A stretch of 64,000 nucleotides of DNA, from contig OZ242374.1 of the NCBI GenBank assembly GCA_965209055.1, positions 2,048,001-2,112,000 on the forward strand. Direction: 5' to 3'. The notes beneath the pieces were generated by a model. The model worked only from the letters and a program-made list of their open reading frames with translations, had not been told where the DNA came from and did not search any database. Below, piece by piece: positions 1-64,000 of this stretch. Numbering within the stretch: position 1 is the stretch's first letter; every line of letters starts with the position of its first letter. This DNA is from Acidobacteriota bacterium. GTDB lineage: Bacteria > Acidobacteriota > UBA6911 > RPQK01 > JAJDTT01. A program made the position numbers and the translations under genes.

Positions 1-273
1 GCCGCTGAACAGTATCGCCGCGACTTCGTCCGTATCCTGAACGAAGACGATGCCAGAAACGGCCGAATGTACGATTCTCAGCAGGCCGTTGGTGGCGACC
101 TGTACCTCGCGGGCCGCGATCTATGGGAACGGGTCCCGGAGTTCACCTATCGGCCGCCCACGGTGGACTGGACCGTCCGCCAGCATTATGTTTCGATCAC
201 GATCCTCCTGTCCTGGCTGATGGTCGTCAGCGGATTCCTGTGGGCGGCTCTCGGGCGAGTGCGGGCATCATAG
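1..273 (+). CDS. ABC transporter permease (DUF3526-type), C-terminal part, 5'-truncated by window edge
   Basis: Frame is open from base 1 (AAEQYRRDFVRILNED...LWERVPEFTYRPP plus terminal TM helix); precedes a paralogous permease. Confidence 0.75.
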   Translation, partial: AAEQYRRDFVRILNEDDARNGRMYDSQQAVGGDLYLAGRDLWERVPEFTYRPPTVDWTVRQHYVSITILLSWLMVVSGFLWAALGRVRAS

Positions 274-294
274 CGAACGGTTCAGTCGACGTCG

Positions 295-1794
295 GTGCAT
301 TTCATGCTTGGAACGATCATCCGCCATGAATGGCGCATGCTGCGGTCGGACGCGGCAACCTGGATCGTTTTCGGAGTTCTGGTCGGCGTCGTTGGATATG
401 CAGGCTGGCACGGCCGTTCCATCGTGGAGCGCGAGCGGAGCGCGGTCGAGGAATTCGAGGAGCGGCAGGCAGTCGAAGTGGCCGAGGCGCGACTCCGCGC
501 CGTTCAGATGAAGGCGCGACTGGATTCGGGCCTGGACCTGACGACACTATCCACACAGGAACAGGTGGAATTCGCCAACGGTCCGCTGAACTCGGTGTAC
601 GCGTCCCGTGTCGCGGCTTTCGGTGCTCGCCCCCCGGCCCCACTCGAGGCGCTGTCGCTGGGCGACGGCATCCATCCTCTCGCCCTGTCGATCGGAGACC
701 GCAGCCTGCGTTCGGATCCGAGCGCAGGAGAATCGACGACCAATCCTCTGAGATTTGCGGTCGGACACTTCGATCTCACCTTCGTCGTACTCTACCTCTA
801 CCCCCTGGCGGTGATCGCGCTTACCCACAACCTACTCACCACCGAACGAGAAACCCGCATCCTTCCGTTGCTCCTTTCACAGCCGGTAGGTCCACGCAGC
901 CTTTTCGCTGGATCACTGATCGTGCGTGCACTGTTTCTCAGCGCCGCACAGTTCGTATGGTCGGGCCTGGCCCTGCTGTCGAGCGGTCTGGATCTGACCT
1001 CGGACGATGTGCGCGTCCGATTCGTGCTGTGGTTCATCGTGACGGGCAGTTACGGCGTCTTCTGGTTCGCGTTGAGCGCGTTGGTCGCGGCCAGGGGCCG
1101 GAGAGCCGCATCGAACGCGCTGGTTCTCTGTACGTGCTGGCTCGCGGGCGTCGTCGTTCTCCCCGGAGTCATCCAGTTCGTGGTGAGTACCAGCCACCCC
1201 GTTCCCTTAAGGGCTGAATACATTCAGTCCCTCCGGTCCACTCGGGCCCTGGTCACGACCGGTTTGTCGGAACAGGGGCTCATTGATGAGTTCTTCGAGA
1301 CGAATCCGCGATTCCGCCGCGGTCCCGAGGGTGCGGAGTTATCCCGGCGGTACACGGCGGCCGTCGCACGCTTCGACAGGATCGCTCGTGAGATTCAACC
1401 CCTGCAGCAAAGGACAGTCGCCCAACAGGACGCGCAGGAACGACTCTTCTCCGTGCTGCGATTTACGACGCCGGGCGCCCTTGTCGAGCACCTTCTATAC
1501 GACGTGACTGGTACCGGCCCGGCAAGGAACCGGCGGTTCGTGGCCGGGATCGAAGACGTCCGGCGCGACCGCCGGGGGTTTTTCTGGCAACGACAGATCG
1601 ACCTGGCAACGATTACGGCAGGGGACTATGACTTGATGCCACGCTATCAGTTTCAGGAGGAGCCGATTTCGAATGTCATCCGGAGAGTATTCCTTCCGCT
1701 AGCAGCGATCCTGATGGCGTCCGGAGTTCTTGCGCTGCTCGCCCACGTCCGATCGGGCTCACTCCTGAAGAGCGCCGACGCCTCTGGGAAATAG
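295..1794 (+). CDS. ABC-2 type permease (DUF3526 family)
   Basis: 499 aa, multiple TM segments, NPLRFAVGHFDLTFVVLYLYPL...ERE motif. Confidence 0.85.
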   Translation: MHFMLGTIIRHEWRMLRSDAATWIVFGVLVGVVGYAGWHGRSIVERERSAVEEFEERQAVEVAEARLRAVQMKARLDSGLDLTTLSTQEQVEFANGPLNSVYASRVAAFGARPPAPLEALSLGDGIHPLALSIGDRSLRSDPSAGESTTNPLRFAVGHFDLTFVVLYLYPLAVIALTHNLLTTERETRILPLLLSQPVGPRSLFAGSLIVRALFLSAAQFVWSGLALLSSGLDLTSDDVRVRFVLWFIVTGSYGVFWFALSALVAARGRRAASNALVLCTCWLAGVVVLPGVIQFVVSTSHPVPLRAEYIQSLRSTRALVTTGLSEQGLIDEFFETNPRFRRGPEGAELSRRYTAAVARFDRIAREIQPLQQRTVAQQDAQERLFSVLRFTTPGALVEHLLYDVTGTGPARNRRFVAGIEDVRRDRRGFFWQRQIDLATITAGDYDLMPRYQFQEEPISNVIRRVFLPLAAILMASGVLALLAHVRSGSLLKSADASGK

Positions 1795-1865
1795 CGTCAA
1801 TCTGCGGGGGCTACACCTGCCGTTAGATGGATTTCCCTTCTCAAAGGGACTTCTCTTTCTTATAC

Positions 1866-2039
1866 CTATCCTCGGCTGGTGAAGCGGAGGCAGGCTCCGG
1901 CGGAGACCAACCCGCCGAAGAATAGCCAGCCGGCGGCGAAAGCGGCGAGGAGCAGGACGAGAACGGTGGACGAAGCTACCCGAAAGCGTCCGTCTCGGAA
2001 GATCTCCCGGACTTCCTTACTGACGATGATTCGGATCGT
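1866..2039 (-). pseudogene. Truncated N-terminus of a DUF3526-type permease, ACG at the start position
   Basis: After GGAGGAGG, just downstream of the ATPase stop, reads (T)IRIIVSKEVREIFRDGRFRVASSTVLVLLLAAFAAGW, then stop after 57 codons. Confidence 0.65.
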
Positions 2040-2060
2040 CCTCTCGGGCGGTCCTCCTCC

Positions 2061-2789
2061 TTAGTCGTGCATGTGTTCCAGATAGATTCGTTCCAGATCC
2101 CGGTGCCCGAGATCCTTCGTTTCGTGAGCCGCCACCAATCGGCCGCGCTTCATGATTCCCACCCGAGTGCCGGTTTCCTTCGCCCGGAACAGGTCGTGTG
2201 TGGCCATCAGCACGGCGACTCCCGAGGCGCTCAAACTCTTCAGCAACTCGGAGAACTCGTTGGACGCTTTTGGATCGAGCCCCGACGTGGGTTCGTCCAG
2301 AAGCAGCGCCTCAGCCTTCTTGGCGATCGCGATCGCGATGCCCACCTTCTGCCGCATGCCCTTGGAATAGACCGCCATGCGCTTGTCCGCTGCGTCCTGG
2401 CCAAGCCCCACCCGGTCGAAGAACCCGAGGAGGACCGTCCTTGGGTAGGTGTGCCCAGCGAGAGCGCTGAAGTACTCGAGATTCTCGAGCCCGGTCAGAT
2501 TACGGTAGAGCATCACCTGTTCCGGAATATAGGCAACATACTTCTTGGTCTCGATCGGGTGCGATGTCACGTCCAGACCCTTGATCGTCGCGGTCCCCGA
2601 GCTCGGGGCGACGAAGTTCAGAAACAAGTTGATCGTGGTGGTTTTTCCGGCCCCGTTGGCGCCGAGCAGGCAGAATACCTCTCCTGGTTCGATCTCGAGA
2701 TCGAGGGCGTCGAGAGCGATCATGCCGTTGTAGCGTTTCGTCAGGGATTTGGCTGCAAGCATGATCGGATGCCCATCCACGTTACCCAT
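2061..2789 (-). CDS. ABC transporter ATP-binding protein (start may be 2762)
   Basis: Walker A GANGAGKT, signature YSKGMRQK, Walker B LLLDEP, H-loop. Confidence 0.95.
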   Translation of the reverse strand: MGNVDGHPIMLAAKSLTKRYNGMIALDALDLEIEPGEVFCLLGANGAGKTTTINLFLNFVAPSSGTATIKGLDVTSHPIETKKYVAYIPEQVMLYRNLTGLENLEYFSALAGHTYPRTVLLGFFDRVGLGQDAADKRMAVYSKGMRQKVGIAIAIAKKAEALLLDEPTSGLDPKASNEFSELLKSLSASGVAVLMATHDLFRAKETGTRVGIMKRGRLVAAHETKDLGHRDLERIYLEHMHD

Positions 2790-3516
2790 CTATAAGAATG
2801 AGCGGCTCTAGTATAGGTACACCGGTTGCGTATGAGAAGCGTTTCCACATGAACGGCTCAAAAGGCTGGGCGAACGGTAGGACCCGACAAACGAAGGGCA
2901 CGCCTGCTCCAAAGACACCTGAATTCCCCCTCCGATCCGGGATAAGAAGTACGGAAATCCGTGGACGAGTTGCCTCGCGATCCGAACGTTGGCGACCATG
3001 CTCGATTTGCACAAATGGGCGCGTTGGGTCCAAACTCGATCTGTTCGCGCCCTCTCGACTCTCTTCCAGCGCGACCACCCGCCCGCCTTCTGATTTCTTC
3101 CCCCAAATACGTCGCGAGCGGGCGCCGCTGCGGGACTGTCGAACGTTCCGTTCGCATCGTTGACTCCGAGCTGCTCGTTGGGTTGGCACTCCCTTTCATG
3201 GGTCGCAACCTGCCGGCACCTTCTTGGGTGGGCCTGGATCGACGCTCGGCCCGTGGGCATTCGCGCCTCGATCCGGGCAACCCAAGCAGGACGCCTATGA
3301 CGCCATGGCTTCCTGGTTCGAACAGCACGCACGGTCTGACGTGGTGAAACGCCTGCTCCCTGCGCACGGCAGCCAGCAGGGATGAAATCCGGAGCGCCAC
3401 TGGTGAGGTCGGGGGCGGAGGCTCCTGTCCTCATCCCACTGGACCTCAATAGATCAATCAATCACTTTCAACCGTCCACCAAAACGGGATAGCCTCAAAG
3501 TTGGGAGGCAACCGAA

Positions 3517-4638
3517 ATGCTGAACCTTCGGAGTGGATTCCGTTTTCTGGCATTCATCGCCATGACGTCGGTCATGACTCAGGCGGCGGCAGAGTTGGAT
3601 GTGCAGGTGACCCCAGCCAGATGCCGTCATCCCAGGGCGGTCGAGGCTCCGGATGGAACCATCTATGTCTACGGGGCGCTCAAGAGCAACGACGGAGGCA
3701 GGAGTTTCTGGCCGGTGGACGAGTCCGATCCGCCGTTCGGCTCCGTCCTGTTCGCCGAGAAGCTGACCACGCTGTACTGGAGAAAGGGGTTGTTCCTCGG
3801 CTTCTATTGGAACGTGACCTGCCGCGAGGCGGGCCGTTGCGTGGGGAGAATGTGGCGTTCCCGCGACGGTTTCAAGACGGTGGAGAAAAAGGAAACGGTT
3901 CTCATCATTCCGGAGGCGGGATCGGTTCCCGTCGACGATTTCTCGGAAGTCCAGGACCAGCAGAGCTCGACCATCTTCTTTCATCGGGGCATTCGGGAGA
4001 TGCCGGACGGGACCCTGCTGGCGTGCATGATCGGCAGCTTCGAGGACGACAACATGCCGACAACGGACCCTCGAAGCAAAATGGAGACCCCCTTCAAGAT
4101 GAGGTCTTTCCTGATCAGCTCCGACGATCAGGGAGACACTTGGCGGTACTTCTCCACCGTAGCCGCACCGGGTGCCGGAGTGATGGATGATACTGAAGGG
4201 TTCAACGAGTGGGCGTTGCTTCCGCTCGACGATGGCCGGATGCTGGCCGTGATGCGGACCGGCCACTACTCGCCCATGGTGGCGAGCTGGAGCGGCGACG
4301 GCGGAAGAACCTGGAGCCCACCCGAAGACATGGGCCTGGGTCCCGGGGTGGACCCCTATCTGCTGAGACTGAGGGATGGACGTTTGGCGTTAGCCTACGG
4401 CCAGTTGGTGCAGCGCAGCGGAGGGAAAGAGGCGGACTGGAAACACGAAGATCAGAGAAGGAAGTGCCAACTGGCGATCAATGCCGACGGCACAGGAAAG
4501 GGCTGGCTCGCCACCACGGTCGCCGACTATTCCCACAGAATGGCGTATCCCACGATCTTTGAAGTCGAGCCCAACGTGATCCTCTACCAGTCGGGCGAGT
4601 GTCTCGAGCTATGGCGGGTGGAGGTGCCGCCGCGGTGA
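3517..4638 (+). CDS. Secreted sialidase/BNR-repeat beta-propeller protein
   Basis: Signal peptide, Asp-box repeats SNDGGRSF, SRDGFKT, SDDQGDTW, SGDGGRTW; GGAGG upstream. Confidence 0.85.
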   Translation: MLNLRSGFRFLAFIAMTSVMTQAAAELDVQVTPARCRHPRAVEAPDGTIYVYGALKSNDGGRSFWPVDESDPPFGSVLFAEKLTTLYWRKGLFLGFYWNVTCREAGRCVGRMWRSRDGFKTVEKKETVLIIPEAGSVPVDDFSEVQDQQSSTIFFHRGIREMPDGTLLACMIGSFEDDNMPTTDPRSKMETPFKMRSFLISSDDQGDTWRYFSTVAAPGAGVMDDTEGFNEWALLPLDDGRMLAVMRTGHYSPMVASWSGDGGRTWSPPEDMGLGPGVDPYLLRLRDGRLALAYGQLVQRSGGKEADWKHEDQRRKCQLAINADGTGKGWLATTVADYSHRMAYPTIFEVEPNVILYQSGECLELWRVEVPPR

Positions 4639-4749
4639 TCCACTGAGCTGAAACTTCAACGGGAAATCAGCAGCCGCGTCTCTTCATCAGCGGACGGGGA
4701 AGAAAAGCGGACAGACCCGTTCTCGCGCTCCCAAGAGCAAGTGGCTCGA

Positions 4750-5037
4750 TCACGCCGCCACAAAGCGTTCTACTGCGATCTCCTCGGCGCGGCCGCGAGC
4801 TTGCCAGAGATCGTAGGCCATCTGCATCCCCAGCCAAGTCTCGGGCGTCGAGCCGAACGCCTTCGACAGCCGTATCGCCATTTCTACCGAGATCCCCGTT
4901 CGCCCGTTCACCAACTCGGAGAGTGCCTGCCGGGTGACGCCCAAACCCGCGGCGGCCCGGGTCACGGTCAAACCCAGGGGTTCGAGGCACTGCCGCTTCA
5001 CGATGCCGCCCGGATGCGGCGGGTTGTGCATGGCCAT
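4750..5037 (-). CDS. higA: HigA family antitoxin
   Basis: MHNPPHPG...HTH...WLGMQMAYDL. Confidence 0.93.
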   Translation of the reverse strand: MAMHNPPHPGGIVKRQCLEPLGLTVTRAAAGLGVTRQALSELVNGRTGISVEMAIRLSKAFGSTPETWLGMQMAYDLWQARGRAEEIAVERFVAA

Positions 5038-5052
5038 GATCGAGCTTCTCCC

Positions 5053-5334
5053 TCAGTGATAGTCCACGTAGTCCACATCGACCGCTGCGCCTTCCTCGAA
5101 CCTGAAGGTCACTCGCCAGTTGCCGGATACCGAAACTGCATAATGCCCCTTCAGCCGTCCCTTGAGGGCGTGCAACCGGAACCCCGGCAGACTCATGCCC
5201 TCGGGTCCCCGGCTGAAATCGAGCACCGCCAGGATGTCCCGCAATCTGCCTACGTGCTTCGGCGCGACTCGCCGCGCCGTCCTGCCCTCGTAGAGGGCCT
5301 TCAGCCCACGGTGGCGGAACGATGCAATCATCAT
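5053..5334 (-). CDS. higB: HigB (RelE/ParE, plasmid-maintenance killer) toxin
   Basis: IASFRHRGL...PGFRLHALKG...SVSGNWRVTFRF...DYH; upstream of higA. Confidence 0.93.
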   Translation of the reverse strand: MMIASFRHRGLKALYEGRTARRVAPKHVGRLRDILAVLDFSRGPEGMSLPGFRLHALKGRLKGHYAVSVSGNWRVTFRFEEGAAVDVDYVDYH

Positions 5335-5557
5335 GCAATCTTAGGATGTCGCCTGTCAATTGACAACTTTCGATCTTGCGCCTGAATGATTCGCAGTGCG
5401 GTGCCCCTTCTCGTGGGACAACCTCACTGGAACTGATTCGGCGTAATGCTTTCCGTCAGATGGTAAGGTTCTTCGGAGTGGGAAAAGGGGGACCGAAAAG
5501 GGGGACAGTCACCGTCTCGCGAGGTCCGTTCCGGTGAACGAAGACCCGTGAATTTGG

Positions 5558-6541
5558 TCAGGGAATGTCAGGACCCAGGAGTTGAACCACCCCGGCTCGA
5601 TGTTCCAGAAGACCCGTCTTGGGCTCGATCTCTCCCCGCTTCCAGCCTTCGAAGGCGGTCACCGGAAGAGTCCACGAAATGTTCTTCGAGAAATCCGTGA
5701 TGAAAAGCTGAACACGGTTCTCGCCGGGCTTCTGGTAATGCCAGTCGGAGTTCACGACCAGCAATCGGCCGTCGGACAACTCCACGGTCCCGACTGCGAT
5801 CAACAGCGGGAAATGGGGGGCCGCATCCTCCGGCGTAAAGCTCCACGTCTTCTTTCCGTTGGCATCAAACCGGATCAGACCGAACCGGCCGCTGCAGAGG
5901 GTGGTGCCGTCGCTGAGTGTCTGGGCAAGCGCAGGCAGGCTCGGAACACGCAGGGAACGGAGGACCTTGCCGGCGGAATCCACTTCCACGAACCTCTCCT
6001 CGGCCCGCAGTGCAACCAGGTAGTTTCCGTCCGGAGTTCGACGCAACAGGTTGTAGCGGGTATGGAGCGTCCCTTCGGCGGGAACGGGAATCCGGTGCAG
6101 TACGTGTCCGGTCCCCGACTCCAATTCGAGAATGGCCTGCTCCTGGCTGTTGAGCACCGCCACGCGGCCGTTGGGTAGGGGGACGCAAGTCTTGACTTTG
6201 TTCTTTCCCGTGACACGGTACTCCCACACGGTTCGCTTCTGGCGATCTATTTCCCGAACATAGCGATGCGTCCCAAAGAGGATGTTTCCGTTGGTGAGAG
6301 CCCAGCCGTCGTAGATGAGGTGGTCGAACTCGCCCGGAGATTGTCCGTTGAGCGGAGGGACCGTGAATGACCAGGAACAACGGCCGTCGGATTCGACGAT
6401 GTAGAGCCCTTCCGACGCGACCAGAAGGAAGCGCCCGATGCCTTCCTGATCAGGCTTCCCGAGCCCGGCCCCCTCGCACCAGGCCGTCCCGATGCCGAAA
6501 ACAACCAGGGCGGAAACCAGCAGAACCACGATGTGTCTCAT
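5558..6541 (-). CDS. Secreted PQQ-like beta-propeller repeat protein
   Basis: Signal peptide, repeated (L/T)PxG(N/R)xLV and VWEY-type blades. Confidence 0.7.
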   Translation of the reverse strand: MRHIVVLLVSALVVFGIGTAWCEGAGLGKPDQEGIGRFLLVASEGLYIVESDGRCSWSFTVPPLNGQSPGEFDHLIYDGWALTNGNILFGTHRYVREIDRQKRTVWEYRVTGKNKVKTCVPLPNGRVAVLNSQEQAILELESGTGHVLHRIPVPAEGTLHTRYNLLRRTPDGNYLVALRAEERFVEVDSAGKVLRSLRVPSLPALAQTLSDGTTLCSGRFGLIRFDANGKKTWSFTPEDAAPHFPLLIAVGTVELSDGRLLVVNSDWHYQKPGENRVQLFITDFSKNISWTLPVTAFEGWKRGEIEPKTGLLEHRAGVVQLLGPDIP

Positions 6542-6637
6542 ACCTGAAGTTGATGAGTACCCCTACACGCTACAAGATCGCGAGTCAAATGAAACGGAGT
6601 CTCGCTGCTGCTCAGCATAAGTCGTGGCACGTCGACA

Positions 6638-7036
6638 TCAGCGTTTTCCCAGACGCCGTGAACGTAACGGTGAAATTCGGGCGATCTGGTCGAAGTCGCG
6701 ATCGTGGTGCAACAGCGTCAAGTCGTTCCTGATCGCGCAGACCGCGATCAAGCAGTCGACACTTGAACGCACCGTGATGCCGATACGCCGAGCCAGGCGG
6801 TAGAGGTCGACCGCCTCGTCGAACACTGCCGTCTCCAACGGCGCCTCGACGAGCGGAAACGCGTGCATTGCCTCTCGTGCAATCCGGAATGCGCTCTCGT
6901 CGCGGAAGCCTTGGAGCACCTCCTGCATGATCGGAAGACAGGTGACGACTTCGTCCAGGTGGACGACCGATTCGATGTGGACTCGGGCGGGGCGTGCAAA
7001 CACCTCGATCCAGACCGAGGTGTCAACGAGGTACAC
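6638..7036 (-). CDS. vapC: VapC PIN-domain toxin
   Basis: YLVDTSVWI, EVLQG, DCLIA, HHDRDF. Confidence 0.93.
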   Translation of the reverse strand: MYLVDTSVWIEVFARPARVHIESVVHLDEVVTCLPIMQEVLQGFRDESAFRIAREAMHAFPLVEAPLETAVFDEAVDLYRLARRIGITVRSSVDCLIAVCAIRNDLTLLHHDRDFDQIARISPLRSRRLGKR

Positions 7037-7268
7037 GGCTGGTCCCGTGCTCAGGCTCGGGTTGGCTGCGCAGTCGGTCGTTGCGCATCTCGGCCAAGTC
7101 CCCCTCCCAAAGGCCCGAACCGGCCAGTTGCAAAATGCGACCTGCCTTTGCCCTTCGAACGAATTCCGTCATCGCTCGTGTCACTGCTTTCGAGTAAGTT
7201 CGCTCGCCGCTGAGCCGTAGGGTTTCTTCCAGAATTCGCTCATCAAGCACAAGATTTGTGCGCTTCAT
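7023..7268 (-). CDS. vapB: VapB antitoxin
   Basis: MKRTNLVLDERILEE...LAGSGLWEGDL; overlaps vapC start; TTGACA upstream. Confidence 0.88.
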   Translation of the reverse strand: MKRTNLVLDERILEETLRLSGERTYSKAVTRAMTEFVRRAKAGRILQLAGSGLWEGDLAEMRNDRLRSQPEPEHGTSRVPR

Positions 7269-7361
7269 GTGTATAAGGTGAATCCGCGACGCGGTAGTTG
7301 TCAAGCGGTCAAGCGTGAAAATGACTGTCCCTTTCTTGTGTGCGTGCGCTCGCTTAAGAAA

Positions 7362-7432
7362 GGGGGGGGCGATTTTCAATCGCCCATTCCTATATGCACT
7401 GCCGGAGTTCGGCGGTTGGTAACCGCCACTCC
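7362..7432. repeat. REP doublet (REPIN-like)
   Basis: GGGCGATTTTCAATCGCCC and inverted GGAGTGGCGGTTACCAACCGCCG. Confidence 0.75.
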
Positions 7433-7559
7433 ATTCCAGAAGCGGACAGTCCTCATCTCTGAGTGTTTTCGCCAGCGACATCGTGTAGTAGGCTGTTTGA
7501 CCAACGAAAACGCTGCCTGGCAGTGGCACTTCCACTACGGTTTTCTTGGGGCATGAATT

Positions 7560-8432
7560 ATGAAAAGCAGTTTCTCAAGCGGTAGAGAGCTGACGCCTTC
7601 GGAACTGGAATTCCACGTTGGAGAGCTGGGGGAGCAGGGTTACACCATCATCCCGGACGCTGTCGACGCCGAATACCTGGCTCCAGCCATTGAGGCGGCC
7701 GAAGACGTCTACCAACGGGAGAGCGAGATCGCCCTGCGCCTGGGAACTTCCTCCGAGCACTGCTGGTCCGCCCACTGCATCGTGGGCAAGCACCCCTTCT
7801 TCGAAACCTTTTTCCTGAACCCGCCGGTTCTCTCCGTGTGCCGTGAGTACCTGGGTGAGGACATGGTCCTGTACGACACGACGGCGCGTTCCATTCGTCC
7901 CAGCGAGGGCAGGGAGCCCGGGCGCGGGTTTCAGATTCACGCCGACCGGTCTCCGTTCAGCATCGTCCCCTTCGAGGGCGGAAAGCACTACCCGATGGCC
8001 ATCAACGTCGCCTGGCCGGCTGTGGACTTCACGGCCGAGAACGGCGCTACCCTGGTCTGGCCCGGCACTCACAATTCCTGTCAGATCCCCGACCCGGATG
8101 CCGACACCCCGGGATCCCACCAAGCGGTCGTTCCCGCGGGTACCGCCATCGTTTGGGATGCGGCGCTTTGGCACGCCAGTGGCATCAACCGCAGCGACCA
8201 CGACCGGCATTCCATCCTGGCCTTTTTTCATCGCTGGTGGGTCAAGGGGATGATCGACAACGCCCGCGTCATCCCGCAGAGCGTGCAGAATCGCCTCCTC
8301 CCGGAAATGCGAAACCTGCTGGGCCTCGAGGAGACCATCCCCGAGTACACGGAAGTTCGCGCTCTTTCCCCGGAACAGCTCAAACGGCTGACCCCCTGGG
8401 AGAAGGACGTGCTGGGGATCGGGACCTACTGA
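7560..8432 (+). CDS. Phytanoyl-CoA dioxygenase (PhyH) family Fe(II)/2OG oxygenase
   Basis: HAD motif, DFTAENGAT, WHASG-N. Confidence 0.9.
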   Translation: MKSSFSSGRELTPSELEFHVGELGEQGYTIIPDAVDAEYLAPAIEAAEDVYQRESEIALRLGTSSEHCWSAHCIVGKHPFFETFFLNPPVLSVCREYLGEDMVLYDTTARSIRPSEGREPGRGFQIHADRSPFSIVPFEGGKHYPMAINVAWPAVDFTAENGATLVWPGTHNSCQIPDPDADTPGSHQAVVPAGTAIVWDAALWHASGINRSDHDRHSILAFFHRWWVKGMIDNARVIPQSVQNRLLPEMRNLLGLEETIPEYTEVRALSPEQLKRLTPWEKDVLGIGTY

Positions 8433-8512
8433 GCGGCCGCACGCCTGTTCGCCTGGTGGATTTCGTTCCGCCATCCAACATAGAATTTCGACTACAAGCG
8501 TAAGGTAGTCGC

Positions 8513-10732
8513 GTGATCCTATTCGCAGTCGCCATCAGCCTGCTCGGCGCCCCCGAGGAACCCAGTCAGGACCGTATCAACTTCTTCGAGAAGAAGATCC
8601 GTCCGGTGCTGGCGGAGCGCTGCTACCAATGTCACTCGGCGGAGGCCGCCCGCAACGGAATGCTGTTTGGGAAACTGCGGCTCGACACGCGGGAGGGTGT
8701 CGAGCAGGGCGGATCGCGCGGCCCCGCCCTCGCGCCGGGGCGGCCCGATCAGTCGATTCTGATCGAGGCCCTCAGGCACACCGATCGCAGCCTGGCAATG
8801 CCGCCCGGCGGCAAACTGCCGGACTCGGTCATCGCTGACTTCGTCAAATGGGTGACCCTCGGCGCGCCCTATCCGGGAGATGCGCAAGCCGCCGATACGG
8901 AGAAGATGGATCTCGAGTCAGGTCGGCGCCACTGGGCCTTCCACCCCCTGCGTACAGTCGATCCGCCACAGGTCTCCCCAGCCAGTCCGGATGAGGTCGC
9001 GTGGACCGACTCGCCCATCGATCGTTTCCTTCTCGCCAGGCTGCACGAGATGCAGTTTCGCCCCGCCCAGGAGGCCGATCGGCCCACCCTGATTCGCCGC
9101 GCCTATTTCGACCTGATCGGTCTGGCGCCGGCGCCCGAAGAAGTCGAGGCGTTCGTTCGAGATCCTTCTGCGGAGCCCTTTCGCGAACTCGTTGACCGGC
9201 TGCTCGCCAACCCGCACTTCGGGGAACGGTGGGGACGGCACTGGTTGGATGTGGCTCGTTTTGGCGAGAGCAAGGGAGCCAATGAGGGGGACAACGCGAT
9301 TCGAGAGGACGCGTATCGATACCGCGACGCCGTGATTCGCGCCTTCAATGACGACCTGCCTTACGATGAGTTCGTCCGCTACCAGGTTGCCGGCGCTCCG
9401 GAAGGACTCGCCGCCGCCCGGCGGGACCTGGGCATGTTCGTTCAGATGGGAACCAACCTGAGCACGACCGAAAACCCCAATGAGCGCAAATTTCACCGCC
9501 TCGACGACATGGTGTCGGCGACCGGTCAAGCATTCCTTGCCCTGACGGTCGGGTGCGCCCGTTGCCATGACCACAAGATCGACCCCATCACCGCCGAAGA
9601 GTATTACCAGTTGACGGCCGTGTTCTTCGACCAGGCCGAGGAGGAGCCGGACTCAGGCGGCAAGTTCGTCGCCCTGGAGGTGACCTCACCTCATCTTCTG
9701 GCCGGCGGCAGTTGGGGGCGCCCCGTCAAGCCGGTCGAACCGGGGTTCCTTCGGGTCTTGATGCGGAATGGCCGTAGCGCGGAGGATTGGCGGCCCCGTC
9801 CCGAGGCCGCCGATGGCTCCGAGGCCGCCAATGGCTCCGAGACGAAGATTGAATCGCCGAAGCTTCGGATGCTTGCCAACTGGCTCACCGACGCGGAGCA
9901 CGGCGCCGGCGGGTTGCTGGCCCGGGTGATCGTCAATCGTCTCTGGCAGCATCATTTCGGACGCGGCATCGTCAGCACCCCGAATGATTTCGGCAAACTC
10001 GGCACCGAGCCCACGCACCCCGAACTGCTGGATTGGCTCGCTTCCGAACTCATCCGAGAGGGCTGGCGACTGAAGCCGATCCACCGGCTGATCATGAACA
10101 GCGCCGCGTATAAGCAGGCGGCCGGCGCCAATTCGGCTCAGGCCCAAAACGATGCGTACAACGAGTACCTGTGGCACCGCAGGCCGGTGCGCATGGAGGC
10201 GGAAATCATCCGCGATCACATGTTGAGCATCTCCGGAGCTCTTCGCACCGACCTGTACGGGCCCAGCATTCCCATCGGCAACCGCAAGAAGCCTTTCAAG
10301 GACACGCCGGACACCTGGCGCCGGTCCGTTTACCTCATGGCGGCGCGCTTGAACCTCCATCCGGTGCTGAAGATCTTCGACCCGCCGGACAACATGCAGA
10401 GCATCGGCCGTCGTGACATCAGCACGACCCCGAGCAGCACGGCGTTCATGCTGAATGCGCCGTTCGTTTGGGAGCAGGCGGAGCGCTTCGCGCAACGGGT
10501 GCGGGACAGGGTCGGAGACGACCCCGGCCGGCAGATCGAGGCGGCCTACGGAATCGCTCTTTCCCGGCGACCGACCGCGGAGGAACGCGAGATCGGCCTG
10601 TCGTTTCTCGGTCAACAGCGCGACGGCGCGTTGGAGGAAAGCGGGGACACCGGATCCTCGGATGCTCCAGGCCCATTGGTGCAGTACTGCCATTCGCTCA
10701 TGAACCTGAACGAGTTCATCTATGTTCACTGA
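8513..10732 (+). CDS. Planctomycete cytochrome c / DUF1549 / DUF1553 (PSD1) protein
   Basis: CYQCH and CARCH haem motifs, GERWGRHWLD, NRLWQHHFGRGIV, LNEFIYV. Confidence 0.92.
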   Translation: MILFAVAISLLGAPEEPSQDRINFFEKKIRPVLAERCYQCHSAEAARNGMLFGKLRLDTREGVEQGGSRGPALAPGRPDQSILIEALRHTDRSLAMPPGGKLPDSVIADFVKWVTLGAPYPGDAQAADTEKMDLESGRRHWAFHPLRTVDPPQVSPASPDEVAWTDSPIDRFLLARLHEMQFRPAQEADRPTLIRRAYFDLIGLAPAPEEVEAFVRDPSAEPFRELVDRLLANPHFGERWGRHWLDVARFGESKGANEGDNAIREDAYRYRDAVIRAFNDDLPYDEFVRYQVAGAPEGLAAARRDLGMFVQMGTNLSTTENPNERKFHRLDDMVSATGQAFLALTVGCARCHDHKIDPITAEEYYQLTAVFFDQAEEEPDSGGKFVALEVTSPHLLAGGSWGRPVKPVEPGFLRVLMRNGRSAEDWRPRPEAADGSEAANGSETKIESPKLRMLANWLTDAEHGAGGLLARVIVNRLWQHHFGRGIVSTPNDFGKLGTEPTHPELLDWLASELIREGWRLKPIHRLIMNSAAYKQAAGANSAQAQNDAYNEYLWHRRPVRMEAEIIRDHMLSISGALRTDLYGPSIPIGNRKKPFKDTPDTWRRSVYLMAARLNLHPVLKIFDPPDNMQSIGRRDISTTPSSTAFMLNAPFVWEQAERFAQRVRDRVGDDPGRQIEAAYGIALSRRPTAEEREIGLSFLGQQRDGALEESGDTGSSDAPGPLVQYCHSLMNLNEFIYVH

Positions 10733-12203
10733 CGCAGCCTGCGGAGTTCGGCCGCCTGGCCGGGACCGCCGCGGGTTCCTCAAGGAACTCGGCCTGGGCA
10801 GCATCGCGCTGGCCAGCCTGGTCGCGGATCAGAAGGCGAGCGGCGCGCCGGCCCTGCCGGCGGTTGATCTCAGCGATCCGCTTGCCCCCCGGCAGCCGCA
10901 CATCACTCCCAAGGCAAGGAACGTCATCTTCCTCTTCATGGTCGGCGGCGTGAGCCAGATTGAGACGTTCGATCACAAGCCGCTGCTGAAAAAGTACGCC
11001 GGAAAAGAGGCGCGAGAAATCTTTCCCAAGGAAGACCTGGACGGCCTGAATCCGTCGAAGACGTTCTACGACACACGCATCGTTCCTCCGGTGTTCTCGT
11101 TCAAGCGCTACGGCCAGAGCGGCGCATGGGTCAGCGAGATCTTCCCGCACCTGACGAAGGTGGTCGACGACATCACATTCATCAAATCGATGCATGCCGA
11201 TACCCCGATTCACGGGCCCGGCCAGATTCTCATGCACACGGGTTATTCCAGGCAGGGCCATCCCAGTCTCGGTTCCTGGGTGACCTACGGGCTGGGGACG
11301 GAAAACCGGAACATGCCGGGCTTCGTGGTGATGACGGACGGACGTTCCGACGGCGGGCGCGCACTTTACGATTCCGGGTTCCTCCCCGGTTACCACCAGG
11401 CCACGCTGGCGGACGTCACGCCCGGTAATCCGCCAGTACCGCACATCGAGGCGCCGGCGTTTCTGAACCCGGGGCAGCATCGCCAACAGTTGGGTCTGTT
11501 GCGGAAGTTGAATCGCCTCCACCTAGGGATGCATCCGACGCAGCCCGAGCTCGACGCGCGCATTGCTGCGTTCGAGACGGCATTTCGCATGCAGATGGAA
11601 GCGCCGGGGCTCTTCGATATCCGTAACGAGCCGGCGTCCGTGAAGGCGCTCTACGGCGACACCGACTTCGGGAGAAAGTGCCTGATGGCGAGACGGATGG
11701 TGGAGAGCGGCGTCCGCTTCGTGGAGATTCTCGACGGCGCCCACGGGCGGAAATGGGACGCCCACGGCAACCGCGGCGGGCTCATCAAGAACCACCGCAC
11801 CAACGCCGCGAGAACCGATCAGGGCATCACGGCCCTCATCATCGACCTGAAGTCACGCGGCCTGCTGGACGAGACCCTCGTCGTCTGGGCCACCGAGTTC
11901 GGCCGCACGCCGTTCGAGGAGGCGGACAGGTCGCTGACGAAGACCACCATCGGCCGCAGCCATCACCATTACGGCTTCACCATGTGGATGGCGGGCGGAG
12001 GCGTCAAACGGGGGATCACCTACGGCGCCACCGACGAACTGGGCATGCACGCCGTCAAGAACCGAGTCTCGCATCACGATTTTCACGCCACCATCCTCCA
12101 CCTCCTGGGTCTGGACCACGAACGGCTCACCTACCGCCACAACAGCCGCGATTTCCGCCTCACCGACGTCTACGGCAACGTCGTCCACGACATCATCGCC
12201 TGA
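10722..12203 (+). CDS. DUF1501 (sulfatase-like) protein, Tat motif
   Basis: RRGFLK, GGVSQIETFD, TEFGRTP, RLTDVYG; coupled to PSD1 gene. Confidence 0.92.
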   Translation: MFTDAACGVRPPGRDRRGFLKELGLGSIALASLVADQKASGAPALPAVDLSDPLAPRQPHITPKARNVIFLFMVGGVSQIETFDHKPLLKKYAGKEAREIFPKEDLDGLNPSKTFYDTRIVPPVFSFKRYGQSGAWVSEIFPHLTKVVDDITFIKSMHADTPIHGPGQILMHTGYSRQGHPSLGSWVTYGLGTENRNMPGFVVMTDGRSDGGRALYDSGFLPGYHQATLADVTPGNPPVPHIEAPAFLNPGQHRQQLGLLRKLNRLHLGMHPTQPELDARIAAFETAFRMQMEAPGLFDIRNEPASVKALYGDTDFGRKCLMARRMVESGVRFVEILDGAHGRKWDAHGNRGGLIKNHRTNAARTDQGITALIIDLKSRGLLDETLVVWATEFGRTPFEEADRSLTKTTIGRSHHHYGFTMWMAGGGVKRGITYGATDELGMHAVKNRVSHHDFHATILHLLGLDHERLTYRHNSRDFRLTDVYGNVVHDIIA

Positions 12204-12211
12204 TCAGCCGA

Positions 12212-12263
12212 GGAGGGGCGACTTTCCAATCGCCCTCTGGGAGCGGCGACCTTCTTGTCGCCG
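12212..12263. repeat. Two GGAG-type REP palindromes
   Basis: GGAGGGGCGACTTTCCAATCGCCCTC and GGAGCGGCGACCTTCTTGTCGCCG. Confidence 0.7.
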
Positions 12264-12404
12264 ACTTCCGTGCGCTGTCAGCCATACAAGAAGGGAACAC
12301 TCACCTCCTCTCTCTCGTAGGGTCCCTCAATTGTGCTAAAGCAATCAGATTGAACCAAAATAAAGCGATATGCTATATATATTGAGGTCGCGAGCAGGGC
12401 GAAT

Positions 12405-12665
12405 ATGTACCGGTTGACGATACGGAAGCACGCCTTCAAAACCCTGCGAAGAATGCGATCTCGGGATGCTCACCGCGTGCGGGTCGAATTGGACAAGCTA
12501 GTCCCCAATCCCAGTGCCCGGGACGTGGACGTCACACCGTTGCGGGGCCGTCCTGGCTTTCGGCTGCGGGTGGGCCCGTGGCGGATCATTTTTGAGCAGA
12601 ACGAAGAGGCCCGAGTCATAGACATCCTGCGCATCGGCCCACGGGGCGATATTTGCAAAAACTAG
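12405..12665 (+). CDS. RelE/ParE family toxin
   Basis: LRGRPGFRLRVGPWRIIF...IGPRGDI. Confidence 0.9.
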   Translation: MYRLTIRKHAFKTLRRMRSRDAHRVRVELDKLVPNPSARDVDVTPLRGRPGFRLRVGPWRIIFEQNEEARVIDILRIGPRGDICKN

Positions 12666-12674
12666 GAGGGGGCC

Positions 12675-13046
12675 ATGACCAAACCACAAGTTATCCTCGA
12701 CGATGGCGGGAACCCGGCATTCGCCGTGATCCCGTGGCGGGAGTACACTCGCTTGGCGATGTTGGATGTCGCCGCGGGGCTAACCGACGAAGAGCTTTAC
12801 GATCACGCCAAGTCTGTGGGGGGAGAGTCTTTTCCAATCGAGTTGGTGGATCGCCTTCTGGCGGGAGAGAACGCTGTCAGGGTATACCGGGACCATCGCG
12901 GCATGACTCAGAAGCAGCTCGCCGGTGCCGCTGGTATCAACCCCCTCTATCTGTCACAAATAGAGAGGGGCGTCCGCACCGGCTCGGCTCGAACCTTGGC
13001 CGCGCTCGCCGAGGCGCTCGGCGTCGACGTGGACGACCTGATCTGA
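12675..13046 (+). CDS. XRE-HTH antitoxin
   Basis: GNPAFAVIP N-terminus, RGMTQKQLA...YLSQIERG HTH; GGAGG RBS. Confidence 0.9.
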   Translation: MTKPQVILDDGGNPAFAVIPWREYTRLAMLDVAAGLTDEELYDHAKSVGGESFPIELVDRLLAGENAVRVYRDHRGMTQKQLAGAAGINPLYLSQIERGVRTGSARTLAALAEALGVDVDDLI

Positions 13047-13181
13047 TTCACATGGAGATTTATCAGGAGAAGGGGACAGCCACCCCCTCTCTGCGAGCCG
13101 TATACACCACTGCCCCACCTTCTCGAGCCTGCGCGGCATCATGCAAGCGGCGGCTTTAGGGAACGGTCACGTTCTCGTTCT

Positions 13182-13481
13182 GAGCTCGGCCGAACGGCAA
13201 TGGAGGAGGCGCGTACGGAGGAATCCCTCGGCCGCGGCCATCACCACTATGGCTTCACCATGTGGATGGCGGGCGGCGGCGTCAAGGCAGGGATCACCTA
13301 CGGTGCCACCGACGAACTCGGCATGCACGCCATCAAAAACCGAGTCTCGCATCACGATTTTCACGTCACCATCCTCCGCCTCCTGAGCCTGGACCACGAA
13401 CGGCTCACCTACCGCCACAACAGCCGCGACTTCCGCCTGACCGATGTCTACGGCAACGTCGTCCACGACATCATTGCGTGA
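13182..13481 (+). pseudogene. 3' fragment of a DUF1501 gene
   Basis: Near-identical to the ends of 10722-12203 and 14365-15837; also copies the downstream TGATC..CCGAGGAGGGGCGA. Confidence 0.9.
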
Positions 13482-13586
13482 TCGACCGAGGAGGGGCGAT
13501 TGCTAAAGTCTACACATCCTGGCCTTGATTGCAATGCAATCACGGTGTAGCTTAAAGGCGGGAACGGAAGCAGTGGAGGCGTAGCG

Positions 13587-13832
13587 ATGGCGAGCATTAC
13601 GATCCGCAAACTTGATGACGAGGTTAAAACACGGCTGCGCATCAGGGCGGCCGAGAACGGGCGTTCAATGGAGGAAGAAGCACGGATCATTCTGCGTGAG
13701 GCGGTTGATTTGGAGGCAGCCCCGAAGAAGGGGCTGGGCGCGGCGATCCACGAACTGTTCAGGCCCTTTGGCGGTGTGGAACTGGATATACCGCCGCGCG
13801 AACCGATGCGTGAGCCACCTGGATTCCATTGA
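13587..13832 (+). CDS. FitA-like RHH antitoxin
   Basis: MASITIRKLDDEVKTRLRIRAAENGRSMEEEAR. Confidence 0.92.
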   Translation: MASITIRKLDDEVKTRLRIRAAENGRSMEEEARIILREAVDLEAAPKKGLGAAIHELFRPFGGVELDIPPREPMREPPGFH

Positions 13833-13843
13833 GAGGGCGGCTG

Positions 13844-14266
13844 ATGATTGTTCTGGACACCGATGTCGTCTCGGAGTTGATGCGTGACAATCCGTGGCCC
13901 GCTGTTTTCGCTTGGGTGAACGACCAGTTGGTGCGCAATCTGTTCGTGACGGCGGTGACCGAAGCGGAGATCCGCGCTGGCATCGCTTTTCTGCCCGAAG
14001 GCAAGCGGCGCCGGGGTCTCGCCAATGCGGCCGAACGCGCCTTTAGCGAGTTGTTTTCTGGTCGCGTGCTGCCTTTCGACGGCGTGGCGGCTCGCTCCTA
14101 TGCGGAGATCGCTGCGCAGCGGCGCAAGGCGGGCCGACCGATTGCACAGGCCGATTGCCAAATCGCTGCCATCGCCCATTCTCGGGGCGCGGAGGTGGCG
14201 ACAAGAAATGTTCGGGATTTCATGGGGACAGGGATCGATATCATCGACCCCTGGGTGGGCAGATGA
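13844..14266 (+). CDS. vapC: VapC/FitB PIN toxin
   Basis: MIVLDTDVVSEL, DCQIAAIA, ATRNVRDF, DPW. Confidence 0.92.
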   Translation: MIVLDTDVVSELMRDNPWPAVFAWVNDQLVRNLFVTAVTEAEIRAGIAFLPEGKRRRGLANAAERAFSELFSGRVLPFDGVAARSYAEIAAQRRKAGRPIAQADCQIAAIAHSRGAEVATRNVRDFMGTGIDIIDPWVGR

Positions 14267-14318
14267 GTTTTTCCGTGATGCAAGGGCTCACTCTTCGGGG
14301 GACAGTCATCTCCTCTCT

Positions 14319-14375
14319 CCTGTACAATACCGTCACACCTTCACGAGCCTGAGCAGGTTCATCCATGTTGACTGA
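14319..14375 (+). pseudogene. Degenerate 3' remnant of a PSD1 gene
   Basis: PVQYRHTFTSLSRFIHVD* parallels LVQYCHSLMNLNEFIYVH* at 10676-10732, with the same overlap onto the DUF1501 start. Confidence 0.75.
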
Positions 14376-15837
14376 CGCAAGCTTTGGAACTCGACCGGTC
14401 GGTTGGGACCGCCGCGGATTCCTCAAGGAACTCGGCTTGGGCGGCATCGCGCTGGCCAGCCTGCTCACGGACCGGACGGCGAGCGGTGGGCCGGCCGTAC
14501 CCCCGGGTGACCTCAGCGAGCCGCTTGCGCCCAAGCAACCACACTTCGCCCCCAAGGCGAAGAACGTCATCCTCCTGTTCATGGTCGGCGGCGCGAGCCA
14601 GCTTGAGACCTTCGATCACAAGCCGCTTCTGAACAAGTACGCCGGAAAACTGGCCCGGGAAATCTTCTCCAAGGAAGACCTGGAGGGCCTGAACCCGGAG
14701 AAGGACTACACCAACACCCGCATCGTTCCGCCGGTGTTCTCGTTCAAGCGCTATGGCCAGAGCGGAGCTTGGGTCAGCGAGATCTTCCCGAACCTGACGA
14801 AGGTGGTCGACGACATCGCGTTCATCAACTCGATGCACACCGATTCGGCGATCCATTCCACCGGCCAGATCCTCATGCACACGGGCTATTCCGTACAGGG
14901 CCACCCCAGTCTCGGCTCTTGGGTGACCTACGGGCTGGGGTCGGAGAACCGGAACATGCCGGGATTCGTGGTGATGAAGGACGGCCTTCCGTCCGGCGGG
15001 CGTGCGCTTTACGATGCTGGATTCCTTCCGGGGATCCACCAGGCCACGCTGGCGGACGTCGAGCCTGGAAAGCCGCCCGTGCCGCACATCACGGCGCCGG
15101 AATTCTTGAGCCGAGGCCAGCAGAGCAAGCAATTGGATCTGGTGCGGAAGTTGAATCGCCTCCACCGCGGCATGCACGCCACTCAGCCCGAGCTCGACGC
15201 GCGCATCGCGGCATTCGAGACGGCATTCCGCATGCAGATGGAAGCGCCGCAGCTCTTCGATATCCGGAACGAACCGGAGTCGGTGAAGGCGCTCTACGGC
15301 GACACCGACTTCGGGAGGAAATGCCTCACGGCGAGACGGATGGTGGAGAGCGGCGTCCGTTTCGTGGAGATTCTCGACGGCGCCCAAAGGCGATGGTGGG
15401 ACGCGCACGGCAACCGCGGCGGACTCATCAACAACCATCGCAAAAACGCGGCCCGCACCGATCAAGGCATCACGGCCCTCATCATGGACCTGAAGTCACG
15501 CGGTATGCTGGACGAGACTCTCGTTGTCTGGGCCACCGAGTTCGGCCGTACCCCGATGGAGGAGGCGCGTACGGAGGAGTCCCTCGGCCGCGGCCATCAC
15601 CACTACGGCTTCTCCATGTGGATGGCGGGGGGAGGGGTCAAGCCGGGGATCACCCACGGCGCCACCGACGATCTCGGCATGCACGCCATCAAGGACCGCG
15701 TCTCCCACCACGATCTCCACGCCACCATCCTCCACCTGCTAGGCCTGGATCACGAGCGGCTCACTTTCCGCCACAATAGCCGCGACTTCCGTTTGACAGA
15801 TGTCTACGGCAACGTCGTGCATGAGCTGATTGCCTGA
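14365..15837 (+). CDS. DUF1501 protein, paralog of 10722-12203
   Basis: High similarity to the first copy; RRGFLK, TEFGRTP. Confidence 0.92.
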   Translation: MLTDASFGTRPVGWDRRGFLKELGLGGIALASLLTDRTASGGPAVPPGDLSEPLAPKQPHFAPKAKNVILLFMVGGASQLETFDHKPLLNKYAGKLAREIFSKEDLEGLNPEKDYTNTRIVPPVFSFKRYGQSGAWVSEIFPNLTKVVDDIAFINSMHTDSAIHSTGQILMHTGYSVQGHPSLGSWVTYGLGSENRNMPGFVVMKDGLPSGGRALYDAGFLPGIHQATLADVEPGKPPVPHITAPEFLSRGQQSKQLDLVRKLNRLHRGMHATQPELDARIAAFETAFRMQMEAPQLFDIRNEPESVKALYGDTDFGRKCLTARRMVESGVRFVEILDGAQRRWWDAHGNRGGLINNHRKNAARTDQGITALIMDLKSRGMLDETLVVWATEFGRTPMEEARTEESLGRGHHHYGFSMWMAGGGVKPGITHGATDDLGMHAIKDRVSHHDLHATILHLLGLDHERLTFRHNSRDFRLTDVYGNVVHELIA

Positions 15838-15868
15838 TAGCGCGAGAGAAGGGGACGGTTACCTTTCT

Positions 15869-16867
15869 CTACTCAACTGGCACCCACTCCAAATCTGCGC
15901 CGTGAGGGTGCGCGAATCCGAGGATATTCGCGGTCTGCATCCCCTCGTGGGCGATGGACCGTCCCAGTAAGAATTGAAGCGGTGCCGGAGGCGGCGCAAA
16001 TGATGAGATATGTGGAGATCCCCAGGCACCTTCGTTCGATATCCAGACAATGTCCCGGTGTCGCGAGAATTCTGTGATGATCCGGGCAAAGGATTGGCGC
16101 CGCTCAGGGCCCACGTACGGAAACAGCGCGGAATGGAATACGACCAGCGTCGCGCCGGGCGGCGCCTCATCCAGGACCTTCGGCAAATCATCAACCAGAT
16201 CACCGTGACGAACAGATAGCGACTGTTGCCTTCCCACTTCAATTGCCGCCGCCAATCGTTCGCGCCGGTCGGGGTGGTCGGGCCAGACGCAAGCCAGCAG
16301 CCAACGGACGTCGGAAGGATCATCAAGATCGACTGGGGCCGTGTCGAGTCCACAACGCCACACAATCTGCGGAATCATGATTCGGGGGCGCAAGTACCCG
16401 CGCAAACGACAACGTAGTCGGACTGGGGACTCGCTGTCACCAATCTGAAGCGATCCGTAGTCGTATCTGTACTTGTCCAACATCAGGCACAATCCGGCGC
16501 TTGCGCCCACCTCGACCAGTGCCAGAGGTCCTGCGGGCATTGCCGGCAGCAATACGGCGCAGCGGCCGACCTCATTCGTCTGCGTTCGGCGCAATCTCAT
16601 CAGTTGAGCGACTTCGCCTTCATGCTCCCTGACGAAGCTGCTCAGTTCAGAACCGCTCATCGGCATTTCTTCCGGACCGGTCAGGAATTGCACCGACGCG
16701 AAGAACAGGTTGGGCTGCTGGTCTGGCATCAGGGAGATGAACTTGGGCAGGTAATCGTCTTGTGCGACAGCGTGGGAAAGCCGGAAGTAGGCGGCAGAAT
16801 ACCCAGCGCACTCGTCCTCCGCAAACCGTCGAAATCGCAGTCGAACGTGCTCAGTGGTGTCGCTCAT
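15869..16867 (-). CDS. DUF2332 family protein
   Basis: TQTNEVGRCA, LVEVGASAGLCL, WLLACVWP, SNEG. Confidence 0.85.
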   Translation of the reverse strand: MSDTTEHVRLRFRRFAEDECAGYSAAYFRLSHAVAQDDYLPKFISLMPDQQPNLFFASVQFLTGPEEMPMSGSELSSFVREHEGEVAQLMRLRRTQTNEVGRCAVLLPAMPAGPLALVEVGASAGLCLMLDKYRYDYGSLQIGDSESPVRLRCRLRGYLRPRIMIPQIVWRCGLDTAPVDLDDPSDVRWLLACVWPDHPDRRERLAAAIEVGRQQSLSVRHGDLVDDLPKVLDEAPPGATLVVFHSALFPYVGPERRQSFARIITEFSRHRDIVWISNEGAWGSPHISSFAPPPAPLQFLLGRSIAHEGMQTANILGFAHPHGADLEWVPVE

Positions 16868-16957
16868 CTGAGTTCAGTTGGGAAAAGAGCAAGAACAGGG
16901 GGCAGTCGCCAAGATGGGTGGAGGCGCCTACAGTTCGCGCCGAAAAATGGCAGTTGT

Positions 16958-17263
16958 TCAGGCGGGTACATAGCGCTGGACGGTGATCTCGCTTGCACGG
17001 GCACGCATCTGCGAGGCGTCGTACCAGGCCTGTATCCGCAGCAGCATATCCATGCTCACGTCAAACGCCTTTTCGATTCGCAAGGCCATCTCCGGCGATA
17101 ACGCAGCCTTGCCGTTGAGCAAATCCGAAAGCGTCGCCCGGCGAACTCCCAGGATCTGGGCCGCCTTCGTCACAGTCAGACCCAACTCCTCGATGACCTC
17201 TGTACGGATGAAGTCGCCCGGATGGGAAGGGGTCATGTTCACTTTGATTCCATGGGTCGCCAT
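16958..17263 (-). CDS. higA: HigA family antitoxin
   Basis: PSHPGDFI...ALSPEMALRIEKAF...QAWYD. Confidence 0.92.
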   Translation of the reverse strand: MATHGIKVNMTPSHPGDFIRTEVIEELGLTVTKAAQILGVRRATLSDLLNGKAALSPEMALRIEKAFDVSMDMLLRIQAWYDASQMRARASEITVQRYVPA

Positions 17264-17555
17264 CAGTGGTAATCCTCCAAGTTCAAGCGGTCAATGTAGC
17301 CGTCCTCTTCCTCAAATGTGATCCGCCAATTTGCGGAAACCGAAATGCTCCATTCATCCCGTCGGTTACCTGAGAGCCGGTGGACACGCCAGCCGGGCGG
17401 GGGGAGCCGGCAATAAGCCCGTCGATGTGTTCGGCCAGGATCAGTACCGTCAAAATCTTGCGCACGCGATCAACCAGATTCTGCCGCAGGAACCGAGGAT
17501 TGTTCTGTTCGATCAGCCGACGCAATCCTCGGTGCCGGACAGAGCGAATGTCAAT
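17263..17555 (-). pseudogene. higB: HigB toxin, frameshifted, ATT at the start position
   Basis: DIRSVRHRGL in one frame; PGWRVHRLSG...SVSANWRITF...EDYH* in another; shift near the G6 run at 17399-17404. Confidence 0.85.
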
Positions 17556-17842
17556 GTCGAAATTGTACGGTGATACCGTTCGATTCGGCAAGTCCTTTAT
17601 CGGCGAAGACACTGCTGAGACTCTCGCTTACACGTTGTTCAAAGCTCCAGCAGTTGTCTTCGCCACGCCATGCCCGCCACGCCAGCAGGGAACTGTCACC
17701 TTCACCACTCTTCGCCCCGGCGAACCATGCTTTGTCGTCCAGACGGATTTTGTGGGTTCACAAAATCGCGGTTCGCGGGTCATATAGGGAAAAGGGCGGG
17801 CGAGCGCGATCCGGTTCGACGTACTTCCGGCGGCAAAACCAT

Positions 17843-18343
17843 ATGAGGTTATTCACGAAGAAACCGGCCGATATCAGCGCCAAGGCCGTAGACGATTACG
17901 GACGGCTGGTCCTCAAGGTCGCCTACAGGATCGTCCCCAACGCCGATCAGGCTCAGGAGATCTTCCAGGAGACCTTCCTCCGCTTCCACGCCGCTTGCAC
18001 CCGCGGCGAGGTGATCGCCTATCCCAAGGCGTGGCTCTGTCGAGTGGCGACCAACGTTGCCTTCAACGCGCGGCGCCGGCAGCGGGCGATGTTGGGAATA
18101 GAAGAGGACACCGCGGTGGACTCCAACGCCGACAGAGACGTGGAGCGTCGCGTGCTCTTGGACCGGGTGCGCGACTTGGCATCGGACTTGCCCGATCGCC
18201 AGCGCACCGTCTTCGCCCTGCGCAACTTCGAGGGATGTACCTACGCCGAAATTGCGGCGCAACTGGGGTGCAGCGTGGGTGCGGCAAGGTCCAGCGAGTA
18301 CAAGGCACTGAGAAAAATCCGAGCTTCGATGAACACCGGCTGA
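17843..18343 (+). CDS. ECF RNA polymerase sigma factor
   Basis: AQEIFQETFLR, WLCRVATN, LPDRQRTVFALR, YAEIA. Confidence 0.92.
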   Translation: MRLFTKKPADISAKAVDDYGRLVLKVAYRIVPNADQAQEIFQETFLRFHAACTRGEVIAYPKAWLCRVATNVAFNARRRQRAMLGIEEDTAVDSNADRDVERRVLLDRVRDLASDLPDRQRTVFALRNFEGCTYAEIAAQLGCSVGAARSSEYKALRKIRASMNTG

Positions 18344-18356
18344 GAGGAACAGGACG

Positions 18357-20039
18357 ATGAACAGAATTGAATTCGAGAGAAAACTGAGCGACTACGTGCG
18401 GGGCGAGTTGCCGAATGCAGTCTCGCGGGAATTCGATGACTATCTGGCCGCTCACCCCGAAGCGGCCGCGGACGTAGAGGGAGCACGCACCATCCTGGAA
18501 CTAAGTGCCGACATTGGCGCGTCGGAGCCACCCCCCCAACTCCTGGCGGCGGCCCGTGCCGGCACCCTGAAGGCGATTCGCTCGGAGGTCGAACTACCGC
18601 GGCGTTCGGGATTCTGGCTGGCGTTGCCGCGGCCGGCCTGGGTGTCGGCGCTCGCTGTCGCACTGGCTGCCCTGTTTCTCGGCGTACTCTGGCGCGGTTC
18701 GTCCACTCCGGTGTGGGCTCAGGTCGTCCAGGAAGTGCGCAACGTCTCATCGTTGCGCACCGTGGGCTGGTTTCGCGGGGAAAATGGAGAACGGGTGCCG
18801 ATGAAGCACTGGTTCAAAGCCCCGCACAATTTCCGTGCAGAGATAGGTGCTGGCCCGGACCAGCAAGTGGTTTTCTCCGATGACAAGTCCGTCTACACGA
18901 AGATTCGGGGCGTCTGGTATCGGAAGGACCACACTTCGCCGGCAGCATCTTTCGTGGATGATTTCAGCAGGCATCTGTTGCTGCCCGAGCGCGAGCTACT
19001 TGAGGAATTGTCCTATCAGATCGATCGGGAGGATCGGGGACAGACAGTGGTGTTTTCGATCTGGCGACGCTCCTCGCTGGGCAGGAAGACACCATCGGAC
19101 ATCCGGCTTGAAATCGAGGCAGACGTGCTGACGCGGCTGCCTCGCTCTGCCCGCGTTTATCTGGACGTGGGTCAACAGGAATGGGAGCTGGTCAACGAAC
19201 TGCATTATCTGGATTACGATGCGGCGGTGGCTGGCGAACTCTTTGAATTCGCCGGCGATGACGTCCTGCCGGCTCCCGACAAATTGTGGAAGGCAGACAC
19301 GATGGTCGGCGCGTTCGCTCCGTTTGGGCGTTGGTACGATCTCGCGTTCTACATGCCGCTGAAGGGGATGGAAATCGTGGTCCTGACCCCTTCGACCGAC
19401 TCTACCAAGGGGAATAAAGGTATGTCGTCTACGGTGAGTGGCGGAATCGTACGCTACGAATTTCACCGTACACCGCTGACGGAGATCGCTCAGACTCTAG
19501 CAGACATCCCGGTGGAGATTCCGGATTCTGGACTGTCTGAACGGCGTTTTTCGACGCGGATTGCCCACCGAATCACTATCGACCCCGCGGAGCGGGTGAG
19601 GCGCCTTGGCCAGCGCCTCGGCTTTGTCGCCGAAGTAATAAAGCGTCAGGGAACAAGGACCCGCTGGATCCTCATCCAAGACGGAACCAATTTCCCCATC
19701 AGCGCAGCCCGGAATAGATCATCCGGAATCGATGGGTACAGCCTCGACGCCAAAGGGGAAACTCTCGCTGCGGCAATTCGAAGCATGCTTGGACTCGCGG
19801 CAACCAACGAACTGGTCAAGGGCTACAACGAGTTTCTCGACGAATTCGAGATGAAATGGGACGGTGCGGCAGCGGACAATCCCTTCCACCGCAGGGTGGA
19901 CATTTCCGTCGATTTTTCCGATGGCTGGGAGGTGGCACTCAAATACCTGCGCGAGAACTTCGGAGTGACCATGGAGCGAGTCTCCGAACCCACCACCTAC
20001 GAGGTGCTGGTGTTGTCTCCCCGCAACGAAGCCGGTTGA
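18357..20039 (+). CDS. Membrane-anchored anti-sigma factor with large periplasmic region
   Basis: LSDYVRGEL N-terminal ASD, TM helix, WAQVVQEVRNV / LolA-like segment; follows the ECF gene. Confidence 0.75.
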   Translation: MNRIEFERKLSDYVRGELPNAVSREFDDYLAAHPEAAADVEGARTILELSADIGASEPPPQLLAAARAGTLKAIRSEVELPRRSGFWLALPRPAWVSALAVALAALFLGVLWRGSSTPVWAQVVQEVRNVSSLRTVGWFRGENGERVPMKHWFKAPHNFRAEIGAGPDQQVVFSDDKSVYTKIRGVWYRKDHTSPAASFVDDFSRHLLLPERELLEELSYQIDREDRGQTVVFSIWRRSSLGRKTPSDIRLEIEADVLTRLPRSARVYLDVGQQEWELVNELHYLDYDAAVAGELFEFAGDDVLPAPDKLWKADTMVGAFAPFGRWYDLAFYMPLKGMEIVVLTPSTDSTKGNKGMSSTVSGGIVRYEFHRTPLTEIAQTLADIPVEIPDSGLSERRFSTRIAHRITIDPAERVRRLGQRLGFVAEVIKRQGTRTRWILIQDGTNFPISAARNRSSGIDGYSLDAKGETLAAAIRSMLGLAATNELVKGYNEFLDEFEMKWDGAAADNPFHRRVDISVDFSDGWEVALKYLRENFGVTMERVSEPTTYEVLVLSPRNEAG

Positions 20040-20303
20040 ATCCAGGCGAGAGGGCAGGAGGAGGGGGCGGGTCGGGAAGCGGTGACTGTCATCTTCTTTA
20101 CTCCTACCCGCTGATATCAAACAGCCAACGCATCCCCGCGCCCCGAGTTGGCGCCCGAACCCCAAGGAGAGTCGAATGGCGGCGATGCCATCCAGGAGGC
20201 TGCGTCCTCTAACCCAACCCCCATTCGACTCGACGTTCCCTGGATGAGCCTTGATCGCGCCACAGGAAAAGATATATTTTGTAGATACAAAAGGAGACTG
20301 TCC

Positions 20304-20543
20304 ATGGGTGCACAATCAAGAATCTGCAAATGGGGGTCCAGCTTGGCCGTCCGCATCCCCAAGCCTATCGCCGAGCAGTGGGGAGTGCATGAGGGCACCG
20401 CCGTCGAGATGGTCTCGCGCGGAAACCAAGTCATACTGCGCAAGAAGAACTACAGCTTGGCCGACATGCTGGCGACCGTGACGGAGGAGAATCTGCATCC
20501 CGAGGTGGACACCGGACCCGCCCAAGGCAATGAAGCATGGTAA
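20304..20543 (+). CDS. mazE: MazE antitoxin
   Basis: KWGSSLAVRIPK...YSLADML...GNEAW; AAGGAG RBS. Confidence 0.93.
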   Translation: MGAQSRICKWGSSLAVRIPKPIAEQWGVHEGTAVEMVSRGNQVILRKKNYSLADMLATVTEENLHPEVDTGPAQGNEAW

Positions 20544-20890
20544 AGAGGTCCTACGTCCCCGGAAACGGGGATATCGTGTGGCTGACCTTCAACCCTCAAG
20601 CCGGACATGAACAAGCCGGACGCCGCCCGGCCCTGGCGCTGAGCCCGAGAAGCTACAATCGGAAAACCGGCCTCGCCCTATTCTGCTCCATCACCTCCCG
20701 AGCCAAGGGTTACCCCTTCGAGGTCGTTCTTCCTGTCGCCGGCGCCGTCACCGGCGTTGTTCTGGCCGACCGGATCAAGAGCCTGGATTGGCGGGCCAGG
20801 CGGGTCCGTTTCGAATCGAAGGCGCCGCCCCGGGTGGTGAGCGAAGTTTTTGCCAAGCTGGCTGTTCTCTTGGATCAAAATCGATCCTGA
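20537..20890 (+). CDS. mazF: MazF endoribonuclease toxin
   Basis: FNPQAGHEQAGRRPA, KGYPFEV, KSLDWRAR. Confidence 0.94.
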   Translation: MVKRSYVPGNGDIVWLTFNPQAGHEQAGRRPALALSPRSYNRKTGLALFCSITSRAKGYPFEVVLPVAGAVTGVVLADRIKSLDWRARRVRFESKAPPRVVSEVFAKLAVLLDQNRS

Positions 20891-20992
20891 GCCGCGCCGA
20901 AAACGGAATCCAATCGAACCGGCGGAGAAGGACAGTCACCTTCACTATGAGACAAGCGGACTCAGCCCTGATGGACTGCTGGGTCGAGATCG

Positions 20993-21799
20993 GTGGTTCC
21001 AGAGGGAGTGTGCTATCTGACCAACGAATCGAGTGAGCGCTTCGACAAGATCGCCGCCAACTACGCGACCAGCGAAGTCCACTCCATGAGTCCGACGATC
21101 CGGCTTCTTCATCAGCTCGTGAATCTGGAGGCCGGGGCATCCATATGCGATATGGCTTGTGGCGCCGGCCACCTGGCGCTGTCCTTTGCCACCCGCGCCG
21201 GGAGACTCGTCGGAGTTGACCCTGCACCCGGCATGTTGGACGCCTTTCGGCGCTTGGCGGCGCAGCGGGGGATCGAGGTGGAGCCGGTCGAGGCGTACGC
21301 TGAATCGATTCCCCTGCGGGGAGACCAGTTCGACTTGGTCGTATCGCGGCTGGCTCCCCACCACTTCCATGACGTGGATCGCGCGGTGGCGGAGATGGTT
21401 CGGCTCACGAAGATCGGCGGGCGGGTAGCGATCATCGATCTCGAAGGACATGAAAACGCTGACATCGACGAGTTCAACCACAAGCTGGAAGTTCTCCACG
21501 ATCCAACCCACATTCGGAGCTACACGGCCGCGAGGTGGAGATCCATGTTCGAGAGCAGTGGGCTGAAGGTGGAGGTGTTGAAGAACGGATTGTCGGAGCG
21601 GCCGCAGGGGACGACCGTGGGCAGGTGGTGCGAGATAGGATCCTCTGGCACGGAGGCGGAAGCGGAGATCAGAGCCAGTCTGAAGCGGGCCCCGAATTCA
21701 TTCCTGGAGGCCTTGAACATCAGACGGTTGGGGGGAGAGTTTCTGTTGCCCATACGGACTTTGTTGATCGTGGGAACCAGGGATACCGCCCACAGGTGA
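20993..21799 (+). CDS. Class I SAM-dependent methyltransferase (start uncertain, 20993-21017)
   Basis: DMACGAGH, FDLVVSRLAPHHF, DPTH. Confidence 0.88.
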   Translation: MVPEGVCYLTNESSERFDKIAANYATSEVHSMSPTIRLLHQLVNLEAGASICDMACGAGHLALSFATRAGRLVGVDPAPGMLDAFRRLAAQRGIEVEPVEAYAESIPLRGDQFDLVVSRLAPHHFHDVDRAVAEMVRLTKIGGRVAIIDLEGHENADIDEFNHKLEVLHDPTHIRSYTAARWRSMFESSGLKVEVLKNGLSERPQGTTVGRWCEIGSSGTEAEAEIRASLKRAPNSFLEALNIRRLGGEFLLPIRTLLIVGTRDTAHR

Positions 21800-21847
21800 C
21801 GGGAAAAGGAGACAGCGAAAAGGGGACAGTCACTTTTTCCGGGGAGA

Positions 21848-22012
21848 GTATTCCGGGACCATCGCGGCATGACCCAGAGGCATTTGGCTGGTGCGGCTGG
21901 GATCAATCCCCTCTATCTGTCGCAGATCGAGAGGGGCGTCCGCACCGGTTCGGCTCGAACCTTGTCCGCCCTCGCAGAGGCGCTCGGCGTCGACGTGGAC
22001 GACCTGATCTGA
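21848..22012 (+). pseudogene. 3' fragment of the XRE-HTH antitoxin (copy of 12882-13046)
   Basis: Colinear 165-bp match; keeps a 47-aa ORF MTQRHLAG...VDDLI from 21869. Confidence 0.88.
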
Positions 22013-22124
22013 CCCACCTTCGGTTTCTTCTCCCTGGCCAGGGTGCTAATTTCGATATAGCTGTCTTTCATGCCGGTTTTCGCCCGACCACGATTGGCAC
22101 AACTGTCCGCTACGGAGGTCTGCC

Positions 22125-24125
22125 ATGAGACTGATCCAGGTTTTCTGCTGCTCTCTTCTTATTATCGCCTCATCCTGCACGGGTCCTTCCGCTCCCGATC
22201 CGGAAACGGCCCGTAGGCTCTATCAGGAGTCCATGTCTCTCGATCGGGATGATGACGCCGATCGAAAGCTGGAACTTCTCCGGCAGGCGGTCGAACGCCA
22301 CCCGGAGTTCACCGAGGCACACCGGGAAATCATCCGTCTCACCGAAGACAAGGTTCTTCTGCGCCAGGAGTACGAAGCTCAGGTCCAGGAGAATCCGGAC
22401 AGTGCCGTCTTCCACTACCTGCTTGGCGAAGTCGCCGAGAGCGACATGAAGCGGGCCCATTACGAGAAGGCGGTCGAATTGGGTCCCGGCTCCACCTGGG
22501 GCTATCTGGGTCTGGGCGAGTTGATGGAAGACCGCGGGTCCTTTGACGAGGCAGTCACCAACTACCAGAGGGTCCTGGAGCGTGACCCGGCGAGTGAACT
22601 CGGCCATCGGGGATTGGCGCGCACCTACGGACGCATGGGCCGCCGGGAGGACGAAATTGCCGCCTACCGGAAAATGATTTCCGAACTACCGGATGTGGCC
22701 CGCGGCTATTGGGGACTCAAGCGCGCCTACGAGAAGGCGGAGCAGGAGAGTGAGGCCGCAAGTCTCCTGCAGCAAATCTATGAGCGGTTCAGGTCCGATC
22801 CCGACAATGGAGGCTTAGCCCTGTACCAGTTGGCGGAGTCTTTGGAGAACCAGGACGAGAAAGTCCGGCTCTGGAATCGCTTCATCGAAGACTATCCCGC
22901 GGGTCCCAATATTGTGCACGTCTACAATTCCCTCTTGGAACACTACGTGGAAACGGATCCGGAGAAGGCGGAAGCCCTCGCCCGGGAGTGCCTGGAGAAA
23001 GAAGCACTACCGGGTGACAAGAGGCTCAAGGACTATGCCTACGAAGCCTTGTTCGATCTCTACCGGAAGTCCGGAGAGGCTGATAAGGAGTCACGCCTCG
23101 TAGAGGAACTCCTGGAATCGGATTATCCGAATCCGATGACGTATACACAGGTCGCGATCCACTACGCCAAGGAGGAGCAGACGAAGCTTGCCATCCGGTT
23201 CCTCGAACGAGCCCTCGATTTCGCGAACCCGGAGAGTGTCCACGGGACCGTTCTCTTCACCGGCGGAAAGCCGAGGCGAGAGATGCTGGAAGAAGTGGCG
23301 GGACAAGTGCGAACCGGGGTTTCCTACGAGTTGGGCAAGGTGCTCAACAAGAATCGGAGACACCAGGAGGCAATCGCCGTGCTTCTGCCCGTGGCAGGTT
23401 TATGGGATCGAGCGGGGGATCTGATCCATCTTGAACTTGCCGACGCCTATGAGGCCGCCGGCCAACACCAAGAGGCGCTCAAGCACTACGCCAGTTCCCT
23501 GATCGACTACTTGCACGATCCCGCCCGGAAACCGCTGGAAACCCTGTTCGCAAGGGTGCACGGTTCGATTGACGGTCTGAACCAGTACGTCCTCGACCAC
23601 GTGACTCAGCCCAGGACCGGGGGAAGCGTGGCCCTCGGCGTGCCGACGGCACTCAGTCTGGACGAGGCCATACTGAAGGCGCGCGGACTATCCTCCGGAG
23701 AGGCTCCGGAATTCAATCTGGAGACTCTGGAGGGCGAAAGCGTCAGGTCGTCGGATCTCAAGGGCAAGGTCGTGGTCCTCGACTTCTGGGCCACGTGGTG
23801 CGGACCTTGTATCGAGGAACTTCCCCAGTTCCAGGCGACGGTCGATCGCTGGGCGGACCGGCCCGAAGTGGTCTTTCTCGCCGTCAGCGTGGACGAGGAT
23901 GATGATGTGGTCCGCAGGTTCATGACCAAGAACGATTACGATTTTCCGGTCGCCCGGGACGGCAAGGTCGACGATGATTACGGAGTGTCCGCCATACCGA
24001 CGATCGTGCTCATCGGCAGAGAAGGCCGGATTCAGTACCGGCACGTCGGGTTCGATCCGGACGCGGACCTCACCCAGAAGCTGAGTGACGAGATCGGTTT
24101 CCTGCTGGGCGCGGGCGTGTCCTGA
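22125..24125 (+). CDS. TPR-repeat lipoprotein with C-terminal TlpA/redoxin domain
   Basis: Lipobox-like ASSC, TPR helices, DFWATWCGPC, IPT. Confidence 0.88.
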   Translation: MRLIQVFCCSLLIIASSCTGPSAPDPETARRLYQESMSLDRDDDADRKLELLRQAVERHPEFTEAHREIIRLTEDKVLLRQEYEAQVQENPDSAVFHYLLGEVAESDMKRAHYEKAVELGPGSTWGYLGLGELMEDRGSFDEAVTNYQRVLERDPASELGHRGLARTYGRMGRREDEIAAYRKMISELPDVARGYWGLKRAYEKAEQESEAASLLQQIYERFRSDPDNGGLALYQLAESLENQDEKVRLWNRFIEDYPAGPNIVHVYNSLLEHYVETDPEKAEALARECLEKEALPGDKRLKDYAYEALFDLYRKSGEADKESRLVEELLESDYPNPMTYTQVAIHYAKEEQTKLAIRFLERALDFANPESVHGTVLFTGGKPRREMLEEVAGQVRTGVSYELGKVLNKNRRHQEAIAVLLPVAGLWDRAGDLIHLELADAYEAAGQHQEALKHYASSLIDYLHDPARKPLETLFARVHGSIDGLNQYVLDHVTQPRTGGSVALGVPTALSLDEAILKARGLSSGEAPEFNLETLEGESVRSSDLKGKVVVLDFWATWCGPCIEELPQFQATVDRWADRPEVVFLAVSVDEDDDVVRRFMTKNDYDFPVARDGKVDDDYGVSAIPTIVLIGREGRIQYRHVGFDPDADLTQKLSDEIGFLLGAGVS

Positions 24126-24188
24126 ACGGGGCGGAATGGTGGCGGTACTCTTTTCCCTTTTTTTTGCCGCTCCGGTTTGAACCGAAGA

Positions 24189-24213
24189 GGGCGCCCACAA
24201 GGGGCGCCCCTAC
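24189..24213 (-). repeat. GTAG-type REP palindrome
   Basis: GTAGGGGCGCCCCTTGTGGGCGCCC between convergent genes; related copy at 59916. Confidence 0.7.
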
Positions 24214-24217
24214 ATTG

Positions 24218-25996
24218 TCAATCTGCGCCATCCATCCGGCGGACCTCAACGTAAAAGGCTCCGCGGGATCTGCCGCCGGCCTCGGTGAACCACGTCTGCA
24301 AAGACTGCGCCCCGGCGTCGAGCTCCACCGTAAACTTCACCGCCGTGGCGCCATTGGGAACCGCCCTGGTCTTGTCCATTTGTCCCACCTTGAGCCGAGC
24401 CTCGACGGCCTGGATCGCAAAGTCCGCCTCCCTGGGAAGTTGCCGGAGTGTGATCTTATAGCGACCGAACCGCGCGACCTCCACCATCCATTTCCCGTTC
24501 ACATAGGGCGCCGGATCACTGCTGACATGCGCATACGGCCCGAAGGGCCTCTGGTACCAGGGAGCATTCCCTTTGGACATGTACCAGTCCTGCAGATTCA
24601 GGCGCACGGGGTTTTCCGCCGGGTCGCCCAGCACGATCCGGCAGGGTTCGGAGATCCTCCGGGTAACATCGGAAAACCAGCGTTCGTGTTCCTTCCTTAG
24701 TTCCCTTACAACCTCCGGATTTTGAGCGGCAACATCCGTTCTCTGCATGGGGTCGCGGGTGATGTCGTAAAGCTCCTTGCCGAAGACCAGGCACCAACGG
24801 GACGTCAGGACGGCGGAGATGTCGAAGGGGATCAATTCGAAGGTCGGCTTCGAGTAGCTGCCCCCCAGGTGCTCGACGAACAGTGTGCGTTCAGCGGCCG
24901 AGGCCTGCCCGCGGAGCAGCGGCGCCAGGCTGATGCCGTCGAACTCCGCCGGCGCGGGCTTCTCCACGCCGCAAAACTCCATCAACGTCGGCATCACGTC
25001 GATGTGGGACGTCAGCCCCTCGACATCCTGACCTCCACCCAGGCCCCCTTGCGGCCATCGTAGGAAGAACGGGACCCGGTGGCCGCCTTCGTAAGGCGAT
25101 CCCTTTCGTCCCCGCAGGTTGGCCCCGAAGCGGCTCCACGGCTCGAGCGGAAAACCGTCTGAATCTCCCATTTCCATTCGGATGCCGCCGAGGGCGCCGT
25201 TATCGGTCATGAAGATCAGAATCGTGGTGTCTTCCAGATCCCACTCTTTCAGTTTTCCCAGCAACCGGCCCACGTTCTCGTCGATGTTGGTGACCATTCC
25301 CATGAAGTCCGCCAGCGGGGCAGACAGTCCCATCCTCCGATAGGGAGCGGAGTACCGGTCCGCCACGATGTAGGGATTGTGCGGCGCGTTGGTCGACAGG
25401 TAGACGAAAAAGGGCCTTTCCCGATTCGCCTCGATGAACTTGAAGGCTTCGCCGAAGAAGACGTCGGTGCAGTATCCGGTGAATTGCTCACGGTCGCCGT
25501 TCCGGTTGTAGATATCGTCGAAGTAGTCGTTCCCCCAGGCGTCCCCCGACATGGCGATGGCGCCGTGGCGGTGCCACACCGACTCATGAAACCCACGATC
25601 GTGTGGCCGGTAGGGGAAATTGTCTCCGAGGTGCCATTTCCCGAACATGCCGGTGCGATAGCCGGCTCCGGCAAAGACATCGGCAAGCGTGACCTCGTCC
25701 CGCCGCAGGAAGGCCCGTCCGGCCCCGGTCCGCCAGGCCCCGGTGCGAATGGAGTAGCGCCCGGTCAACAATGCCGCCCGGGTCGGCGTGCAGACCGGGT
25801 CGACATGGAAATCCGTGAGGCGAACGCTCTCCGTGTAGAACCGGTCGAGGTGGGGCGTCTGAATAAAGGGATTGCCCTGGCTGCCCAGGTCGCCGTAGCC
25901 CTGGTCATCGGTCAGGATCAGGATGACGTTGGGACGGTCCTGCGCCAAGGCCAGGCCGGGCGCCAAGAGGAAGAGTCCAAAGATCAGGCGCCGCAA
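24218..25996 (-). CDS. Arylsulfatase (formylglycine-dependent)
   Basis: RPNVILILTDDQG, CTPTRAALLTG, GKWHLG, YEGGHRVP. Confidence 0.95.
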   Translation of the reverse strand: MRRLIFGLFLLAPGLALAQDRPNVILILTDDQGYGDLGSQGNPFIQTPHLDRFYTESVRLTDFHVDPVCTPTRAALLTGRYSIRTGAWRTGAGRAFLRRDEVTLADVFAGAGYRTGMFGKWHLGDNFPYRPHDRGFHESVWHRHGAIAMSGDAWGNDYFDDIYNRNGDREQFTGYCTDVFFGEAFKFIEANRERPFFVYLSTNAPHNPYIVADRYSAPYRRMGLSAPLADFMGMVTNIDENVGRLLGKLKEWDLEDTTILIFMTDNGALGGIRMEMGDSDGFPLEPWSRFGANLRGRKGSPYEGGHRVPFFLRWPQGGLGGGQDVEGLTSHIDVMPTLMEFCGVEKPAPAEFDGISLAPLLRGQASAAERTLFVEHLGGSYSKPTFELIPFDISAVLTSRWCLVFGKELYDITRDPMQRTDVAAQNPEVVRELRKEHERWFSDVTRRISEPCRIVLGDPAENPVRLNLQDWYMSKGNAPWYQRPFGPYAHVSSDPAPYVNGKWMVEVARFGRYKITLRQLPREADFAIQAVEARLKVGQMDKTRAVPNGATAVKFTVELDAGAQSLQTWFTEAGGRSRGAFYVEVRRMDGAD

Positions 25997-26054
25997 TGGT
26001 ATCTCTCAGTGGCTGTCGAGAGGGACTGATTGGGCTCCGATTTACTCATCACTA

Positions 26055-26136
26055 CGAGGGGGAACAGTCTTGTTCCCCCATAGGCTCGGAGACATCCATG
26101 TTGCTGCAAGAATCGGCGGTTGGAAACCGCCGCTCC
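26055..26136. repeat. REP doublet
   Basis: GGGGGAACAGTCTTGTTCCCCC and inverted GGAGCGGCGGTTTCCAACCGCCG. Confidence 0.75.
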
Positions 26137-26167
26137 GACACTGGGGTTAACAACCCTCGCTCCCATT

Positions 26168-28201
26168 TCACTCTCGAAGGATCTCCGTGGATTCGGCCAA
26201 AGCCTCAAGCTGCCGCAGGTCGAACTCCTTGTAGAGATCCCGGCAAAAAAGTCCGGGAGCCTGCTGATAGGTGACGGGAACCTCGTACAAATGGCTCAGG
26301 CTGTCCATCCCCTGGCGAATCCGAACCTGCGAAAACAACTCGGGCTTCAGCGCCGCCGCGATCAAGGCGACCACCTGACTGCGGATGCCGCTGCTCTCCA
26401 GGCGGACGCGGCGGGTCCCTGTCGTCTCCTCCAGCCAGCGGGTCGCGGCCACCAGTTGGGCGGCCCTGATGCCGATCGGACGCTCTCCCAGGGGGGCCAG
26501 CAGTTGTCCGTACAAAGCCGAAGGAGGCCGGCTGACCATCCAGGAGGCCATCGATTTATTCCTGCTTTCCTCCAAGAGCTGGTTGAGGGCAGAGTCGTTG
26601 GCCCGTGAACCCTCGGGCCTCAACGGGCCTTCAGGAGCGGCATTGCCCGTGAAGATCAGATCCAGCGCCAGGACCTGGCCACCTTGCTTCAAGAGCCCGG
26701 AAACCAGCGACCCCGCCGCCGCATAGCCTCGGTCATCCAGAACGATGGTTGGAGGTGCATCGGGCGGGCTGGCAATCGCCTTCAGCCAGATTGCCGAGGC
26801 GCTGAGACCGTTGTCGAATTGGAGACGGTAGGAAACGCTCTCAAGCCCCCTCTTCTTGGTGTTGGCCACGCCCCAGGGGTGTTCGACTCTCCGTGAGCGA
26901 TAACGCACCAGTTCCCGGAGCCGTTCTCTCTTGCGTCCGGCCCAGGCTCGCCTCCTCTCCGGGTTGCCGGGTGGATCCTCATGTTCGATCTCAGCGGCAA
27001 GCTTTCGCGCCAGACCCAGGATGGTGAGATTGTCCTCCGGGATTCCCAGATGCAGCTCCCCGGCGGTCTTGACCTCCGCGTCCACCGGGATCTCCTCCGG
27101 CTGCGCCGGCAGCCCGAAATGGCGGCTGAAAAAGCGGTAGGACTGTTGGCGATTGTCCAGCTCGTAGTTGTGCGTTCCCGGGTCGGTGTTCTCGTGCCAT
27201 TCGAAGGCCTCCTCTCTTCCGAACAGGGCGAAGAAAGGCATGATCTGGTCGTAGAGATAGGGCTTCGTGAGAACCGCCCGGCCCACGTAGTAGTTGTCCT
27301 CGGCAGAGAACATCAGCAGCGTGGGGCGCGGCGCCCGCAGGGCGGTGAGATGAGTGTAGTCGATGCCCAGGTCGGGCGGGTTGTACTCCATGTCCCCCAC
27401 GTCGGCATTCCGCTCGATGGCCGAGAGGAAGGCGAAATACCCCGAGACCGGAGCAGCGGCGGCAACCCGTTCATCCAGTCCGCTCAAGACCCCGGTCTGC
27501 CAGGCTCCCCCCGACAGGCCCGTGACCCCCAGGCGACTCGGGTCGACGTGAGGGTGGCGTTCCAGGTAGTCCAGGCCCTTGCGCATGGCCAGGTAGAACA
27601 GTCCGGTAGCGCTCATGCCGGCCAGATTCATGTGGCCGCCGTACCAGTGGTCGTTTCCGGGGAGGTGCAGTTCCCCGCAGTTGAACCATTCCAGGCTCAG
27701 GGCCAGCATGCCTCGCAGGGCGTAGTTGATGCAGCGGATCTGCTTGTAACCGGTGGCGTTGCCGACCGGCGTGTGGCCGTTCACGTTGACGATGGCCGGG
27801 ACCTTTCCGGTCAGGCTCTCCGGCTCGTAGAGGAGGGCCGTCGTCCGGAAACCGGGGATGATCTCGTAGCGAAGCCCGCGCAACCGGTAGCCCCTCCCCG
27901 AGGCGATGATTCCCAGGTCTTCGAAATTGGGCTCCGCTTCCACCCAGTCGGAAGGCCAACCGTGGAAGATCACGTCTTCCAGTACCCGTTCTCTTATGGT
28001 CCGAGCTTCGATCTCCCATTCCCGGGCGTTCTGCGGAGTAGGCAGCGGCGGCACCCGTTTCATCAGGTACTGGCGCAACTGGAATTCGACGATCTCGGGA
28101 GATTGAACCGGCAGTTCGAGGATCGCACCCACCTGCTCGGCGGTCTGCCCGGAGGCCAACACCGGAGGAAGAAAAAAGACAAGGAGTAATGCGAATCTCA
28201 T
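26168..28201 (-). CDS. Secreted acetylxylan esterase-like alpha/beta hydrolase
   Basis: GVTGLSGG nucleophile elbow, APRPTL, PGTHNY. Confidence 0.85.
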   Translation of the reverse strand: MRFALLLVFFLPPVLASGQTAEQVGAILELPVQSPEIVEFQLRQYLMKRVPPLPTPQNAREWEIEARTIRERVLEDVIFHGWPSDWVEAEPNFEDLGIIASGRGYRLRGLRYEIIPGFRTTALLYEPESLTGKVPAIVNVNGHTPVGNATGYKQIRCINYALRGMLALSLEWFNCGELHLPGNDHWYGGHMNLAGMSATGLFYLAMRKGLDYLERHPHVDPSRLGVTGLSGGAWQTGVLSGLDERVAAAAPVSGYFAFLSAIERNADVGDMEYNPPDLGIDYTHLTALRAPRPTLLMFSAEDNYYVGRAVLTKPYLYDQIMPFFALFGREEAFEWHENTDPGTHNYELDNRQQSYRFFSRHFGLPAQPEEIPVDAEVKTAGELHLGIPEDNLTILGLARKLAAEIEHEDPPGNPERRRAWAGRKRERLRELVRYRSRRVEHPWGVANTKKRGLESVSYRLQFDNGLSASAIWLKAIASPPDAPPTIVLDDRGYAAAGSLVSGLLKQGGQVLALDLIFTGNAAPEGPLRPEGSRANDSALNQLLEESRNKSMASWMVSRPPSALYGQLLAPLGERPIGIRAAQLVAATRWLEETTGTRRVRLESSGIRSQVVALIAAALKPELFSQVRIRQGMDSLSHLYEVPVTYQQAPGLFCRDLYKEFDLRQLEALAESTEILRE

Positions 28202-28259
28202 CTCTTCCGCGACATGATGAATCAGCGGTCAGCGGCCGCTTGCGGAGCCGTCGGCGAGG

Positions 28260-29015
28260 CTATTTCCAGGTGACCTCCATGGCGAAGAAGTGGTCGAACA
28301 CCTCCCGCTGGGGATGGTTGGCCTCGTTGGTCTCGGGACTCCGGATGTAGAAATCCAACTGCTGGAGGGCCGGGTTGACGGCGCCCGCCTCCGAACTCTT
28401 CCCTTCAAGGGGAAAGCGAACCACCAGGTTCCGGTCGCGCATGCCCTGGGTGACCATGAAGTGGATCTGGTAGTCCTGGTAGAGCGGCTCTCCGTTCAGG
28501 GTGGCGGAGCCGATCCCCCAACCGGCCACGTAGAGAATGCTCTTGGGCCAATTGGCGTCGCCGCAACCGGAATCGCCGTGCTCGAACAGCCACGATGCGA
28601 TGCCGCCGTCCTGGCAGGGTGAGAACTCCTTGAACTCTTCCAGGTCGATGACGTAGCGGCCTTCGGGAAGTTGGAGATCGGCCCGGAAGGTTCCCGTGTT
28701 GTTGATCTCGTCCACGTCGAACTCGACGGTGCCCTCCACCGGCCGCAGGTTGGTCCCGTCATTTCCCATGTGGTCCCACGGGCTCTCGTCGTTCAGCGTG
28801 CCGACCTGGTAGACGCGGCTTCCCGAGATGATGAAGCGGCCGTCGTACAGGTCGTGCTGCTCGGGCGCATAGATCCCCATGGCGGTTCCCGGCTGAACGC
28901 GCGGCCCGCGTTCCGGAGGATCGGACTGGGAGGGGCCGTCAGTGACCGGCACATTGCAGGCGGCCAGCCACAGCGAACACAAGGGGACAAGGAATTGTAG
29001 AGCTTGTTTCATCAC
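28260..29015 (-). CDS. Hypothetical lipoprotein
   Basis: Lipobox LAAC, GGAG RBS, strong GC3 bias. Confidence 0.75.
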   Translation of the reverse strand: MMKQALQFLVPLCSLWLAACNVPVTDGPSQSDPPERGPRVQPGTAMGIYAPEQHDLYDGRFIISGSRVYQVGTLNDESPWDHMGNDGTNLRPVEGTVEFDVDEINNTGTFRADLQLPEGRYVIDLEEFKEFSPCQDGGIASWLFEHGDSGCGDANWPKSILYVAGWGIGSATLNGEPLYQDYQIHFMVTQGMRDRNLVVRFPLEGKSSEAGAVNPALQQLDFYIRSPETNEANHPQREVFDHFFAMEVTWK

Positions 29016-29062
29016 GTTTCTCCGAGACAGGCGGTTGCCCCGTAGTGTACCAGCGAGCGACA

Positions 29063-29137
29063 GGAGGGGGGACGGTTAGTCCCCCACTCTTCCGCGTTAC
29101 CACGGAATAGCGTGAAGGGGGGCTTTCCGCCTCCCCC
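29063..29137. repeat. REP doublet (GGAC-GGTTA-GTCC family)
   Basis: GGAGGGGGGACGGTTAGTCCCCC plus degenerate partner GGGGGGCTTTCCGCCTCCCCC. Confidence 0.65.
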
Positions 29138-29250
29138 AACCCCCCGGAATCGGGTTAACAACCCCCACTCCCATGCGGCGGCTGGAAAGTCAACGCTCCT
29201 CGGCGTAACATTTAGGCCAGATCAAATCCACTGGACTCAGGGACTTGAGC

Positions 29251-30687
29251 ATGATCCGGGACGCTCTTCCGCATACCATCTCCCGCCGCAAGCTTCTGGA
29301 AATCAGTGGTCTCGGCATGGGCAGCGTGGCTCTCGCCAGCATGCTGAAAGCCGAAGAGGATCGCCGCGTTTACAACGACCTGAAACCGCGCAAGGGCCAC
29401 TTTCCCGCCCCTGCGAAAGCGGTGATCCAGTTCGTGCAGAACGGCGGTCCCAGCCAGATGGACCTGTTCGATCCCAAGCCCGAGCTGACGAAGTGGTCCG
29501 GCAAGCCCCACCCGGACGGAGTCGAGATCCATCAGCCCAACAATGCCAACGTGTTGCTGGCCAGCCCGTTCCAGTTCGGCAAGCATGGCCAGAGCGGCAT
29601 GGATCTGGGCGAGACCCTTCCCCACCTGGCGACCGTCGCCGACGACATCTGCCTCATTCGCTCCATGCACACCGAGCACAACAACCACTCGGAAGGTCTG
29701 CACATGCTGCTGACCTGCCATATCTTCTCCGGCCGGCCGGTGCTGGGGTCGTGGGTGTCGTATGCGTTGGGAACGGAGAACCAGAATCTCCCCGCCTTCG
29801 TGGTGTTGCGCGATCCGGAGGGGTACTCGACCCTGGGCAAGCAGCTCTGGACCAGCGGGTTCCTGTCAGCCCTCCACCAGGGCGTGGAGTTCAGCTCCAC
29901 CGGGACCCCGGTCCGGCACCTGCATCCCCGGGTGCCGCCGCCGCCCGGAGCCCAGCGGGCGGAACTGGACACGCTGGCCAAGCTGAACCGGTTGCATCTG
30001 GGCCGCCACCCGGGCGACTCGGAGCTGGAAGCACGCATCCAGAACTACGAGTTGGCCGCGCGCATGCAACTGGCGGCGACGGACGTCCTGGACGTCTCCA
30101 AGGAATCGGAGGCGACGAAGAAGCTCTACGGGATGGACAACCCCGTCTCCGCCGGCTACGGCCTGCGCTGCCTGATGGCCCGCCGCATGATCGAGGCCGG
30201 CGTCCGGTTCGTCCAAATCCATCCGGGACCAGGACAGCCCTGGGACAATCACGCCAAGCTCAGGGAGAAACTGAGCAAGATCTGCGCCAAGACCGACCAG
30301 CCGGTGGCCGGATTGCTGAAGGACCTGAAGAGCCGCGGGCTGCTGGAGAGCACGGTCCTGCTGTGGGCGGGCGAATTCGGACGCCTTCCCACCACCCAGA
30401 ACTCCGACGGCCGGGATCACAACCGGAACGCGTTCAGCCTCTGGCTGGCCGGCGGCGGCTTCAAGAAGGGCCTGATCTACGGAGCGACCGACGAGTTCGG
30501 CTACCGGTCCACGGTGAACCGTGTCGGCGTCGCCGACTTGCAGGCCACGCTGCTGCAGCAGCTCGGAATCGATCACAAACGGCTGACCGTCCTCCACGAG
30601 GGCCGGGCGGAAACCCCCACCAACGCCAGCATCACGGGCGCGCGCATCGTCTCGGACATCCTCGAGAATCCTCCGCGGGAGGCCTGA
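29251..30687 (+). CDS. DUF1501 protein
   Basis: SRRKLL, GGPSQMDLFDPKP, GEFGRLP, GRDHN. Confidence 0.92.
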   Translation: MIRDALPHTISRRKLLEISGLGMGSVALASMLKAEEDRRVYNDLKPRKGHFPAPAKAVIQFVQNGGPSQMDLFDPKPELTKWSGKPHPDGVEIHQPNNANVLLASPFQFGKHGQSGMDLGETLPHLATVADDICLIRSMHTEHNNHSEGLHMLLTCHIFSGRPVLGSWVSYALGTENQNLPAFVVLRDPEGYSTLGKQLWTSGFLSALHQGVEFSSTGTPVRHLHPRVPPPPGAQRAELDTLAKLNRLHLGRHPGDSELEARIQNYELAARMQLAATDVLDVSKESEATKKLYGMDNPVSAGYGLRCLMARRMIEAGVRFVQIHPGPGQPWDNHAKLREKLSKICAKTDQPVAGLLKDLKSRGLLESTVLLWAGEFGRLPTTQNSDGRDHNRNAFSLWLAGGGFKKGLIYGATDEFGYRSTVNRVGVADLQATLLQQLGIDHKRLTVLHEGRAETPTNASITGARIVSDILENPPREA

Positions 30688-30689
30688 CC

Positions 30690-33644
30690 GTGCGGCTTTC
30701 ACGTCTCGTGGCTCCGCTTGCAATCTTGGGTGCGCTGTCGACGGCGGCCGCCTTCGGCCAGCCCAGCTTCGAGCGGGACGTGGAGCCCATCTTCAAGACC
30801 AATTGCTACAGTTGCCATGGCGGCACCGCCATGGTCGGGCTGGATCTGCGCACGGCCACCTCCGTTCTGCGCGGCAGCCACGAGGGGCCGGTGGTGGCGA
30901 AGCACGCGCCCGCAGACAGTCTGCTCTACCGGAAGGTCTCCCAGCGGTTGATGCCGCCCCCTGCGTTCAACCTGAAGCTCACCGACTCGGAGATCGACAC
31001 CGTCCGGCGCTGGATCGAGGCGGGCGCCCCCTCGGATGAGGAAGCGATTATCGCCGCCAAAAGGGAAGAGGAGACCGCGCGGTTCCGGGATCTGGCGCTT
31101 CCCATCTTCGAGGACCGCTGCTTCGCCTGTCACGCCTCGGACCAGCCCATGGGGGGGTTGGACCTGCGCACGGTGCAGTCGGTGTTGAAGGGAAGCGAAG
31201 GCGGTCCCGTGATCTCAGATCTCGGGTCCATCAAGAGCATCCTGATCCGAAAGTTGACCTCTGGCGAGATGCCGCCCCCGGGCATGGGCCGGCCGCTCGG
31301 CGACGGCGAGATCCGGACGCTCGCCCGCTGGATCGACACTTCGGACTTCCGGCTCCTGCGGCCTCACGCCGAGCGCACCACCTTCAACCAGGCCGAAGCG
31401 CCGCCGGTGACCGACGAGGACCGCCAGTTCTGGTCCTTCCGGAAGCCTGAGGCCGCACCCGTCCCGAAGGTGGAGAATCGAGAGCGGATCCGCACGCCGA
31501 TTGACGCCTTCCTGCTGGCAAGGCTCGAATCCGAAGGGCTCGGTTTCTCGCCCGAGGCCTCCAAGCTCACGTTGCTGCGCCGCGCCTGGCTGGACCTGAT
31601 CGGAGTCCCTCCTTCTCCGAAGGATATCCGGGCCTACCTCGACGACAAGAGGCCCGACGCATACGAGCGGCTCATCGACACGCTGCTGGAGTCGAAGCAC
31701 TACGGTGAGCGTTGGGGCCGCCATTGGCTGGATGCGGCCGGCTACAGCGACGTCTCCGGATTCGACTCCGCCGTCGACAACGTGATCGTCGTCGACGGGA
31801 TGTGGCGCTACCGGGACTGGGTGATCCGGGCTTTCAACCAGGACATGCCCTACGATCAATTCCTGGTGGAGCAATTGGCCGGTGACGAACTCGTGGACTG
31901 GCGCTCGGCCGAGACCTACACCCCGGAAATGCTGGACAAGCTCGTCGCCACCGGCTATCTCCGATCCGTCTTCGACCGCACCGACCAGGACGTGGTGAAC
32001 CTGGTGGGAGAGCGGTACGACGTGCTCTTCCATCTGATGGAGAAGGTCTCCACCGGTTTGATGGGGCTGACCATGGGCTGTGCCCGCTGCCACAGCCACA
32101 AGTACGATCCCATCCCGCAGCGGGACTACTACCGCCTGCTGTCGGTCTTTGCCACCGGCTACAACCCGGTGCGCTGGCTGCAGCCCAAGAACCATCACCT
32201 GCCCAGCGTCTCCAAACGGGAACAGGAGGCGATCGAGCGCCACAACGCGGAGATCGACAAGCCCGCGGCCAAGCTCAAGGAGCGGCTCGAGGCCATCCAC
32301 CGTCCCTACCGCGACAAACTGCTGGACGGCAAGCTAGAGGAGCTGCCGGAAAACATCCGCCCGGAGACGAAGGAGGCTCTGGCGACGCCCGAAGCCGACC
32401 GGAACGACGTGCAGAAGTTCCTCGCCTCCAAATTCGAGGATCAACTGGCCGTCTCCCCGGAGGACGTGGTCAAGGCCCTGAACGAGGAGCATCTCGCGGC
32501 CCACAAGAAGTTGACCGAACGGCTCCGGATCCTGGACGGCTATCGCCGTTCGTGGGACAAGATCCAGGCCCTGTGGGACTTGGCGGCGCCGCCCAAGATC
32601 CGTCTGCTGCAGCGCGGCGAGGTCGAGCGCCCGGGGCCGCCGGTCCGGCCGGGCTTCCTGGAGGTGGTCAGCCGGCCCGGAGGGACCGATGCGGTCCGGC
32701 CGCCGGAGACGCAGGGTGAGACCAGCGGCCACCGTCTGGCCTTCGCCCATTGGCTGACCCGGACCGACCACCCTCTTACCGCCCGGGTGTTCGTGAACCA
32801 AGTCTGGCAGCACCACTTCGGGCGAGGCATCGTCGAGACTCAGGACAACTTCGGCAATCAGGGCAAGCCCCCGTCCCATCCCGAGCTGCTGGATTGGCTG
32901 GCGGTGGAATTCGTGCGCCAGGGCTGGAGCGTCAAGAAGCTCCACAAGCTGATCATGACCTCCACGGCCTACCGCCAGTCGTCCGAGGGACCTGCCGCCG
33001 GCTCCTTCGCGCTCCGGGCGGATCCGGAAAACCGGCTCTTGTGGCGCATGAACCTGCGCCGGTTGGAAGCGGAAATCCTGCGTGATTCCATCATGGCCGC
33101 CAGCGGCAAGCTGGACTGGACCATGGGAGGCCCTGCCGTTGAGGGCCCGCTGATGGCCGACGGCCTGAAGACGCTGAACCCGCACACCGATTCGCCGGGT
33201 GAGATTGCCGACGCCCAGGCCACGGGAGTCTGGCGGCGCAGCGTCTACCTGCTGGCGCGGCGCTACTTCCCGTTGGGATTCCTGGAGACCTTCGACGCTC
33301 CCATCATGCAGACCAACTGCAGCCGGCGGTTGAACTCGGTCTCGCCACTCCAGTCACTGACGCTCATGAACGACGATTTCGTCGTGGAGAACGCCCAGGC
33401 CTTCGCCCAGCGGGTCGCCGGCCTGTCCAACGGCGATCCCAAGGACGCGATCGAGAAAGCCTACCTGCTTGCTCTCTCCCGTCCCCCCTCACGCGAGGAA
33501 GCAGAGATCGCCGGAGCGCACCTGGCTCGCCAGAAAGATCTCTATCTCAAGGCCAACGCCGAAGAGGCACAGGCCGAGAAGAAAGCCCTGGAGAGCCTCT
33601 GCCACCTGCTGTTCCTCACCAACGAGTTCCTCTACATCGGCTAG
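30690..33644 (+). CDS. PSD1/planctomycete cytochrome c protein with two N-terminal cytochrome domains
   Basis: GTG start after the DUF1501 stop, signal peptide, CYSCH, CFACH, CARCH, TNEFLYI. Confidence 0.9.
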   Translation: MRLSRLVAPLAILGALSTAAAFGQPSFERDVEPIFKTNCYSCHGGTAMVGLDLRTATSVLRGSHEGPVVAKHAPADSLLYRKVSQRLMPPPAFNLKLTDSEIDTVRRWIEAGAPSDEEAIIAAKREEETARFRDLALPIFEDRCFACHASDQPMGGLDLRTVQSVLKGSEGGPVISDLGSIKSILIRKLTSGEMPPPGMGRPLGDGEIRTLARWIDTSDFRLLRPHAERTTFNQAEAPPVTDEDRQFWSFRKPEAAPVPKVENRERIRTPIDAFLLARLESEGLGFSPEASKLTLLRRAWLDLIGVPPSPKDIRAYLDDKRPDAYERLIDTLLESKHYGERWGRHWLDAAGYSDVSGFDSAVDNVIVVDGMWRYRDWVIRAFNQDMPYDQFLVEQLAGDELVDWRSAETYTPEMLDKLVATGYLRSVFDRTDQDVVNLVGERYDVLFHLMEKVSTGLMGLTMGCARCHSHKYDPIPQRDYYRLLSVFATGYNPVRWLQPKNHHLPSVSKREQEAIERHNAEIDKPAAKLKERLEAIHRPYRDKLLDGKLEELPENIRPETKEALATPEADRNDVQKFLASKFEDQLAVSPEDVVKALNEEHLAAHKKLTERLRILDGYRRSWDKIQALWDLAAPPKIRLLQRGEVERPGPPVRPGFLEVVSRPGGTDAVRPPETQGETSGHRLAFAHWLTRTDHPLTARVFVNQVWQHHFGRGIVETQDNFGNQGKPPSHPELLDWLAVEFVRQGWSVKKLHKLIMTSTAYRQSSEGPAAGSFALRADPENRLLWRMNLRRLEAEILRDSIMAASGKLDWTMGGPAVEGPLMADGLKTLNPHTDSPGEIADAQATGVWRRSVYLLARRYFPLGFLETFDAPIMQTNCSRRLNSVSPLQSLTLMNDDFVVENAQAFAQRVAGLSNGDPKDAIEKAYLLALSRPPSREEAEIAGAHLARQKDLYLKANAEEAQAEKKALESLCHLLFLTNEFLYIG

Positions 33645-33756
33645 GAGGGGGGACATTCCTGTCCCCCGCAACTCCTCAAGGAGCGGCGGTTTCCCAACCG
33701 CCGATTCTTGGAACGTCGGGAAACGCGGCGCACAGGCGATTGGAGATCGCCCTTCC
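33644..33756. repeat. Cluster of three REP palindromes
   Basis: GGAGGGGGGACATTCCTGTCCCCC, GGAGCGGCGGTTTCCCAACCGCCG, inverted GGAAGGGCGATCTCCAATCGCC. Confidence 0.75.
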
Positions 33757-33785
33757 TCAGCCTTGCTATATTGACCTCAAACCAA

Positions 33786-34745
33786 ATGACCGAAAATCAA
33801 CCAGAATCCGAAGACACGGGCATCCTCTCCCGTGCCCAGGGATGCCTGCTGGGCCAGCTCGCCGGAGACGCCCTCGGCAGCCTGGTGGAATTCCAGACTC
33901 CGCAAGAAATTCGCATGCAATACCCTGGCGGCGTCCGGGACCTGGCCGACGGCGGGACCTGGAACACCATCGCCGGCCAACCCACCGACGATTCCGAGAT
34001 GGCTCTGTTGCTGGCCCGGATGCTGGCGAGACAGGGAAGCTACGATCCCGAGCAAGCCCGGCAGGCTTACGTCTTCTGGTTGGAATCCGGACCCTTCGAC
34101 TGCGGGGGGACCATCTACCGCGGTCTCCGGGGCCGGACCAATCCGGACAGCCAGGCCAACGGCGCCCTGATGCGGATCAGCCCTCTGGGAATCTTCGGAG
34201 CTCGCCACGATCTGCGGCACGTGGCCGATTGGGCCCGCCAGGACGCGGCGCTCACTCACCCGCACCCGGTCTGCCTGCAGGCCAACACCCTCTTCGCCAT
34301 GGCGGTCTCCCAAGGCATCCGCACCGGATGCGACCCAAACGACCTCTATCGGCTCGTCGCCGATTGGGCCAAAGAACTTGGGGTGGAGGACAGCCTTATC
34401 GACACGGTCCACCGCGCCGCCGAGTCGCCTCCTTCCGACTACGTCTCCCTCCAGGGCTGGGTATTGAAGGCGTTCCAAAACGCTCTCTGGCAGCTCACTC
34501 ACGCGTCCAATCTGGAAGAGGCGGTGGTGGACACGGTCATGCACGGCGGAGACACCGACACCAACGCAGCCATCTGCGGCGCGCTCCTGGGCGCCGTCTA
34601 CGGCCGGGACGCGATCCCGGACCAATGGGCCGGCTGCCTGCTCAACTGCCGGCCCGAGGCCGGGCGGCCCAACGTCTACCGGCCTCGCCCGGAGTGCTTC
34701 TGGCCGGTTGACGCCCTGGACTTGGCCGAGCGCCTGCTCTGCTGA
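33786..34745 (+). CDS. ADP-ribosylglycohydrolase (DraG/ARH family)
   Basis: GDALG, TDDSEM, NGALMR, GGDTDTNAAICG. Confidence 0.93.
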   Translation: MTENQPESEDTGILSRAQGCLLGQLAGDALGSLVEFQTPQEIRMQYPGGVRDLADGGTWNTIAGQPTDDSEMALLLARMLARQGSYDPEQARQAYVFWLESGPFDCGGTIYRGLRGRTNPDSQANGALMRISPLGIFGARHDLRHVADWARQDAALTHPHPVCLQANTLFAMAVSQGIRTGCDPNDLYRLVADWAKELGVEDSLIDTVHRAAESPPSDYVSLQGWVLKAFQNALWQLTHASNLEEAVVDTVMHGGDTDTNAAICGALLGAVYGRDAIPDQWAGCLLNCRPEAGRPNVYRPRPECFWPVDALDLAERLLC

Positions 34746-34751
34746 CCCCCG

Positions 34752-35171
34752 TCACAGTGTTTCCCAGGGATTGACCACGTCGAGATCCAAGCTGCCGAAG
34801 TCGGCGGCGTTCCTGGTCGCAAGCACCAGGTCGTGGGCCTTGGCGGTTCCGGCAATGAGTGCATCTCCCAGATCCAACACGCGCCCGGCGCGATGCGCCT
34901 GCGCGCGAAAATGGGCAGCCCACTCTGCGTCCATTCTCTCCGGAGGAAGGACGCGGTCCTCATATCCGGTGATGAATTTCGACAGCGTCGCACGCAAGCG
35001 GTCGCGGCGCTGTCCCAGCGGCAGCAGTCGCAAGCTGAATTCCAACTCATGCAACACGATGGTCGGAACCCACAGATCGTGGTGTTCGGACAGGAAAGCG
35101 ACAACCGGTGGCGCCGGAACATTCCTTGTCAAATCCGAGATGACATTGGTGTCCAAGAGAAAACCGTTCAA
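34752..35171 (-). CDS. vapC: VapC PIN toxin
   Basis: FLLDTNVIS, DALIAGTA, ATRN..DF, NPW. Confidence 0.92.
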   Translation of the reverse strand: MNGFLLDTNVISDLTRNVPAPPVVAFLSEHHDLWVPTIVLHELEFSLRLLPLGQRRDRLRATLSKFITGYEDRVLPPERMDAEWAAHFRAQAHRAGRVLDLGDALIAGTAKAHDLVLATRNAADFGSLDLDVVNPWETL

Positions 35172-35452
35172 TCCGCATCTCCGGAGAAGAACGGGATCTC
35201 CCGCCGCGACCGCCTGTCACCTGGAATCTCAAGGTTCACGCCGCGCGGCATGTTTTGGACCAGCCACTGTCCCAAGGGCGTGCGGACCGGCGCATGAGAC
35301 TGCCACACCCGCTCAGGTACAACCACGAAGGGCTTCCGCACACCGATTCGCTGGGGTCCCTTCTCTTCGGCGAGCCGGAGAATTTCAGACAGTCGGGCTT
35401 TCGCCTCGGCAACCGTCCAGGTTTGGTCGCCCTTGTCAGTTTGGGAAGTCAT
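35168..35452 (-). CDS. Phd/YefM-like antitoxin
   Basis: WTVAEAKARLSEILRLAEEKGPQRI; ATGA overlap with vapC. Confidence 0.88.
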   Translation of the reverse strand: MTSQTDKGDQTWTVAEAKARLSEILRLAEEKGPQRIGVRKPFVVVPERVWQSHAPVRTPLGQWLVQNMPRGVNLEIPGDRRSRREIPFFSGDAD

Positions 35453-35583
35453 AAAAGGCGACTCGGTGAGAAATGCAGGTTGTAACCTTTCCACACGAGC
35501 CAACGTAGAATCTCACATTTTTCCCACAGACTTTTCCACAGGCGTCGAAAAGATATCTCTTGGTGCCAAGCGTCGCGGCTTTT

Positions 35584-35982
35584 CTAACGGCGTGGGGTGA
35601 GGATCTCGCAGGCAGGACCCGTGGCCCGGTCGAGCCTCCGGTCAAGTGTCGCCAGCGAACACCCCAACGCTTCGGCCAGGGCCACGTACCACGCCTCGTA
35701 GCTGGTCAAGTTGGTCCGAAGTGCCCATACCCGGTCAGCGAATGGCGCGAACGGGAACAGGTCCAGATCGAGCCGAAGCAAATCGCGCTGTGCACTGTTG
35801 GCCTCGAGCCTCGATATTTCCCCGATCCCTTCCAACCGGCGCAAGATGTTGCTCACCTCCGCCAGGAGCAATTCCGGACCGGCCAGAGAGTCCTGGACCA
35901 TCACCGACTCCGCCCACACCCCTTCGTGTCCCGAGTCGACCAGGGCCGCCACCAGAAAGGACGCGTCGACGACGATCGTCAC
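35584..35982 (-). CDS. vapC: VapC PIN toxin
   Basis: IVVDAS, LTSYEAWYVALAE, TLDRRL. Confidence 0.9.
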   Translation of the reverse strand: MTIVVDASFLVAALVDSGHEGVWAESVMVQDSLAGPELLLAEVSNILRRLEGIGEISRLEANSAQRDLLRLDLDLFPFAPFADRVWALRTNLTSYEAWYVALAEALGCSLATLDRRLDRATGPACEILTPRR

Positions 35983-36215
35983 GTTCGGTCCGCATCCCGG
36001 GCCTGCAAAATGCTGGAGGGTCGTACGCGGGTGCCCGCCGCTTCCTTCCGCTCACGAACCCGTCGAAGCCATGTGTCGAGGGCGGGCCGGGATGCGATCC
36101 GTTCCAACTCCTGACGCAGAAATTCCTGCATGGATTGGCGCCGCAACGCAGCGCGCGCCGCCAGTTCGTCCCGCACCCTTTCGGGGACACGTCTGATGGT
36201 GATCTGTACTGGCGT
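35979..36215 (-). CDS. FitA-like RHH antitoxin, ACG at the expected start
   Basis: (T)PVQITIRRVPERVRDELAARAA...SMQEFLR; inverted repeat TGCTTTCAT/ATGAAAGCA over the promoter. Confidence 0.78.
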   Translation of the reverse strand, partial: TPVQITIRRVPERVRDELAARAALRRQSMQEFLRQELERIASRPALDTWLRRVRERKEAAGTRVRPSSILQARDADRT

Positions 36216-36637
36216 GCTTTCATTATGACCGCATAGACATGGCTATGAAAGCACGATGCAGTTCAATCAAGGATTGTCGGCGTCACGCGTGCTCGGAGAC
36301 TTTGGCTCTTGTTGGTGTTTTTCGACGCACAAATTGGGGGGAATAATTGTCTTCTGCGACGATTACAGGCTGTAATCTCTGCGGAAGCTGCGGACAATGT
36401 ACATCTGCGGCCATCGCGCCACCCGGTGAGACATGCGGGTTAGAATACGAACGTGGACATGGCGAAAGCCTCCGTCACCGTCGAAGGAAGCAGGATCCGG
36501 GTGGTTCGGGGTCGTGGATCCATGATTCCCTTGACCGGAAGGGAGTGTCCGAAAGTCGCGTCACCCCTCATTTCCCCCCACGCTTTGAAATACATGGGCG
36601 TCTCGGCTCCCAAGAAAAACACAGGAGGCGGGAGAAG

Positions 36638-37692
36638 TTGAAGGTTCATACCGCAGGCGTGTCCTTCTCGAAAGACCACCTGGATGTCTATTGGGCGCCG
36701 GAGGGGAGGTCGGGACGGTTTTCCAACGACGCGGCCGGGTTCGATGCTCTGGTCGGAGAGATCGACCGGCGGGTCGCCTGCGTGGCGTATGTCCCCGTCA
36801 AATCGTTTCATCTCGAGTTTGAAGCAGCCTTGCAGGGCACGGGAGTGCCGTTGACGCGGTTGCACCTGCCAAAGTCGCGGAGCATTGTGCAAGCTCTGGG
36901 CCGGTGGGCCGGTGGGCCGGAACGGGCACGGCCGGTGCACGAGGTCTGGCCAAGATGGCCAAGGTCTACTGGATGAAGTCGCAAAACCTTAAGGAGCTGC
37001 AGGAGGCGCGGGACTTGCTTGTTGAGGAGCGAGCGCGGCACCGGGTCCGCGGCTGGGACTTGGACCATGAATTGCTCAATCGGCAGAACGAGGAGATGCT
37101 GCAGCAGATCGGGCGGCATCTCCCCGCCGTCGAAAAGAGGATTCACCAAGTTGTGGAAGAGGATGGCACCCTGGCTCGGCGGGTCGAGATTCTGACCTCC
37201 ATTCCAGGCGTCTCGATCCTCACCGCGGCGGGCCTGATCGCCGGGCTGCCGGAACTCGGGACGCTGGATTCCAAAGCGGTGGTCAGTCTGGCGGGAATGG
37301 CTCCCGTCAAGCAGCGGTCAACCCCTCGGCGGCGGCGACGGTCCGGAAGACTGAGGGTCCGACGACTCTTGTATCTGTCGGCACTCTCCCTGATCCGCCG
37401 TAATCCCGATATGCGCCGGATGTACGGAGTTTTTCGCGCCCGGGGCAAGCCGCCGCGGGTTGCCCTTGGCGCCGTGCTGCGCAAACTCGTCATCCTGGCC
37501 AACGTGCTCCTCCGCAAGGACTGCCTCTGGTTGCCCTCATCCGACTGGGAGGCGGCCAGCAGACGGGAGCCGTACGATGAGACGAGGGACGAGAGTACGG
37601 AATGGGATCTTGTCCGGATCTCCCAGGAGGTGGACAAGGTCCTACAGGAAAATTATGGGGAGCTCTGGATCAGGCCCCATCCTGAATCGTAG
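36638..37692 (+). pseudogene. IS110-family transposase derivative, DEDD-less and frameshifted
   Basis: AGGAGG plus TTG; GVSFSKDHLDV, SIPGVS, LAGMAP, GKPPRVALGAVLRKL; frameshift at (TGGGCCGG)3, 36897-36920. Confidence 0.85.
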
Positions 37693-37770
37693 ACCAGTTT
37701 CTTCTCCAGGTCCCTGATGAACCTCGCCGAATTTCGCGCGATGTTTTCGGGGCCGTGATCGAAGTGGAAG
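37690..37770 (-). pseudogene. 81-bp duplicate of the 3' end of the epimerase gene (39168-39248)
   Basis: FHFDHGPENIARNSARFIRDLEKKLV vs FHFEHGPENIARDSARFIRDLEEDLV. Confidence 0.85.
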
Positions 37771-37969
37771 GTGTCGAAGGCAGGAGGGGACAGTCTTGTT
37801 CCCCAGTCCAGCCGACCTGATCGCTCACATTTTTCCCACAGACTTTTCCACAAGAGGTGTCCATGTCGTGCGTGCCTGGAGACTGCGGCGATTGTCGGCA
37901 GTATTCGACGCACAAATGCGGCGATAAATTGCCTCCTGCGGCGATTATGTCCTACAATCTCCGCGAATT

Positions 37970-39082
37970 ATGCGGAGATTGTATATCTACGAACATCCCG
38001 ACTGGCCCCATCTCCATTGGAAGGATGACAGCCTGATCGAAATGCTGGCGACCGTCCGGTATCAACAGGGACGGTTGATCGGTCAGATGGAGGCCCTCGG
38101 CGTCGATCTACGGCAGGAGGCGGTGTTCGAAACCCTTACGGAAGATGTGCTGAAGACGAGCGATATCGAAGGGGAACGACTCGACGCAGATCAGGTCCGC
38201 TCCTCGGTCGCCCGTCATCTCGGTCTCGACCTTGGCGGTCTCCGGCCCGCCGACCGCAGGGTCGAGGGGATCGTGGAAATGATGCTGGATGCCACCGGAC
38301 GCCATGAGGAGCCGCTGACCGGAACTCGACTCCACGGCTGGCACGAGTCTCTGTTTCCGTCTGGCCGCAGCGGCCGGCGGCGGACCACGGTGGGAGGCTG
38401 GCGCGATGACCGCACCGGCCCGATGCAGGTCGTGTCCGGTCCCATCGGCCGTGAGAGGGTGCATTTCGAGGCCCCGCCCGCGGCCCGCCTTGCCCGGGAA
38501 ATGGAGGCCTTGCTGGACTGGTTCAATGCGCCTGCCGACACCGATGAAGTGGTCAAGGCCGGGGTGGCCCACCTCTGGTTCGTCACCCTTCACCCCTTTG
38601 ACGACGGCAATGGCCGTATGGCGCGGGCGATTGCGGACATGGTCCTGGCCCGCTCCGAGGGGAGTTCGCAACGCTACTACAGCATGTCGTCGCAAATTCG
38701 GCAGGAACGCGCCGACTACTATGACGTCCTCGAACGGACGCAGAAGGGTACGACGGACATCACGGCTTGGTTGGTCTGGTTCCTGGCCTGCCTGGACCGT
38801 GCCATCGAAATTTCACGGAGGACGCTGGCGACGGTCCATAAAAAAGCACAATTTTGGAAACGTGTTGCCGATGTTCCTCTCAACCGGCGCCAGAGACGGG
38901 TCCTCGACCGCCTCCTGGGTGAGTTCGAGGGGAAGTTGACCACTTCGAAATGGGCCAAGCTCGCCAAATGCTCCCAGGATACGGCCCTGCGGGACATTAC
39001 CGATCTGGTCCGGCGCGGTCTCCTCGCCCGCAATCCGGGAGGGGGCCGAAGCACGAGCTACAGTCTGGTCGATTCCTCGTAG
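37970..39082 (+). CDS. Fic family protein (DUF4172-Fic-HTH)
   Basis: HPFDDGNGRMAR, C-terminal KCSQDTALRDI wHTH. Confidence 0.95.
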   Translation: MRRLYIYEHPDWPHLHWKDDSLIEMLATVRYQQGRLIGQMEALGVDLRQEAVFETLTEDVLKTSDIEGERLDADQVRSSVARHLGLDLGGLRPADRRVEGIVEMMLDATGRHEEPLTGTRLHGWHESLFPSGRSGRRRTTVGGWRDDRTGPMQVVSGPIGRERVHFEAPPAARLAREMEALLDWFNAPADTDEVVKAGVAHLWFVTLHPFDDGNGRMARAIADMVLARSEGSSQRYYSMSSQIRQERADYYDVLERTQKGTTDITAWLVWFLACLDRAIEISRRTLATVHKKAQFWKRVADVPLNRRQRRVLDRLLGEFEGKLTTSKWAKLAKCSQDTALRDITDLVRRGLLARNPGGGRSTSYSLVDSS

Positions 39083-39166
39083 TCTCCGAGTTCCTCGGTT
39101 GGCAACCGTGGAACAAGCAAATTGAGACCGGCGCCGCGATATGCTCAGCGACTTGAAGATTCGGGC

Positions 39167-40063
39167 TTAGACCAGGTCTTCTTCCAGATCCCTGATGAAT
39201 CTCGCCGAATCTCGCGCGATGTTTTCGGGGCCGTGTTCGAAGTGGAAGACTTCGAGCGACACCCAGCCCGGATAGGCGAGATCCTTCAACGCCTGTAGGA
39301 CCGGCTTGAAGTCGTAGTCGCCGGTCCCCGGATGGCGGCCGTCCAGTTCGTTGACGTGGACGTGCTTGATGTAGCGGTCGTATTTCCGGATCGCTTCATC
39401 GTGAGGCAGGGTCTCGCCGACGGCGTTGTGGGTGTCGAACATGGACTGCACCGCCGGGCTGCCGATCTGCTCCACGATGGCGACTGCCTCCTCCAGGTTG
39501 TTGACCACGTCGCAGAGATGCGGCGCCAGGGGCTCCAGGAGGATCCGCACCCGGCGCGCCTCGGCATCGGGCGCCACCTTGGCCAGGCCCTCGACCAGAC
39601 GTCCGGCGGCGTCCCGGCGCGTCGTTCCGTCCACCGTGCCGCGCTGCCGGGCCGATCCCAGGATCATCAGGCCATCGTCACCCAGGTCGGCGCACAGGTC
39701 GACGAGGCCCTGAAAGTAGTCCCAGCTTCTCTCTCGCCGGGTCCGGTCCGGCGTCGTCAGGTGAAGCCAGCGGGGCGCCTTGAGCATGTTGTGCATCCCG
39801 GCGTAGAGGAGTCCCTCCGACTCTCGGATGTCCCGCAACTCCCTGCGCTGGCCGGGGGATAGGGAATTGGGATCGTCCGAGAGCAGGTGCGGTGCGATCT
39901 CGATCCCCTCGTAACCGGTCCGGACCGCCCCCTTGCAGGTCTCGGCGAAGGTCCAGCTCTGGAACGTCCCGCTGCAGACGGCGAGGCGGATTCGGTAGCC
40001 GGCGGGTTTACGGGAGGGTCTTCCCTCAGATGCTGTCTGGGAACAGCCGGACACCCGATTCAT
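39167..40063 (-). CDS. Sugar phosphate isomerase/epimerase (AP endonuclease 2 TIM barrel)
   Basis: LEPL, FDTHN, HVHVNE, PGTG, SLEVF. Confidence 0.88.
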   Translation of the reverse strand: MNRVSGCSQTASEGRPSRKPAGYRIRLAVCSGTFQSWTFAETCKGAVRTGYEGIEIAPHLLSDDPNSLSPGQRRELRDIRESEGLLYAGMHNMLKAPRWLHLTTPDRTRRERSWDYFQGLVDLCADLGDDGLMILGSARQRGTVDGTTRRDAAGRLVEGLAKVAPDAEARRVRILLEPLAPHLCDVVNNLEEAVAIVEQIGSPAVQSMFDTHNAVGETLPHDEAIRKYDRYIKHVHVNELDGRHPGTGDYDFKPVLQALKDLAYPGWVSLEVFHFEHGPENIARDSARFIRDLEEDLV

Positions 40064-41136
40064 AGTTGAAAGAGTTGCTTGGCATTGCCGGCGTAGATTT
40101 TCTCCAGATCCGCAGCCGGCAGGCCGAGGCTGTCGATTTTCGACACGATCAGGTTGGGGTCCACCCACGGATGGTCGCTGGCATAGAGCAGCCGGTTGGG
40201 ACCGGCGAAGTCGTAGCCGTACCGGATGGCCATGGCGATGGGAGAGACCGTATCGAAATAGATCTGACGCAGGTACTCGCTGGGCGGCCGGTTGATGTTC
40301 TCCGCCCCCCGCTTGAGCACCTGGGTCTGATGGTCCATGCGGCCGACCAGATAGGGCAGCGCCCCGCCCACATGCGGGCAGAGCAGCTTGAGCCGGGGGT
40401 GCCGGTCCAGGATCCCGGCCAGGATGATCCGGGCCAGGGCGATGGTGGTGTCGAACATCAGGCCCAGGCCGCCCACCAGGGAGCGTCCCTTCACGGCGTC
40501 GTACGTCATGGGGTAAGCGGGATGGAGCAAAATGGGAATGCCCATCTCTTCGGCCCGTTTGAACAGGGGCCGGAACTCCTCTTCGTCGGGAAAACGGCCC
40601 GCCAGGTTCGAGTAGAGCAGGATGCCGCGGAAGCCGAGCTGGTCGACGCAGCGGTCCAGTTCCCGGAGCGACTCCTCCAGGTGATGGAGCGGCAGCGTCG
40701 CCAGCCCGAAGAAACGTCCCGGATACGACTCGGCGGCGTCTCCGATGAAGTCGTGCGCCAGCTTGGCCACCTTGGGGCCGTCGGCGCCGAAGCACTCGGG
40801 TCCGGGGTCGTTGATGCTGAGGGCCGAGGTCCGGATGCCGGCCCGGTCCATGTCGGCGATCTTGGCGTCCAGGTCCAGGTGTTGCGGCCGGACGCGCCGG
40901 CGCCATTCCCCGGTGAGGGTGTAATAGGCGCCCTCCTGCTCGTAGGCCCGGGGGAGGGTGTCCCGGGTCATCATGAACTTGAGGACGGGAGGCGGGACCA
41001 TGTGACTCTGGGCGTCGATGCGGAAGAGGTTCGCGTCCGTCCGCACCCGCTCGCCAGTCGCCGGGCCCGGAACGGACGCGCTGCCGGTGGTGGAAGGAGA
41101 CTCACTCCGATCAGACAATTCGTCTCCTCTCTCCAT
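40060..41136 (-). CDS. Amidohydrolase 2 (ACMSD-like); start uncertain
   Basis: IDAQSH, LLHP, PHVGGALP, YFDT, ASDHPW. Confidence 0.88.
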   Translation of the reverse strand: MERGDELSDRSESPSTTGSASVPGPATGERVRTDANLFRIDAQSHMVPPPVLKFMMTRDTLPRAYEQEGAYYTLTGEWRRRVRPQHLDLDAKIADMDRAGIRTSALSINDPGPECFGADGPKVAKLAHDFIGDAAESYPGRFFGLATLPLHHLEESLRELDRCVDQLGFRGILLYSNLAGRFPDEEEFRPLFKRAEEMGIPILLHPAYPMTYDAVKGRSLVGGLGLMFDTTIALARIILAGILDRHPRLKLLCPHVGGALPYLVGRMDHQTQVLKRGAENINRPPSEYLRQIYFDTVSPIAMAIRYGYDFAGPNRLLYASDHPWVDPNLIVSKIDSLGLPAADLEKIYAGNAKQLFQL

Positions 41137-41536
41137 GCTTGCGGGTGAGCAGCGTCGCCCCTGCGAGCCGGGCTGCCTTCCGTTCGAAGGTGTACAGCGG
41201 ATGGGCTCCCGATCGTTCGGCCGCAGCCAGGATCATCAGGTCGGAAAAACCCGATCCGCCTGTCCGATAACGGAACGCCGACCGGGCCACATCGCCGGCC
41301 GCCTCGACCACGATCCCTTCGGTGGCCACCAGTTCCTCCAGCACTGCCGCAATCCGGTCGCGGGGATGGCCATAGGCCCGTTCCAACACCCAGACGAGTT
41401 CGACGACCACTTCGCGGCAGACGTAACCGGGCCGGTCTGCCGTGAGCGAATCCAGCAACGAACGGGAGGCTTCCGCCTGATTGGCGTCGTCGCGAACCAG
41501 ATAACGGACGAGGACGTTGGTGTCGAGTGCGATCAC
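41111..41536 (-). CDS. vapC: VapC PIN toxin
   Basis: MIALDTNVLVRYL, ELVWVL, FSDLMI. Confidence 0.92.
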   Translation of the reverse strand: MIALDTNVLVRYLVRDDANQAEASRSLLDSLTADRPGYVCREVVVELVWVLERAYGHPRDRIAAVLEELVATEGIVVEAAGDVARSAFRYRTGGSGFSDLMILAAAERSGAHPLYTFERKAARLAGATLLTRKHGERRRIV

Positions 41537-41767
41537 TCCACAATTGCCCCGTCGGCTACGGCCTGCTCCATTTGCTCCACGGTAACGGCGGGCCCTTCAT
41601 GCCGGAGCACCCCATACAACCGGCCGATGGGCCGGACCGGCAGAATTCGCACTTTGCCCTCGGAAATGACGTAGCGCACCCGGTCCCCGGCCCGCAGGCC
41701 GAGCACCTCCCGCACGGGCTTGGGAAGTGTCGTCTGGCCCTTCTTGGTAATGGAAGATTCAATCATG
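41533..41767 (-). CDS. AbrB/MazE-type antitoxin
   Basis: SSITKKGQTTLPKPVREVLGL. Confidence 0.92.
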
Positions 41768-41901
41768 GCAATATCCAATATTGACTTACAATATAGAGTA
41801 TTGCCTTACTAATATCAATAAAGTAAGGATACCGGTGGGGCTACGGCTGTAGAAGTTCCAGTTGTCTGGGACTGGGGAAAATCCTCGAGATGAAAAGACG
41901 C

Positions 41902-41931
41902 TTGACATAACAGACAAATGTCTGTTATTCT
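41902..41931 (+). promoter_or_regulatory. sigma70 promoter overlapped by a perfect palindrome (candidate LexA box)
   Basis: TTGACA-N18-TATTCT; ATAACAGACA-AA-TGTCTGTTAT at 41907-41928. Confidence 0.8.
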
Positions 41932-41978
41932 CTCCGTTCCTGGTTTTTCCGGTCACTTGGCCGGTCAGGGAGGGAGAA

Positions 41979-42596
41979 ATGGCCTATACGCCGCCTGGGG
42001 AGACGCGAAAAAAGGTCTACGAGTTCGTGCGGGAGAGGATCCTGAACGGATCGCCGCCCACCGTCCGGGAGGTGCAGCGGGCCTTCGGGTTCCGGGCGGT
42101 CCAGTCGGCGAGGCAGCACCTGGAGGCGCTGGTGGCCGAGGGGAAGCTGGTCAAGGACTCGGGCAAGGCCCGGTCCCACCGCCTGCCGGAGTTGGGGCGG
42201 GTTCGCTCCTCCCACCTGATCCCCATGCTGGGCCGCGTCCAGGCGGGGGAGTTGACCACGGCCCTGCAGGACCCGGGCGATTATCTCCTGGTGCAGAAGA
42301 CCCGTTTCGACGACCGGGAGCTCTTCGCCCTGACCGTTCGGGGGGAGAGCATGCTCCAGGCCGGCATCCTGCCGGGAGACACCGTGATCGTCCGCCGGCA
42401 GCCGGCCGCCAGGCCGGGGGAGATCGTGGTGGCCCTGGTGGGGGAGGAGGCGACCGTCAAGCGGTACCGGGAAAAGAAGGGCCGGGTTGAGCTGCATCCC
42501 GAAAACGATGCCTTCGAGCCCATCGTCCCCCGGGAGGACGGAGAGCCGTTCTCGATCCTGGGCAAGGTCATCGAAGTCAGAAGGAACCTGGAGTAA
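41979..42596 (+). CDS. lexA: LexA repressor
   Basis: PPTVRE wHTH, GRVQAG cleavage site, GESM and ATVK catalytic dyad. Confidence 0.95.
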   Translation: MAYTPPGETRKKVYEFVRERILNGSPPTVREVQRAFGFRAVQSARQHLEALVAEGKLVKDSGKARSHRLPELGRVRSSHLIPMLGRVQAGELTTALQDPGDYLLVQKTRFDDRELFALTVRGESMLQAGILPGDTVIVRRQPAARPGEIVVALVGEEATVKRYREKKGRVELHPENDAFEPIVPREDGEPFSILGKVIEVRRNLE

Positions 42597-42606
42597 AGGA
42601 GGGAGC

Positions 42607-43242
42607 ATGTCAGCCTTGCAAGCCATCGATCTGCGGGGTCTCAGGACCCATCTCGATTGGGCGGCGGCGACGCCGCGGACGGAAACTCCGCTCTGGTCCC
42701 GGGAGCACTTGGCGGGCCGCCTCTGCGAGCTCTCCTCCAGGTCCGGAGCCGCGCTGCTGACGTCCGCCTTTCGCCTGGTGCTGGATGCACAGATGGAGGG
42801 CGAGCCGGTGGCCTGGGTCGCAGCCGGGCCGGACACCTTCTTCGCCCCGGATGCGGCCGGGAACGGCGTGGACCTGAACGCCCTGGTGGTGATTCGCGTC
42901 CCGGACGCCCAGTCCGCGGGACGCGCGGCGGACCGGCTCTTGCGGTCGGGAGCCTTCGGACTGATCGTGATGGATCTGAACTTCAATCCCACCATTTCGG
43001 TGCCGTTGCAGACGCGCCTGGTCCAGCAGGCGCGGACTCATGGTGCCGCCCTCCTCTGCCTGACCTCCAAGGCCCGGGGGGCGCCTTCGCTGGGGACCAT
43101 GGTCTCGCTGCGGGGGCAGACTTCCTGCCGGCGTCTGGAGGTCGACCGCTTCCAGTACCGGATCGAGATCTTGAAGGACAGGAGTCATGGACCGGGTTGG
43201 AGCCACACCGAGGTCTGCCGTGGACCGGAAGGCCTGCATTAA
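42607..43242 (+). CDS. imuA: ImuA (RecA-like)
   Basis: GRLCELS, LLRSGAFGLIVMD; position within the cassette. Confidence 0.85.
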   Translation: MSALQAIDLRGLRTHLDWAAATPRTETPLWSREHLAGRLCELSSRSGAALLTSAFRLVLDAQMEGEPVAWVAAGPDTFFAPDAAGNGVDLNALVVIRVPDAQSAGRAADRLLRSGAFGLIVMDLNFNPTISVPLQTRLVQQARTHGAALLCLTSKARGAPSLGTMVSLRGQTSCRRLEVDRFQYRIEILKDRSHGPGWSHTEVCRGPEGLH

Positions 43243-44689
43243 CATCCGGGCCCTGCCGCTGCAGCTCCTGATGAGGAGGCATCCGGAGTGGAGGCAGAGG
43301 CCGGTGGCGGTGGTGGAGCAGGAGAAACCCCAGAGCCCCATCCTCTGGGTCAACTCCGCGGCTGCGGGGTCCGGCATTCGGCCGGGGATGCGCTATGCCT
43401 CCGGCCTCTCCCTGGATCGGAACCTGTGTGCGGGCACGGTGTCCGGGAAGGAGATCGAGTCTGCGGTCCGGCAGGTGCACGAACTGCTGGCCGATTTCAG
43501 TCCCGGGGTCGAGCCCTCCCAAGACGAGCCCGGGGTCTTCTGGATCGATGCCAGCGGACTCGACAAGCTTTACGGCTCTTTCGAGAACTGGACCCGGCAG
43601 ATGGCCGTCCGCCTCTCCCGGGAGGAGTTGCCGGCGAGCATCGTGGTGGGCTTCAGCCGTTTCGGCAGCTATGCCATCGCCAAGGCGGAGAACCGGGTGA
43701 CGGTGCTCCCCTCCTTCGAGATGGAGGAGGTCTGCAGCCGCAAGGTGCGCCTGCAGCATCTGGGGATCAATCCGAGCTTGCGCGACCGGTTGGAGAAGCT
43801 GGGGATTCACACCGTCGGAGACTTTCTGGATCTTCCCCAAGGCGGCATCGTCCGGCATCTGGGCCAGGAGGCCTGGGCACTGTACCGTCTGGCGGCGGGC
43901 GAGCTTTCGTTGCCGCTCCAGCCCCGAATGATCCCCGAGCCTCTCCGTGTCCGGACGGAACTGGAGGAGCCTGAATCCAACGCGGCAAGACTCCTTTTCC
44001 GGATCAAGCAGTTGCTGGACCCCTTGCTGATGGCGGCGTCGGACAGGAACCAAAAGGTGTCCGTCCTCCGGTTGCAGCTTCTGCTGGAGGATGGAGACCG
44101 CCGCCTCGAGCAGATCCAGCCGGCCCGGCCCACCTTGAAGGTTTCGGTCCTGCTGGATCTGGTCCGTTTGCGCCTGGAGAGCCTCTCCCTGCCGGTTCCT
44201 CCGGTGGAGCTCTCCCTGGAAGTGGAGGGGGTGTCCGCCTCTCCCCAGGTGCTGAGCCTCCTGCAACGGAATCCGCGCCGGAACCTGGAGGCGGCCCTGC
44301 GCGCCCTGGCCCGGGTCCGGGCCGAGTTCGGCCCCGATTCGGTGCTCTCGGCCCGGCTCAAATCGGGGCATCTGCCGGAAGCCCGTTCCGAGTGGCGGCC
44401 CTTGGAGAAGCTCAAGGCGGCCAATCCCCGTTCGGTCTCCCTGCGCCCCCTGGTGCGGCGCGCCCACGCCCGCCCCCGGCCCCTGAAACGGTCTCTCTTG
44501 GAGTCGGCGGGCCGGTGGAAGCGATCCCCGGGACTGGGACGTCTACTGGGCTATCTCATCAACGGAGGGTGGTGGAGCCGGGAAGTCCGGCGGGACTACC
44601 GGTTCGTCGACACCGGCCGGGGCGAGATCCTCTGGGTCTACTACGACCAGAAGCGGCGGCGCTGGTACTCGCAGGGCCGAGTCGAGTGA
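43187..44689 (+). CDS. imuB: ImuB, inactive Y-family polymerase
   Basis: [22 protein letters not shown]...RRDY...QGRVE C-terminus. Confidence 0.9.
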
Positions 44690-44693
44690 GGAC

Positions 44694-44819
44694 GGGCGGT
44701 TGGAAGGGCGATTGGAAGGGCGATTTCCAATCGCCCCCTCTTCAACGCCAAATTGTCACGTCGGAGTCCGGCGGCTGGAAACCGCCGTTCCAATCCGGCG
44801 GTTGGAAACCGCCGCCCCT
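44694..44819. repeat. REP cluster at the imuB/dnaE2 junction
   Basis: GGAAGGGCGATTTCCAATCGCCC plus two GGCGGYTGGAAACCGCCG units. Confidence 0.8.
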
Positions 44820-47800
44820 CAGCCCTACGTCCCCCTCTGGTGCAAGAGCAACTACTCCTTCCTGGAGGGGGCCAGCCACCCCGAGGAACTGGTGGAGGCC
44901 TGCCGGGAGCAGGGGCTTTCCGCCCTGGCCCTCACCGACCGCAACGGGGTGTACGGGATCGTCCGCGCCCACGTCCGCGCCCGCCGCCTGGGCGTCCACC
45001 TGATCGTGGGCTCCCAGGTCGACCTCCGGGACGGATCGGAGCTTCTGCTGCTGGTCCAGGACCAGGAGGGCTACCGCAATCTCTGCCGCCTGTTGACCGG
45101 CGGGCACCTCCGTTCCTCCAAGGGGGAGTGCCGGCTGGATTGGCGGGAGGTCTGCCGGCACAGCCCCGGCCTGATCGCCCTCTGGGGGATTCCGCCGCCA
45201 GACTTCGGATCCTGCGCCCGGACCGAACCGGAACCTGTCCTGGAGCGGCTCCAAGCCGCTTTTCAGGATCGCCTCCACGTCTTGATTCCCAGGCACCGCC
45301 GGGCGGAGGAGGTGATGCGGGAGGCCAGGCTCCGGGAGTTGGCGGACCGCTTCGGGCTGCCCACGGTGGCCGCCGTGGAGGTGCTCTACCACTGTCCCGG
45401 CCGCCGCCGCCTGCAGGACGTCCTGACCTGCATCCGGGAAGGAGTGACCCTGCCCGCGGCCGGCCGCCTCATCCGGCCCAATGATCAGCACGCCCTGAAG
45501 AGTCCGGACGATCTGGCCCGCCTCTTTGCCGACGATCCCGAGTCGGTCAAGCGGACCCGTGAAGTGGCCGCCCGCTGTTCCTTCTCGCTCCAGGAACTGC
45601 GTTACCGCTATCCGCTGGAACGCCTGCCGGAAGGAATGGACTCCAGCCGGTACCTGCGCCGGCGGACCTTCGAAGGAGCCGAGCGCCGCCTGGGAGGGAA
45701 GTTCCGCAGCCAGGTCCCGCAGTTGCAGAAGGAACTGGACCTGATCCGGGAGCTGGAGTACGAGGGCTATTTCCTGACCATGCACGAGATCGTCGAGTAC
45801 TGCCGCCGCCACGGCATCCTCTGCCAGGGCCGGGGGTCGGCCGCCAACTCCACCGTCTGCTTCGCCCTGGGAATCACCAGCGTGGACCCGACCCAGGTGG
45901 ACCTCCTCTTCGAGCGTTTTCTGTCCCGGGAGCGGGCCGAGCCGCCCGACATCGACCTGGACATCGAGCACAACCGCCGGGAAGAGGTGATCCAGCACGT
46001 GTACCGGAAGTACGGGCGCGACCGCGCCGCCATGGTGTCCAACGTGGTCCGTTACCGCTACCGGTCCGCCATCCGGGAAGTGGGAAAGGTGCTGGGAGTC
46101 TCGGCCACCAGCCTGGACCGTCTGGCCAAGCTGGTTTCCCACGAGCGCTGGGGTGAAGAACTGGTGGGACAGGCAGGACTCGACTCCCGGAGCCCGGCCC
46201 TGGGCCACCTGGTGAATCTGGTGCAGGAGATCCAGGATTTTCCCCGCCATCTCTCCATCCATCCCGGCGGCTTCCTGCTGGGCCACCGGCCCGTTCACGA
46301 CCTGGTGCCCATCGAGAACGCCTCCATGGAGGGCCGGACCGTCATCCAGTGGGACAAGGAGGACGTGGAACAGGCGGGCCTGTTCAAGGTGGACCTGCTG
46401 GGGCTGGGCGCCCTCACCCATCTGCACCTCTGCTTCGATCTCCTGCGCCGGCACCGCCGCCGGAGTCTCTCCCTGGCCACCCTCCCCAGGGAGGATTCAG
46501 CCACCTTCGACATGGTCTGCCGCGCCGATACGGTGGGGGTGTTCCAGATCGAGAGCCGGGCCCAGATGGCCATGCTGGGCCGCCTCAAGCCGCGCAACTA
46601 CTACGACCTGGTGATCGAGATCAGCATCGTCCGTCCCGGACCCATCACGGGAGGCATGGTGCATCCCTACCTGCGGCGGCGCAAAGGGGAGGAAGCGGTC
46701 GAATATCCCCATCCCTGTCTCATCCCCGTCCTGAAGAAGACCCTGGGGATTCCCCTGTTCCAGGAGCAGGTGATGTAACTGGCCATGGTGGCCGCCGACT
46801 ACACGCCGGGCGAGGCCGACCAGTTGCGGCGGGACATGGCGGCCTGGCGGCGTTCGGGACGGATCGAGCGGCACCATGAAAAGCTGGTGTCCCGCATGGT
46901 AAGGAAGGGAATCCGGAAGGAGTTCGCCGAGCGCGTCTTTCAGCAGATCCGTGGATTCGGCGACTACGGTTTCCCCGAGAGCCATGCCGCCAGCTTTGCC
47001 CATATCGCCTACGCCACCGCCTATCTCAAGTGCCACTATCCGGCGGAGTTCGCCTGCGCCCTGCTGAACGCCCAGCCCATGGGGTTCTACTCTCCCTCCA
47101 CCATCGTCAACGACGCCCGGATTCATGGGATCGGGATTCACCCCGTCAGCATTCTCGAAAGTGGCTGGGACTGCAGCCTGGTCCCGGCTCCGGCCGGTCC
47201 CGGACAGCCCGCCAAGTTCGCGGTCCGCATGGGGTTGCGCTACGTCAAGGGGATGGGAGAGGGGGACTGGGACGGATTGGACGAAGCCGCCCGGCAATCC
47301 CCCTTCAGCGATCTCCCGGACGTCGTCCGGAGGAGCGGACTCCGCCAGGACAAGCTGGAGACCCTGGCCGAGGCCGGCGCCTTCGAGTGCTTCGGCCTGG
47401 ACCGCCGGAGCGCGCTCTGGCAGATCCAGGGCCTCGCCGGCCGGCGGCCACCCCCATTGCCGTTGAGCAACCGCGCTCCATCTCCCTCCTTCCCGCCTCT
47501 AAACCAGTTGGAGAGCATCGTCTGGGACCATCGGGTCACCAGCCACAGCTCCCAGGCCCACCTCCTGAAACCGCTGCGGCCCGTTCTGACCGCCTGGGGA
47601 CTGCCCACCGCCCGCCAACTCAACCGGATGCCGGACGGCCGCCGCGTCCGCTACGCGGGCATGGTCATCTGCCGCCAGCGCCCGGGGACCGCACGGGGCG
47701 TCACCTTCATGACCCTGGAGGACGAGACGGGGTTCGTGAACCTGGTCATCTGGCAACAGACCTTCCAGCGCTATTCCGTCCTGGCCAAAACCCTCTCCTG

Positions 47801-47921
47801 CATGGGGGTCACCGGCAACCTTCAGGTGGCGGAGAGAGTCACCCACCTGGTGGTCGACAAGATCTGGAGACCCAAGCTGGACAAAACCTCAATCCGCCTC
47901 AAAAGCCGAGACTTCCAATAG
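44700..47921 (+). pseudogene. dnaE2: Error-prone DNA polymerase DnaE2 (ImuC) with an in-frame TAA at 46776-46778
   Basis: [43 protein letters not shown]-terminal SRDF. Confidence 0.93.
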
Positions 47922-47930
47922 GAGCGGGGA

Positions 47931-47968
47931 CTGTTAGTCCGGTGCTCTGTCCAACTGAGATACGGGGT
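47931..47968 (-). other. tRNA 5'-half relic (Arg-like) forming the left attachment site
   Basis: ACCCCGTATCTCAGTTGGACAGAGCACCGGA-CTAACAG: acceptor 5' strand, D-arm and 5' anticodon stem; no T-arm follows. Confidence 0.7.
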
Positions 47969-48007
47969 TGATCCTGTCTTTTCAATAGGTTATCCCGATG
48001 CTCCCCT

Positions 48008-49096
48008 CTAATCATTCCTCCTATTTCCTGCCCGTTGCCTGTTTGCTGCCGGTCCCATTTGTGAGTCTTCGGTAGCCTGTGCCTCCCGAATGCTGGCGAG
48101 TGCATGAGAACTGACGTAACCCGCGTAGCGCATGGTCGTGCTGATCGACGAGTGTCCCATCAGCTTCTGCACCGTCCTCACGTCCACACCCTGCATCAGC
48201 CAATGGCTGCACCGGAATCGTCTCAGGTCATGAAATCCGACCTTCAACCCCACCCGCTCGGCGGCCCGGCGCAATGGCTTGTCCGGATTCACCCATTTCG
48301 TCCCCGTCCGGCTGTTGACGAAGACGTAAGGGATGTTCAGGTAGCGAACCAGCCCGGCCAGATATCCAGCAGCGTACTTCGAGAGCGGAATCTCCCTCGG
48401 CTCGTCGTTCTTGGTGAACTCCACCCATAGCAGCCTCCGGGATAGGTCCACCCGTTTCCAGGTGAGCGACAACGCTTCGCCTTTCCGTATCCCCGTCTCG
48501 CCGATCACCGCAACCATGGCTTGCAGGTAAGGGTTGTCCACCGCCGCGACCAGGTCGCGGAACTGTTGAACCGTCAAGGGCCGGAAGACCTTCTTGGGCT
48601 CCTTCAGTTTGGGGAACCTCACAAGCGGGTGCGTGTCGATTTCCCCGCACTCCAGCGCGTAGGAAAACAGCTTGCTGAGGGCGGCAATGTCGCGGTTCAC
48701 CGTGGCCAGCTGGACCTGCCCCTTACGTTTCGCGACGTAGCGGTGGAGGTCCTTGCGCTGGAACTCCTTCAGGGGAATGTTCCCCAGCATGGCGTTGAGG
48801 CTCTTGAACGAGAGCCTGTACCGGCGCAAAGAGCGCAGACGAGGTTTGCAGTACTCCTCGAAGAAACGCTCGTAGAAGCTCCGGACCGTCCAGACGGTGC
48901 GGTTCCCACCGGCGAGCTCCCGCTTGAGCTGCTTCCAGGTGCCGTCCAGGATGCTGGACTCGATTCGTGTTTGAAGCGCCTGTGCGCTCCGGTAGTTGGG
49001 GGCGTACATTCGGAGCCGACCGGATCCATTCGGCCAGTACTTGCTGACGACGAAACGTCGTCTCCCCCGGCGATCCTTCACCTTGTAGATGCCCAT
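48008..49096 (-). CDS. int: Tyrosine recombinase/phage integrase
   Basis: AGGAGGAG RBS; TGIRKGE, TKN, HDLRR, MGHS, TMRY. Confidence 0.95.
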   Translation of the reverse strand: MGIYKVKDRRGRRRFVVSKYWPNGSGRLRMYAPNYRSAQALQTRIESSILDGTWKQLKRELAGGNRTVWTVRSFYERFFEEYCKPRLRSLRRYRLSFKSLNAMLGNIPLKEFQRKDLHRYVAKRKGQVQLATVNRDIAALSKLFSYALECGEIDTHPLVRFPKLKEPKKVFRPLTVQQFRDLVAAVDNPYLQAMVAVIGETGIRKGEALSLTWKRVDLSRRLLWVEFTKNDEPREIPLSKYAAGYLAGLVRYLNIPYVFVNSRTGTKWVNPDKPLRRAAERVGLKVGFHDLRRFRCSHWLMQGVDVRTVQKLMGHSSISTTMRYAGYVSSHALASIREAQATEDSQMGPAANRQRAGNRRND

Positions 49097-49738
49097 GCAT
49101 CTCCTCCTTTCTGGATCCGGGTTCTTCACCGTGGGGCAAATCGTACCACGGCTCCAGAGAGAACCGGTGAATCTCTCTTCTTTCCCGCAGGAAGTCAGTA
49201 AATTCAGTTCACGGATTCCACCGCCATCTATCCCGCCATCCAGACAGAGGCCGGGGCCGCCAGGACCACCAGGGGCGCGTCTTCCGACTCCGGAGCCGGG
49301 CTGATCTCGCCACCGGGGGGCCATCTTCCAGGGCCGAGCGAGTATCCCGGAAGCGCCTCCGAGTCGCCCAAGTCCACCAAGGCGACAGAGCCGGGCCACT
49401 GGGAGGCGGACCTTCACCCTGACGGATCGGTTCGGCTGGCTCATCGGCGCGCTTCTCCTCCGGGCCTGGGGTTCCAGGGGGACGGTCGAGACCCCCTGGC
49501 TGGCCTCTGCCGGCGACACGCGTCCGCGTGGCCCCGAAGAGTAAGCCTCATTGATACGACAGACGCTCCATATTCGGTCCGGATTCCGTCTTGTTCCCCG
49601 AATTGGGGAAACCTTACTGAGAAGCTGGTCCTCTTTGCCGATGAGCGAGTCGAAGCTCGGCCTGGCCCACGACAAGACAGTCACGGGTCAAGGAGCTACG
49701 GACCACCTTGGTTACATGGAAGATGGTATATTTTCTCA

Positions 49739-50677
49739 ATGTTGAGCAAGGGCAGAGGCTCGCTTGTCGCGCAACTCCAAAGGGAAGTCCTCGACTCCAG
49801 CGTTCCCATTTCAGACATCCTGCGGAAGGCGAAGGTCCTCGCCACCCTGTTGAAAAGCGAGGAGTTCAAGCGTTGGGTTGACGCCGAGCTTAAGGGCTAC
49901 GCTAGCGCTGACGACCTCCCAGACTACCGCAAGTTCCGCCCCGTCAACCTCGGGACATTCGCCGGCTTCAATAAGGTGTTCAGAAACGTCCCGGTTCCCG
50001 TTGCCCTCCTCCCGGACGACATCCGCGAGTTCGCCACGAGAATGGAGATCCGGTACGGGGTCGGAGAAATTGAGGCTTCAGCAATTCAGGCAGAAAACGA
50101 TACGCTCCGGCTCCAGTGGCCTGCTGAGGCGGTAATGCTAGCCCGAGAGCACGTTCCGATGTCGGATGGAAGCGTGCTCGTCGAGGCGTGGCAGCCATTC
50201 TCCCAAAGCGAGTTTGTCGGCATCCTCAACCAGATCCGCAACCACCTTCTCGACTTCCTCCTGGAACTGCAACAGATTAATCCCGATGTGCTGGAATCGG
50301 AGGACGCACTCCGCGCCGTTTCCGGTGAGAAGGTACAGAGCGTCATTCAAACCATCGTCTATGGCAATGAGAATACCGTTGCGACGGGAACGGAGTTCAC
50401 CCAAACCGTCACGCGGAAAGTGGTTTCCGGAGACACGCAATCCCTCATTGACCACCTGCGCAGCGTCGGCCTTGATAGAGACTCGCTTGTTGAGCTTGAA
50501 ACCGCTATTGAGCAAGACGGTGACCGGCAACAGAAACCACTCGGCAAGAATGTGAAGTCCTGGATAGGGAAGATGGTTGTCAAGGCGATGGATGGAACCT
50601 GGAAGGTCGCCATGGCTACAGCCCCAGACCTTCTGAAAGCGGCACTGTCCCAATTTTACGGGGGGATTGAACTCTAA
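49739..50677 (+). CDS. AbiTii-domain protein
   Basis: LQREVLDSSVPISDILRKAKVLA...WVDAELKGY...LPDYR. Confidence 0.82.
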   Translation: MLSKGRGSLVAQLQREVLDSSVPISDILRKAKVLATLLKSEEFKRWVDAELKGYASADDLPDYRKFRPVNLGTFAGFNKVFRNVPVPVALLPDDIREFATRMEIRYGVGEIEASAIQAENDTLRLQWPAEAVMLAREHVPMSDGSVLVEAWQPFSQSEFVGILNQIRNHLLDFLLELQQINPDVLESEDALRAVSGEKVQSVIQTIVYGNENTVATGTEFTQTVTRKVVSGDTQSLIDHLRSVGLDRDSLVELETAIEQDGDRQQKPLGKNVKSWIGKMVVKAMDGTWKVAMATAPDLLKAALSQFYGGIEL

Positions 50678-51278
50678 CAGGGGACACTCCGCCATTTCCT
50701 TCGGGTAGACACAACGCTCTCCCCCAGTTCCCATGATGAACTTTGGATTGCCCACGTGGGGGGAGAACACTCCCAGGTGTCCCGACCATTCGAGCCCGTG
50801 AGCGACCCAGGAATCGACGATCGGTCTGAGGTCGCGTCCTGCCCGACGGGACCAACCCCCTATGGGAGTACCGCTTCTCCGCCCCCCTGACCCCCTCAGA
50901 GCGCCTATGTTGGCCTGACAGATATAGGCTCTTTGACGTCGTCCAGGCTCCGCTAGCGTCTCGCAGTGGAAAGAAACCTCTCTGCACGAGTACAGCCCGT
51001 TCTGTGGCCCAGGAACTCTGGGACTTGGCCGGGAAGTTCCACTTGGTCAATTTGGACGTCCACGAGGCCCTACGCGCCTACTTGAGAGGGAAATCGCGCC
51101 CCGATTTGCCGCGCAGGACTGGACGAGTCTCTTCACTCGCGCAGCGTCTTGGAACCGCTCCGGATCTGGCGGACGCCATCCTAGTCCCTGACTCGGTCAA
51201 GGGATAGACGTTAGAATGTGGCGTTGCGGTCAAGATTATGAATCCGATGGCGATCATGGAAAGGAAGCCCAAGAAGAA

Positions 51279-51611
51279 ATGGAAATTCAATCACCAAGGA
51301 TAGACTTCAGCGAGTTGTTCAAGATCAGCTTCGAGCGTGACAATCATCGTTGCGTTTACTGCTGCCGTGACATGCTAACCGACTTCGATACATTCATGAC
51401 AGCTCGAACCACCCGGCTTATTCCTCCTGCTCAAGGAGGCGGAAGCGACCCCGATAATTTCGTGATCTCCTGCACCCCTTGCCATATTTTGAAGGGGCAA
51501 TTTCTTCCAGAAGGAGAGACACGCACGAAACGCATCGTTTCGGCTCGAAAACACATCATGGAACGCCGAGCTGAGCGAATGGAAGAATTCGCGCTGTGGA
51601 CTCACCCTTGA
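51279..51611 (+). CDS. HNH endonuclease-like protein (degenerate active site)
   Basis: FERDNHRCVYC...GGGSDPDNFVISCTPCH..KG. Confidence 0.75.
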   Translation: MEIQSPRIDFSELFKISFERDNHRCVYCCRDMLTDFDTFMTARTTRLIPPAQGGGSDPDNFVISCTPCHILKGQFLPEGETRTKRIVSARKHIMERRAERMEEFALWTHP

Positions 51612-52045
51612 AGGCCGACCTCGGCGCACCGGAGGATGGCCGGGAAGGGTGCTTAGGGATCGTTTTTTGCCAGTGTGTCAGGGGTTTTCGGGGTCCGGTC
51701 GGAAGCGCCACCGGAAAGAACTCGACGATTCCATTTATCGTGCACTGAACCCCCACCCGCTGTATTCGGTCATCAATCTCCAGGTCCGGTCCCGGAGGAC
51801 CGACCCGTCGCAAGATCCAATCACCGAAACCCTCACTTCGCCGTCGAGGGATCGGTCCCACTCCTCGAAGACCTGTCTCGACAAATTTCTGAAGTGAGAT
51901 CTGCGGCCGTGATCACCAAGCTGACCGCCAGATGCGTCCTGTGGTTTCAAGCGGGGAGGAATGACGACATACTCCCGCCGCCACGAAAAACCGAGTCACC
52001 TGAAGGCTGTAGAATCCGATAACGGCCGTCCGGAAGGAATAGAAC

Positions 52046-52903
52046 ATGCCGCATACTATTCTTGATCTCCGCACTTGGGAGGAGTTCGAGGAAAAGAAAT
52101 TGGAAGATCTCCAAGAGAAAGCAGAGGAGGAGCGCCGCCCAGCCCTTCTGTTTCGCGGTCAAGGACACTCTTGCTGGCCTGTCACAACAACGCTCGAACG
52201 ATCGCTAGATGGACAAGAGATGTCCTTCCTGGGCTACTACGAGTCCATCTATCGGGCAAAACCCAAGATTGAAAGCTATCCCGAACGTCCCTCCTCAAAG
52301 AGTTGGGATGTCCCGCCCCCTAAAAGGTTAGGACACAAGCTTGGGAATCACGAGCCTTTTGCGCGCTTTACGGAGGAAGATTTTAGAACGTGGGGTCTAG
52401 TTTGGACCTACATGGTGCACTTGCGCCATCATGGGTTTCCCTCACCTTTCCTCGATTGGACCCGTTCACCCTATATCGCGGCCTTTTTCGCTTTCCGCCA
52501 GCCGATCAGGGACGTGGAAAAGGTATCCATTTTCGTTTATCGCGAAAAACCAAATCCCACTTATCCCAAGGTTTTCGCTAGTGACCGGCCGGAGATACGC
52601 GTCCTTCCGAAACAGTACGTCCGAACGAATCGAAGGCACTTCCTTCAGCAATGCGAGTACACAATGTGCATGCAAAGAATGTGCATGCAAAATAGGGACT
52701 GCGATTGGTCCTTTGTGCCGCATGAAGGGGTATTCGAGCGTGACGATCCAAATGTAGACATCCTCTGGGAGTTCAACCTCCCCGCGACGGAGCGTCTAAA
52801 GGTTTTGAGGTTGCTTGACAGTTTTAACCTAAATGCATTCTCGCTGTTTGGGTCTGAGGAAAGCCTCATGGAGACGATGGCTTTTCGAGAGCTGGGACAA
52901 TAG
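52046..52903 (+). CDS. FRG domain protein
   Basis: LLFRGQ, HHGFPSPFLDWTRSPYIAAFFA, NAFSLF. Confidence 0.9.
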   Translation: MPHTILDLRTWEEFEEKKLEDLQEKAEEERRPALLFRGQGHSCWPVTTTLERSLDGQEMSFLGYYESIYRAKPKIESYPERPSSKSWDVPPPKRLGHKLGNHEPFARFTEEDFRTWGLVWTYMVHLRHHGFPSPFLDWTRSPYIAAFFAFRQPIRDVEKVSIFVYREKPNPTYPKVFASDRPEIRVLPKQYVRTNRRHFLQQCEYTMCMQRMCMQNRDCDWSFVPHEGVFERDDPNVDILWEFNLPATERLKVLRLLDSFNLNAFSLFGSEESLMETMAFRELGQ

Positions 52904-52980
52904 TTTCCATGAACCTACAGTCCTCGTGGAGGCGGGGGCAACAGATCGAAGCACACGCAGGCCTTGGACGTCTTACTCAA

Positions 52981-55794
52981 TCACTTCCCGGGTTTCGACC
53001 TCTTGCCGCCATGTACAGACGGCTCCGTGCACCATTGATTGCGCAGCAAGTCCAGCGAATTCTCCAAATCCGGATCGAGCTTCAGCACGCTGAACTGGCC
53101 GAAGAGCAGTTCTCTATCCAGGTTCTGGCGCGTGTCGTCGCGATAGGCTTCGTTCGCGGGAAGAAACTTCTTACTCTTGAAGCGAATGAAGATATCTTGG
53201 CAGTGATTCAACTGCTCTTCCGTCAGATCTCGGGGGTCGAGCACCGGAAGGTCGGGAATAGCAGTGATCGTGATTCTCGATCTCCCCGCCTGTTGGCGGG
53301 TTCCCTTCCACCAGTGCATAAGTAGTCCCAATGTTGAGTTGCTCCATAGCAGCAGGGGGATCTCATGCTGCGCATTGTGGGGAATGATGTTCGGCCACGC
53401 TGTGCCACCGAGACACTTCTCCGGCGTGAGGCACATGGCAAGACTCTGGGAATTCAATCGGAAGTCCCTATTGGCGTGCAATCGGGAAGCCGTCCGTAGC
53501 CAGTCTTTAACTGCCTTCCCCTCACATCCCTTTCGTACGTCACCGCAGCAGTCCGGCTGAACATTCAGTTGATGCTCTCTCTTTGCATTGTGTTTCCATA
53601 GCGCGGGATAGGTTGGGATTTCACCGCTGTGGATCGGGCGAATATCGAAGGCACCTCGTGGCGGACCTCCTTTGACGGAAGGCTTGCCGTTGATGTCCAT
53701 GTCGTATAGACCTCGCTCCGCCACGACTTTGAGTGGAACCATGGAGAGCCTTTCCACTCGTGCCCGCCGAGGTAATCGCAGCTTCCCTGCTTGTAGACTC
53801 TGCGCAGCCTCGATAACGCTGGTGAATCGGACGCCAGCAGCCCCTGCATCATGGATGCGGCCCTGAACGGCATTGGCCTTTATGTCTTTCGCGACTAGGG
53901 TGGCTTCCAGCAGGGACGCAGGCCGAGACGTAAAACTGGAGAACATCGTGCAAGGCTTCGTCGAACTCCGCTTGGTCGCCACGACAAGACACTCAGCAAT
54001 GCCCGTATCCGCCGAGAATGCCCTGTCCGTCGATCCCGTCGCGGCAATGGACAAGACATGGATATCGGTGTAGTACCTTTCAAGGCTCTCCCGCGCCCGG
54101 CCCCAGGCCTTGCCTCGGGCCAATGCAAACGGCAGCACCAGCGCCATTACTCCGCCATCCTTCAGCTTACGATGCGCCAAGTCCATGAAGTTCGAGGCGA
54201 GACCTGAATTACCATGGCCAAAATCCGCTTTGACCCTGCTCAGCTTCCTTGACATGGCCTTCTGCTCGTCGGGTGGTGTGTTGAATCCCGCGAAGCTGGG
54301 AACGGGAGTATTGTCCCGGCTCGACCCTGCGTGATTTGTGGGTCGCGTGAACGGTGGATTCATGATTATCAGATCACAAGACTCGCCCTTGACCGAGACC
54401 GAATGCACACTGCTAGTGTCGGACTCCTGTCCACCAATCGATTCGCCGGTGGCGAACAGGGAGTAGACGTGGTTGGCGTCGAGTAGGTCCAGTGAGCCAA
54501 TGTGTGTCGTGCCGCCATCAACGCCGTAGGGCATCGTGTAGATGTTTGTCCTGCCGAATGTCTCTCTCGGGTGGGCACTGGAGAGCATTGAGCAAGTCAG
54601 GTGCGTGGCGGCGGGCATGATGTCCATACCGATCATCGTGCGCTCCATCATGGCGCAGTGCAGATCCAAGTCGTTCCCTCCCGCCCGGCGATACCGGCGG
54701 CAGATGGAGCGCTGCACGGCGGAGAGCAAGGCTCCGGTGCCGCAAGCGAAGTCCGCGATCCTCAAATCCTCGATATCCTCCAGGTTTGACCAGTCCACCG
54801 GCAGGCGTTCCACGGCGAGTTCCGCGAGAAGCGTTGCAGACGGCGGCAGCGTGTAGAAGGTGGCCAGAAACTTGCGGTCAGCAATGAGGGCTTGGAACAT
54901 ACGCCCCGTGAGATCGTGGTAGGTGGTCGCTCCCAGTGAGGCCAGCGAAGCAGCCGTCTCCAGAAGTTGCTCCATCAGGCGCGGCACTAAGGGAGTCTGG
55001 ATCTCCTCAAGCAGCGATGTGGCAATGGAGAAGATCGGCCAGTAATTGACCTTCAGAATCTCCCCCCAGACAAGGATCAACCTGCGTTTGTGCATCCCCG
55101 CGCCCTCAAGTTCGGACATTGGCGGAACACCGTCTTGTCCCTCGATGGAGGCGTGGAACACGAATGCGGAAGTGAGGATCGCAGAGACCATCCGCAAGGT
55201 CTGCTCACCGGAGCTTTGCATGAGCTTTTGGGCGAGGCGCTCCTGCACGTACGCTGTGGAATGCAACGACAGTAGACCAGCGCATGCTTTGACGGTCGCT
55301 TCGAGCATTCGCACCCCTGTTGCAAGCTTCCGCTCCGACAGGGACAGGGCCTCAATGGCATCTGCTAGATCGTCTACTGACCCAGTGAGATATTCTGACT
55401 CCGGCCAGCGGGAATGATGGTCATCAGTGTGCAGGTGGTGCGTGGCGTAGCGCAGCTTGGAGTTCTCTATGGCAGCCAGCGAACCGGTCTTCAGTTCGAC
55501 CGGAAACACGACGGAGAGCGCGCTTTCGATGGTATCCCCGGTGGAATCCAGCTTCCGCCCGAGTCGGCCAATGGCTTCGTTCTCGACCGTCCGAGCGGGA
55601 TAGAACTCAGTCTCGACAGCGACCGGCTGGCGGGATGGCGTATGGATCAAGATATCGATCTGGCCGGAGCCTCCCTGCAACACGCCAGTCCGTTCCGCAT
55701 GGACAGACGTGTCATCCCAGAGCGGGTGGCGTTTCATCAGGGCGCGGGCCAATGCGCCGTTTGCCTGGGGCTCGGTATTTCGGGGTAGGCTCAT
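52981..55794 (-). CDS. Type IIG-like fused restriction endonuclease / N6-adenine methyltransferase
   Basis: N-terminal IDILI...VAVETEF (PD-(D/E)xK-like), FYT, DFACGTG motif I, NPPF motif IV, C-terminal TRD region. Confidence 0.85.
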   Translation of the reverse strand: MSLPRNTEPQANGALARALMKRHPLWDDTSVHAERTGVLQGGSGQIDILIHTPSRQPVAVETEFYPARTVENEAIGRLGRKLDSTGDTIESALSVVFPVELKTGSLAAIENSKLRYATHHLHTDDHHSRWPESEYLTGSVDDLADAIEALSLSERKLATGVRMLEATVKACAGLLSLHSTAYVQERLAQKLMQSSGEQTLRMVSAILTSAFVFHASIEGQDGVPPMSELEGAGMHKRRLILVWGEILKVNYWPIFSIATSLLEEIQTPLVPRLMEQLLETAASLASLGATTYHDLTGRMFQALIADRKFLATFYTLPPSATLLAELAVERLPVDWSNLEDIEDLRIADFACGTGALLSAVQRSICRRYRRAGGNDLDLHCAMMERTMIGMDIMPAATHLTCSMLSSAHPRETFGRTNIYTMPYGVDGGTTHIGSLDLLDANHVYSLFATGESIGGQESDTSSVHSVSVKGESCDLIIMNPPFTRPTNHAGSSRDNTPVPSFAGFNTPPDEQKAMSRKLSRVKADFGHGNSGLASNFMDLAHRKLKDGGVMALVLPFALARGKAWGRARESLERYYTDIHVLSIAATGSTDRAFSADTGIAECLVVATKRSSTKPCTMFSSFTSRPASLLEATLVAKDIKANAVQGRIHDAGAAGVRFTSVIEAAQSLQAGKLRLPRRARVERLSMVPLKVVAERGLYDMDINGKPSVKGGPPRGAFDIRPIHSGEIPTYPALWKHNAKREHQLNVQPDCCGDVRKGCEGKAVKDWLRTASRLHANRDFRLNSQSLAMCLTPEKCLGGTAWPNIIPHNAQHEIPLLLWSNSTLGLLMHWWKGTRQQAGRSRITITAIPDLPVLDPRDLTEEQLNHCQDIFIRFKSKKFLPANEAYRDDTRQNLDRELLFGQFSVLKLDPDLENSLDLLRNQWCTEPSVHGGKRSKPGK

Positions 55795-55973
55795 GAGCGT
55801 CTCCGCGCCACGGGCTCACACGCTTTGCCGCAGCGGGGACAGTCCACGCGGGCTCCTTGGTAGCCGCAGTCCGGACAGTGATAAGAGTTTCGGTTCCGGA
55901 GCCGATCCAGAGCCAGCTTACTGATGGTCTCCATTCGTTCCATGTGGATGTCCGAACTGCTCATACAGTTCAT
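55791..55973 (-). CDS. Small zinc-ribbon protein
   Basis: CPDCG...CPRCG; ATGA overlap with the R-M gene. Confidence 0.55.
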   Translation of the reverse strand: MNCMSSSDIHMERMETISKLALDRLRNRNSYHCPDCGYQGARVDCPRCGKACEPVARRRS

Positions 55974-56897
55974 TCTGCCAGAACGGTCTGCCTAGTCCAG
56001 AATCAGTTCTCGGAGCGGAGCGTTTCTTCTGTGGTCTTTCTCCGGGCCTTCCCGCAGGGAGACTTGGGACGGGAGCGACCCTCCCAGGGGGTGCTGCGCA
56101 AATGTGAATTGCGCAACACTCCCGCGCCCGCACCGGGCAGCAAAAAGGGGGGGTCGCTCCCGTCCACCTCCATTTTCCCCGTGCGGCCATCCGGTGGCCG
56201 GAAATGGGTCCGTAACTGACTGAAAGGAAAAAAGATCGGGGAAAGCGTCTTTGTGAACGACTGGGACCGCTTTTTGTGAATCCACCCCCTTTGTCCCATT
56301 CACATCCCGGATCGGGCGCGAAACCCTCTTTTCGCACTGCCGAAACGAGCCTCCATTGGCCCTTGCGACTGCCAAGTGCGGAACTGTCTCGGCAGACCGT
56401 CCCGTAGGGTTCGCAATACGGCCCACCTACCCCGACCCGATAGTCTCGCCATCCGGCGCAGGCCCGCTCGAAGCTCATGGACGCCTGGATCGGTTCGGGT
56501 GTCCAGGCTCCCGAGATTCCCCGCACCGAGCGCGTCGGATCAATGGATGGAAACGGGTTCCAGCCTTTATGGCCATTGACCTGCACGACAAAATGACGCG
56601 CAAGTCTGCGCCGGTCGTTCGGCAGCCCCTCAACCAAAGGGTGCCCTCACTGCACTGGATCTCGACATATGCTCCTCCTTGGTTTCTGAACCAGCTGTGC
56701 TGGCGGCAAAAAGACATCGCTTTCCGCAAGGTAGCAGATCAGACCAGCCGGTCCAGTTTCATGGAAAACTGCCGCCGGACGTTTCCTCTTTATAGCAGGG
56801 CTGGAATCGGCACCGGTGGGACAAGGGGTCCTGAACCACGCGCCCGTCTCGGTCGGCCGGCGTCCTCCAGATCCGGTCCGGCGAGGGGAACGATTGT

Positions 56898-56984
56898 GCC
56901 CGGGTGGCGAAATCGGCAGACGCGCAGGACTTAAAATCCTGTGGAGGGTCACCTTCCGTGTGGGTTCGACTCCCACCCCGGGCA
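56898..56984 (+). tRNA. tRNA-Leu(UAA)
   Basis: GCCCGGG/CCCGGGC acceptor, CAGGA-CTTAAAA-TCCTG anticodon arm, long variable arm, GGTTCGACTCC; CCA not encoded. Confidence 0.96.
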
Positions 56985-57156
56985 CTCCCCATGACCGCCG
57001 GAACCGGAAACGTAACCACGGAGGATCGCCTGATCTCCCCCAAGATTCTGGAGCACCACAGACAGACTCACACCCGCTTCAGTTGTCCTACCTTCATGGG
57101 AAACTGGGAGCGTGACGCAGGATCACAATCTCGCCTCCAGTCCAAAGGACCACCCG

Positions 57157-57924
57157 ATGAGTGACAACAAAGCCCTTGATCTGCTCGGAATAAAGGGACT
57201 TAGCGATTCCATGAAAATCACCACGCAGGGTTTCATAGACGGGGCAGCTGCCTTTTTGTCTCGCCTGTGTCTTCCCGCTGCGGAAGAGTTTGGTCTGGCG
57301 CTCCGTGATCGCATCTCCGCATGGCGAGCAAGAAACGCTGTCCGAATGCTCAACAAGGCAAATAAGCGCTATCTGTCGAATGATCCGAATCCGGCAGACG
57401 CATTGAGCCCGCGCCTGGTGCATCTTGCCATTGAAGAGGCGTCTTGGATCGACGACGAACAGATCCAAGATATGTGGGCAGGCCTATTGGCGTCAGCGAC
57501 ATCGATAGAAGGCCGCTCTGACGAAAATTTGATTTTAATGAACCTCTTGAAACAGCTCTCATCGCTTGAGGTCAAGATGTTGCGGATTGCGGTCGAGAAA
57601 GCACACAAGCATGTTGCCCAGCACGGCTTGATTATGCCTGATCGTATGATTATTCCCACCAACAAGCTAAGAGATGTCTTCGGCGTTCAGGACCTGCAGC
57701 GCATTGATCGTGAGCTTGACCATCTCCGCGAACTTGGTCTAATTGGCTGGAGTTGGGGTGGGGGAATAGACGTCGGTGGTAGTTACACTGACCTGACTCC
57801 ATCACCGTTAGCGATGCACCTGTACGTTCGGGCACAGGGTTCTCGTCTGTCGCCGGCGACGTATTGGGATCTACCACCATCAACAGCGGAAGGCACTCTG
57901 GATGGGGCAACGTCTTCCGGGTGA
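57157..57924 (+). CDS. Abi-alpha (DUF4393) family protein
   Basis: EEASWIDDEQIQDMWAGLLASA...LLKQLSSLE...LRELGLI. Confidence 0.78.
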   Translation: MSDNKALDLLGIKGLSDSMKITTQGFIDGAAAFLSRLCLPAAEEFGLALRDRISAWRARNAVRMLNKANKRYLSNDPNPADALSPRLVHLAIEEASWIDDEQIQDMWAGLLASATSIEGRSDENLILMNLLKQLSSLEVKMLRIAVEKAHKHVAQHGLIMPDRMIIPTNKLRDVFGVQDLQRIDRELDHLRELGLIGWSWGGGIDVGGSYTDLTPSPLAMHLYVRAQGSRLSPATYWDLPPSTAEGTLDGATSSG

Positions 57925-58146
57925 ACCTAATCGGAACAGCAATCTGGGGCGTGGATTGGAATACGAAAAAGTAGATGCCGGTTTGTCCGGTTGGGCGGAT
58001 CGGAGATGAGGAAAGGGCGGTGACTGTCCTTCACCGAAGTCCGATCTGGCCCTCCATTTTTTTCGGCCCATTCCCGACAGTGCACGGCCAACATCTGCCG
58101 TTCATTTCGCAATTTTCTTGGGGTCTTTTTACAGCATCCAGTCTTG

Positions 58147-58266
58147 CTAATTCAGGCACAGAAGATAGATGTAGGCGTCCCGTTCGGCCAGCGCCGTCAC
58201 GTGGACGCTGATCGATCCCACGTAGTCGCTGACGACAATCGAAATGGATGGAAGACGGTCCTTCAT
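58147..58266 (-). pseudogene. Relic of a phage DUF1376/YdaU-like gene
   Basis: MKDRLPSISIVVSDYVGSISVHVTALAERDAYIYLLCLN* resembles the E-x-GAY-x-x-LL-C motif; stop falls where W is usual. Confidence 0.45.
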
Positions 58267-58491
58267 GGGTCGCGTTCAGCATTGGCAATTGGTCAACAGA
58301 CTGAATTCACAATGTTTCCGAGCAGCGGAACGGAATGGAGAAAGGAAACACGGAAGCGCGAAATCCGATGCCTGTTTGTTGCCTGTTCAGCACGCTAAAC
58401 ATAGGGAGTCAACCACTTTACCGATTCGGCGAAGAACCCGGTAATCCGTTGAAAACGTTAACCTTCGTTAGTTTTTGACTTTGGGGCAGTC

Positions 58492-58542
58492 GGGACTGTT
58501 AGTCCCCGACTGGGGGGTGCAGGGGGGCGATAGCCCCCCTCC
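58492..58542. repeat. Right part of the interrupted REP doublet
   Basis: GGGACTGTTAGTCCCCG and inverted GGAGGGGGGCTATCGCCCCCCT. Confidence 0.75.
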
Positions 58543-58657
58543 GCGCTTCAAACAACCGAAAAAACCCCGGTCCATCGCAATTCCCCAAACCCCACCTCTT
58601 CCCTCTTTAACTCTTCCCTCTTTGCTCTCTCCCCTTTACTCTCTTCCCAGCACCACC

Positions 58658-59860
58658 ATGCCCCCACCGCCCTCCAACAGACGAAGCTTCCTCACCCACC
58701 TGAGCGCCGGCGCCCTCCTCTCAGCCGCGCCGCCCCTCCGGGCCGCCTCCGAACCGGAGTCCGGCTACCACCCCCAAGACTTGGGCCTCGACCCCGCCCG
58801 CCTCGACCGCGCCTACGCCCTGGTCCAGCGCATGCTCTCCCCCCGCCCCGAATACGGCGCCGCCATCCTGGCCGGCCGGCGCGACCGCATCCTCCCTCCC
58901 CGCGCCTTCGGCCGAATGGGTACCCTCGACGCTCCGGAAGTGCGTCCCGATACCATCTTCCTCATCGCCTCCTGCACCAAGCCCATCGTCGCCAGCGCCG
59001 CCTGCCTCCTGATCGAACGGGGCCTTCTGGAACTTGACCAGCCCCTCCACGAGATCATTCCGGAAATCGCGGAAGAGCAGCACGGAATCCGCCTCATCCA
59101 CCTCATGACCCACACCTCCGGTTTCGGCTCCATCCCCCGCAACCAGGAATTCCGGGCCACCCGCCAACCTCTGGACCGGTTCCTCCGCGAGATGTTCAAA
59201 CGGCGGACGTCCGACTTCGCGCCCGGCAAAGGAGTCAAGTACTGCAACGCCGGCTTCCTCCTCCTGAGTGAAGCGATCCGCCGCGCTAGCGGCATGTCCA
59301 CCCCCGATTTCCTGAAAAAGGAGTTCTTCCGGCCCCTGGGTATGCCCGACTCGTTCCTGGGACGGACCGACCAGGACCGGAGCCGGATCTCAGACTGTGT
59401 CCTGCCTCCCGAGCTGGCGGCGGCGGTGAGCAACTGGAACACCGACTACTTCCACCGCCTGGCCAACCCCTGGGGCGGGATCTTCTCCACGGTGCGCGAC
59501 TACAGCCGGTTTCTCCAGATGCTCCTCAACGGCGGAGAGTACCGGGGAGTTCGCGTTTTCAGCCCGGCCACGGTCCGGATGATGACCGGCAACCAGATCC
59601 CGCGGCTTCCCGGCTTGAGCCAGGCTCACCGGATCGCCCACGCCACGGGCCTGGGTTGGCAACTGCGGGACAACGGGCACTTCAAATTCATGGGAAGCCT
59701 GGTCTCGCCGCAGTCCTACGGCCACTACGGCGTGACGGGCTGCTCGGTGTGGGCCGACCCGGAGACCGGCCTCTTCATGACCCTGTTCAGCAACAAGCCC
59801 TACAGCGACCGGGAGCTGGGAATCGTCTCCAACGCCGTCGCCTCCTCCTTGGTGGAATAA
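58658..59860 (+). CDS. Tat-exported serine hydrolase (beta-lactamase/AmpC fold)
   Basis: NRRSFL, IASCTK (SxxK), LMTHTSG, YCN, GHYG. Confidence 0.9.
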   Translation: MPPPPSNRRSFLTHLSAGALLSAAPPLRAASEPESGYHPQDLGLDPARLDRAYALVQRMLSPRPEYGAAILAGRRDRILPPRAFGRMGTLDAPEVRPDTIFLIASCTKPIVASAACLLIERGLLELDQPLHEIIPEIAEEQHGIRLIHLMTHTSGFGSIPRNQEFRATRQPLDRFLREMFKRRTSDFAPGKGVKYCNAGFLLLSEAIRRASGMSTPDFLKKEFFRPLGMPDSFLGRTDQDRSRISDCVLPPELAAAVSNWNTDYFHRLANPWGGIFSTVRDYSRFLQMLLNGGEYRGVRVFSPATVRMMTGNQIPRLPGLSQAHRIAHATGLGWQLRDNGHFKFMGSLVSPQSYGHYGVTGCSVWADPETGLFMTLFSNKPYSDRELGIVSNAVASSLVE

Positions 59861-59915
59861 CGGCCAGGCCCCCCCGGCGGCGACTGCATTGAACCGCCTC
59901 GACGACGCCGCGGTC

Positions 59916-59939
59916 GTAGGGGCACCCCTTATGGGTGCC
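59916..59939 (+). repeat. GTAG-type REP
   Basis: GTAGGGGCACCCCTTATGGGTGCC. Confidence 0.7.
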
Positions 59940-59986
59940 ATCTTACTCCCCGCATTGCAGCCGGCTTGGCCCGGTGGGAACCCACT

Positions 59987-60190
59987 TCAATTCCCACGTT
60001 GCCGGTTCAAGAGTTGCGAGTAGGCCTTTTGGATCGACGTCACCAGGGCGTGCCCCGGCCCCAGGCTCTGCTTTCCGATGTCCAGGGCCCTCCGGAGGAG
60101 CGGTTCGGCTTCGGCGAACCGTTGGTGGTCCCGATAGAGGAATCCAAGATTCCCGAGGCTCCAAGCCACCTGTGGATGCCCCGGCGCTGG
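59987..60190 (-). pseudogene. C-terminal fragment of a kinesin-light-chain-type TPR gene
   Basis: PGHPQVAWSLGNLGFLYRDHQRFAEAEPLLRRALDIGKQSLGPGH. Confidence 0.75.
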
Positions 60191-60237
60191 AGCCTACGGG
60201 AGGGCTTTGGAACGGTGGAAGGTGAGGAGCGGGATGC

Positions 60238-61080
60238 TTAGGGCACGGGGCCTATGAACCCCGCGTCCGCGCCGTCGCCCTCTCCCGGGAGGGCCGCGTA
60301 GGGATAGCAGAAAAGGGCGCCGTCGATAGGAGAGACGCTGATGTGCGCCTGGACGTTGAAGACCGAAGCGAGCACGTCCTCTCGAATGACCTCTGTGGGC
60401 AGGCCTTCCTCAACAATACGGCCACCGTGCAGAACCACCAGGCGCTCCGCGTACTGGGACGCCTGATTCAGGTCATGGAGCGCCATGACCACGGTAAGGC
60501 CGTGCTCACGGTTCAACGCCTGGATGAGGTTGAGCGCCTGGATCTGATGATTGACGTCCAGGAACGTCGTGGGCTCGTCTAAAAGGAGGATGCGCGGCTC
60601 CTGCGCCAGGGCAAGCGCTATCCAGACCCGCTGGCGCTCACCCCCGGAGAGGCTATCCAGGAGACGGTGACGGAAACGGCTGGAGGACGTGAGCTCCAGC
60701 GCCCGCTCAACCGCCGCGCGGTCCCTGTCCGAACGCATTCGGAGCGGGCCCGTATGGGGATACCGGCCCTGTTCGACCAGCTCCTGCACAGTCATCCCCG
60801 GAACGGCACCCGGCGACTGCGACAGCGTCGCGATCTGCCGCGCCACTTGGCCGGGGGACATCCTGGCCATGGCTGCGCCATCCAGCAGCACGGAGCCCAT
60901 CTCGGGGCGTAGGAGGCGGGCAAGCGTGCGAAGCAGGGTGGACTTCCCGGAACCGTTGGGGCCGATGATGGCAGTCACGGTCCCCCGTAGAATGGAGAGC
61001 GTCACCTCCTTCAGCACCAGGCTCTTGCCCAGACGCACGGAGATGGCCTTGGCGTCCAATACGACCGTGTCTCGCATCAT
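60238..61080 (-). CDS. Iron-siderophore/cobalamin ABC transporter ATPase
   Basis: GPNGSGKST, LSGGERQRVWIA, LDEPT, HDLNQA. Confidence 0.93.
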   Translation of the reverse strand: MMRDTVVLDAKAISVRLGKSLVLKEVTLSILRGTVTAIIGPNGSGKSTLLRTLARLLRPEMGSVLLDGAAMARMSPGQVARQIATLSQSPGAVPGMTVQELVEQGRYPHTGPLRMRSDRDRAAVERALELTSSSRFRHRLLDSLSGGERQRVWIALALAQEPRILLLDEPTTFLDVNHQIQALNLIQALNREHGLTVVMALHDLNQASQYAERLVVLHGGRIVEEGLPTEVIREDVLASVFNVQAHISVSPIDGALFCYPYAALPGEGDGADAGFIGPVP

Positions 61081-62147
61081 CGCGCCGCCTCCCGGCGAAG
61101 GATATAGAGGAAGAACGGCGCCCCGATGAACGCCATGACCGCTCCGACCGGCAGCCCTGGCCGGTGAGTCGGCGCCGGGAAGGGTGGGCGTAGGGTGATC
61201 CCCTGGGAAATGATGTCCGCTCCGATGAGCAGCGCCGCACCAGCCACAGCGGCCACCGGCAGCAGGCGGCGGGCATCCTCCTCGGTCAGCCAGCGCGCGA
61301 TGTGCGGGGCCACGAGGCCGAGGAACCCGACAGCTCCCACCACCGAGACCGCCGCCGCGGTGAGCAGGGCGGCGAGGCAGAAGAGCGCCGTGCGCGCAAC
61401 GTTGACCCGCATCCCCCTGGCGGCGGCCGCGATGTCCCCAAGCTGGAGGACGTTCAGAGGCCGGGCGGCCAGCAGCGCCAACGGCAGCGCCGCCACCGCC
61501 CACGGCCACAGCTGGTCCCAGTGGACCCAGATGCGGCCATTCAACGATCCGATGATCCAGGGGAGGATGCCTCCCATGCCGGCCTGGGCGCGCAGCATGA
61601 TGAACGCGGTCACGGACGACAAGATGGCGCTGACCAACACCCCGCTGAGCACCAACCGCAGTGGATGGACTCCGCCGCGCCAGCTCAGGGCGAAGACTAC
61701 CGCGCCCGCGCCCAAGCAACCAAGCAACACGACGAGGGGCATGAAACGCCCAGGGTGCGGAAGCCCTCCGATACCCACGGTCCACAGAACGGCGACGAGG
61801 ATTCCCCCCGCCGTCACGCCGGTAATGCCCGGCTCCGCCAGTTTGTTCCGCATGACGACCTGGAGAACCGCCCCAGCCGTCCCCAGCAGGGCTCCGGCGA
61901 CGATGGCGATGAGCGACCTGGGAAGTCGCAGGTCCCAGACCACAGTCCGATGCAGGTCGTCGGCCTGCCGTCCCAAGAGCGACGCTAGCACCTCGCCCGG
62001 TCCCAGCCGCACCGTGCCCGTGCACAGATGCACGACGAACAGCACACCGATGAGCGCCAGCCCCCCGGCGAGCAGCACGGAGAATCGCCTGGCCCCCCAA
62101 GCGCGCCCGTCCGTTACGCTCGCCCGCCCGTCAGTCTCGATGGTCAC
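61077..62147 (-). CDS. FecCD-family permease
   Basis: LRLPR, RNKLAEP, VGFLGLVAPH. Confidence 0.92.
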   Translation of the reverse strand: MTIETDGRASVTDGRAWGARRFSVLLAGGLALIGVLFVVHLCTGTVRLGPGEVLASLLGRQADDLHRTVVWDLRLPRSLIAIVAGALLGTAGAVLQVVMRNKLAEPGITGVTAGGILVAVLWTVGIGGLPHPGRFMPLVVLLGCLGAGAVVFALSWRGGVHPLRLVLSGVLVSAILSSVTAFIMLRAQAGMGGILPWIIGSLNGRIWVHWDQLWPWAVAALPLALLAARPLNVLQLGDIAAAARGMRVNVARTALFCLAALLTAAAVSVVGAVGFLGLVAPHIARWLTEEDARRLLPVAAVAGAALLIGADIISQGITLRPPFPAPTHRPGLPVGAVMAFIGAPFFLYILRREAAR

Positions 62148-63189
62148 TTCTGAGAATCTTGTCTCTGAGCAGCAGAAGCAGGACCGGCCCGCCCAGCACC
62201 ACCGTCCATAGCCCCACGGGCGTCTCCGCGGGGGCGATGGCGAGTTTAGCTCCAACATCCGCCATCGTGAGGAGCGCAGTGCCCATTAGCGCGGAGAAGG
62301 CAAGTACCTTGCGCGGGTCCTCACTGCGTAGGACTCGACGGGTTAGATGCGGGGCAAGGAGTCCTATCCACCCGATAGGGCCGGCGACGGCCACCACCGC
62401 AGCCACAAGCCCGGCGCCGAGCAGGAGTACCAGCGTCCGAACGCGCCCGACGCTCATCCCCAACGACTGTGCTGCATGGTCGCCCAGACGGAGCGTGTTC
62501 AACGGTCGCGCCAGCAGCAGGCCCAGAGGGAGGCAGATCGCCACCCAGGGCGCGACGATCCAGACATGCTCCCACGTTCTGTTCGCTAGACTGCCCAGCA
62601 GGAAGTAGAACAGGACGAGGGTCGACCCGCTGGTCCCCGCCAGGCTGATGAGGGCGATGATGCACGCATTGATGAAGGCCGCCACCGCGACGCCGATGAG
62701 CACGATCTGCAGAGTGTTCCGTGCGCCCTTCGCCGCGATGATCACCACGGCCCCCGCGAGCAGGCCGCCCGCGAGCGCCACCCAGGGATGGAACACCAGG
62801 AGCAGCGGGACCTGGAAGAGTGTGACGACCGCCACGGCAAGGGAGGCCCCCGAGGCCACGCCCAGCAGCTCCGGGCCCGCCAGCGGGTTTCTCAGGCCGT
62901 CCTGCATCATCGCCCCCGCCAAGCCCAGCGCCGCCCCGCTAAGGATGCCGAGCACCACCCTGGGAGCGCGCAACTCGCGGACGGACAGCCGCGCCAAGCG
63001 CTCCGCATCCTCTCCCAAGAGGATGCCCCATGCTTCCGCCATCGAGAGCTTGGGTATACCGTAGGCAAGGGAGAACGAGGCCGCCACGACGATGCAGAGG
63101 AGCAGGCCCGTGGCAATCAGAAGAAGCTTGATGAACTCCCACCGCGTGCTCACGGGTCTGGCTGTCGCTGCTTGGCTGCACCTGGACAT
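62131..63189 (-). CDS. FecCD-family permease
   Basis: LRAPR, RNPLAGP, IGWIGLLAPH. Confidence 0.92.
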   Translation of the reverse strand: MSRCSQAATARPVSTRWEFIKLLLIATGLLLCIVVAASFSLAYGIPKLSMAEAWGILLGEDAERLARLSVRELRAPRVVLGILSGAALGLAGAMMQDGLRNPLAGPELLGVASGASLAVAVVTLFQVPLLLVFHPWVALAGGLLAGAVVIIAAKGARNTLQIVLIGVAVAAFINACIIALISLAGTSGSTLVLFYFLLGSLANRTWEHVWIVAPWVAICLPLGLLLARPLNTLRLGDHAAQSLGMSVGRVRTLVLLLGAGLVAAVVAVAGPIGWIGLLAPHLTRRVLRSEDPRKVLAFSALMGTALLTMADVGAKLAIAPAETPVGLWTVVLGGPVLLLLLRDKILRSDHRD

Positions 63190-63195
63190 GGTGCC

Positions 63196-64000
63196 CTAGT
63201 TACCGAACACGTCTGGGTAGAGCAAGGGCATCGCCTCATCCAGCACCAGCCCGAGGGATCGGGTCCCACGCCCGGTGCTCCAGAGACCGAAGCTGACCTC
63301 GTGGACCTCACCGTTCTGAACCGCTCGAAGCTCGCTCCATAGCGGGTTCGCGGCGAGCTGTTCCGCCAGAGGCGGTGGCTGGAACCCAGGGAAAGCGATA
63401 GTCTGAACAAAGATTACATCAGGGTCAACGCTGAGGATCCCCTCCAGCGAAAACTGCATGCTGCCTGACGAGTGCCCGCCCTGGTCCAGGGACGGGTTCG
63501 GCCAGGGGTAGCCGGTCACTTCCGCCAGGAGCCCGCCGGTCAATGCGCTCTCGGTGTTGATACCAAAATTGGCGTCGGAACCATACATCACCAAGGCGGT
63601 GCGGTCCTTTGGCGAGCGCGCCATGTAGTCTTCCAGCTTGCTCAGGAACCGTTGCGCCCCCTTTTCAGCCTCCGCCGAGCGTCCCATCGCCGCCCCGACC
63701 TCTCTCAGGCAGTGGATGGAGTCCTCATAGGTCAGGGGGTTCACAATGTATAGCGGAGCGATGGGGCGTAGCGCGTCCCGCAGGCTGTTATGCACGCCCC
63801 CCAGCCCGATCACGAGGTCCGGCTCAGCGGCAGCAATGTCCTCCAGGCTGGGCTCGAAGAACGACCCGCCGATCACTCGGAACTTGTCCGCTCTGCTGCC
63901 GAAGAACCGTGGGTCCGAGGAGAGCGGGTCATTGACCGCCACGGGCTCCAGTCCCAGCTCGGCCATGATGTCCGGGCATATCTCCGTGAGACACGCCACG
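63196..64000 (-). CDS. Iron-siderophore ABC substrate-binding protein, 5'-truncated by window edge
   Basis: PSLEDIAAAEPDLVIG, SLEGILSVDPDVIF, WSELRAVQNG. Confidence 0.9.
   Translation of the reverse strand, partial: VACLTEICPDIMAELGLEPVAVNDPLSSDPRFFGSRADKFRVIGGSFFEPSLEDIAAAEPDLVIGLGGVHNSLRDALRPIAPLYIVNPLTYEDSIHCLREVGAAMGRSAEAEKGAQRFLSKLEDYMARSPKDRTALVMYGSDANFGINTESALTGGLLAEVTGYPWPNPSLDQGGHSSGSMQFSLEGILSVDPDVIFVQTIAFPGFQPPPLAEQLAANPLWSELRAVQNGEVHEVSFGLWSTGRGTRSLGLVLDEAMPLLYPDVFGN

Follow-up and report, generated by a model that had tools for sequence, protein, structure and literature searches.

The short dyad that separates the gene modules of a toxin-antitoxin-rich island in this acidobacterial chromosome is probably a REP-like repeat, the cognate site of a RAYT-like family of Y1/HUH transposases, and its solo copies would act as crossover or breakage points of the island; we assign this reading a probability of roughly 65%. 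In the window, by which we mean the whole 64,000-nt stretch of DNA that was analysed, GGGGACAGTCACC is matched 14 times with no more than two mismatches, compared with 2.9 expected from dinucleotide shuffles (100 shuffles of the window: mean 2.93, maximum 9, none reaching 14), and nine of these matches fall within 12293-21834. The consensus, approximately GAGAAG-GGGAC-A-GTCAC-CTTCTC, spans 23-25 bp, with a 1-nt centre and a near-palindromic core.

An earlier, sequence-only reading had described positions 12288-21840 as an integron-like cassette array. Each of the ten dyad copies that it listed was recovered, either at the position given or 1-3 bp away, and its gene names for the array modules agree with Pfam. 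Its proposal that the dyad punctuates module boundaries also stands, in that 12 of the 16 inter-module spacers of at least 30 bp between 3517 and 22125 hold a copy. The array extends to the left of the proposed interval, where further copies lie at about 4702, 5496, 7315 and 7437. The features are as follows, in window coordinates; handles beginning with G denote the genomes compared.

4702-4724, + strand: motif copy, GCGGACAGACC variant (PWM 22.3 bits), between a BNR-repeat gene and an HTH/HigB pair
5496-5518, + strand: motif copy whose core (5501-5513) matches GGGGACAGTCACC exactly (motif search, PWM); G001, G002, G005 and G007 homology blocks begin at 5494
7315-7337, - strand: motif copy in the opposite orientation (PWM 24.9 bits)
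7437-7459, + strand: motif copy 5' of the PhyH-PSD1-DUF1501A block (PWM 22.1 bits); blocks of six relatives begin at 7438-7440
8513-12203, + strand: conserved left anchor, PSCyt/PSD1 gene (8513-10732) and DUF1501 gene A (10722-12203) (Pfam); colinear in six relatives at 87-92% identity
12215-12262, unstranded: pair of hairpins belonging to a second repeat family, unrelated to the dyad (GGGCGA..TCGCCC, GGCGAC..GTCGCC; sequence)
12288-12310, + strand: motif copy GGGAACACTCACC, at the left edge of the ParE-HTH module (motif search, PWM); G004 block begins at 12291
12405-13046, + strand: module of ParE-like toxin (12405-12665) and HTH antitoxin (12675-13046) (Pfam)
13067-13089, + strand: motif copy GGGGACAGCCACC, preceding a DUF1501 leader (motif search, PWM); G002 block stops at 13078
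5' codons from 13141 and 3' part 13182-13481, + strand: DUF1501 remnant, internally deleted (self-BLAST, sequence)
13154-13176, + strand: weak motif copy placed exactly where the remnant is internally deleted (self-BLAST, sequence), with three mismatches to the GGGGACAGTCACC 13-mer yet 16.3 bits on the PWM
13518-14287, + strand: module of FitA (13587-13832) and PIN/FitB (13829-14266) (Pfam)
14293-14315, + strand: motif copy GGGGACAGTCATC and leader of DUF1501 gene B (motif search), the core (14298) with one mismatch and the left flank pyrimidine-rich; blocks of five relatives begin at 14298-14300
14365-15837, + strand: DUF1501 gene B, 84% identical to gene A (self-BLAST)
15846-15868, + strand: motif copy GGGGACGGTTACC (PWM 24.5 bits); G004, G005 and G007 blocks stop at 15869-15874
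15869-16867, - strand: DUF2332 gene (Pfam)
16893-16915, + strand: decayed motif copy GGGGGCAGTCGCC (motif search), weak in this genome (16898), its orthologues in G001 (19.2 bits) and G003 (18.5 bits) being stronger
16958-17612, - strand: HigA-like HTH gene (16958-17263; Pfam) and a 109-aa ORF (17283-17612; no match in a Pfam search)
17683-17705, + strand: motif copy GGGAACTGTCACC, head of the ECF module (PWM 18.8 bits; orthologous copies reach 27.6 bits); G001, G003, G005 and G007 blocks begin at 17687
17843-20039, + strand: ECF sigma factor (17843-18343; Pfam) and a 560-aa putative anti-sigma protein (18357-20039; no match in a Pfam search)
20076-20098, orientation ambiguous: motif copy, GATGACAGTCACC on the - strand (motif search, PWM, sequence); blocks stop at 20066-20103
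20304-20890, + strand: module of MazE (20304-20543) and MazF (20537-20890) (Pfam)
20923-20945, + strand: motif copy AAGGACAGTCACC (motif search, PWM)
20950-21803, + strand: methyltransferase module, gene 20993-21799 (Pfam)
21817-21839, + strand: best motif copy, GAAAAGGGGACAGTCACTTTTTC (PWM 29.8 bits); G000, G001 and G008 diverge directly past its right arm
21845-22012, + strand: 3' fragment of an HTH antitoxin gene, adjoining the motif, 89% identical to 12879-13046 (self-BLAST)

The motif is not special to this array but occurs throughout the genome, clustered and mostly in intergenic DNA. There are 118 copies of GGGGACAGTC, compared with 11.1-18.0 expected under Markov models, and 70 of them lie in intergenic DNA (sequence left uncalled by a rough gene caller, 14.6% of the genome); the dyad itself has 55 copies at no more than one mismatch. 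Among 99 strong sites, 73 have a neighbour within 5 kb, where 14.6 +/- 4.7 would be expected at random. In the islands, the copies are single and co-oriented, with 83 '+' and 10 '-' over seven regions, among which the copies in the window are the most degenerate (mean PWM 20.6 vs 22.6-24.6 elsewhere), and neighbouring pairs across the genome share orientation in 17 cases and oppose it in four. The uniform orientation described earlier was therefore borne out, as was its independence of gene strand, but the one copy called reverse, at 20081, is ambiguous: its core is near-palindromic and its + strand shows the flanks typical of the motif, purine-rich on the left and CTTCTTTACTCC on the right. 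No replichore bias of the motif was found (20 '+' and 17 '-' on one arc, 7 and 11 on the other).

Could the dyad act at the level of the transcript or of regulation, as a terminator or attenuator hairpin, a promoter element, or an operator for HTH or RHH antitoxins? Its dyad symmetry, its location in spacers at a median of 101 bp from the co-oriented downstream gene start, and a cargo rich in HTH and RHH regulators would all suit such a role. We nevertheless regard this as highly improbable, because the orientation of the motif relative to genes is that of the background (neighbouring genes share its orientation in 63% and 61% of cases, and strand usage alone gives 61%), with a cluster at 2.004-2.023 Mb carrying '+' copies among '-' genes, and because inverted pairs of this motif lie on either side of the Y1 genes. 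In addition, a T-run is absent, an Rfam search returned no match here, and the hairpin is weak, its potential being slightly above that of shuffles (RNA MFE -7.95 vs -6.03; DNA -3.48 vs -2.78). Covariation between the arms is modest in 167 copies (position 8 pairs in 128, with 103 expected; position 10 in 122, with 96 expected; none at position 9) and could stem from copy lineages.

The sequence-only reading had suggested that a RAYT-like HUH/Y1 enzyme acts in trans, and as an association this is upheld. A PF01797 profile search of the genome gave two matches, and the 369-aa Y1 protein has six paralogues in the genome, one of them with two TGA stops; all lie outside the array in the window. 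The proteins are 320-370 aa long, and their HuH motif, NH(Y/F)H, and Tyr motif, YVELN(A/P)VRAG, are kept in 6/6 genes. The Y1 protein scores 36.8 bits against Pfam Y1_Tnp (cut-off 23) and 51.9 bits against the NCBIfam RAYT equivalog, below the cut-off of 80, and a search with the IS200 equivalog gave no match to it. Motif heads occur in inverted orientation in the flanking 700 bp of all six genes. At 50 Y1 loci of relatives, a + head lies within 600 bp upstream in 48, a - head within 600 bp downstream in 44, and both in 44, whereas the opposite arrangement of heads was found at 5 and 7. The upstream heads are of the type GGGGACAGTCT(G/A)TT on the gene strand and the downstream heads of the type AGGGACAGTCTCGA on the opposite strand. 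Because this inverted flanking is present at all six genes and at 44/50 loci of relatives, we consider the repeat to be a REP/REPtron-like family in uncultured Acidobacteriota.

The abundance of the repeat also follows that of the gene. All nine genomes of the genus have close Y1 homologues together with 17-66 copies of GGGGACAGTCAC (reversed-pattern control: 0 copies), whereas in the sister genus the Y1 homologues are only 44-56% identical and the copies number 0-3. G023, which belongs to another family, has 20 copies and a Y1 gene of 76% identity with the exact motif in its flanks; the search of 25 further genomes, among them the unpublished G016, gave 0-11. The ...GTCAC subtype that fills the window forms canonical flanks at none of the six Y1 genes of this genome and does so only in relatives, for example in G023 and at a few loci of the genus. 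We infer that the Y1 enzyme recognises the dyad copies in the window.

Under this model, each Y1 gene lies within a REPtron-like unit, with inverted heads on either side, and solo copies, here mostly of the ...GTCAC(C/G/T) subtype, have spread into the spacers of a few hypervariable islands rich in toxin-antitoxin modules, where they may serve as preferred crossover or breakage points. The transposase might cleave the dyads and transfer strands while the DNA is single-stranded, or host recombination might act across direct repeats of 25-45 bp; by either route, modules beside the dyads would be deleted, duplicated, truncated or swapped.

The comparison with relatives is consistent with such a process. 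The island between DUF1501 gene A and a 666-aa gene differs in 6/6 complete relatives compared, and the motif is in excess at the synteny breaks: 120 of 512 intergenic ends of homology blocks have a strong dyad no more than 5 bp away, compared with 26 expected, although BLAST alignment ends may be drawn onto a shared repeat and, the relatives being non-independent, p-values overstate the evidence. Both 80-bp flanks were colinear in another genome in 16/210 comparisons at motif sites and in 39/210 at control positions, which were random intergenic positions from the same regions; once one flank was found, colinearity was about 70% at control positions and 21-31% at motif sites. The same degree of mosaicism is seen in a second island, at 3.222-3.242 Mb, where by our reading 5/7 of the motif copies are at block ends. 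Motif enrichment and the coincidence of relatives' breakpoints with the motif, the two points on which the sequence-only reading had proposed to be judged, were both checked and both hold, so that neither speaks against it.

The dyads presumably cause these rearrangements and do not merely mark them. It is distinctly unlikely, in our view, that REP-like copies have simply piled up in the spacers of dispensable islands where insertion is tolerated, with rearrangement driven by the mobility of toxin-antitoxin modules, IS elements and recombination between paralogues, and with the coincidence of breakpoints reflecting shared location and alignment artefacts. About half of the intergenic block ends (277/512) do lie more than 60 bp from any strong motif, IS-like multi-copy elements are present in the second island, and the DUF1501 paralogues (two genes and one fragment) and their leaders offer long homology for unequal crossing-over. 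Moreover, the motif copies are of long standing and degenerate where they lie: in the full comparison set, both flanks were colinear in 38/594 comparisons, of which 37 had the site occupied or decayed in place and one looked cleanly absent, so that these copies do not demonstrate recent mobility. Against passive accumulation stand the controls, which come from the same regions as the motif sites, and the truncated genes that directly adjoin the dyad in at least five places (13159 and 21822 in the window, 9393 in G005, 21472 in G007, and next to mazE in G001).

Alternatively, the system might be a dedicated, integrase-free device for gene capture, an HUH analogue of an integron, in which the motif and its downstream gene or genes are excised as circles and reinserted site-specifically beside other motifs by a Y1/HUH enzyme in trans. 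The co-orientation of the array copies would be expected of it, as would the asymmetry of their conservation, since the motif is kept with its 3' flank (76/210) more often than with its 5' flank (51/210), and blocks start at the motif (100/259) more often than they end there (41/254). Further, direct motif copies enclose mazEF in the window, in G023 and at an unlinked G004 locus, three contexts in all, and the methyltransferase module is found at other array positions or unlinked loci in G002, G003, G004, G005 and G007, in the last of which it adjoins a Y1 gene and shares its repeat. The ParE-HTH module, which is 5'-truncated in G005, G007 and G001, lies in G002 and G004 between direct repeats of 26-45 bp containing the motif, whereas G003 has one motif and lacks the module; these empty and filled sites fit equally well with deletion between direct repeats of the motif and the paralogous DUF1501 leader. 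Site-specific capture of this kind is nonetheless unlikely. No fixed crossover point was found: depending on context, the methyltransferase module ends at a distance of 8 nt, about 30 nt or about 70 nt from the motif, and in G005 its upstream motif is inverted. Modules also travel without the motif: G023 matches fitAB over exactly 13518-14287 at 89% identity and has no motif copy in 8 kb there. Contigs of four metagenome runs, which cannot reveal rare forms, contained no circular or joined excision products at the motif. The punctuation, orientation and Y1 association in the integron-like reading were upheld, but integron-like capture was not supported.

Integrons resemble the present arrays in that small accessory modules (toxin-antitoxin pairs, a methyltransferase) lie between co-oriented repeats resembling recombination sites, with content that varies between relatives. 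However, there is no integron integrase (best TIGR02249 match 78.8 bits, cut-off 265) and no attC-like R''/R' signal (2 pairs vs 1.2 +/- 1.5 in shuffles, a crude test). Moreover, attC sites are 57-141 bp long with R''/L''-L'/R' boxes, unlike the 23-25 bp dyad with its 1-nt centre, and the cassettes here are on both strands, with their own leaders and imprecise module ends. The pdif sites of the Xer 'dif modules' of Acinetobacter plasmids, which are 28 bp long with 11-bp arms, a 6-bp spacer and alternating orientation, are alike on paper, as short dyads bounding modules with the enzyme encoded elsewhere. The present dyads differ in being chromosomal and co-oriented with a 1-nt centre, and are not near the approximately 30 tyrosine recombinase genes of the genome (4/33 matches within 12 kb vs 16.6% at random). 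The available text of PMC6449649 and PMC13141974 describes pdif modules as often carrying toxin-antitoxin genes and as being shuffled between replicons.

With IS200/IS605 and its hairpin-bearing derivatives, the Y1 units share Y1/HUH chemistry, ends that differ (TGTT/TATT-type heads upstream, TCGA-type downstream), and the presence of near-identical and broken copies, but they have no tnpB, and the motif shows no replichore bias. Their ends are inverted, whereas those of IS608 are co-oriented on one strand.

The closest likeness is to REP/RAYT systems (REPtrons, REPINs; TnpA_REP, class 2 of TnpA_Y1), which are already described, so that the system is not the undescribed one that had been proposed. 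Shared features are short, imperfect palindromes in many, mostly extragenic copies; a Y1/HUH gene between inverted copies; a distinct repeat subtype for each of several paralogues; a Tyr signature of Y---NP or Y---NA, as given for class 2 in the available part of bioRxiv 10.1101/279083; and a repeat abundance that follows the presence of the cognate gene, a trend also reported in the accessible sections of PMC3390384. In contrast, the acidobacterial dyad lacks a GT[AG]G foot and has a weak stem, the Y1 protein has a long C-terminal extension and falls below the equivalog cut-off, and each complete genome of the genus has 4-12 Y1 gene matches, some near-identical or broken, whereas RAYTs are typically single copy according to the text available from PMC5581495. 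What is unusual is the behaviour of the repeats, which stand as single copies, in one orientation per island, at synteny breaks. REPs form inverted doublets where the dyads are direct-oriented singletons, and the dyads are concentrated in hypervariable islands, whereas the available text of PMC3390384 calls the variable regions of Pseudomonas 'REP deserts'.

The atypical Y1 families of Acidobacteria and Planctomycetes (class 3, 10.1101/279083; TIRYT/TIRtron, PMC3733652) share, as these sources describe them, the phylum, atypical flanks without GTAG, and copy numbers that look partly IS-like and partly REPtron-like. Class 3 is described as having Y..Q for its Tyr motif and CnGA for its foot, whereas here the Tyr motif is Y---N(P/A) and the head is GGGGACAGTC; TIRYT genes are described as lying between long TIRs. 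The second hairpin repeat family of the window, at 12215-12262, has 151 and 105 genome copies, compared with 4 and 11 in reversed-sequence controls, and also flanks the second Y1 gene.

What kind of sequence is the dyad that recurs between the modules of this stretch? The sequence-only reading had proposed an integron-like cassette array, with the dyad instead of attC sites and a recombinase acting in trans. All ten copies that it listed were found in the sequence, and its gene names were confirmed by Pfam. At two or fewer mismatches, GGGGACAGTCACC has 14 matches in the window, nine of them within 12293-21834, and none of 100 dinucleotide shuffles of the window reached that number (mean 2.93, maximum 9). 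The copy at 13159, with three mismatches, was found by the position weight matrix (PWM; 16.3 bits) and lies exactly where a DUF1501 remnant jumps from the first codons to the last 300 bp. The copy at 14298 has the core with one mismatch, and that at 16898 is weak in the source genome, G000, and better preserved in its orthologues in the relatives G001 and G003. By our own count, a copy is present in 12 of the 16 spacers that separate modules between 3517 and 22125. The copies of the proposed array are thus real, but its start had been placed too far to the right, because further copies lie at about 4702, 5496, 7315 and 7437.

The window samples a much larger family. G000 is a single contig, C1, of 6.08 Mb (62.8% G+C), with the window at 2048001-2112000; in it the 13-mer motif has 14 exact copies and 55 at one mismatch or fewer. 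Its 10-mer head, GGGGACAGTC, occurs 118 times, where order-3 and order-5 Markov models predict 11-18 copies. Since 70 of these 118 fall outside the genes called by our own rough caller, which leaves 14.6% of the genome intergenic, the family is mainly extragenic, a feature that it shares with REP/RAYT systems. Strong sites are also clustered, 73 of 99 having a neighbour within 5 kb (14.6 ± 4.7 at random), and the clusters occupy about a dozen places, including 2.00-2.09 Mb (with the window), 2.77-2.80 Mb and 3.19-3.24 Mb. Among the related regions compared, G000 has the most degenerate copies, averaging 20.6 bits where those of the relatives average 22.6-24.6 bits. On iteration the PWM drifted to the symmetric consensus GGGGACAGTCCCC, merging subtypes; it was therefore used as a broad detector, and the key claims were checked with exact or one-mismatch cores. 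Elsewhere in G000, at 1,751,920-1,752,474, about 20 copies of the GGAAATGGGGACAGTCCCGATCTC type form a tandem array with a period of roughly 25-30 bp.

The inner palindrome GAC-A-GTC is invariant, its positions being paired in 156-163 of 167 distinct copies. Position 4 shows a conserved G-against-A asymmetry (118 of 167), which gives the site its polarity. The left arm is purine-rich and the right arm pyrimidine-rich, with partial complementarity. The arms covary at position 8 (paired in 128 copies, 103 expected) and at position 10 (122, 96 expected), and position 9 shows no covariation above independence in the same 167 copies. As a free hairpin the dyad is weak: over 82 copies, the mean folding energy was -7.95 as RNA and -3.48 as DNA, against -6.03 and -2.78 in mononucleotide shuffles (1.9 and 0.7 kcal/mol lower, respectively). 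No GTAG or GTGG foot, the 5′ GT[AG]G of REPs, is present in the consensus or the copy lists.

The seven syntenic regions, that is, the window island and its counterparts in six complete relatives, contain 83 copies on the plus strand and 10 on the minus strand, many of them orthologous. Across G000, 17 neighbouring motif pairs are co-oriented and 4 opposite. Motif orientation is a property of the island. As had been noticed from the sequence, it disregards gene strand: 51 of 81 genes next to a copy on its 3′ side, and 46 of 75 on its 5′ side, run in the motif's direction, which is the strand-usage background of the regions (61%), and in the cluster at 2.004-2.023 Mb the genes lie on the minus strand and the motif copies on the plus strand. 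A transcript-level signal was rejected on this independence of gene strand, and an intrinsic terminator also on a consensus that contains no T-run. A strong hairpin or RNA element was not supported, given the weak energy excess over shuffles and an orientation at the strand-usage background; the one Rfam match in the window is a tRNA gene at 56898-56984, and the motif is unmatched. Nor did we find a replication-strand bias, as the arc from the GC-skew minimum to the maximum has 20 plus and 17 minus copies and the other arc has 7 and 11, the arcs being set by a noisy skew curve.

We considered whether the dyad might be the site of a known integrase. An integron can be rejected, because the best match to the IntI model TIGR02249 anywhere in G000 scores 78.8 bits (cut-off 265) and this whole-genome profile search placed no IntI next to the array. 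A crude regular-expression scan for attC-like R″..R′ box pairs gave two (1.2 ± 1.5 in shuffles), which are one site inside DUF2332 read on both strands; the scan is thus not above chance, in keeping with the expectation that attC sites would be missing. The island differs from an integron in both respects. Xer/pdif sites have two 11-bp arms around a central region of 6-8 bp, and a dyad with a centre of 1 nt is not such a site. As to how the motif might work, the closest analogue is the pdif module system of Acinetobacter plasmids. Tyrosine recombinase genes number about 30 in G000, and one lies in the window (48101-48769, minus strand); a link to the motif was rejected, since 4 of the 33 matches had a strong motif within 12 kb (null, 16.6%). 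The gene in the window is one copy of a multicopy gene, about 390 aa long, whose C-terminal part matches tyrosine recombinases (TIGR02249 at about 38 bits, well under the cut-off), and two of the copies, at 1,143,945 and 3,141,214, adjoin Y1 genes.

A different class of enzyme is tied to the motif. A Pfam Y1_Tnp search of G000 returned two genes, each within an extracted locus.

Y1 transposase genes of G000
L002 883-1992, minus strand: first Y1 gene, 369 aa; HuH motif NHYHL, Tyr motif YVELNAVRAGL
L001 (G000 1,141,470-1,144,703): second Y1 gene, 252 aa; HuH motif NHVHV, Tyr motif YIRENPEKAGL

The first gene (Y1_Tnp, 36.8 bits; cut-off 23) is bracketed by inward-pointing motif copies. It has six paralogues in G000, three nearly identical in protein and one broken by two TGA stops, and NH(Y/F)H and YVELN(A/P)(V/I)RAG are conserved in all six. 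The sequence-only reading had suggested looking for a RAYT-like Y1 gene flanked by the motif; six such genes exist, all outside the window, and at all six loci motif heads lie within the flanking 700 bp. The upstream heads are of the GGGGACAGTCT(G/A)TT type on the gene strand, and the downstream heads are of the AGGGACAGTCTCGA type on the opposite strand. The same holds at 50 Y1 loci of the relatives, where the upstream plus-strand head is present at 48, the downstream minus-strand head at 44 and both at 44; the reverse arrangement of each occurs at 5 and 7 of the 50. The GTCAC subtype, which fills the window, occupies the canonical flank position at none of the six G000 genes.

The repeat on either side of the second gene is another one, GGGCGA..TCGCCC, a hairpin of the classical kind; the protein scores 77.4 bits on the NCBIfam RAYT model (cut-off 80). 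GGGCGA-N6-10-TCGCCC has 151 copies in G000 (4 in the reversed control), and GGCGAC-N5-9-GTCGCC has 105 (11 in the control). This unrelated strong-hairpin family is also present at window 12215-12262, with a cut copy near 13491-13499.

Several features liken the motif and its 369-aa protein to REP/RAYT systems. First, a Y1 protein with a HuH motif and a catalytic Tyr is encoded by a gene flanked by inverted, dispersed repeats. Second, its Tyr motif fits the Y---NP signature that the TnpA_Y1 classification (bioRxiv 10.1101/279083) gives for class 2. With NF047646, the REP-associated tyrosine transposase model, the protein aligns end to end (positions 3-145 of 146) but at 51.9 bits, under the 80-bit equivalog cut-off. 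For IS200/IS605 elements the signs are mixed: the protein has no match to the IS200-type TnpA model NF033573, yet the six Y1 copies, three near-identical in protein and one broken, recall multicopy elements of high identity. A sequence search of solved structures gave a best E-value of 0.15, to unrelated proteins.

There are also differences. The motif lacks the GT[AG]G foot, the conserved 5′ tetranucleotide of the REP hairpin as PMC3733652 defines it, its stem is weak, and its copies are single and co-oriented. RAYTs are usually single-copy according to PMC5581495, and G000 has six paralogues. The motif is concentrated in hypervariable islands, whereas PMC3390384 describes the variable regions of fluorescent pseudomonads as "REP deserts".

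Motif and enzyme also occur together across genomes. The nine genus genomes each carry 17-66 copies of GGGGACAGTCAC (0 for the reversed-pattern control), and all nine encode Y1 homologues that are 70-82% identical. In the sister genus the homologues are just 44-56% identical and there are 0-3 motif copies. G023, which belongs to another family within the order, has 20 copies altogether, and the exact motif flanks its two Y1 genes, which are 76% identical; 25 other genomes searched, including G016, which enters these tallies only, have 0-11 copies. Because the relatives are not independent, this co-occurrence amounts in effect to two lineages. Multi-copy motif clusters like the tandem array of G000 were seen next to the Y1 genes of G023.

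Taken as a whole, the best-supported reading is a REPtron-type system, in which the motif forms a family of REP-like repeats and RAYT-like Y1/HUH transposases are the cognate enzymes; we put the probability of the REP-like identity at about 0.85. This system of G000 is new in sequence and host.

Does the motif mark the places at which these islands are rearranged? The conserved anchors PSD1-DUF1501A (window 7438-12205) and a 666-aa gene (from about 22035) enclose 8-29 kb of differing content in the six complete relatives, with different toxin-antitoxin pairs, different enzymes and a methyltransferase module that has changed position, and most of the island spacers of these relatives hold motif copies. 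Homology blocks repeatedly start or end at the window copies, at 5494, 7438-7440, 12291, 13078, 14298-14300, 15869-15874, 17687, 20086-20103, 21839-21842 and 21845. Pairwise comparison of the seven regions gave 512 distinct block ends in intergenic DNA; 120 of these fall within 5 bp of a strong dyad, where 26 would be expected if the ends were spread evenly over intergenic bases, and 277 lie more than 60 bp from one. Breakpoints in relatives, proposed as a check, thus do coincide with the motif. In a test independent of block ends, 80-bp flanks were sought in other genomes: both were colinear in 16 of 210 comparisons at motif sites (5′ flank found in 51, 3′ flank in 76) and in 39 of 210 at random intergenic positions of the same regions (57 and 53), so that where one side of the motif is conserved, the other usually is not. 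In the full motif set, both flanks were colinear in 38 of 594 comparisons. Of the two sides, the 3′ one is more often conserved together with the motif. It is thus shown that, relative to other spacer DNA, copies are found about three times as often at rearrangement points.

Where both flanks are conserved (38 comparisons), the site is occupied or has decayed in place in 37; the copies are old, and a clean presence/absence polymorphism of the motif alone was rejected, a single comparison suggesting absence. A second island (3.222-3.242 Mb) is similarly mosaic, five of its seven copies lying at block ends by our own reading. This island, extracted as L109, also carries two IS-like multicopy elements, one of 1.2 kb (L109 6340-7540, G000 3,228,339-3,229,539; about 29 further copies, 93-100% identity) and one of 1.39 kb (L109 9462-10854, G000 3,231,461-3,232,853; 2 further copies, 100%).

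At single junctions the dyad adjoins truncated genes.

Truncated genes at dyads
Window 13154-13176: DUF1501, 3′ part
Window 21817-21839: HTH gene, 3′ fragment
G005 9393 and G007 21472: HTH gene cut at window position 12740-12741
G001: mazE followed by the motif, mazF missing

On the 3′ side of the methyltransferase module the whole dyad is common to G000, G001 and G008, whose sequences differ from the end of its right arm onwards, and mazEF lies between co-oriented copies in three places (the window, an unlinked G004 locus and G023). In G007 the methyltransferase module adjoins a Y1 gene, its 3′ motif being that gene's upstream repeat. G003 has the order DUF1501A, one motif, DUF1501B, and in G002 and G004 the ParE-HTH module is enclosed by two copies, alike over 26-45 bp that include the motif. 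Either the sites are filled in one case and empty in the other, or direct repeats have recombined and deleted the module; the two motif-plus-leader units are paralogues, and so ordinary recombination could explain the contrast.

Other observations speak against modules that are bounded precisely by the motif. The distance between the conserved left end of the methyltransferase module (about window 20950) and the closest motif is 8, about 30 or about 70 nt, and in one G005 locus that motif is inverted. The FitA/PIN module (window 13518-14287) is 89% identical in DNA to G023:C1:300,856-301,624, where no motif occurs in the 8 kb around fitAB, and this identity suggests that the module was recently transferred horizontally by itself. 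Contigs of four metagenome runs, compared over window 11000-23000, contained no excision joints at motifs; such contigs cannot show rare forms, and their joints were dominated by DUF1501 paralogue noise.

How might the arrays have arisen? Textbook REPs mark stable core DNA and shun variable regions. This motif behaves the other way round: in hypervariable islands rich in toxin-antitoxin genes it occupies the spacers, in one orientation, and it sits where seven complete related genomes differ. We infer that the Y1 enzymes cut at motif copies and, in keeping with the integron-like idea, might move whole modules. In such a process, units of motif plus gene would be cut 5′ of one motif copy and rejoined at another, which would build up, on the chromosomes of sponge-associated Acidobacteriota and without an integrase, arrays of cassettes with toxin-antitoxin genes and further accessory genes. 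A causal role of the motif in rearrangement is a tentative proposal, to which we give slightly less than even odds. A true cassette-capture mechanism is unlikely, and we similarly doubt that a RAYT-like Y1/HUH family uses a REP-like site to recombine whole gene modules. If this were so, REP/RAYT systems would have a role in structuring accessory gene islands, as an HUH counterpart of integrons and pdif modules; a limited literature search found no description of REP-bounded cassette arrays. With a site defined to 23 bp, six candidate enzymes and sites that are naturally "filled" or "empty", this is a testable system for the question whether host genes are moved or rearranged by Y1/HUH enzymes, and it bears on the way in which uncultured symbiont lineages without integrons assemble their accessory-gene islands.

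Parts of the stretch were found in sponge and coral-reef metagenome runs. A 7.6-kb contig from one sponge run (X1) is colinear with the array from 15884 to 21841; directly after the motif at 21817-21839 it has 368 nt in place of the 132 nt of the window (21841-21973), a hint only. In the spacer after the 666-aa gene (window 24126-24217), G005 and G007 have a motif copy, which in G000 has decayed by several substitutions and in G005 has been duplicated together with 9 bp of the gene end.

Follow-up and report, generated by a model that had tools for sequence, protein, structure and literature searches.

The interval 47941-58505 of the 64,000-nt stretch of DNA analysed here (the window) is a low-GC island of 10,565 bp inserted between two 14-bp direct repeats. 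Taking all the evidence together, we put a probability of roughly 0.88 on its being a defence island that targets REPs and that belongs to an integrase lineage derived from tRNA-Arg-targeting enzymes. In this explanation, an integrative genomic island with anti-phage defence genes would have been inserted site-specifically by its own tyrosine integrase into hairpin 1 of the REP doublet that lies immediately 3' of the dnaE2 stop codon. The ancestral integrase would have used the 7-nt anticodon loop of tRNA-Arg(TCT) for its crossover, and the ancestral conjugative element would have carried the tRNA 5' part, by which the gene was rebuilt. In the derived lineage, a GC-rich REP stem would replace the anticodon stem, the REP loop would become the 7-bp overlap, and what remains of the tRNA 5' part would be a vestige, decaying next to the core. 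As REPs exist in many copies, this would let the element behave like a site-specific transposon. The genome has 26 copies of it, in sub-lineages whose attP overlaps are matched to different REP loops.

Insertion at a REP doublet

The direct repeat GGGACTGTTAGTCC, which the initial annotation had noticed at 47927 and 58492, is present there in two exact copies (Table 1), and a copy with one mismatch lies at 29069; the expected number per window is 0.03. The interval has a GC content of 52-62%, as compared with 65-69% in the flanks. The left flank ends in ...TAGGAGCG, and the right flank resumes with the second hairpin of the doublet, GGGGGGCGATAGCCCCCC. An integrase lies at one end of the island and att-core direct repeats lie at both. 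Genome-wide, the exact 14-mer occurs 44 times in 6.08 Mb, often in clusters, and for this reason it is weak evidence for insertion when taken alone. Empty sites and conserved element ends carry the case.

The dnaE2 orthologues of eight same-genus genomes are 91-93% identical to that of the left flank. In seven of the eight, the serine-hydrolase gene follows dnaE2 within ~330 bp, the sequence at 47940 is joined to that at 58506, and neither the integrase, the cargo nor tRNA-Leu is found between the joined flanks. A REP doublet stands between the two genes in three of those genomes. In G002 it is intact at the orthologous place (...aataggagcg GGGACTTTTAGTCC CCGATTGGGGGGTATAGGGGGGCGCTAGCCCCCCTCC), which bears out the proposal that removal of the interval rebuilds a doublet. 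The empty site is this REP doublet without a tRNA, and no split and restored tRNA or tmRNA gene was found at the target. The only tRNA gene that ARAGORN found in the window, tRNA-Leu(TAA), lies inside the island. The annotation had allowed that this gene and its flanks might be syntenic core; they are not, because the relatives join 47940 to 58506. All seven element sites that are occupied in relatives and comparable are empty in the present genome. The dnaE2 stop codon, TAG, runs into the beginning of the REP, and the gene has an in-frame TAA at 46776-46778 where the loci of nine out of nine relatives have CAA.

Table 1. Features of the island and its flanks in window coordinates
Feature	Position	Strand	Evidence or remark
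Left flank: dnaE2-type polymerase gene	44700..47921	+	Translation
Left end of split REP doublet, GGAGCG	47921..47926	+	Same bases before the hairpin at the empty sites of G001, G002 and G003
Direct repeat copy 1, attL core (REP hairpin 1)	47927..47940	+	Minus strand reads GGA CTAACAG TCC; repeat common with 58492-58505
Vestigial tRNA-Arg(TCT) 5' part (tRNA positions 4-34), integrase-proximal core arm of attP	47936..47967	-	28/31 bases match the genome's tRNA-Arg(TCT)
Tyrosine integrase, 362 aa	48008..49096	-	Pfam Phage_integrase PF00589, 92.6 bits (cut-off 27.1); SAM-like N-terminal domains
Candidate arm-type integrase binding sites, P arm, AACAGGC-type repeats	48030..48050	-	Inside 3' end of int
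AbiTii abortive-infection protein, cargo	49739..50677	+	Pfam 4e-40; PADLOC 2.7e-42
Small HNH-like protein, cargo, weak match	51216..51611	+	Pfam HNH/HNH_5 E ~2e-3, under cut-off
FRG-domain protein, cargo, PADLOC candidate system PDC-S15	52046..52903	+	Pfam FRG 3.7e-16; PDC-S15 2.1e-28
DNA methyltransferase-like protein, 937 aa, cargo	52981..55794	-	PADLOC mad2 and MTase_II both ~3e-10, PglX 8e-5
Backbone module B	56013..56454	-	87-93% identity with 2.7-kb minimal elements
tRNA-Leu(TAA) gene, cargo or relic	56898..56985	+	ARAGORN; Rfam tRNA 59.8 bits
Abi_alpha abortive-infection protein, cargo	57112..57924	+	Pfam 1.1e-16; PADLOC PDC-S47 2.8e-5
Conserved far arm of attP (P' arm)	58369..58491	+	GCCTGTT pair at 58370-58376 and 58381-58387
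Direct repeat copy 2, attR core	58492..58505	+	14-bp repeat common with 47927-47940
Rest of REP doublet: 3' stem of hairpin 1, spacer, hairpin 2 (GGGGGGCGATAGCCCCCC)	58506..58542	+	Present at the empty sites of G001, G002 and G003
Right flank: serine hydrolase, beta-lactamase family	58658..59860	+	Pfam Beta-lactamase 5.3e-56

Integrase, cargo and a family of 26 elements

The integrase has the catalytic domain of tyrosine recombinases and phage integrases. Its closest solved structure is 5c6k ('Integrase', E 2.3e-17), among matches to integrase and Xer chains, and in our own reading the motifs TGIRKGE, TKNDEPREIPL, HDLRR and GHSSISTTMRY would supply the R-K-H-R-H/W-Y catalytic residues. The integrase end had been read on the minus strand as a tRNA 5' half, and the comparison with tRNA-Arg(TCT) agrees with that reading: the identity ends at the anticodon, and neither the T-arm nor the acceptor 3' half is present in the vestige. 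For the arm of a sister copy of core type T1 (G000:783006), the best match among the 68 tRNAs of the genome is likewise tRNA-Arg(tct), with 29/31 bases and E 2.7e-9. An AACAGGC-type motif lies at -116 from the integrase-side end in 25 of 25 measured elements, and also at -127/-128 or -109 in some; on the far arm, GCCTGTT motifs lie at +105 and +116. These repeats, ~105-127 bp from each end, are probably arm-type binding sites.

By predicted function, the AbiTii, Abi_alpha, FRG/PDC-S15 and methyltransferase-like genes make this mobile element a defence island, although the Pfam matches of the 937-aa methyltransferase-like protein are all under cut-off. The cargo of the family is mostly defence genes: of the 17 further cargo-bearing elements that were scanned, 11 have restriction-modification, GmrSD or CRISPR-Cas genes. 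The tRNA-Leu(TAA) gene of the island is one of six tRNA-Leu(taa) genes in the genome, four of them near-identical in sequence. Module B is what is left of a stretch of the ancestral conjugative element where an unnamed ORF met the 5' end of the gene for the coupling protein (T4CP). It maps beside the T4CP gene on the conjugative element of G003, tblastn matches it to T4CP residues 6-63 and 78-103, and it contains a structured core of 105 nt (56067-56171) with compensatory pairs. Apart from this relic of T4CP residues 6-103, no type IV secretion or coupling gene was matched by Pfam in the island. Pfam gave no transposase in the island, and the minimal elements have none either. An excisionase-like gene was not recognised, tRNA was the only Rfam family to reach its threshold, and no internal segment matching the target, as in an IS110-type guide, was found in the elements.

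A tblastn search of the genome returned 26 full-length integrase copies with 88-100% identity. All are followed by the tRNA-like arm and have a correctly oriented far arm 2.6-25 kb away; the conserved 122-bp far arm occurs 31 times in the genome (75-91% identity). The elements are 2.7-25 kb in size, and 4.26% of the genome is taken up by the 25 that were measured. In the 2.7-kb elements the integrase is the sole recognisable intact gene, and several larger ones contain DDE transposase genes. In 25 of 25 measurable elements, a direct repeat of 7-15 bp was found within a REP hairpin, and the boundaries of every one keep a constant position with respect to the integrase-type arms. Copying is recent, as two elements in different flanks, at G000:4495147 and G000:6054142, have 100% identity over their 2,767 bp. 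The initial annotation had suggested that a multicopy REP could give the integrase many chromosomal targets. The 26 elements bear this out, and its interpretation proved to be understated. Some flanks are common to different element sites. The genome, which also holds a full conjugation cluster, was assembled from a metagenome as a single contig, with contamination estimated at 7.4%. The contig ends inside one element, and assembly error may affect some repeats.

REP targets and tRNA-Arg ancestry

The targets are short, GC-rich, multicopy palindromes of the REP kind, and their extragenic location was judged by eye on the flanks of the 14-mer. Copies lie directly 3' of stop codons (...TAGGAGG...). 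Hairpins preceded by GGAG form families in which as many as 42 copies have one stem and loop in common, one REP 18-mer has 81 copies, and hundreds of GGAG-plus-hairpin repeats with many loop types are present, most without any element. REPs exist independently of the elements, because G001 has 18 copies of the 14-mer and no integrase match, and G004 has 11 integrase matches, no copy of the 14-mer and other core types. The stretch common to attP and attB is as little as 7 nt at the anticodon-loop position. In four elements (three of core type T4, one of T5) only TTTCCTA or TTTCCAA is common, placed exactly at the anticodon-loop position relative to the tRNA-like arm, and attP has the form (A/C)(C/G)GGA-7 nt-TCCC in all cases. 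Six different 7-nt cores occur in the genome, each equal to a different REP loop, and one REP hairpin serves as a target in either orientation.

Only 1-2 bases separate the REP loops TTTCTAA and TTTCCAA from the tRNA-Arg loop CTTCTAA. The T4/T5 target stems GGGGT/CCCCC and the anticodon stem ACGGA/TCCGT are alike only as short GC-rich inverted repeats, and the mimicry in T4 and T5 is one of geometry and loop rather than of sequence. From the anatomy of attL, attR and the relatives' empty sites, we infer that the integrase catalyses the attP x attB event. Strand exchange would bracket the 7 nt, and new overlaps probably arose by recombination with near-matching REP loops.

The initial annotation had also suggested that a tRNA(Arg)-type integrase used, or had adapted to, a multicopy REP as attB, and the phylogeny supports this. 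All 36 REP-associated integrases form one clade (SH-aLRT 95), present in several species and nested within tRNA-Arg-targeting relatives, with L050 (SH-aLRT 97) and then L051+L052 (100) as successive sisters; the tree comes from a quick search with SH-aLRT support only, and its root, the tRNA-Leu-associated homologues, was our choice. The tree does not track core type cleanly: T1 and T2 are intermixed, which would imply recombination between copies or frequent switching. The att sites of homologues conform to the same picture. In G003, an integrase of 85% identity lies directly against a tRNA-Arg(TCT) gene that is complete, and at the other end of its 47-kb element lie the displaced tRNA positions 1-42, ending just past the loop; this sister copy thus belongs to a conjugative element that restores tRNA-Arg(TCT). 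The element carries T4CP, VirB8, TrbI and VirB4-like genes, and the island keeps the same gene order. Integrases of 72% identity abut complete tRNA-Arg genes of the TCT and TCG types, and more distant homologues lie beside tRNA-Arg, Thr or Leu genes. In the present genome none of the 26 copies is at tRNA-Arg(TCT), which is unoccupied, and in the T1 copies the tRNA part of the arm is decayed and falls short of the acceptor end. The range of REP loops used, the use of a hairpin in both orientations and the descent from a conjugative element lay beyond what the initial annotation could see.

Alternative explanations and related systems

That the two 14-mers are independent REP copies around vertically inherited DNA, with no insertion, has a practically negligible probability. 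Given 44 exact copies, often clustered, two copies 10.5 kb apart are not improbable by themselves, but the flanks are joined without integrase, cargo and tRNA-Leu in seven of eight same-genus genomes, the GC content drops within the interval, and its ends are the conserved arms of 25 other elements. Tyrosine integrases are well known to integrate at secondary sites, which, with the 1-2 base difference between the loops, would favour a single stray integration, without adaptation to REPs, in which a tRNA-Arg element used a pseudo-att site that happens to be in a REP. We regard this as very improbable, since all 26 copies sit at REP hairpins and none at the unoccupied tRNA-Arg(TCT), the attP overlap equals the target loop in each sub-lineage, the tRNA part of the arm is decayed, and the REP-associated integrases are a clade spanning several species.

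It is also improbable, if less extremely so, that the integrase is a passenger and that the elements are moved by a RAYT-type HUH transposase associated with REPs, by the transposase of a nested IS, or through recombination of homologous REPs. The genome does have two weak matches to Y1_Tnp (30.8 and 23.6 bits, cut-off 23), several larger elements contain DDE transposase genes, and the flanks common to some sites suggest rearrangements. Against these stand the 2.7-kb elements, with int as the only intact gene and no transposase, boundaries that are fixed with respect to the integrase-type arms in 25 of 25 elements, a repeat that shrinks to exactly 7 nt, as expected of a tyrosine-recombinase overlap, and motif pairs ~105-127 bp from both ends, comparable to lambda-type attP arms. 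Causality might be reversed, with the att sites of the elements themselves having spread as copies, or having been left as scars, to give the hairpins: of the 44 exact 14-mers, 32 belong to element junctions, and elements and REPs are both most numerous in the present genome. This has a very slight chance of being correct, as G001 combines 18 14-mers and REP doublets at the orthologous site with no integrase match, most of the hundreds of GGAG-plus-hairpin repeats have never been used by an element, and unoccupied hairpins have no arm sequence.

We found no earlier description of a REP-targeting integrase-island family in the literature, and a tRNA-Arg-derived family of this kind resembles several known systems in part. 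In the Islander survey (PMC4383910), attP is anticodon-centred in 2083 of 3919 islands and a 5' tDNA fragment is found in 159. The island is like the genomic islands and prophages of Islander class 'A', in which a tyrosine integrase uses the anticodon loop of a tRNA gene for crossover, in its heterobivalent-type tyrosine integrase at one end, the tRNA stem-loop attP, the common 7-nt loop and the direct repeats at its ends, and the G003 relative, which splits and restores a tRNA gene, has the rarer 5'-fragment arrangement of that survey. In contrast to class 'A', the target is a multicopy extragenic palindrome rather than a gene, nothing is restored, the tRNA part of attP is vestigial, and there are 26 copies per genome instead of one per target. 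Specific insertion into REP hairpins, with the many safe extragenic sites that it offers, is shared with IS of the IS3 and IS110 families such as ISPpu9, ISPpu10, ISPa11 and IS621 (PMC1525189, and papers on the IS110 bridge RNA and on ISPpu10). Those IS use DDE or DEDD transposases, with a guide RNA in IS110 members, whereas the island family uses a tyrosine recombinase, has no segment that co-varies with the target outside the core, and carries cargo in elements of up to 25 kb. Tycheposons of Prochlorococcus (bioRxiv 10.1101/2020.12.28.424599) are much like the island family, in that these integrase elements form families, end in partial tRNAs, carry defence and adaptive cargo and occur several to a genome; each tycheposon integrase, however, stays tied to its own tRNA gene, whereas the island family has moved from tRNA genes to REPs. 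The G003 relative with its T4CP, VirB8, TrbI and VirB4-like genes, and the T4CP 5' relic in the island, recall ICEs and IMEs, but the island has no transfer genes of its own. Integron attC sites and the CTX phage with XerCD are cases of tyrosine recombination on a palindromic, hairpin-forming site. The REP target shares that property, but the anatomy of the island gives no sign of single-stranded or folded substrates and fits ordinary duplex attP x attB recombination.

The island and the site that it occupies

The 14-mer GGGACTGTTAGTCC stands at both ends of the island, where GC content is 52-62% between the two copies as against 65-69% outside. The left copy directly follows ...TAGGAGCG, in which TAG is the stop codon of dnaE2, and the right copy continues into CCGACTGGGGGGTGCAGGGGGGCGATAGCCCCCCTCC. 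On the minus strand, the left end of the island reads as the 5' part of a tRNA, with 28 of 31 bases equal to positions 4-34 of the genome's tRNA-Arg(TCT) and the identity ending at the anticodon. The initial annotation had described both the repeat and the tRNA-like integrase end, and that description is accurate. Elsewhere in the window the 14-mer recurs once with one mismatch; by chance, 0.03 copies would be expected in the window. With 44 occurrences of the 14-mer in the 6.08-Mb genome, the repeat alone is little proof.

The 3' end of dnaE2 was found in eight genomes of the same genus at 91-93% identity, and the serine-hydrolase gene comes next, within about 330 bp, in seven of them. A REP doublet lies between the two genes in G001, G002 and G003, and the first hairpin of G002, GGGACTTTTAGTCC, departs from that of the window at one base in the loop. 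REPs are absent from this site in G006 and G007, G004 and G005 have additional REPs or a short insert, and G008 offers a 2.8-kb contig piece with a different continuation after dnaE2. The integrase, the cargo and the tRNA-Leu are at this site in none of the eight. None of the conclusions here draws on G016, a genome flagged as unpublished. Relatives therefore join the flanks of the island and the tRNA-Leu is not syntenic core, so that neither of the objections that the initial annotation had raised against its own reading, unjoined flanks or a syntenic tRNA-Leu, holds. In Logan contigs from four runs, which drop rare variants, no joint of 47940 to 58506 was listed for 46500-59800. The match of one contig in run X1 ends at 47933 and that of another begins at 58512, with 28 unmatched letters each, and these breaks could represent the empty site in a relative.

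Two further features of the flanks were observed. Immediately upstream of the insertion, dnaE2 has an in-frame TAA (...FQEQVM*LAM...) where nine of nine loci in relatives have CAA (Gln), which is either a recent nonsense mutation or a sequencing error. REP doublets start at or overlap the TAG stop in many of the listed flanks, the intact doublet of the window among them (...TAGGAGGGG...), so that such REPs open with AGGAGG, which resembles a Shine-Dalgarno sequence, as soon as the gene ends. Species differ in the hairpin type found at an orthologous site.

The island is a defence island. Besides the integrase (Pfam, 92.6 bits; matches to solved integrase and Xer chains), it encodes AbiTii, a weak HNH-like ORF, an FRG/PDC-S15 protein, Abi_alpha, a 937-aa methyltransferase-like protein and a tRNA-Leu(TAA). 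No excisionase gene was recognised. In an Rfam scan of 47800-58700 the tRNA-Leu alone was above threshold, and a KDPG-aldolase RNA match in module B (31 bits, threshold 54.6) was treated as chance. The tRNA-Leu is one of four near-identical genes. The three outside the window each have, at a distance of about 1.2 kb, a homologue of the unnamed ORF located before the T4CP gene in the conjugative element, which suggests a repeated block of conjugative-element origin. The same tRNA is a target of more distant integrase homologues in other genera.

Coordinates of features (plain numbers, window; G000, source genome, with C1 its single contig)
Feature	Coordinates	Strand	Remark
Island	47941-58505		10,565 bp
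14-mer, left copy	47927-47940		
14-mer, right copy	58492-58505		
14-mer, one mismatch	29069		
Intact REP doublet	29063-29137		
dnaE2 in-frame TAA	46776-46778		
Tyrosine integrase	48008-49096	minus	362 aa
Module B	56013-56454	minus	
Module B core	56067-56171	minus	105 nt
tRNA-Leu(TAA)	56898-56985		
Far arm	58369-58491		
Other tRNA-Leu(TAA) genes	G000:C1:477237, 1991443, 2524782		
Module B copies called tRNA-Val	G000:3841235, 5203736		85 nt
Identical elements	G000:4495147, G000:6054142		2,767 bp
T1 element with CRISPR-Cas cargo	G000:C1:3904169-3925235		L089 = 3904169-3924168
Element with three further integrase genes	G000:C1:3374148-3394147		L087, 20.6-kb element
Conjugation cluster	G000:C1:1,827,745-1,840,756		
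Contig end in T2 element	G000:C1:6074465-6077182		
Unoccupied hairpin with shared flanks	G000:C1:172931		related sites 484587, 789046
Two facing far arms	G000:C1:474740-484584		no integrase between

A family of elements at REP hairpins

A tblastn search with the island integrase returned 26 full-length copies in the source genome at 88-100% identity. In each case a tRNA-Arg-like arm lies some 70-100 nt downstream, with the core after it. The 122-bp far arm, the conserved attP arm distal to the integrase gene, occurs 31 times, and a correctly oriented copy lies 2.6-25 kb away from every one of the 26 integrase genes. The 25 measurable elements range from 2,684 to 25,066 bp and together cover 258,875 bp (4.26% of the genome), the 26th being left out of this total as it runs off the contig end. 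In the 2.7-kb forms the integrase is the sole intact gene and the remainder consists of the two arms and relics. The exact 14-mers are divided between element junctions (32 of 44) and unoccupied hairpins (12 of 44). Two elements are identical throughout and have different flanks, and two T1 elements have 2,968 identical bases in common; judged by their sequences, some copies are identical enough to have moved very recently. The integrase-side flanks of relatives' elements mapped to the source genome in nine of ten cases. The junction was comparable at seven of these sites, all of which are unoccupied in the source genome, two with the same REP hairpin intact. Two regular expressions found no tandem or attP-like junctions in this genome.

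The source genome was assembled from a metagenome, its contamination is estimated at 7.4%, and the contig stops within the tRNA-like arm of a T2 element. The first bases of the contig do not continue this arm, and the assembly is probably broken or mis-closed at the repeat. At one unoccupied hairpin, the left flank (at least 45 bp) is common to one half-element junction and the right flank (at least 75 bp) to the junction of a different element, which implies either duplicated flanks or rearrangement via recombination between elements. Elsewhere, two far arms face each other.

Element types by direct repeat or core, read in integrase orientation
Type	Repeat or core	Elements
T1	GGACTAACAGTCCC	7, island among them
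T2	GGGACTGTTAGTCCC	8 measured, plus incomplete 26th
T3	GATTTCCAATC	4
T3b	GATTTCTAATC	1
T4	TTTCCTA	3
T4 variant	GGATTTCCTA	1
T5	TTTCCAA	1

The attP of every element consists of a tRNA-like D-arm, (A/C)(C/G)GGA, 7 nt and TCCC(A/G), and the target REP hairpins are GGGGA-CTAACAG-TCCCC, GGCGA-TTTCCAA-TCGCC or GGGGT-TTTCCTA-CCCCC. The minimum common to attP and attB is the 7 nt at the anticodon-loop position, which is the size and place of the tyrosine-recombinase overlap at anticodon-centred sites (Islander paper, PMC4383910). One hairpin serves both T1 and T2, which use it in opposite orientations; the T1 overlap CTAACAG is the reverse complement of the T2 overlap CTGTTAG, and the two differ only in the central three bases. 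AACAGGC motifs are found in all 25 elements at about 105-116 bp from the far-arm end and, in the same orientation, at 109-128 bp from the integrase-side end. These motifs are candidate arm-type binding sites.

The hairpins targeted are true REPs. Hairpins with GGAG in front fall into many families of stem and loop, of which the three largest have 42, 33 and 28 copies, and one 18-mer has 81 copies in the source genome and 1-17 in relatives. Only two weak RAYT matches were found in the source genome. The REPs are independent of the elements: G001 has 18 copies of the 14-mer and no integrase match, and in G004, where the 14-mer is absent, there are 11 integrase matches and the elements have other cores. 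The att types therefore follow the local REP repertoire.

Two other accounts of the core were rejected. A guide RNA, by analogy with IS110, would call for an internal copy of the 7-nt overlap, and no such copy co-varies with core type; the one recurrent internal TTTCCTA, in the four T4 elements, is about 740 bp from the integrase-side end, where we place it within the integrase gene. The T2 loop CTGTTAG could be read as the anticodon loop of tRNA-Asn(GTT), but the arm fails to match tRNA-Asn and its best matches are tRNA-Arg genes.

The cargo of 17 other cargo-bearing elements was scanned as 170 ORFs of at least 130 aa, with the first 20 kb taken for the four elements above 20 kb. Restriction-modification, GmrSD/Schlafen-type or CRISPR-Cas genes were found in 11 of the 17, and the remaining elements carry LRR proteins, nested IS elements or nothing recognisable. 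One T1 element has a type I CRISPR-Cas set as cargo (Cas1, Cas4, Cas3-like and the GSU0053/GSU0054 families). Another element has three more integrase genes that are unrelated, and one of these has an Arm-DNA-bind_3 domain; this suggests another element nested within it.

Descent from a conjugative element at tRNA-Arg

Integrase homologues were surveyed across 76 genomes of the order, the source genome included. At 85% identity, locus L050 of G003 has a complete tRNA-Arg(TCT) downstream of the integrase gene in the same orientation, as L051 and L052 (72%) have tRNA-Arg TCT and TCG. At 41-54% (L055 and L057; L056 and L067) a tRNA-Arg(TCT), or a 3' fragment thereof, is in the opposite orientation, and other loci at 34-47% are next to tRNA-Thr, tRNA-Leu or other tRNA-Arg genes. 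The far arm in G003 is 46 kb from the integrase gene and adjoins displaced positions 1-42 of tRNA-Arg(TCT), a piece that ends just past the anticodon loop. It follows that the ancestral attP brings along the 5' part of the tRNA and restores the gene, the rarer arrangement in the Islander table (159 of 3919 islands; PMC4383910).

The integrase tree was built from 57 rows in the quick mode of IQ-TREE, with the short rows L034, L071 and L074 dropped and ten tRNA-Leu-associated rows as root. All 36 REP-associated copies form one clade (SH-aLRT 95), whose sister is L050 (97), followed by L051 and L052 (100). Thus REP targeting is derived from tRNA-Arg targeting, as the initial annotation had proposed from the tRNA-like arm, and judging from the tree the shift probably happened once. 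The T1 and T2 integrases are intermixed, which implies that copies recombine or switch often. The REP loop TTTCTAA is one base from the tRNA-Arg loop CTTCTAA and TTTCCAA is two bases from it, differences that would offer a stepwise path from tRNA-Arg to REP.

The 47-kb element of G003 encodes T4CP, VirB8, TrbI and VirB4-like proteins and is therefore a conjugative element. It aligns with the island at three places, namely the integrase gene, the far arm and 320 bp of module B. A separate non-coding RNA gene was rejected for module B, since it is a relic of the place where, in the ancestral conjugative element, the unnamed ORF meets the T4CP gene, of which it covers roughly the first 100 codons, and it is present in all minimal elements compared. 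Its core folds into three helices with compensatory changes; for instance, 29 sequences have CG at one pair, 6 have AU and 2 have UA, and at another pair 26 have UA and 10 have GC. The minimum free energy of the core comes to -74.4, vs -45.3 +/- 4.1 for mononucleotide shuffles. Only about 26 of 64 BLAST matches to module B in the source genome are inside integrase elements. An origin of transfer and a regulatory RNA are both possibilities for the core. ARAGORN calls two module B copies odd tRNA-Val genes. The source genome also has a complete conjugation cluster, whose T4CP and VirB4-like proteins are 90% and 93% identical to those of the G003 element, and no integrase of the REP-element family was found near it.

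Retargeting and comparison with known systems

The island family is a tRNA-Arg integrase lineage whose target became REP hairpins and whose copies multiplied in the manner of a transposon; the finding is confirmed, and the first reading was right. It has long been asked how site-specific integrases come to use new targets, mostly with a few laboratory mutants as material. This genus holds a natural retargeting series, from a conjugative element at tRNA-Arg(TCT) to close integrase relatives at REP hairpins, with at least ten different 7-nt cores and both orientations of one hairpin. The series makes the steps of retargeting testable, that is, which integrase residues and which att bases matter.

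A bolder reading, to which we give rather less than even odds, is that the integrase may recognise little beyond a short GC-rich inverted repeat with a 7-nt spacing, and that its specificity comes from the attP overlap, which could be rewritten through near-matching hairpins. Recombination with such a hairpin would pass through a heteroduplex that is resolved afterwards. If this were true, the family would be a self-retargeting site-specific transposon to which any REP family is open in either orientation, and the series CTTCTAA (tRNA-Arg), TTTCTAA, TTTCCAA and TTTCCTA would be one footprint of overlap rewriting and the mirror pair CTGTTAG and CTAACAG a second. In that case the integrases, 83-97% identical and with at least ten natural overlaps among them, would amount to an existing toolkit for programmable integration.

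In this sponge-associated acidobacterium, the elements are a main vehicle of restriction-modification, abortive-infection and CRISPR-Cas genes, and islands sited in REPs are invisible to tRNA-based island finders. Full-text searches of the open-access literature found no report of a tyrosine integrase that targets REPs. A 2012 review mentions highly similar integrase genes in another acidobacterium, the sections available containing no att analysis (PMC3469429). In the open-access literature, as far as the accessible text goes, REP targeting is known for IS elements only (PMC1525189). The present family probably adds a third enzymatic route into REPs beside the IS3 and IS110 transposases, and at 4.3% of a genome it indicates that an integrase element can reach the copy number of an IS.
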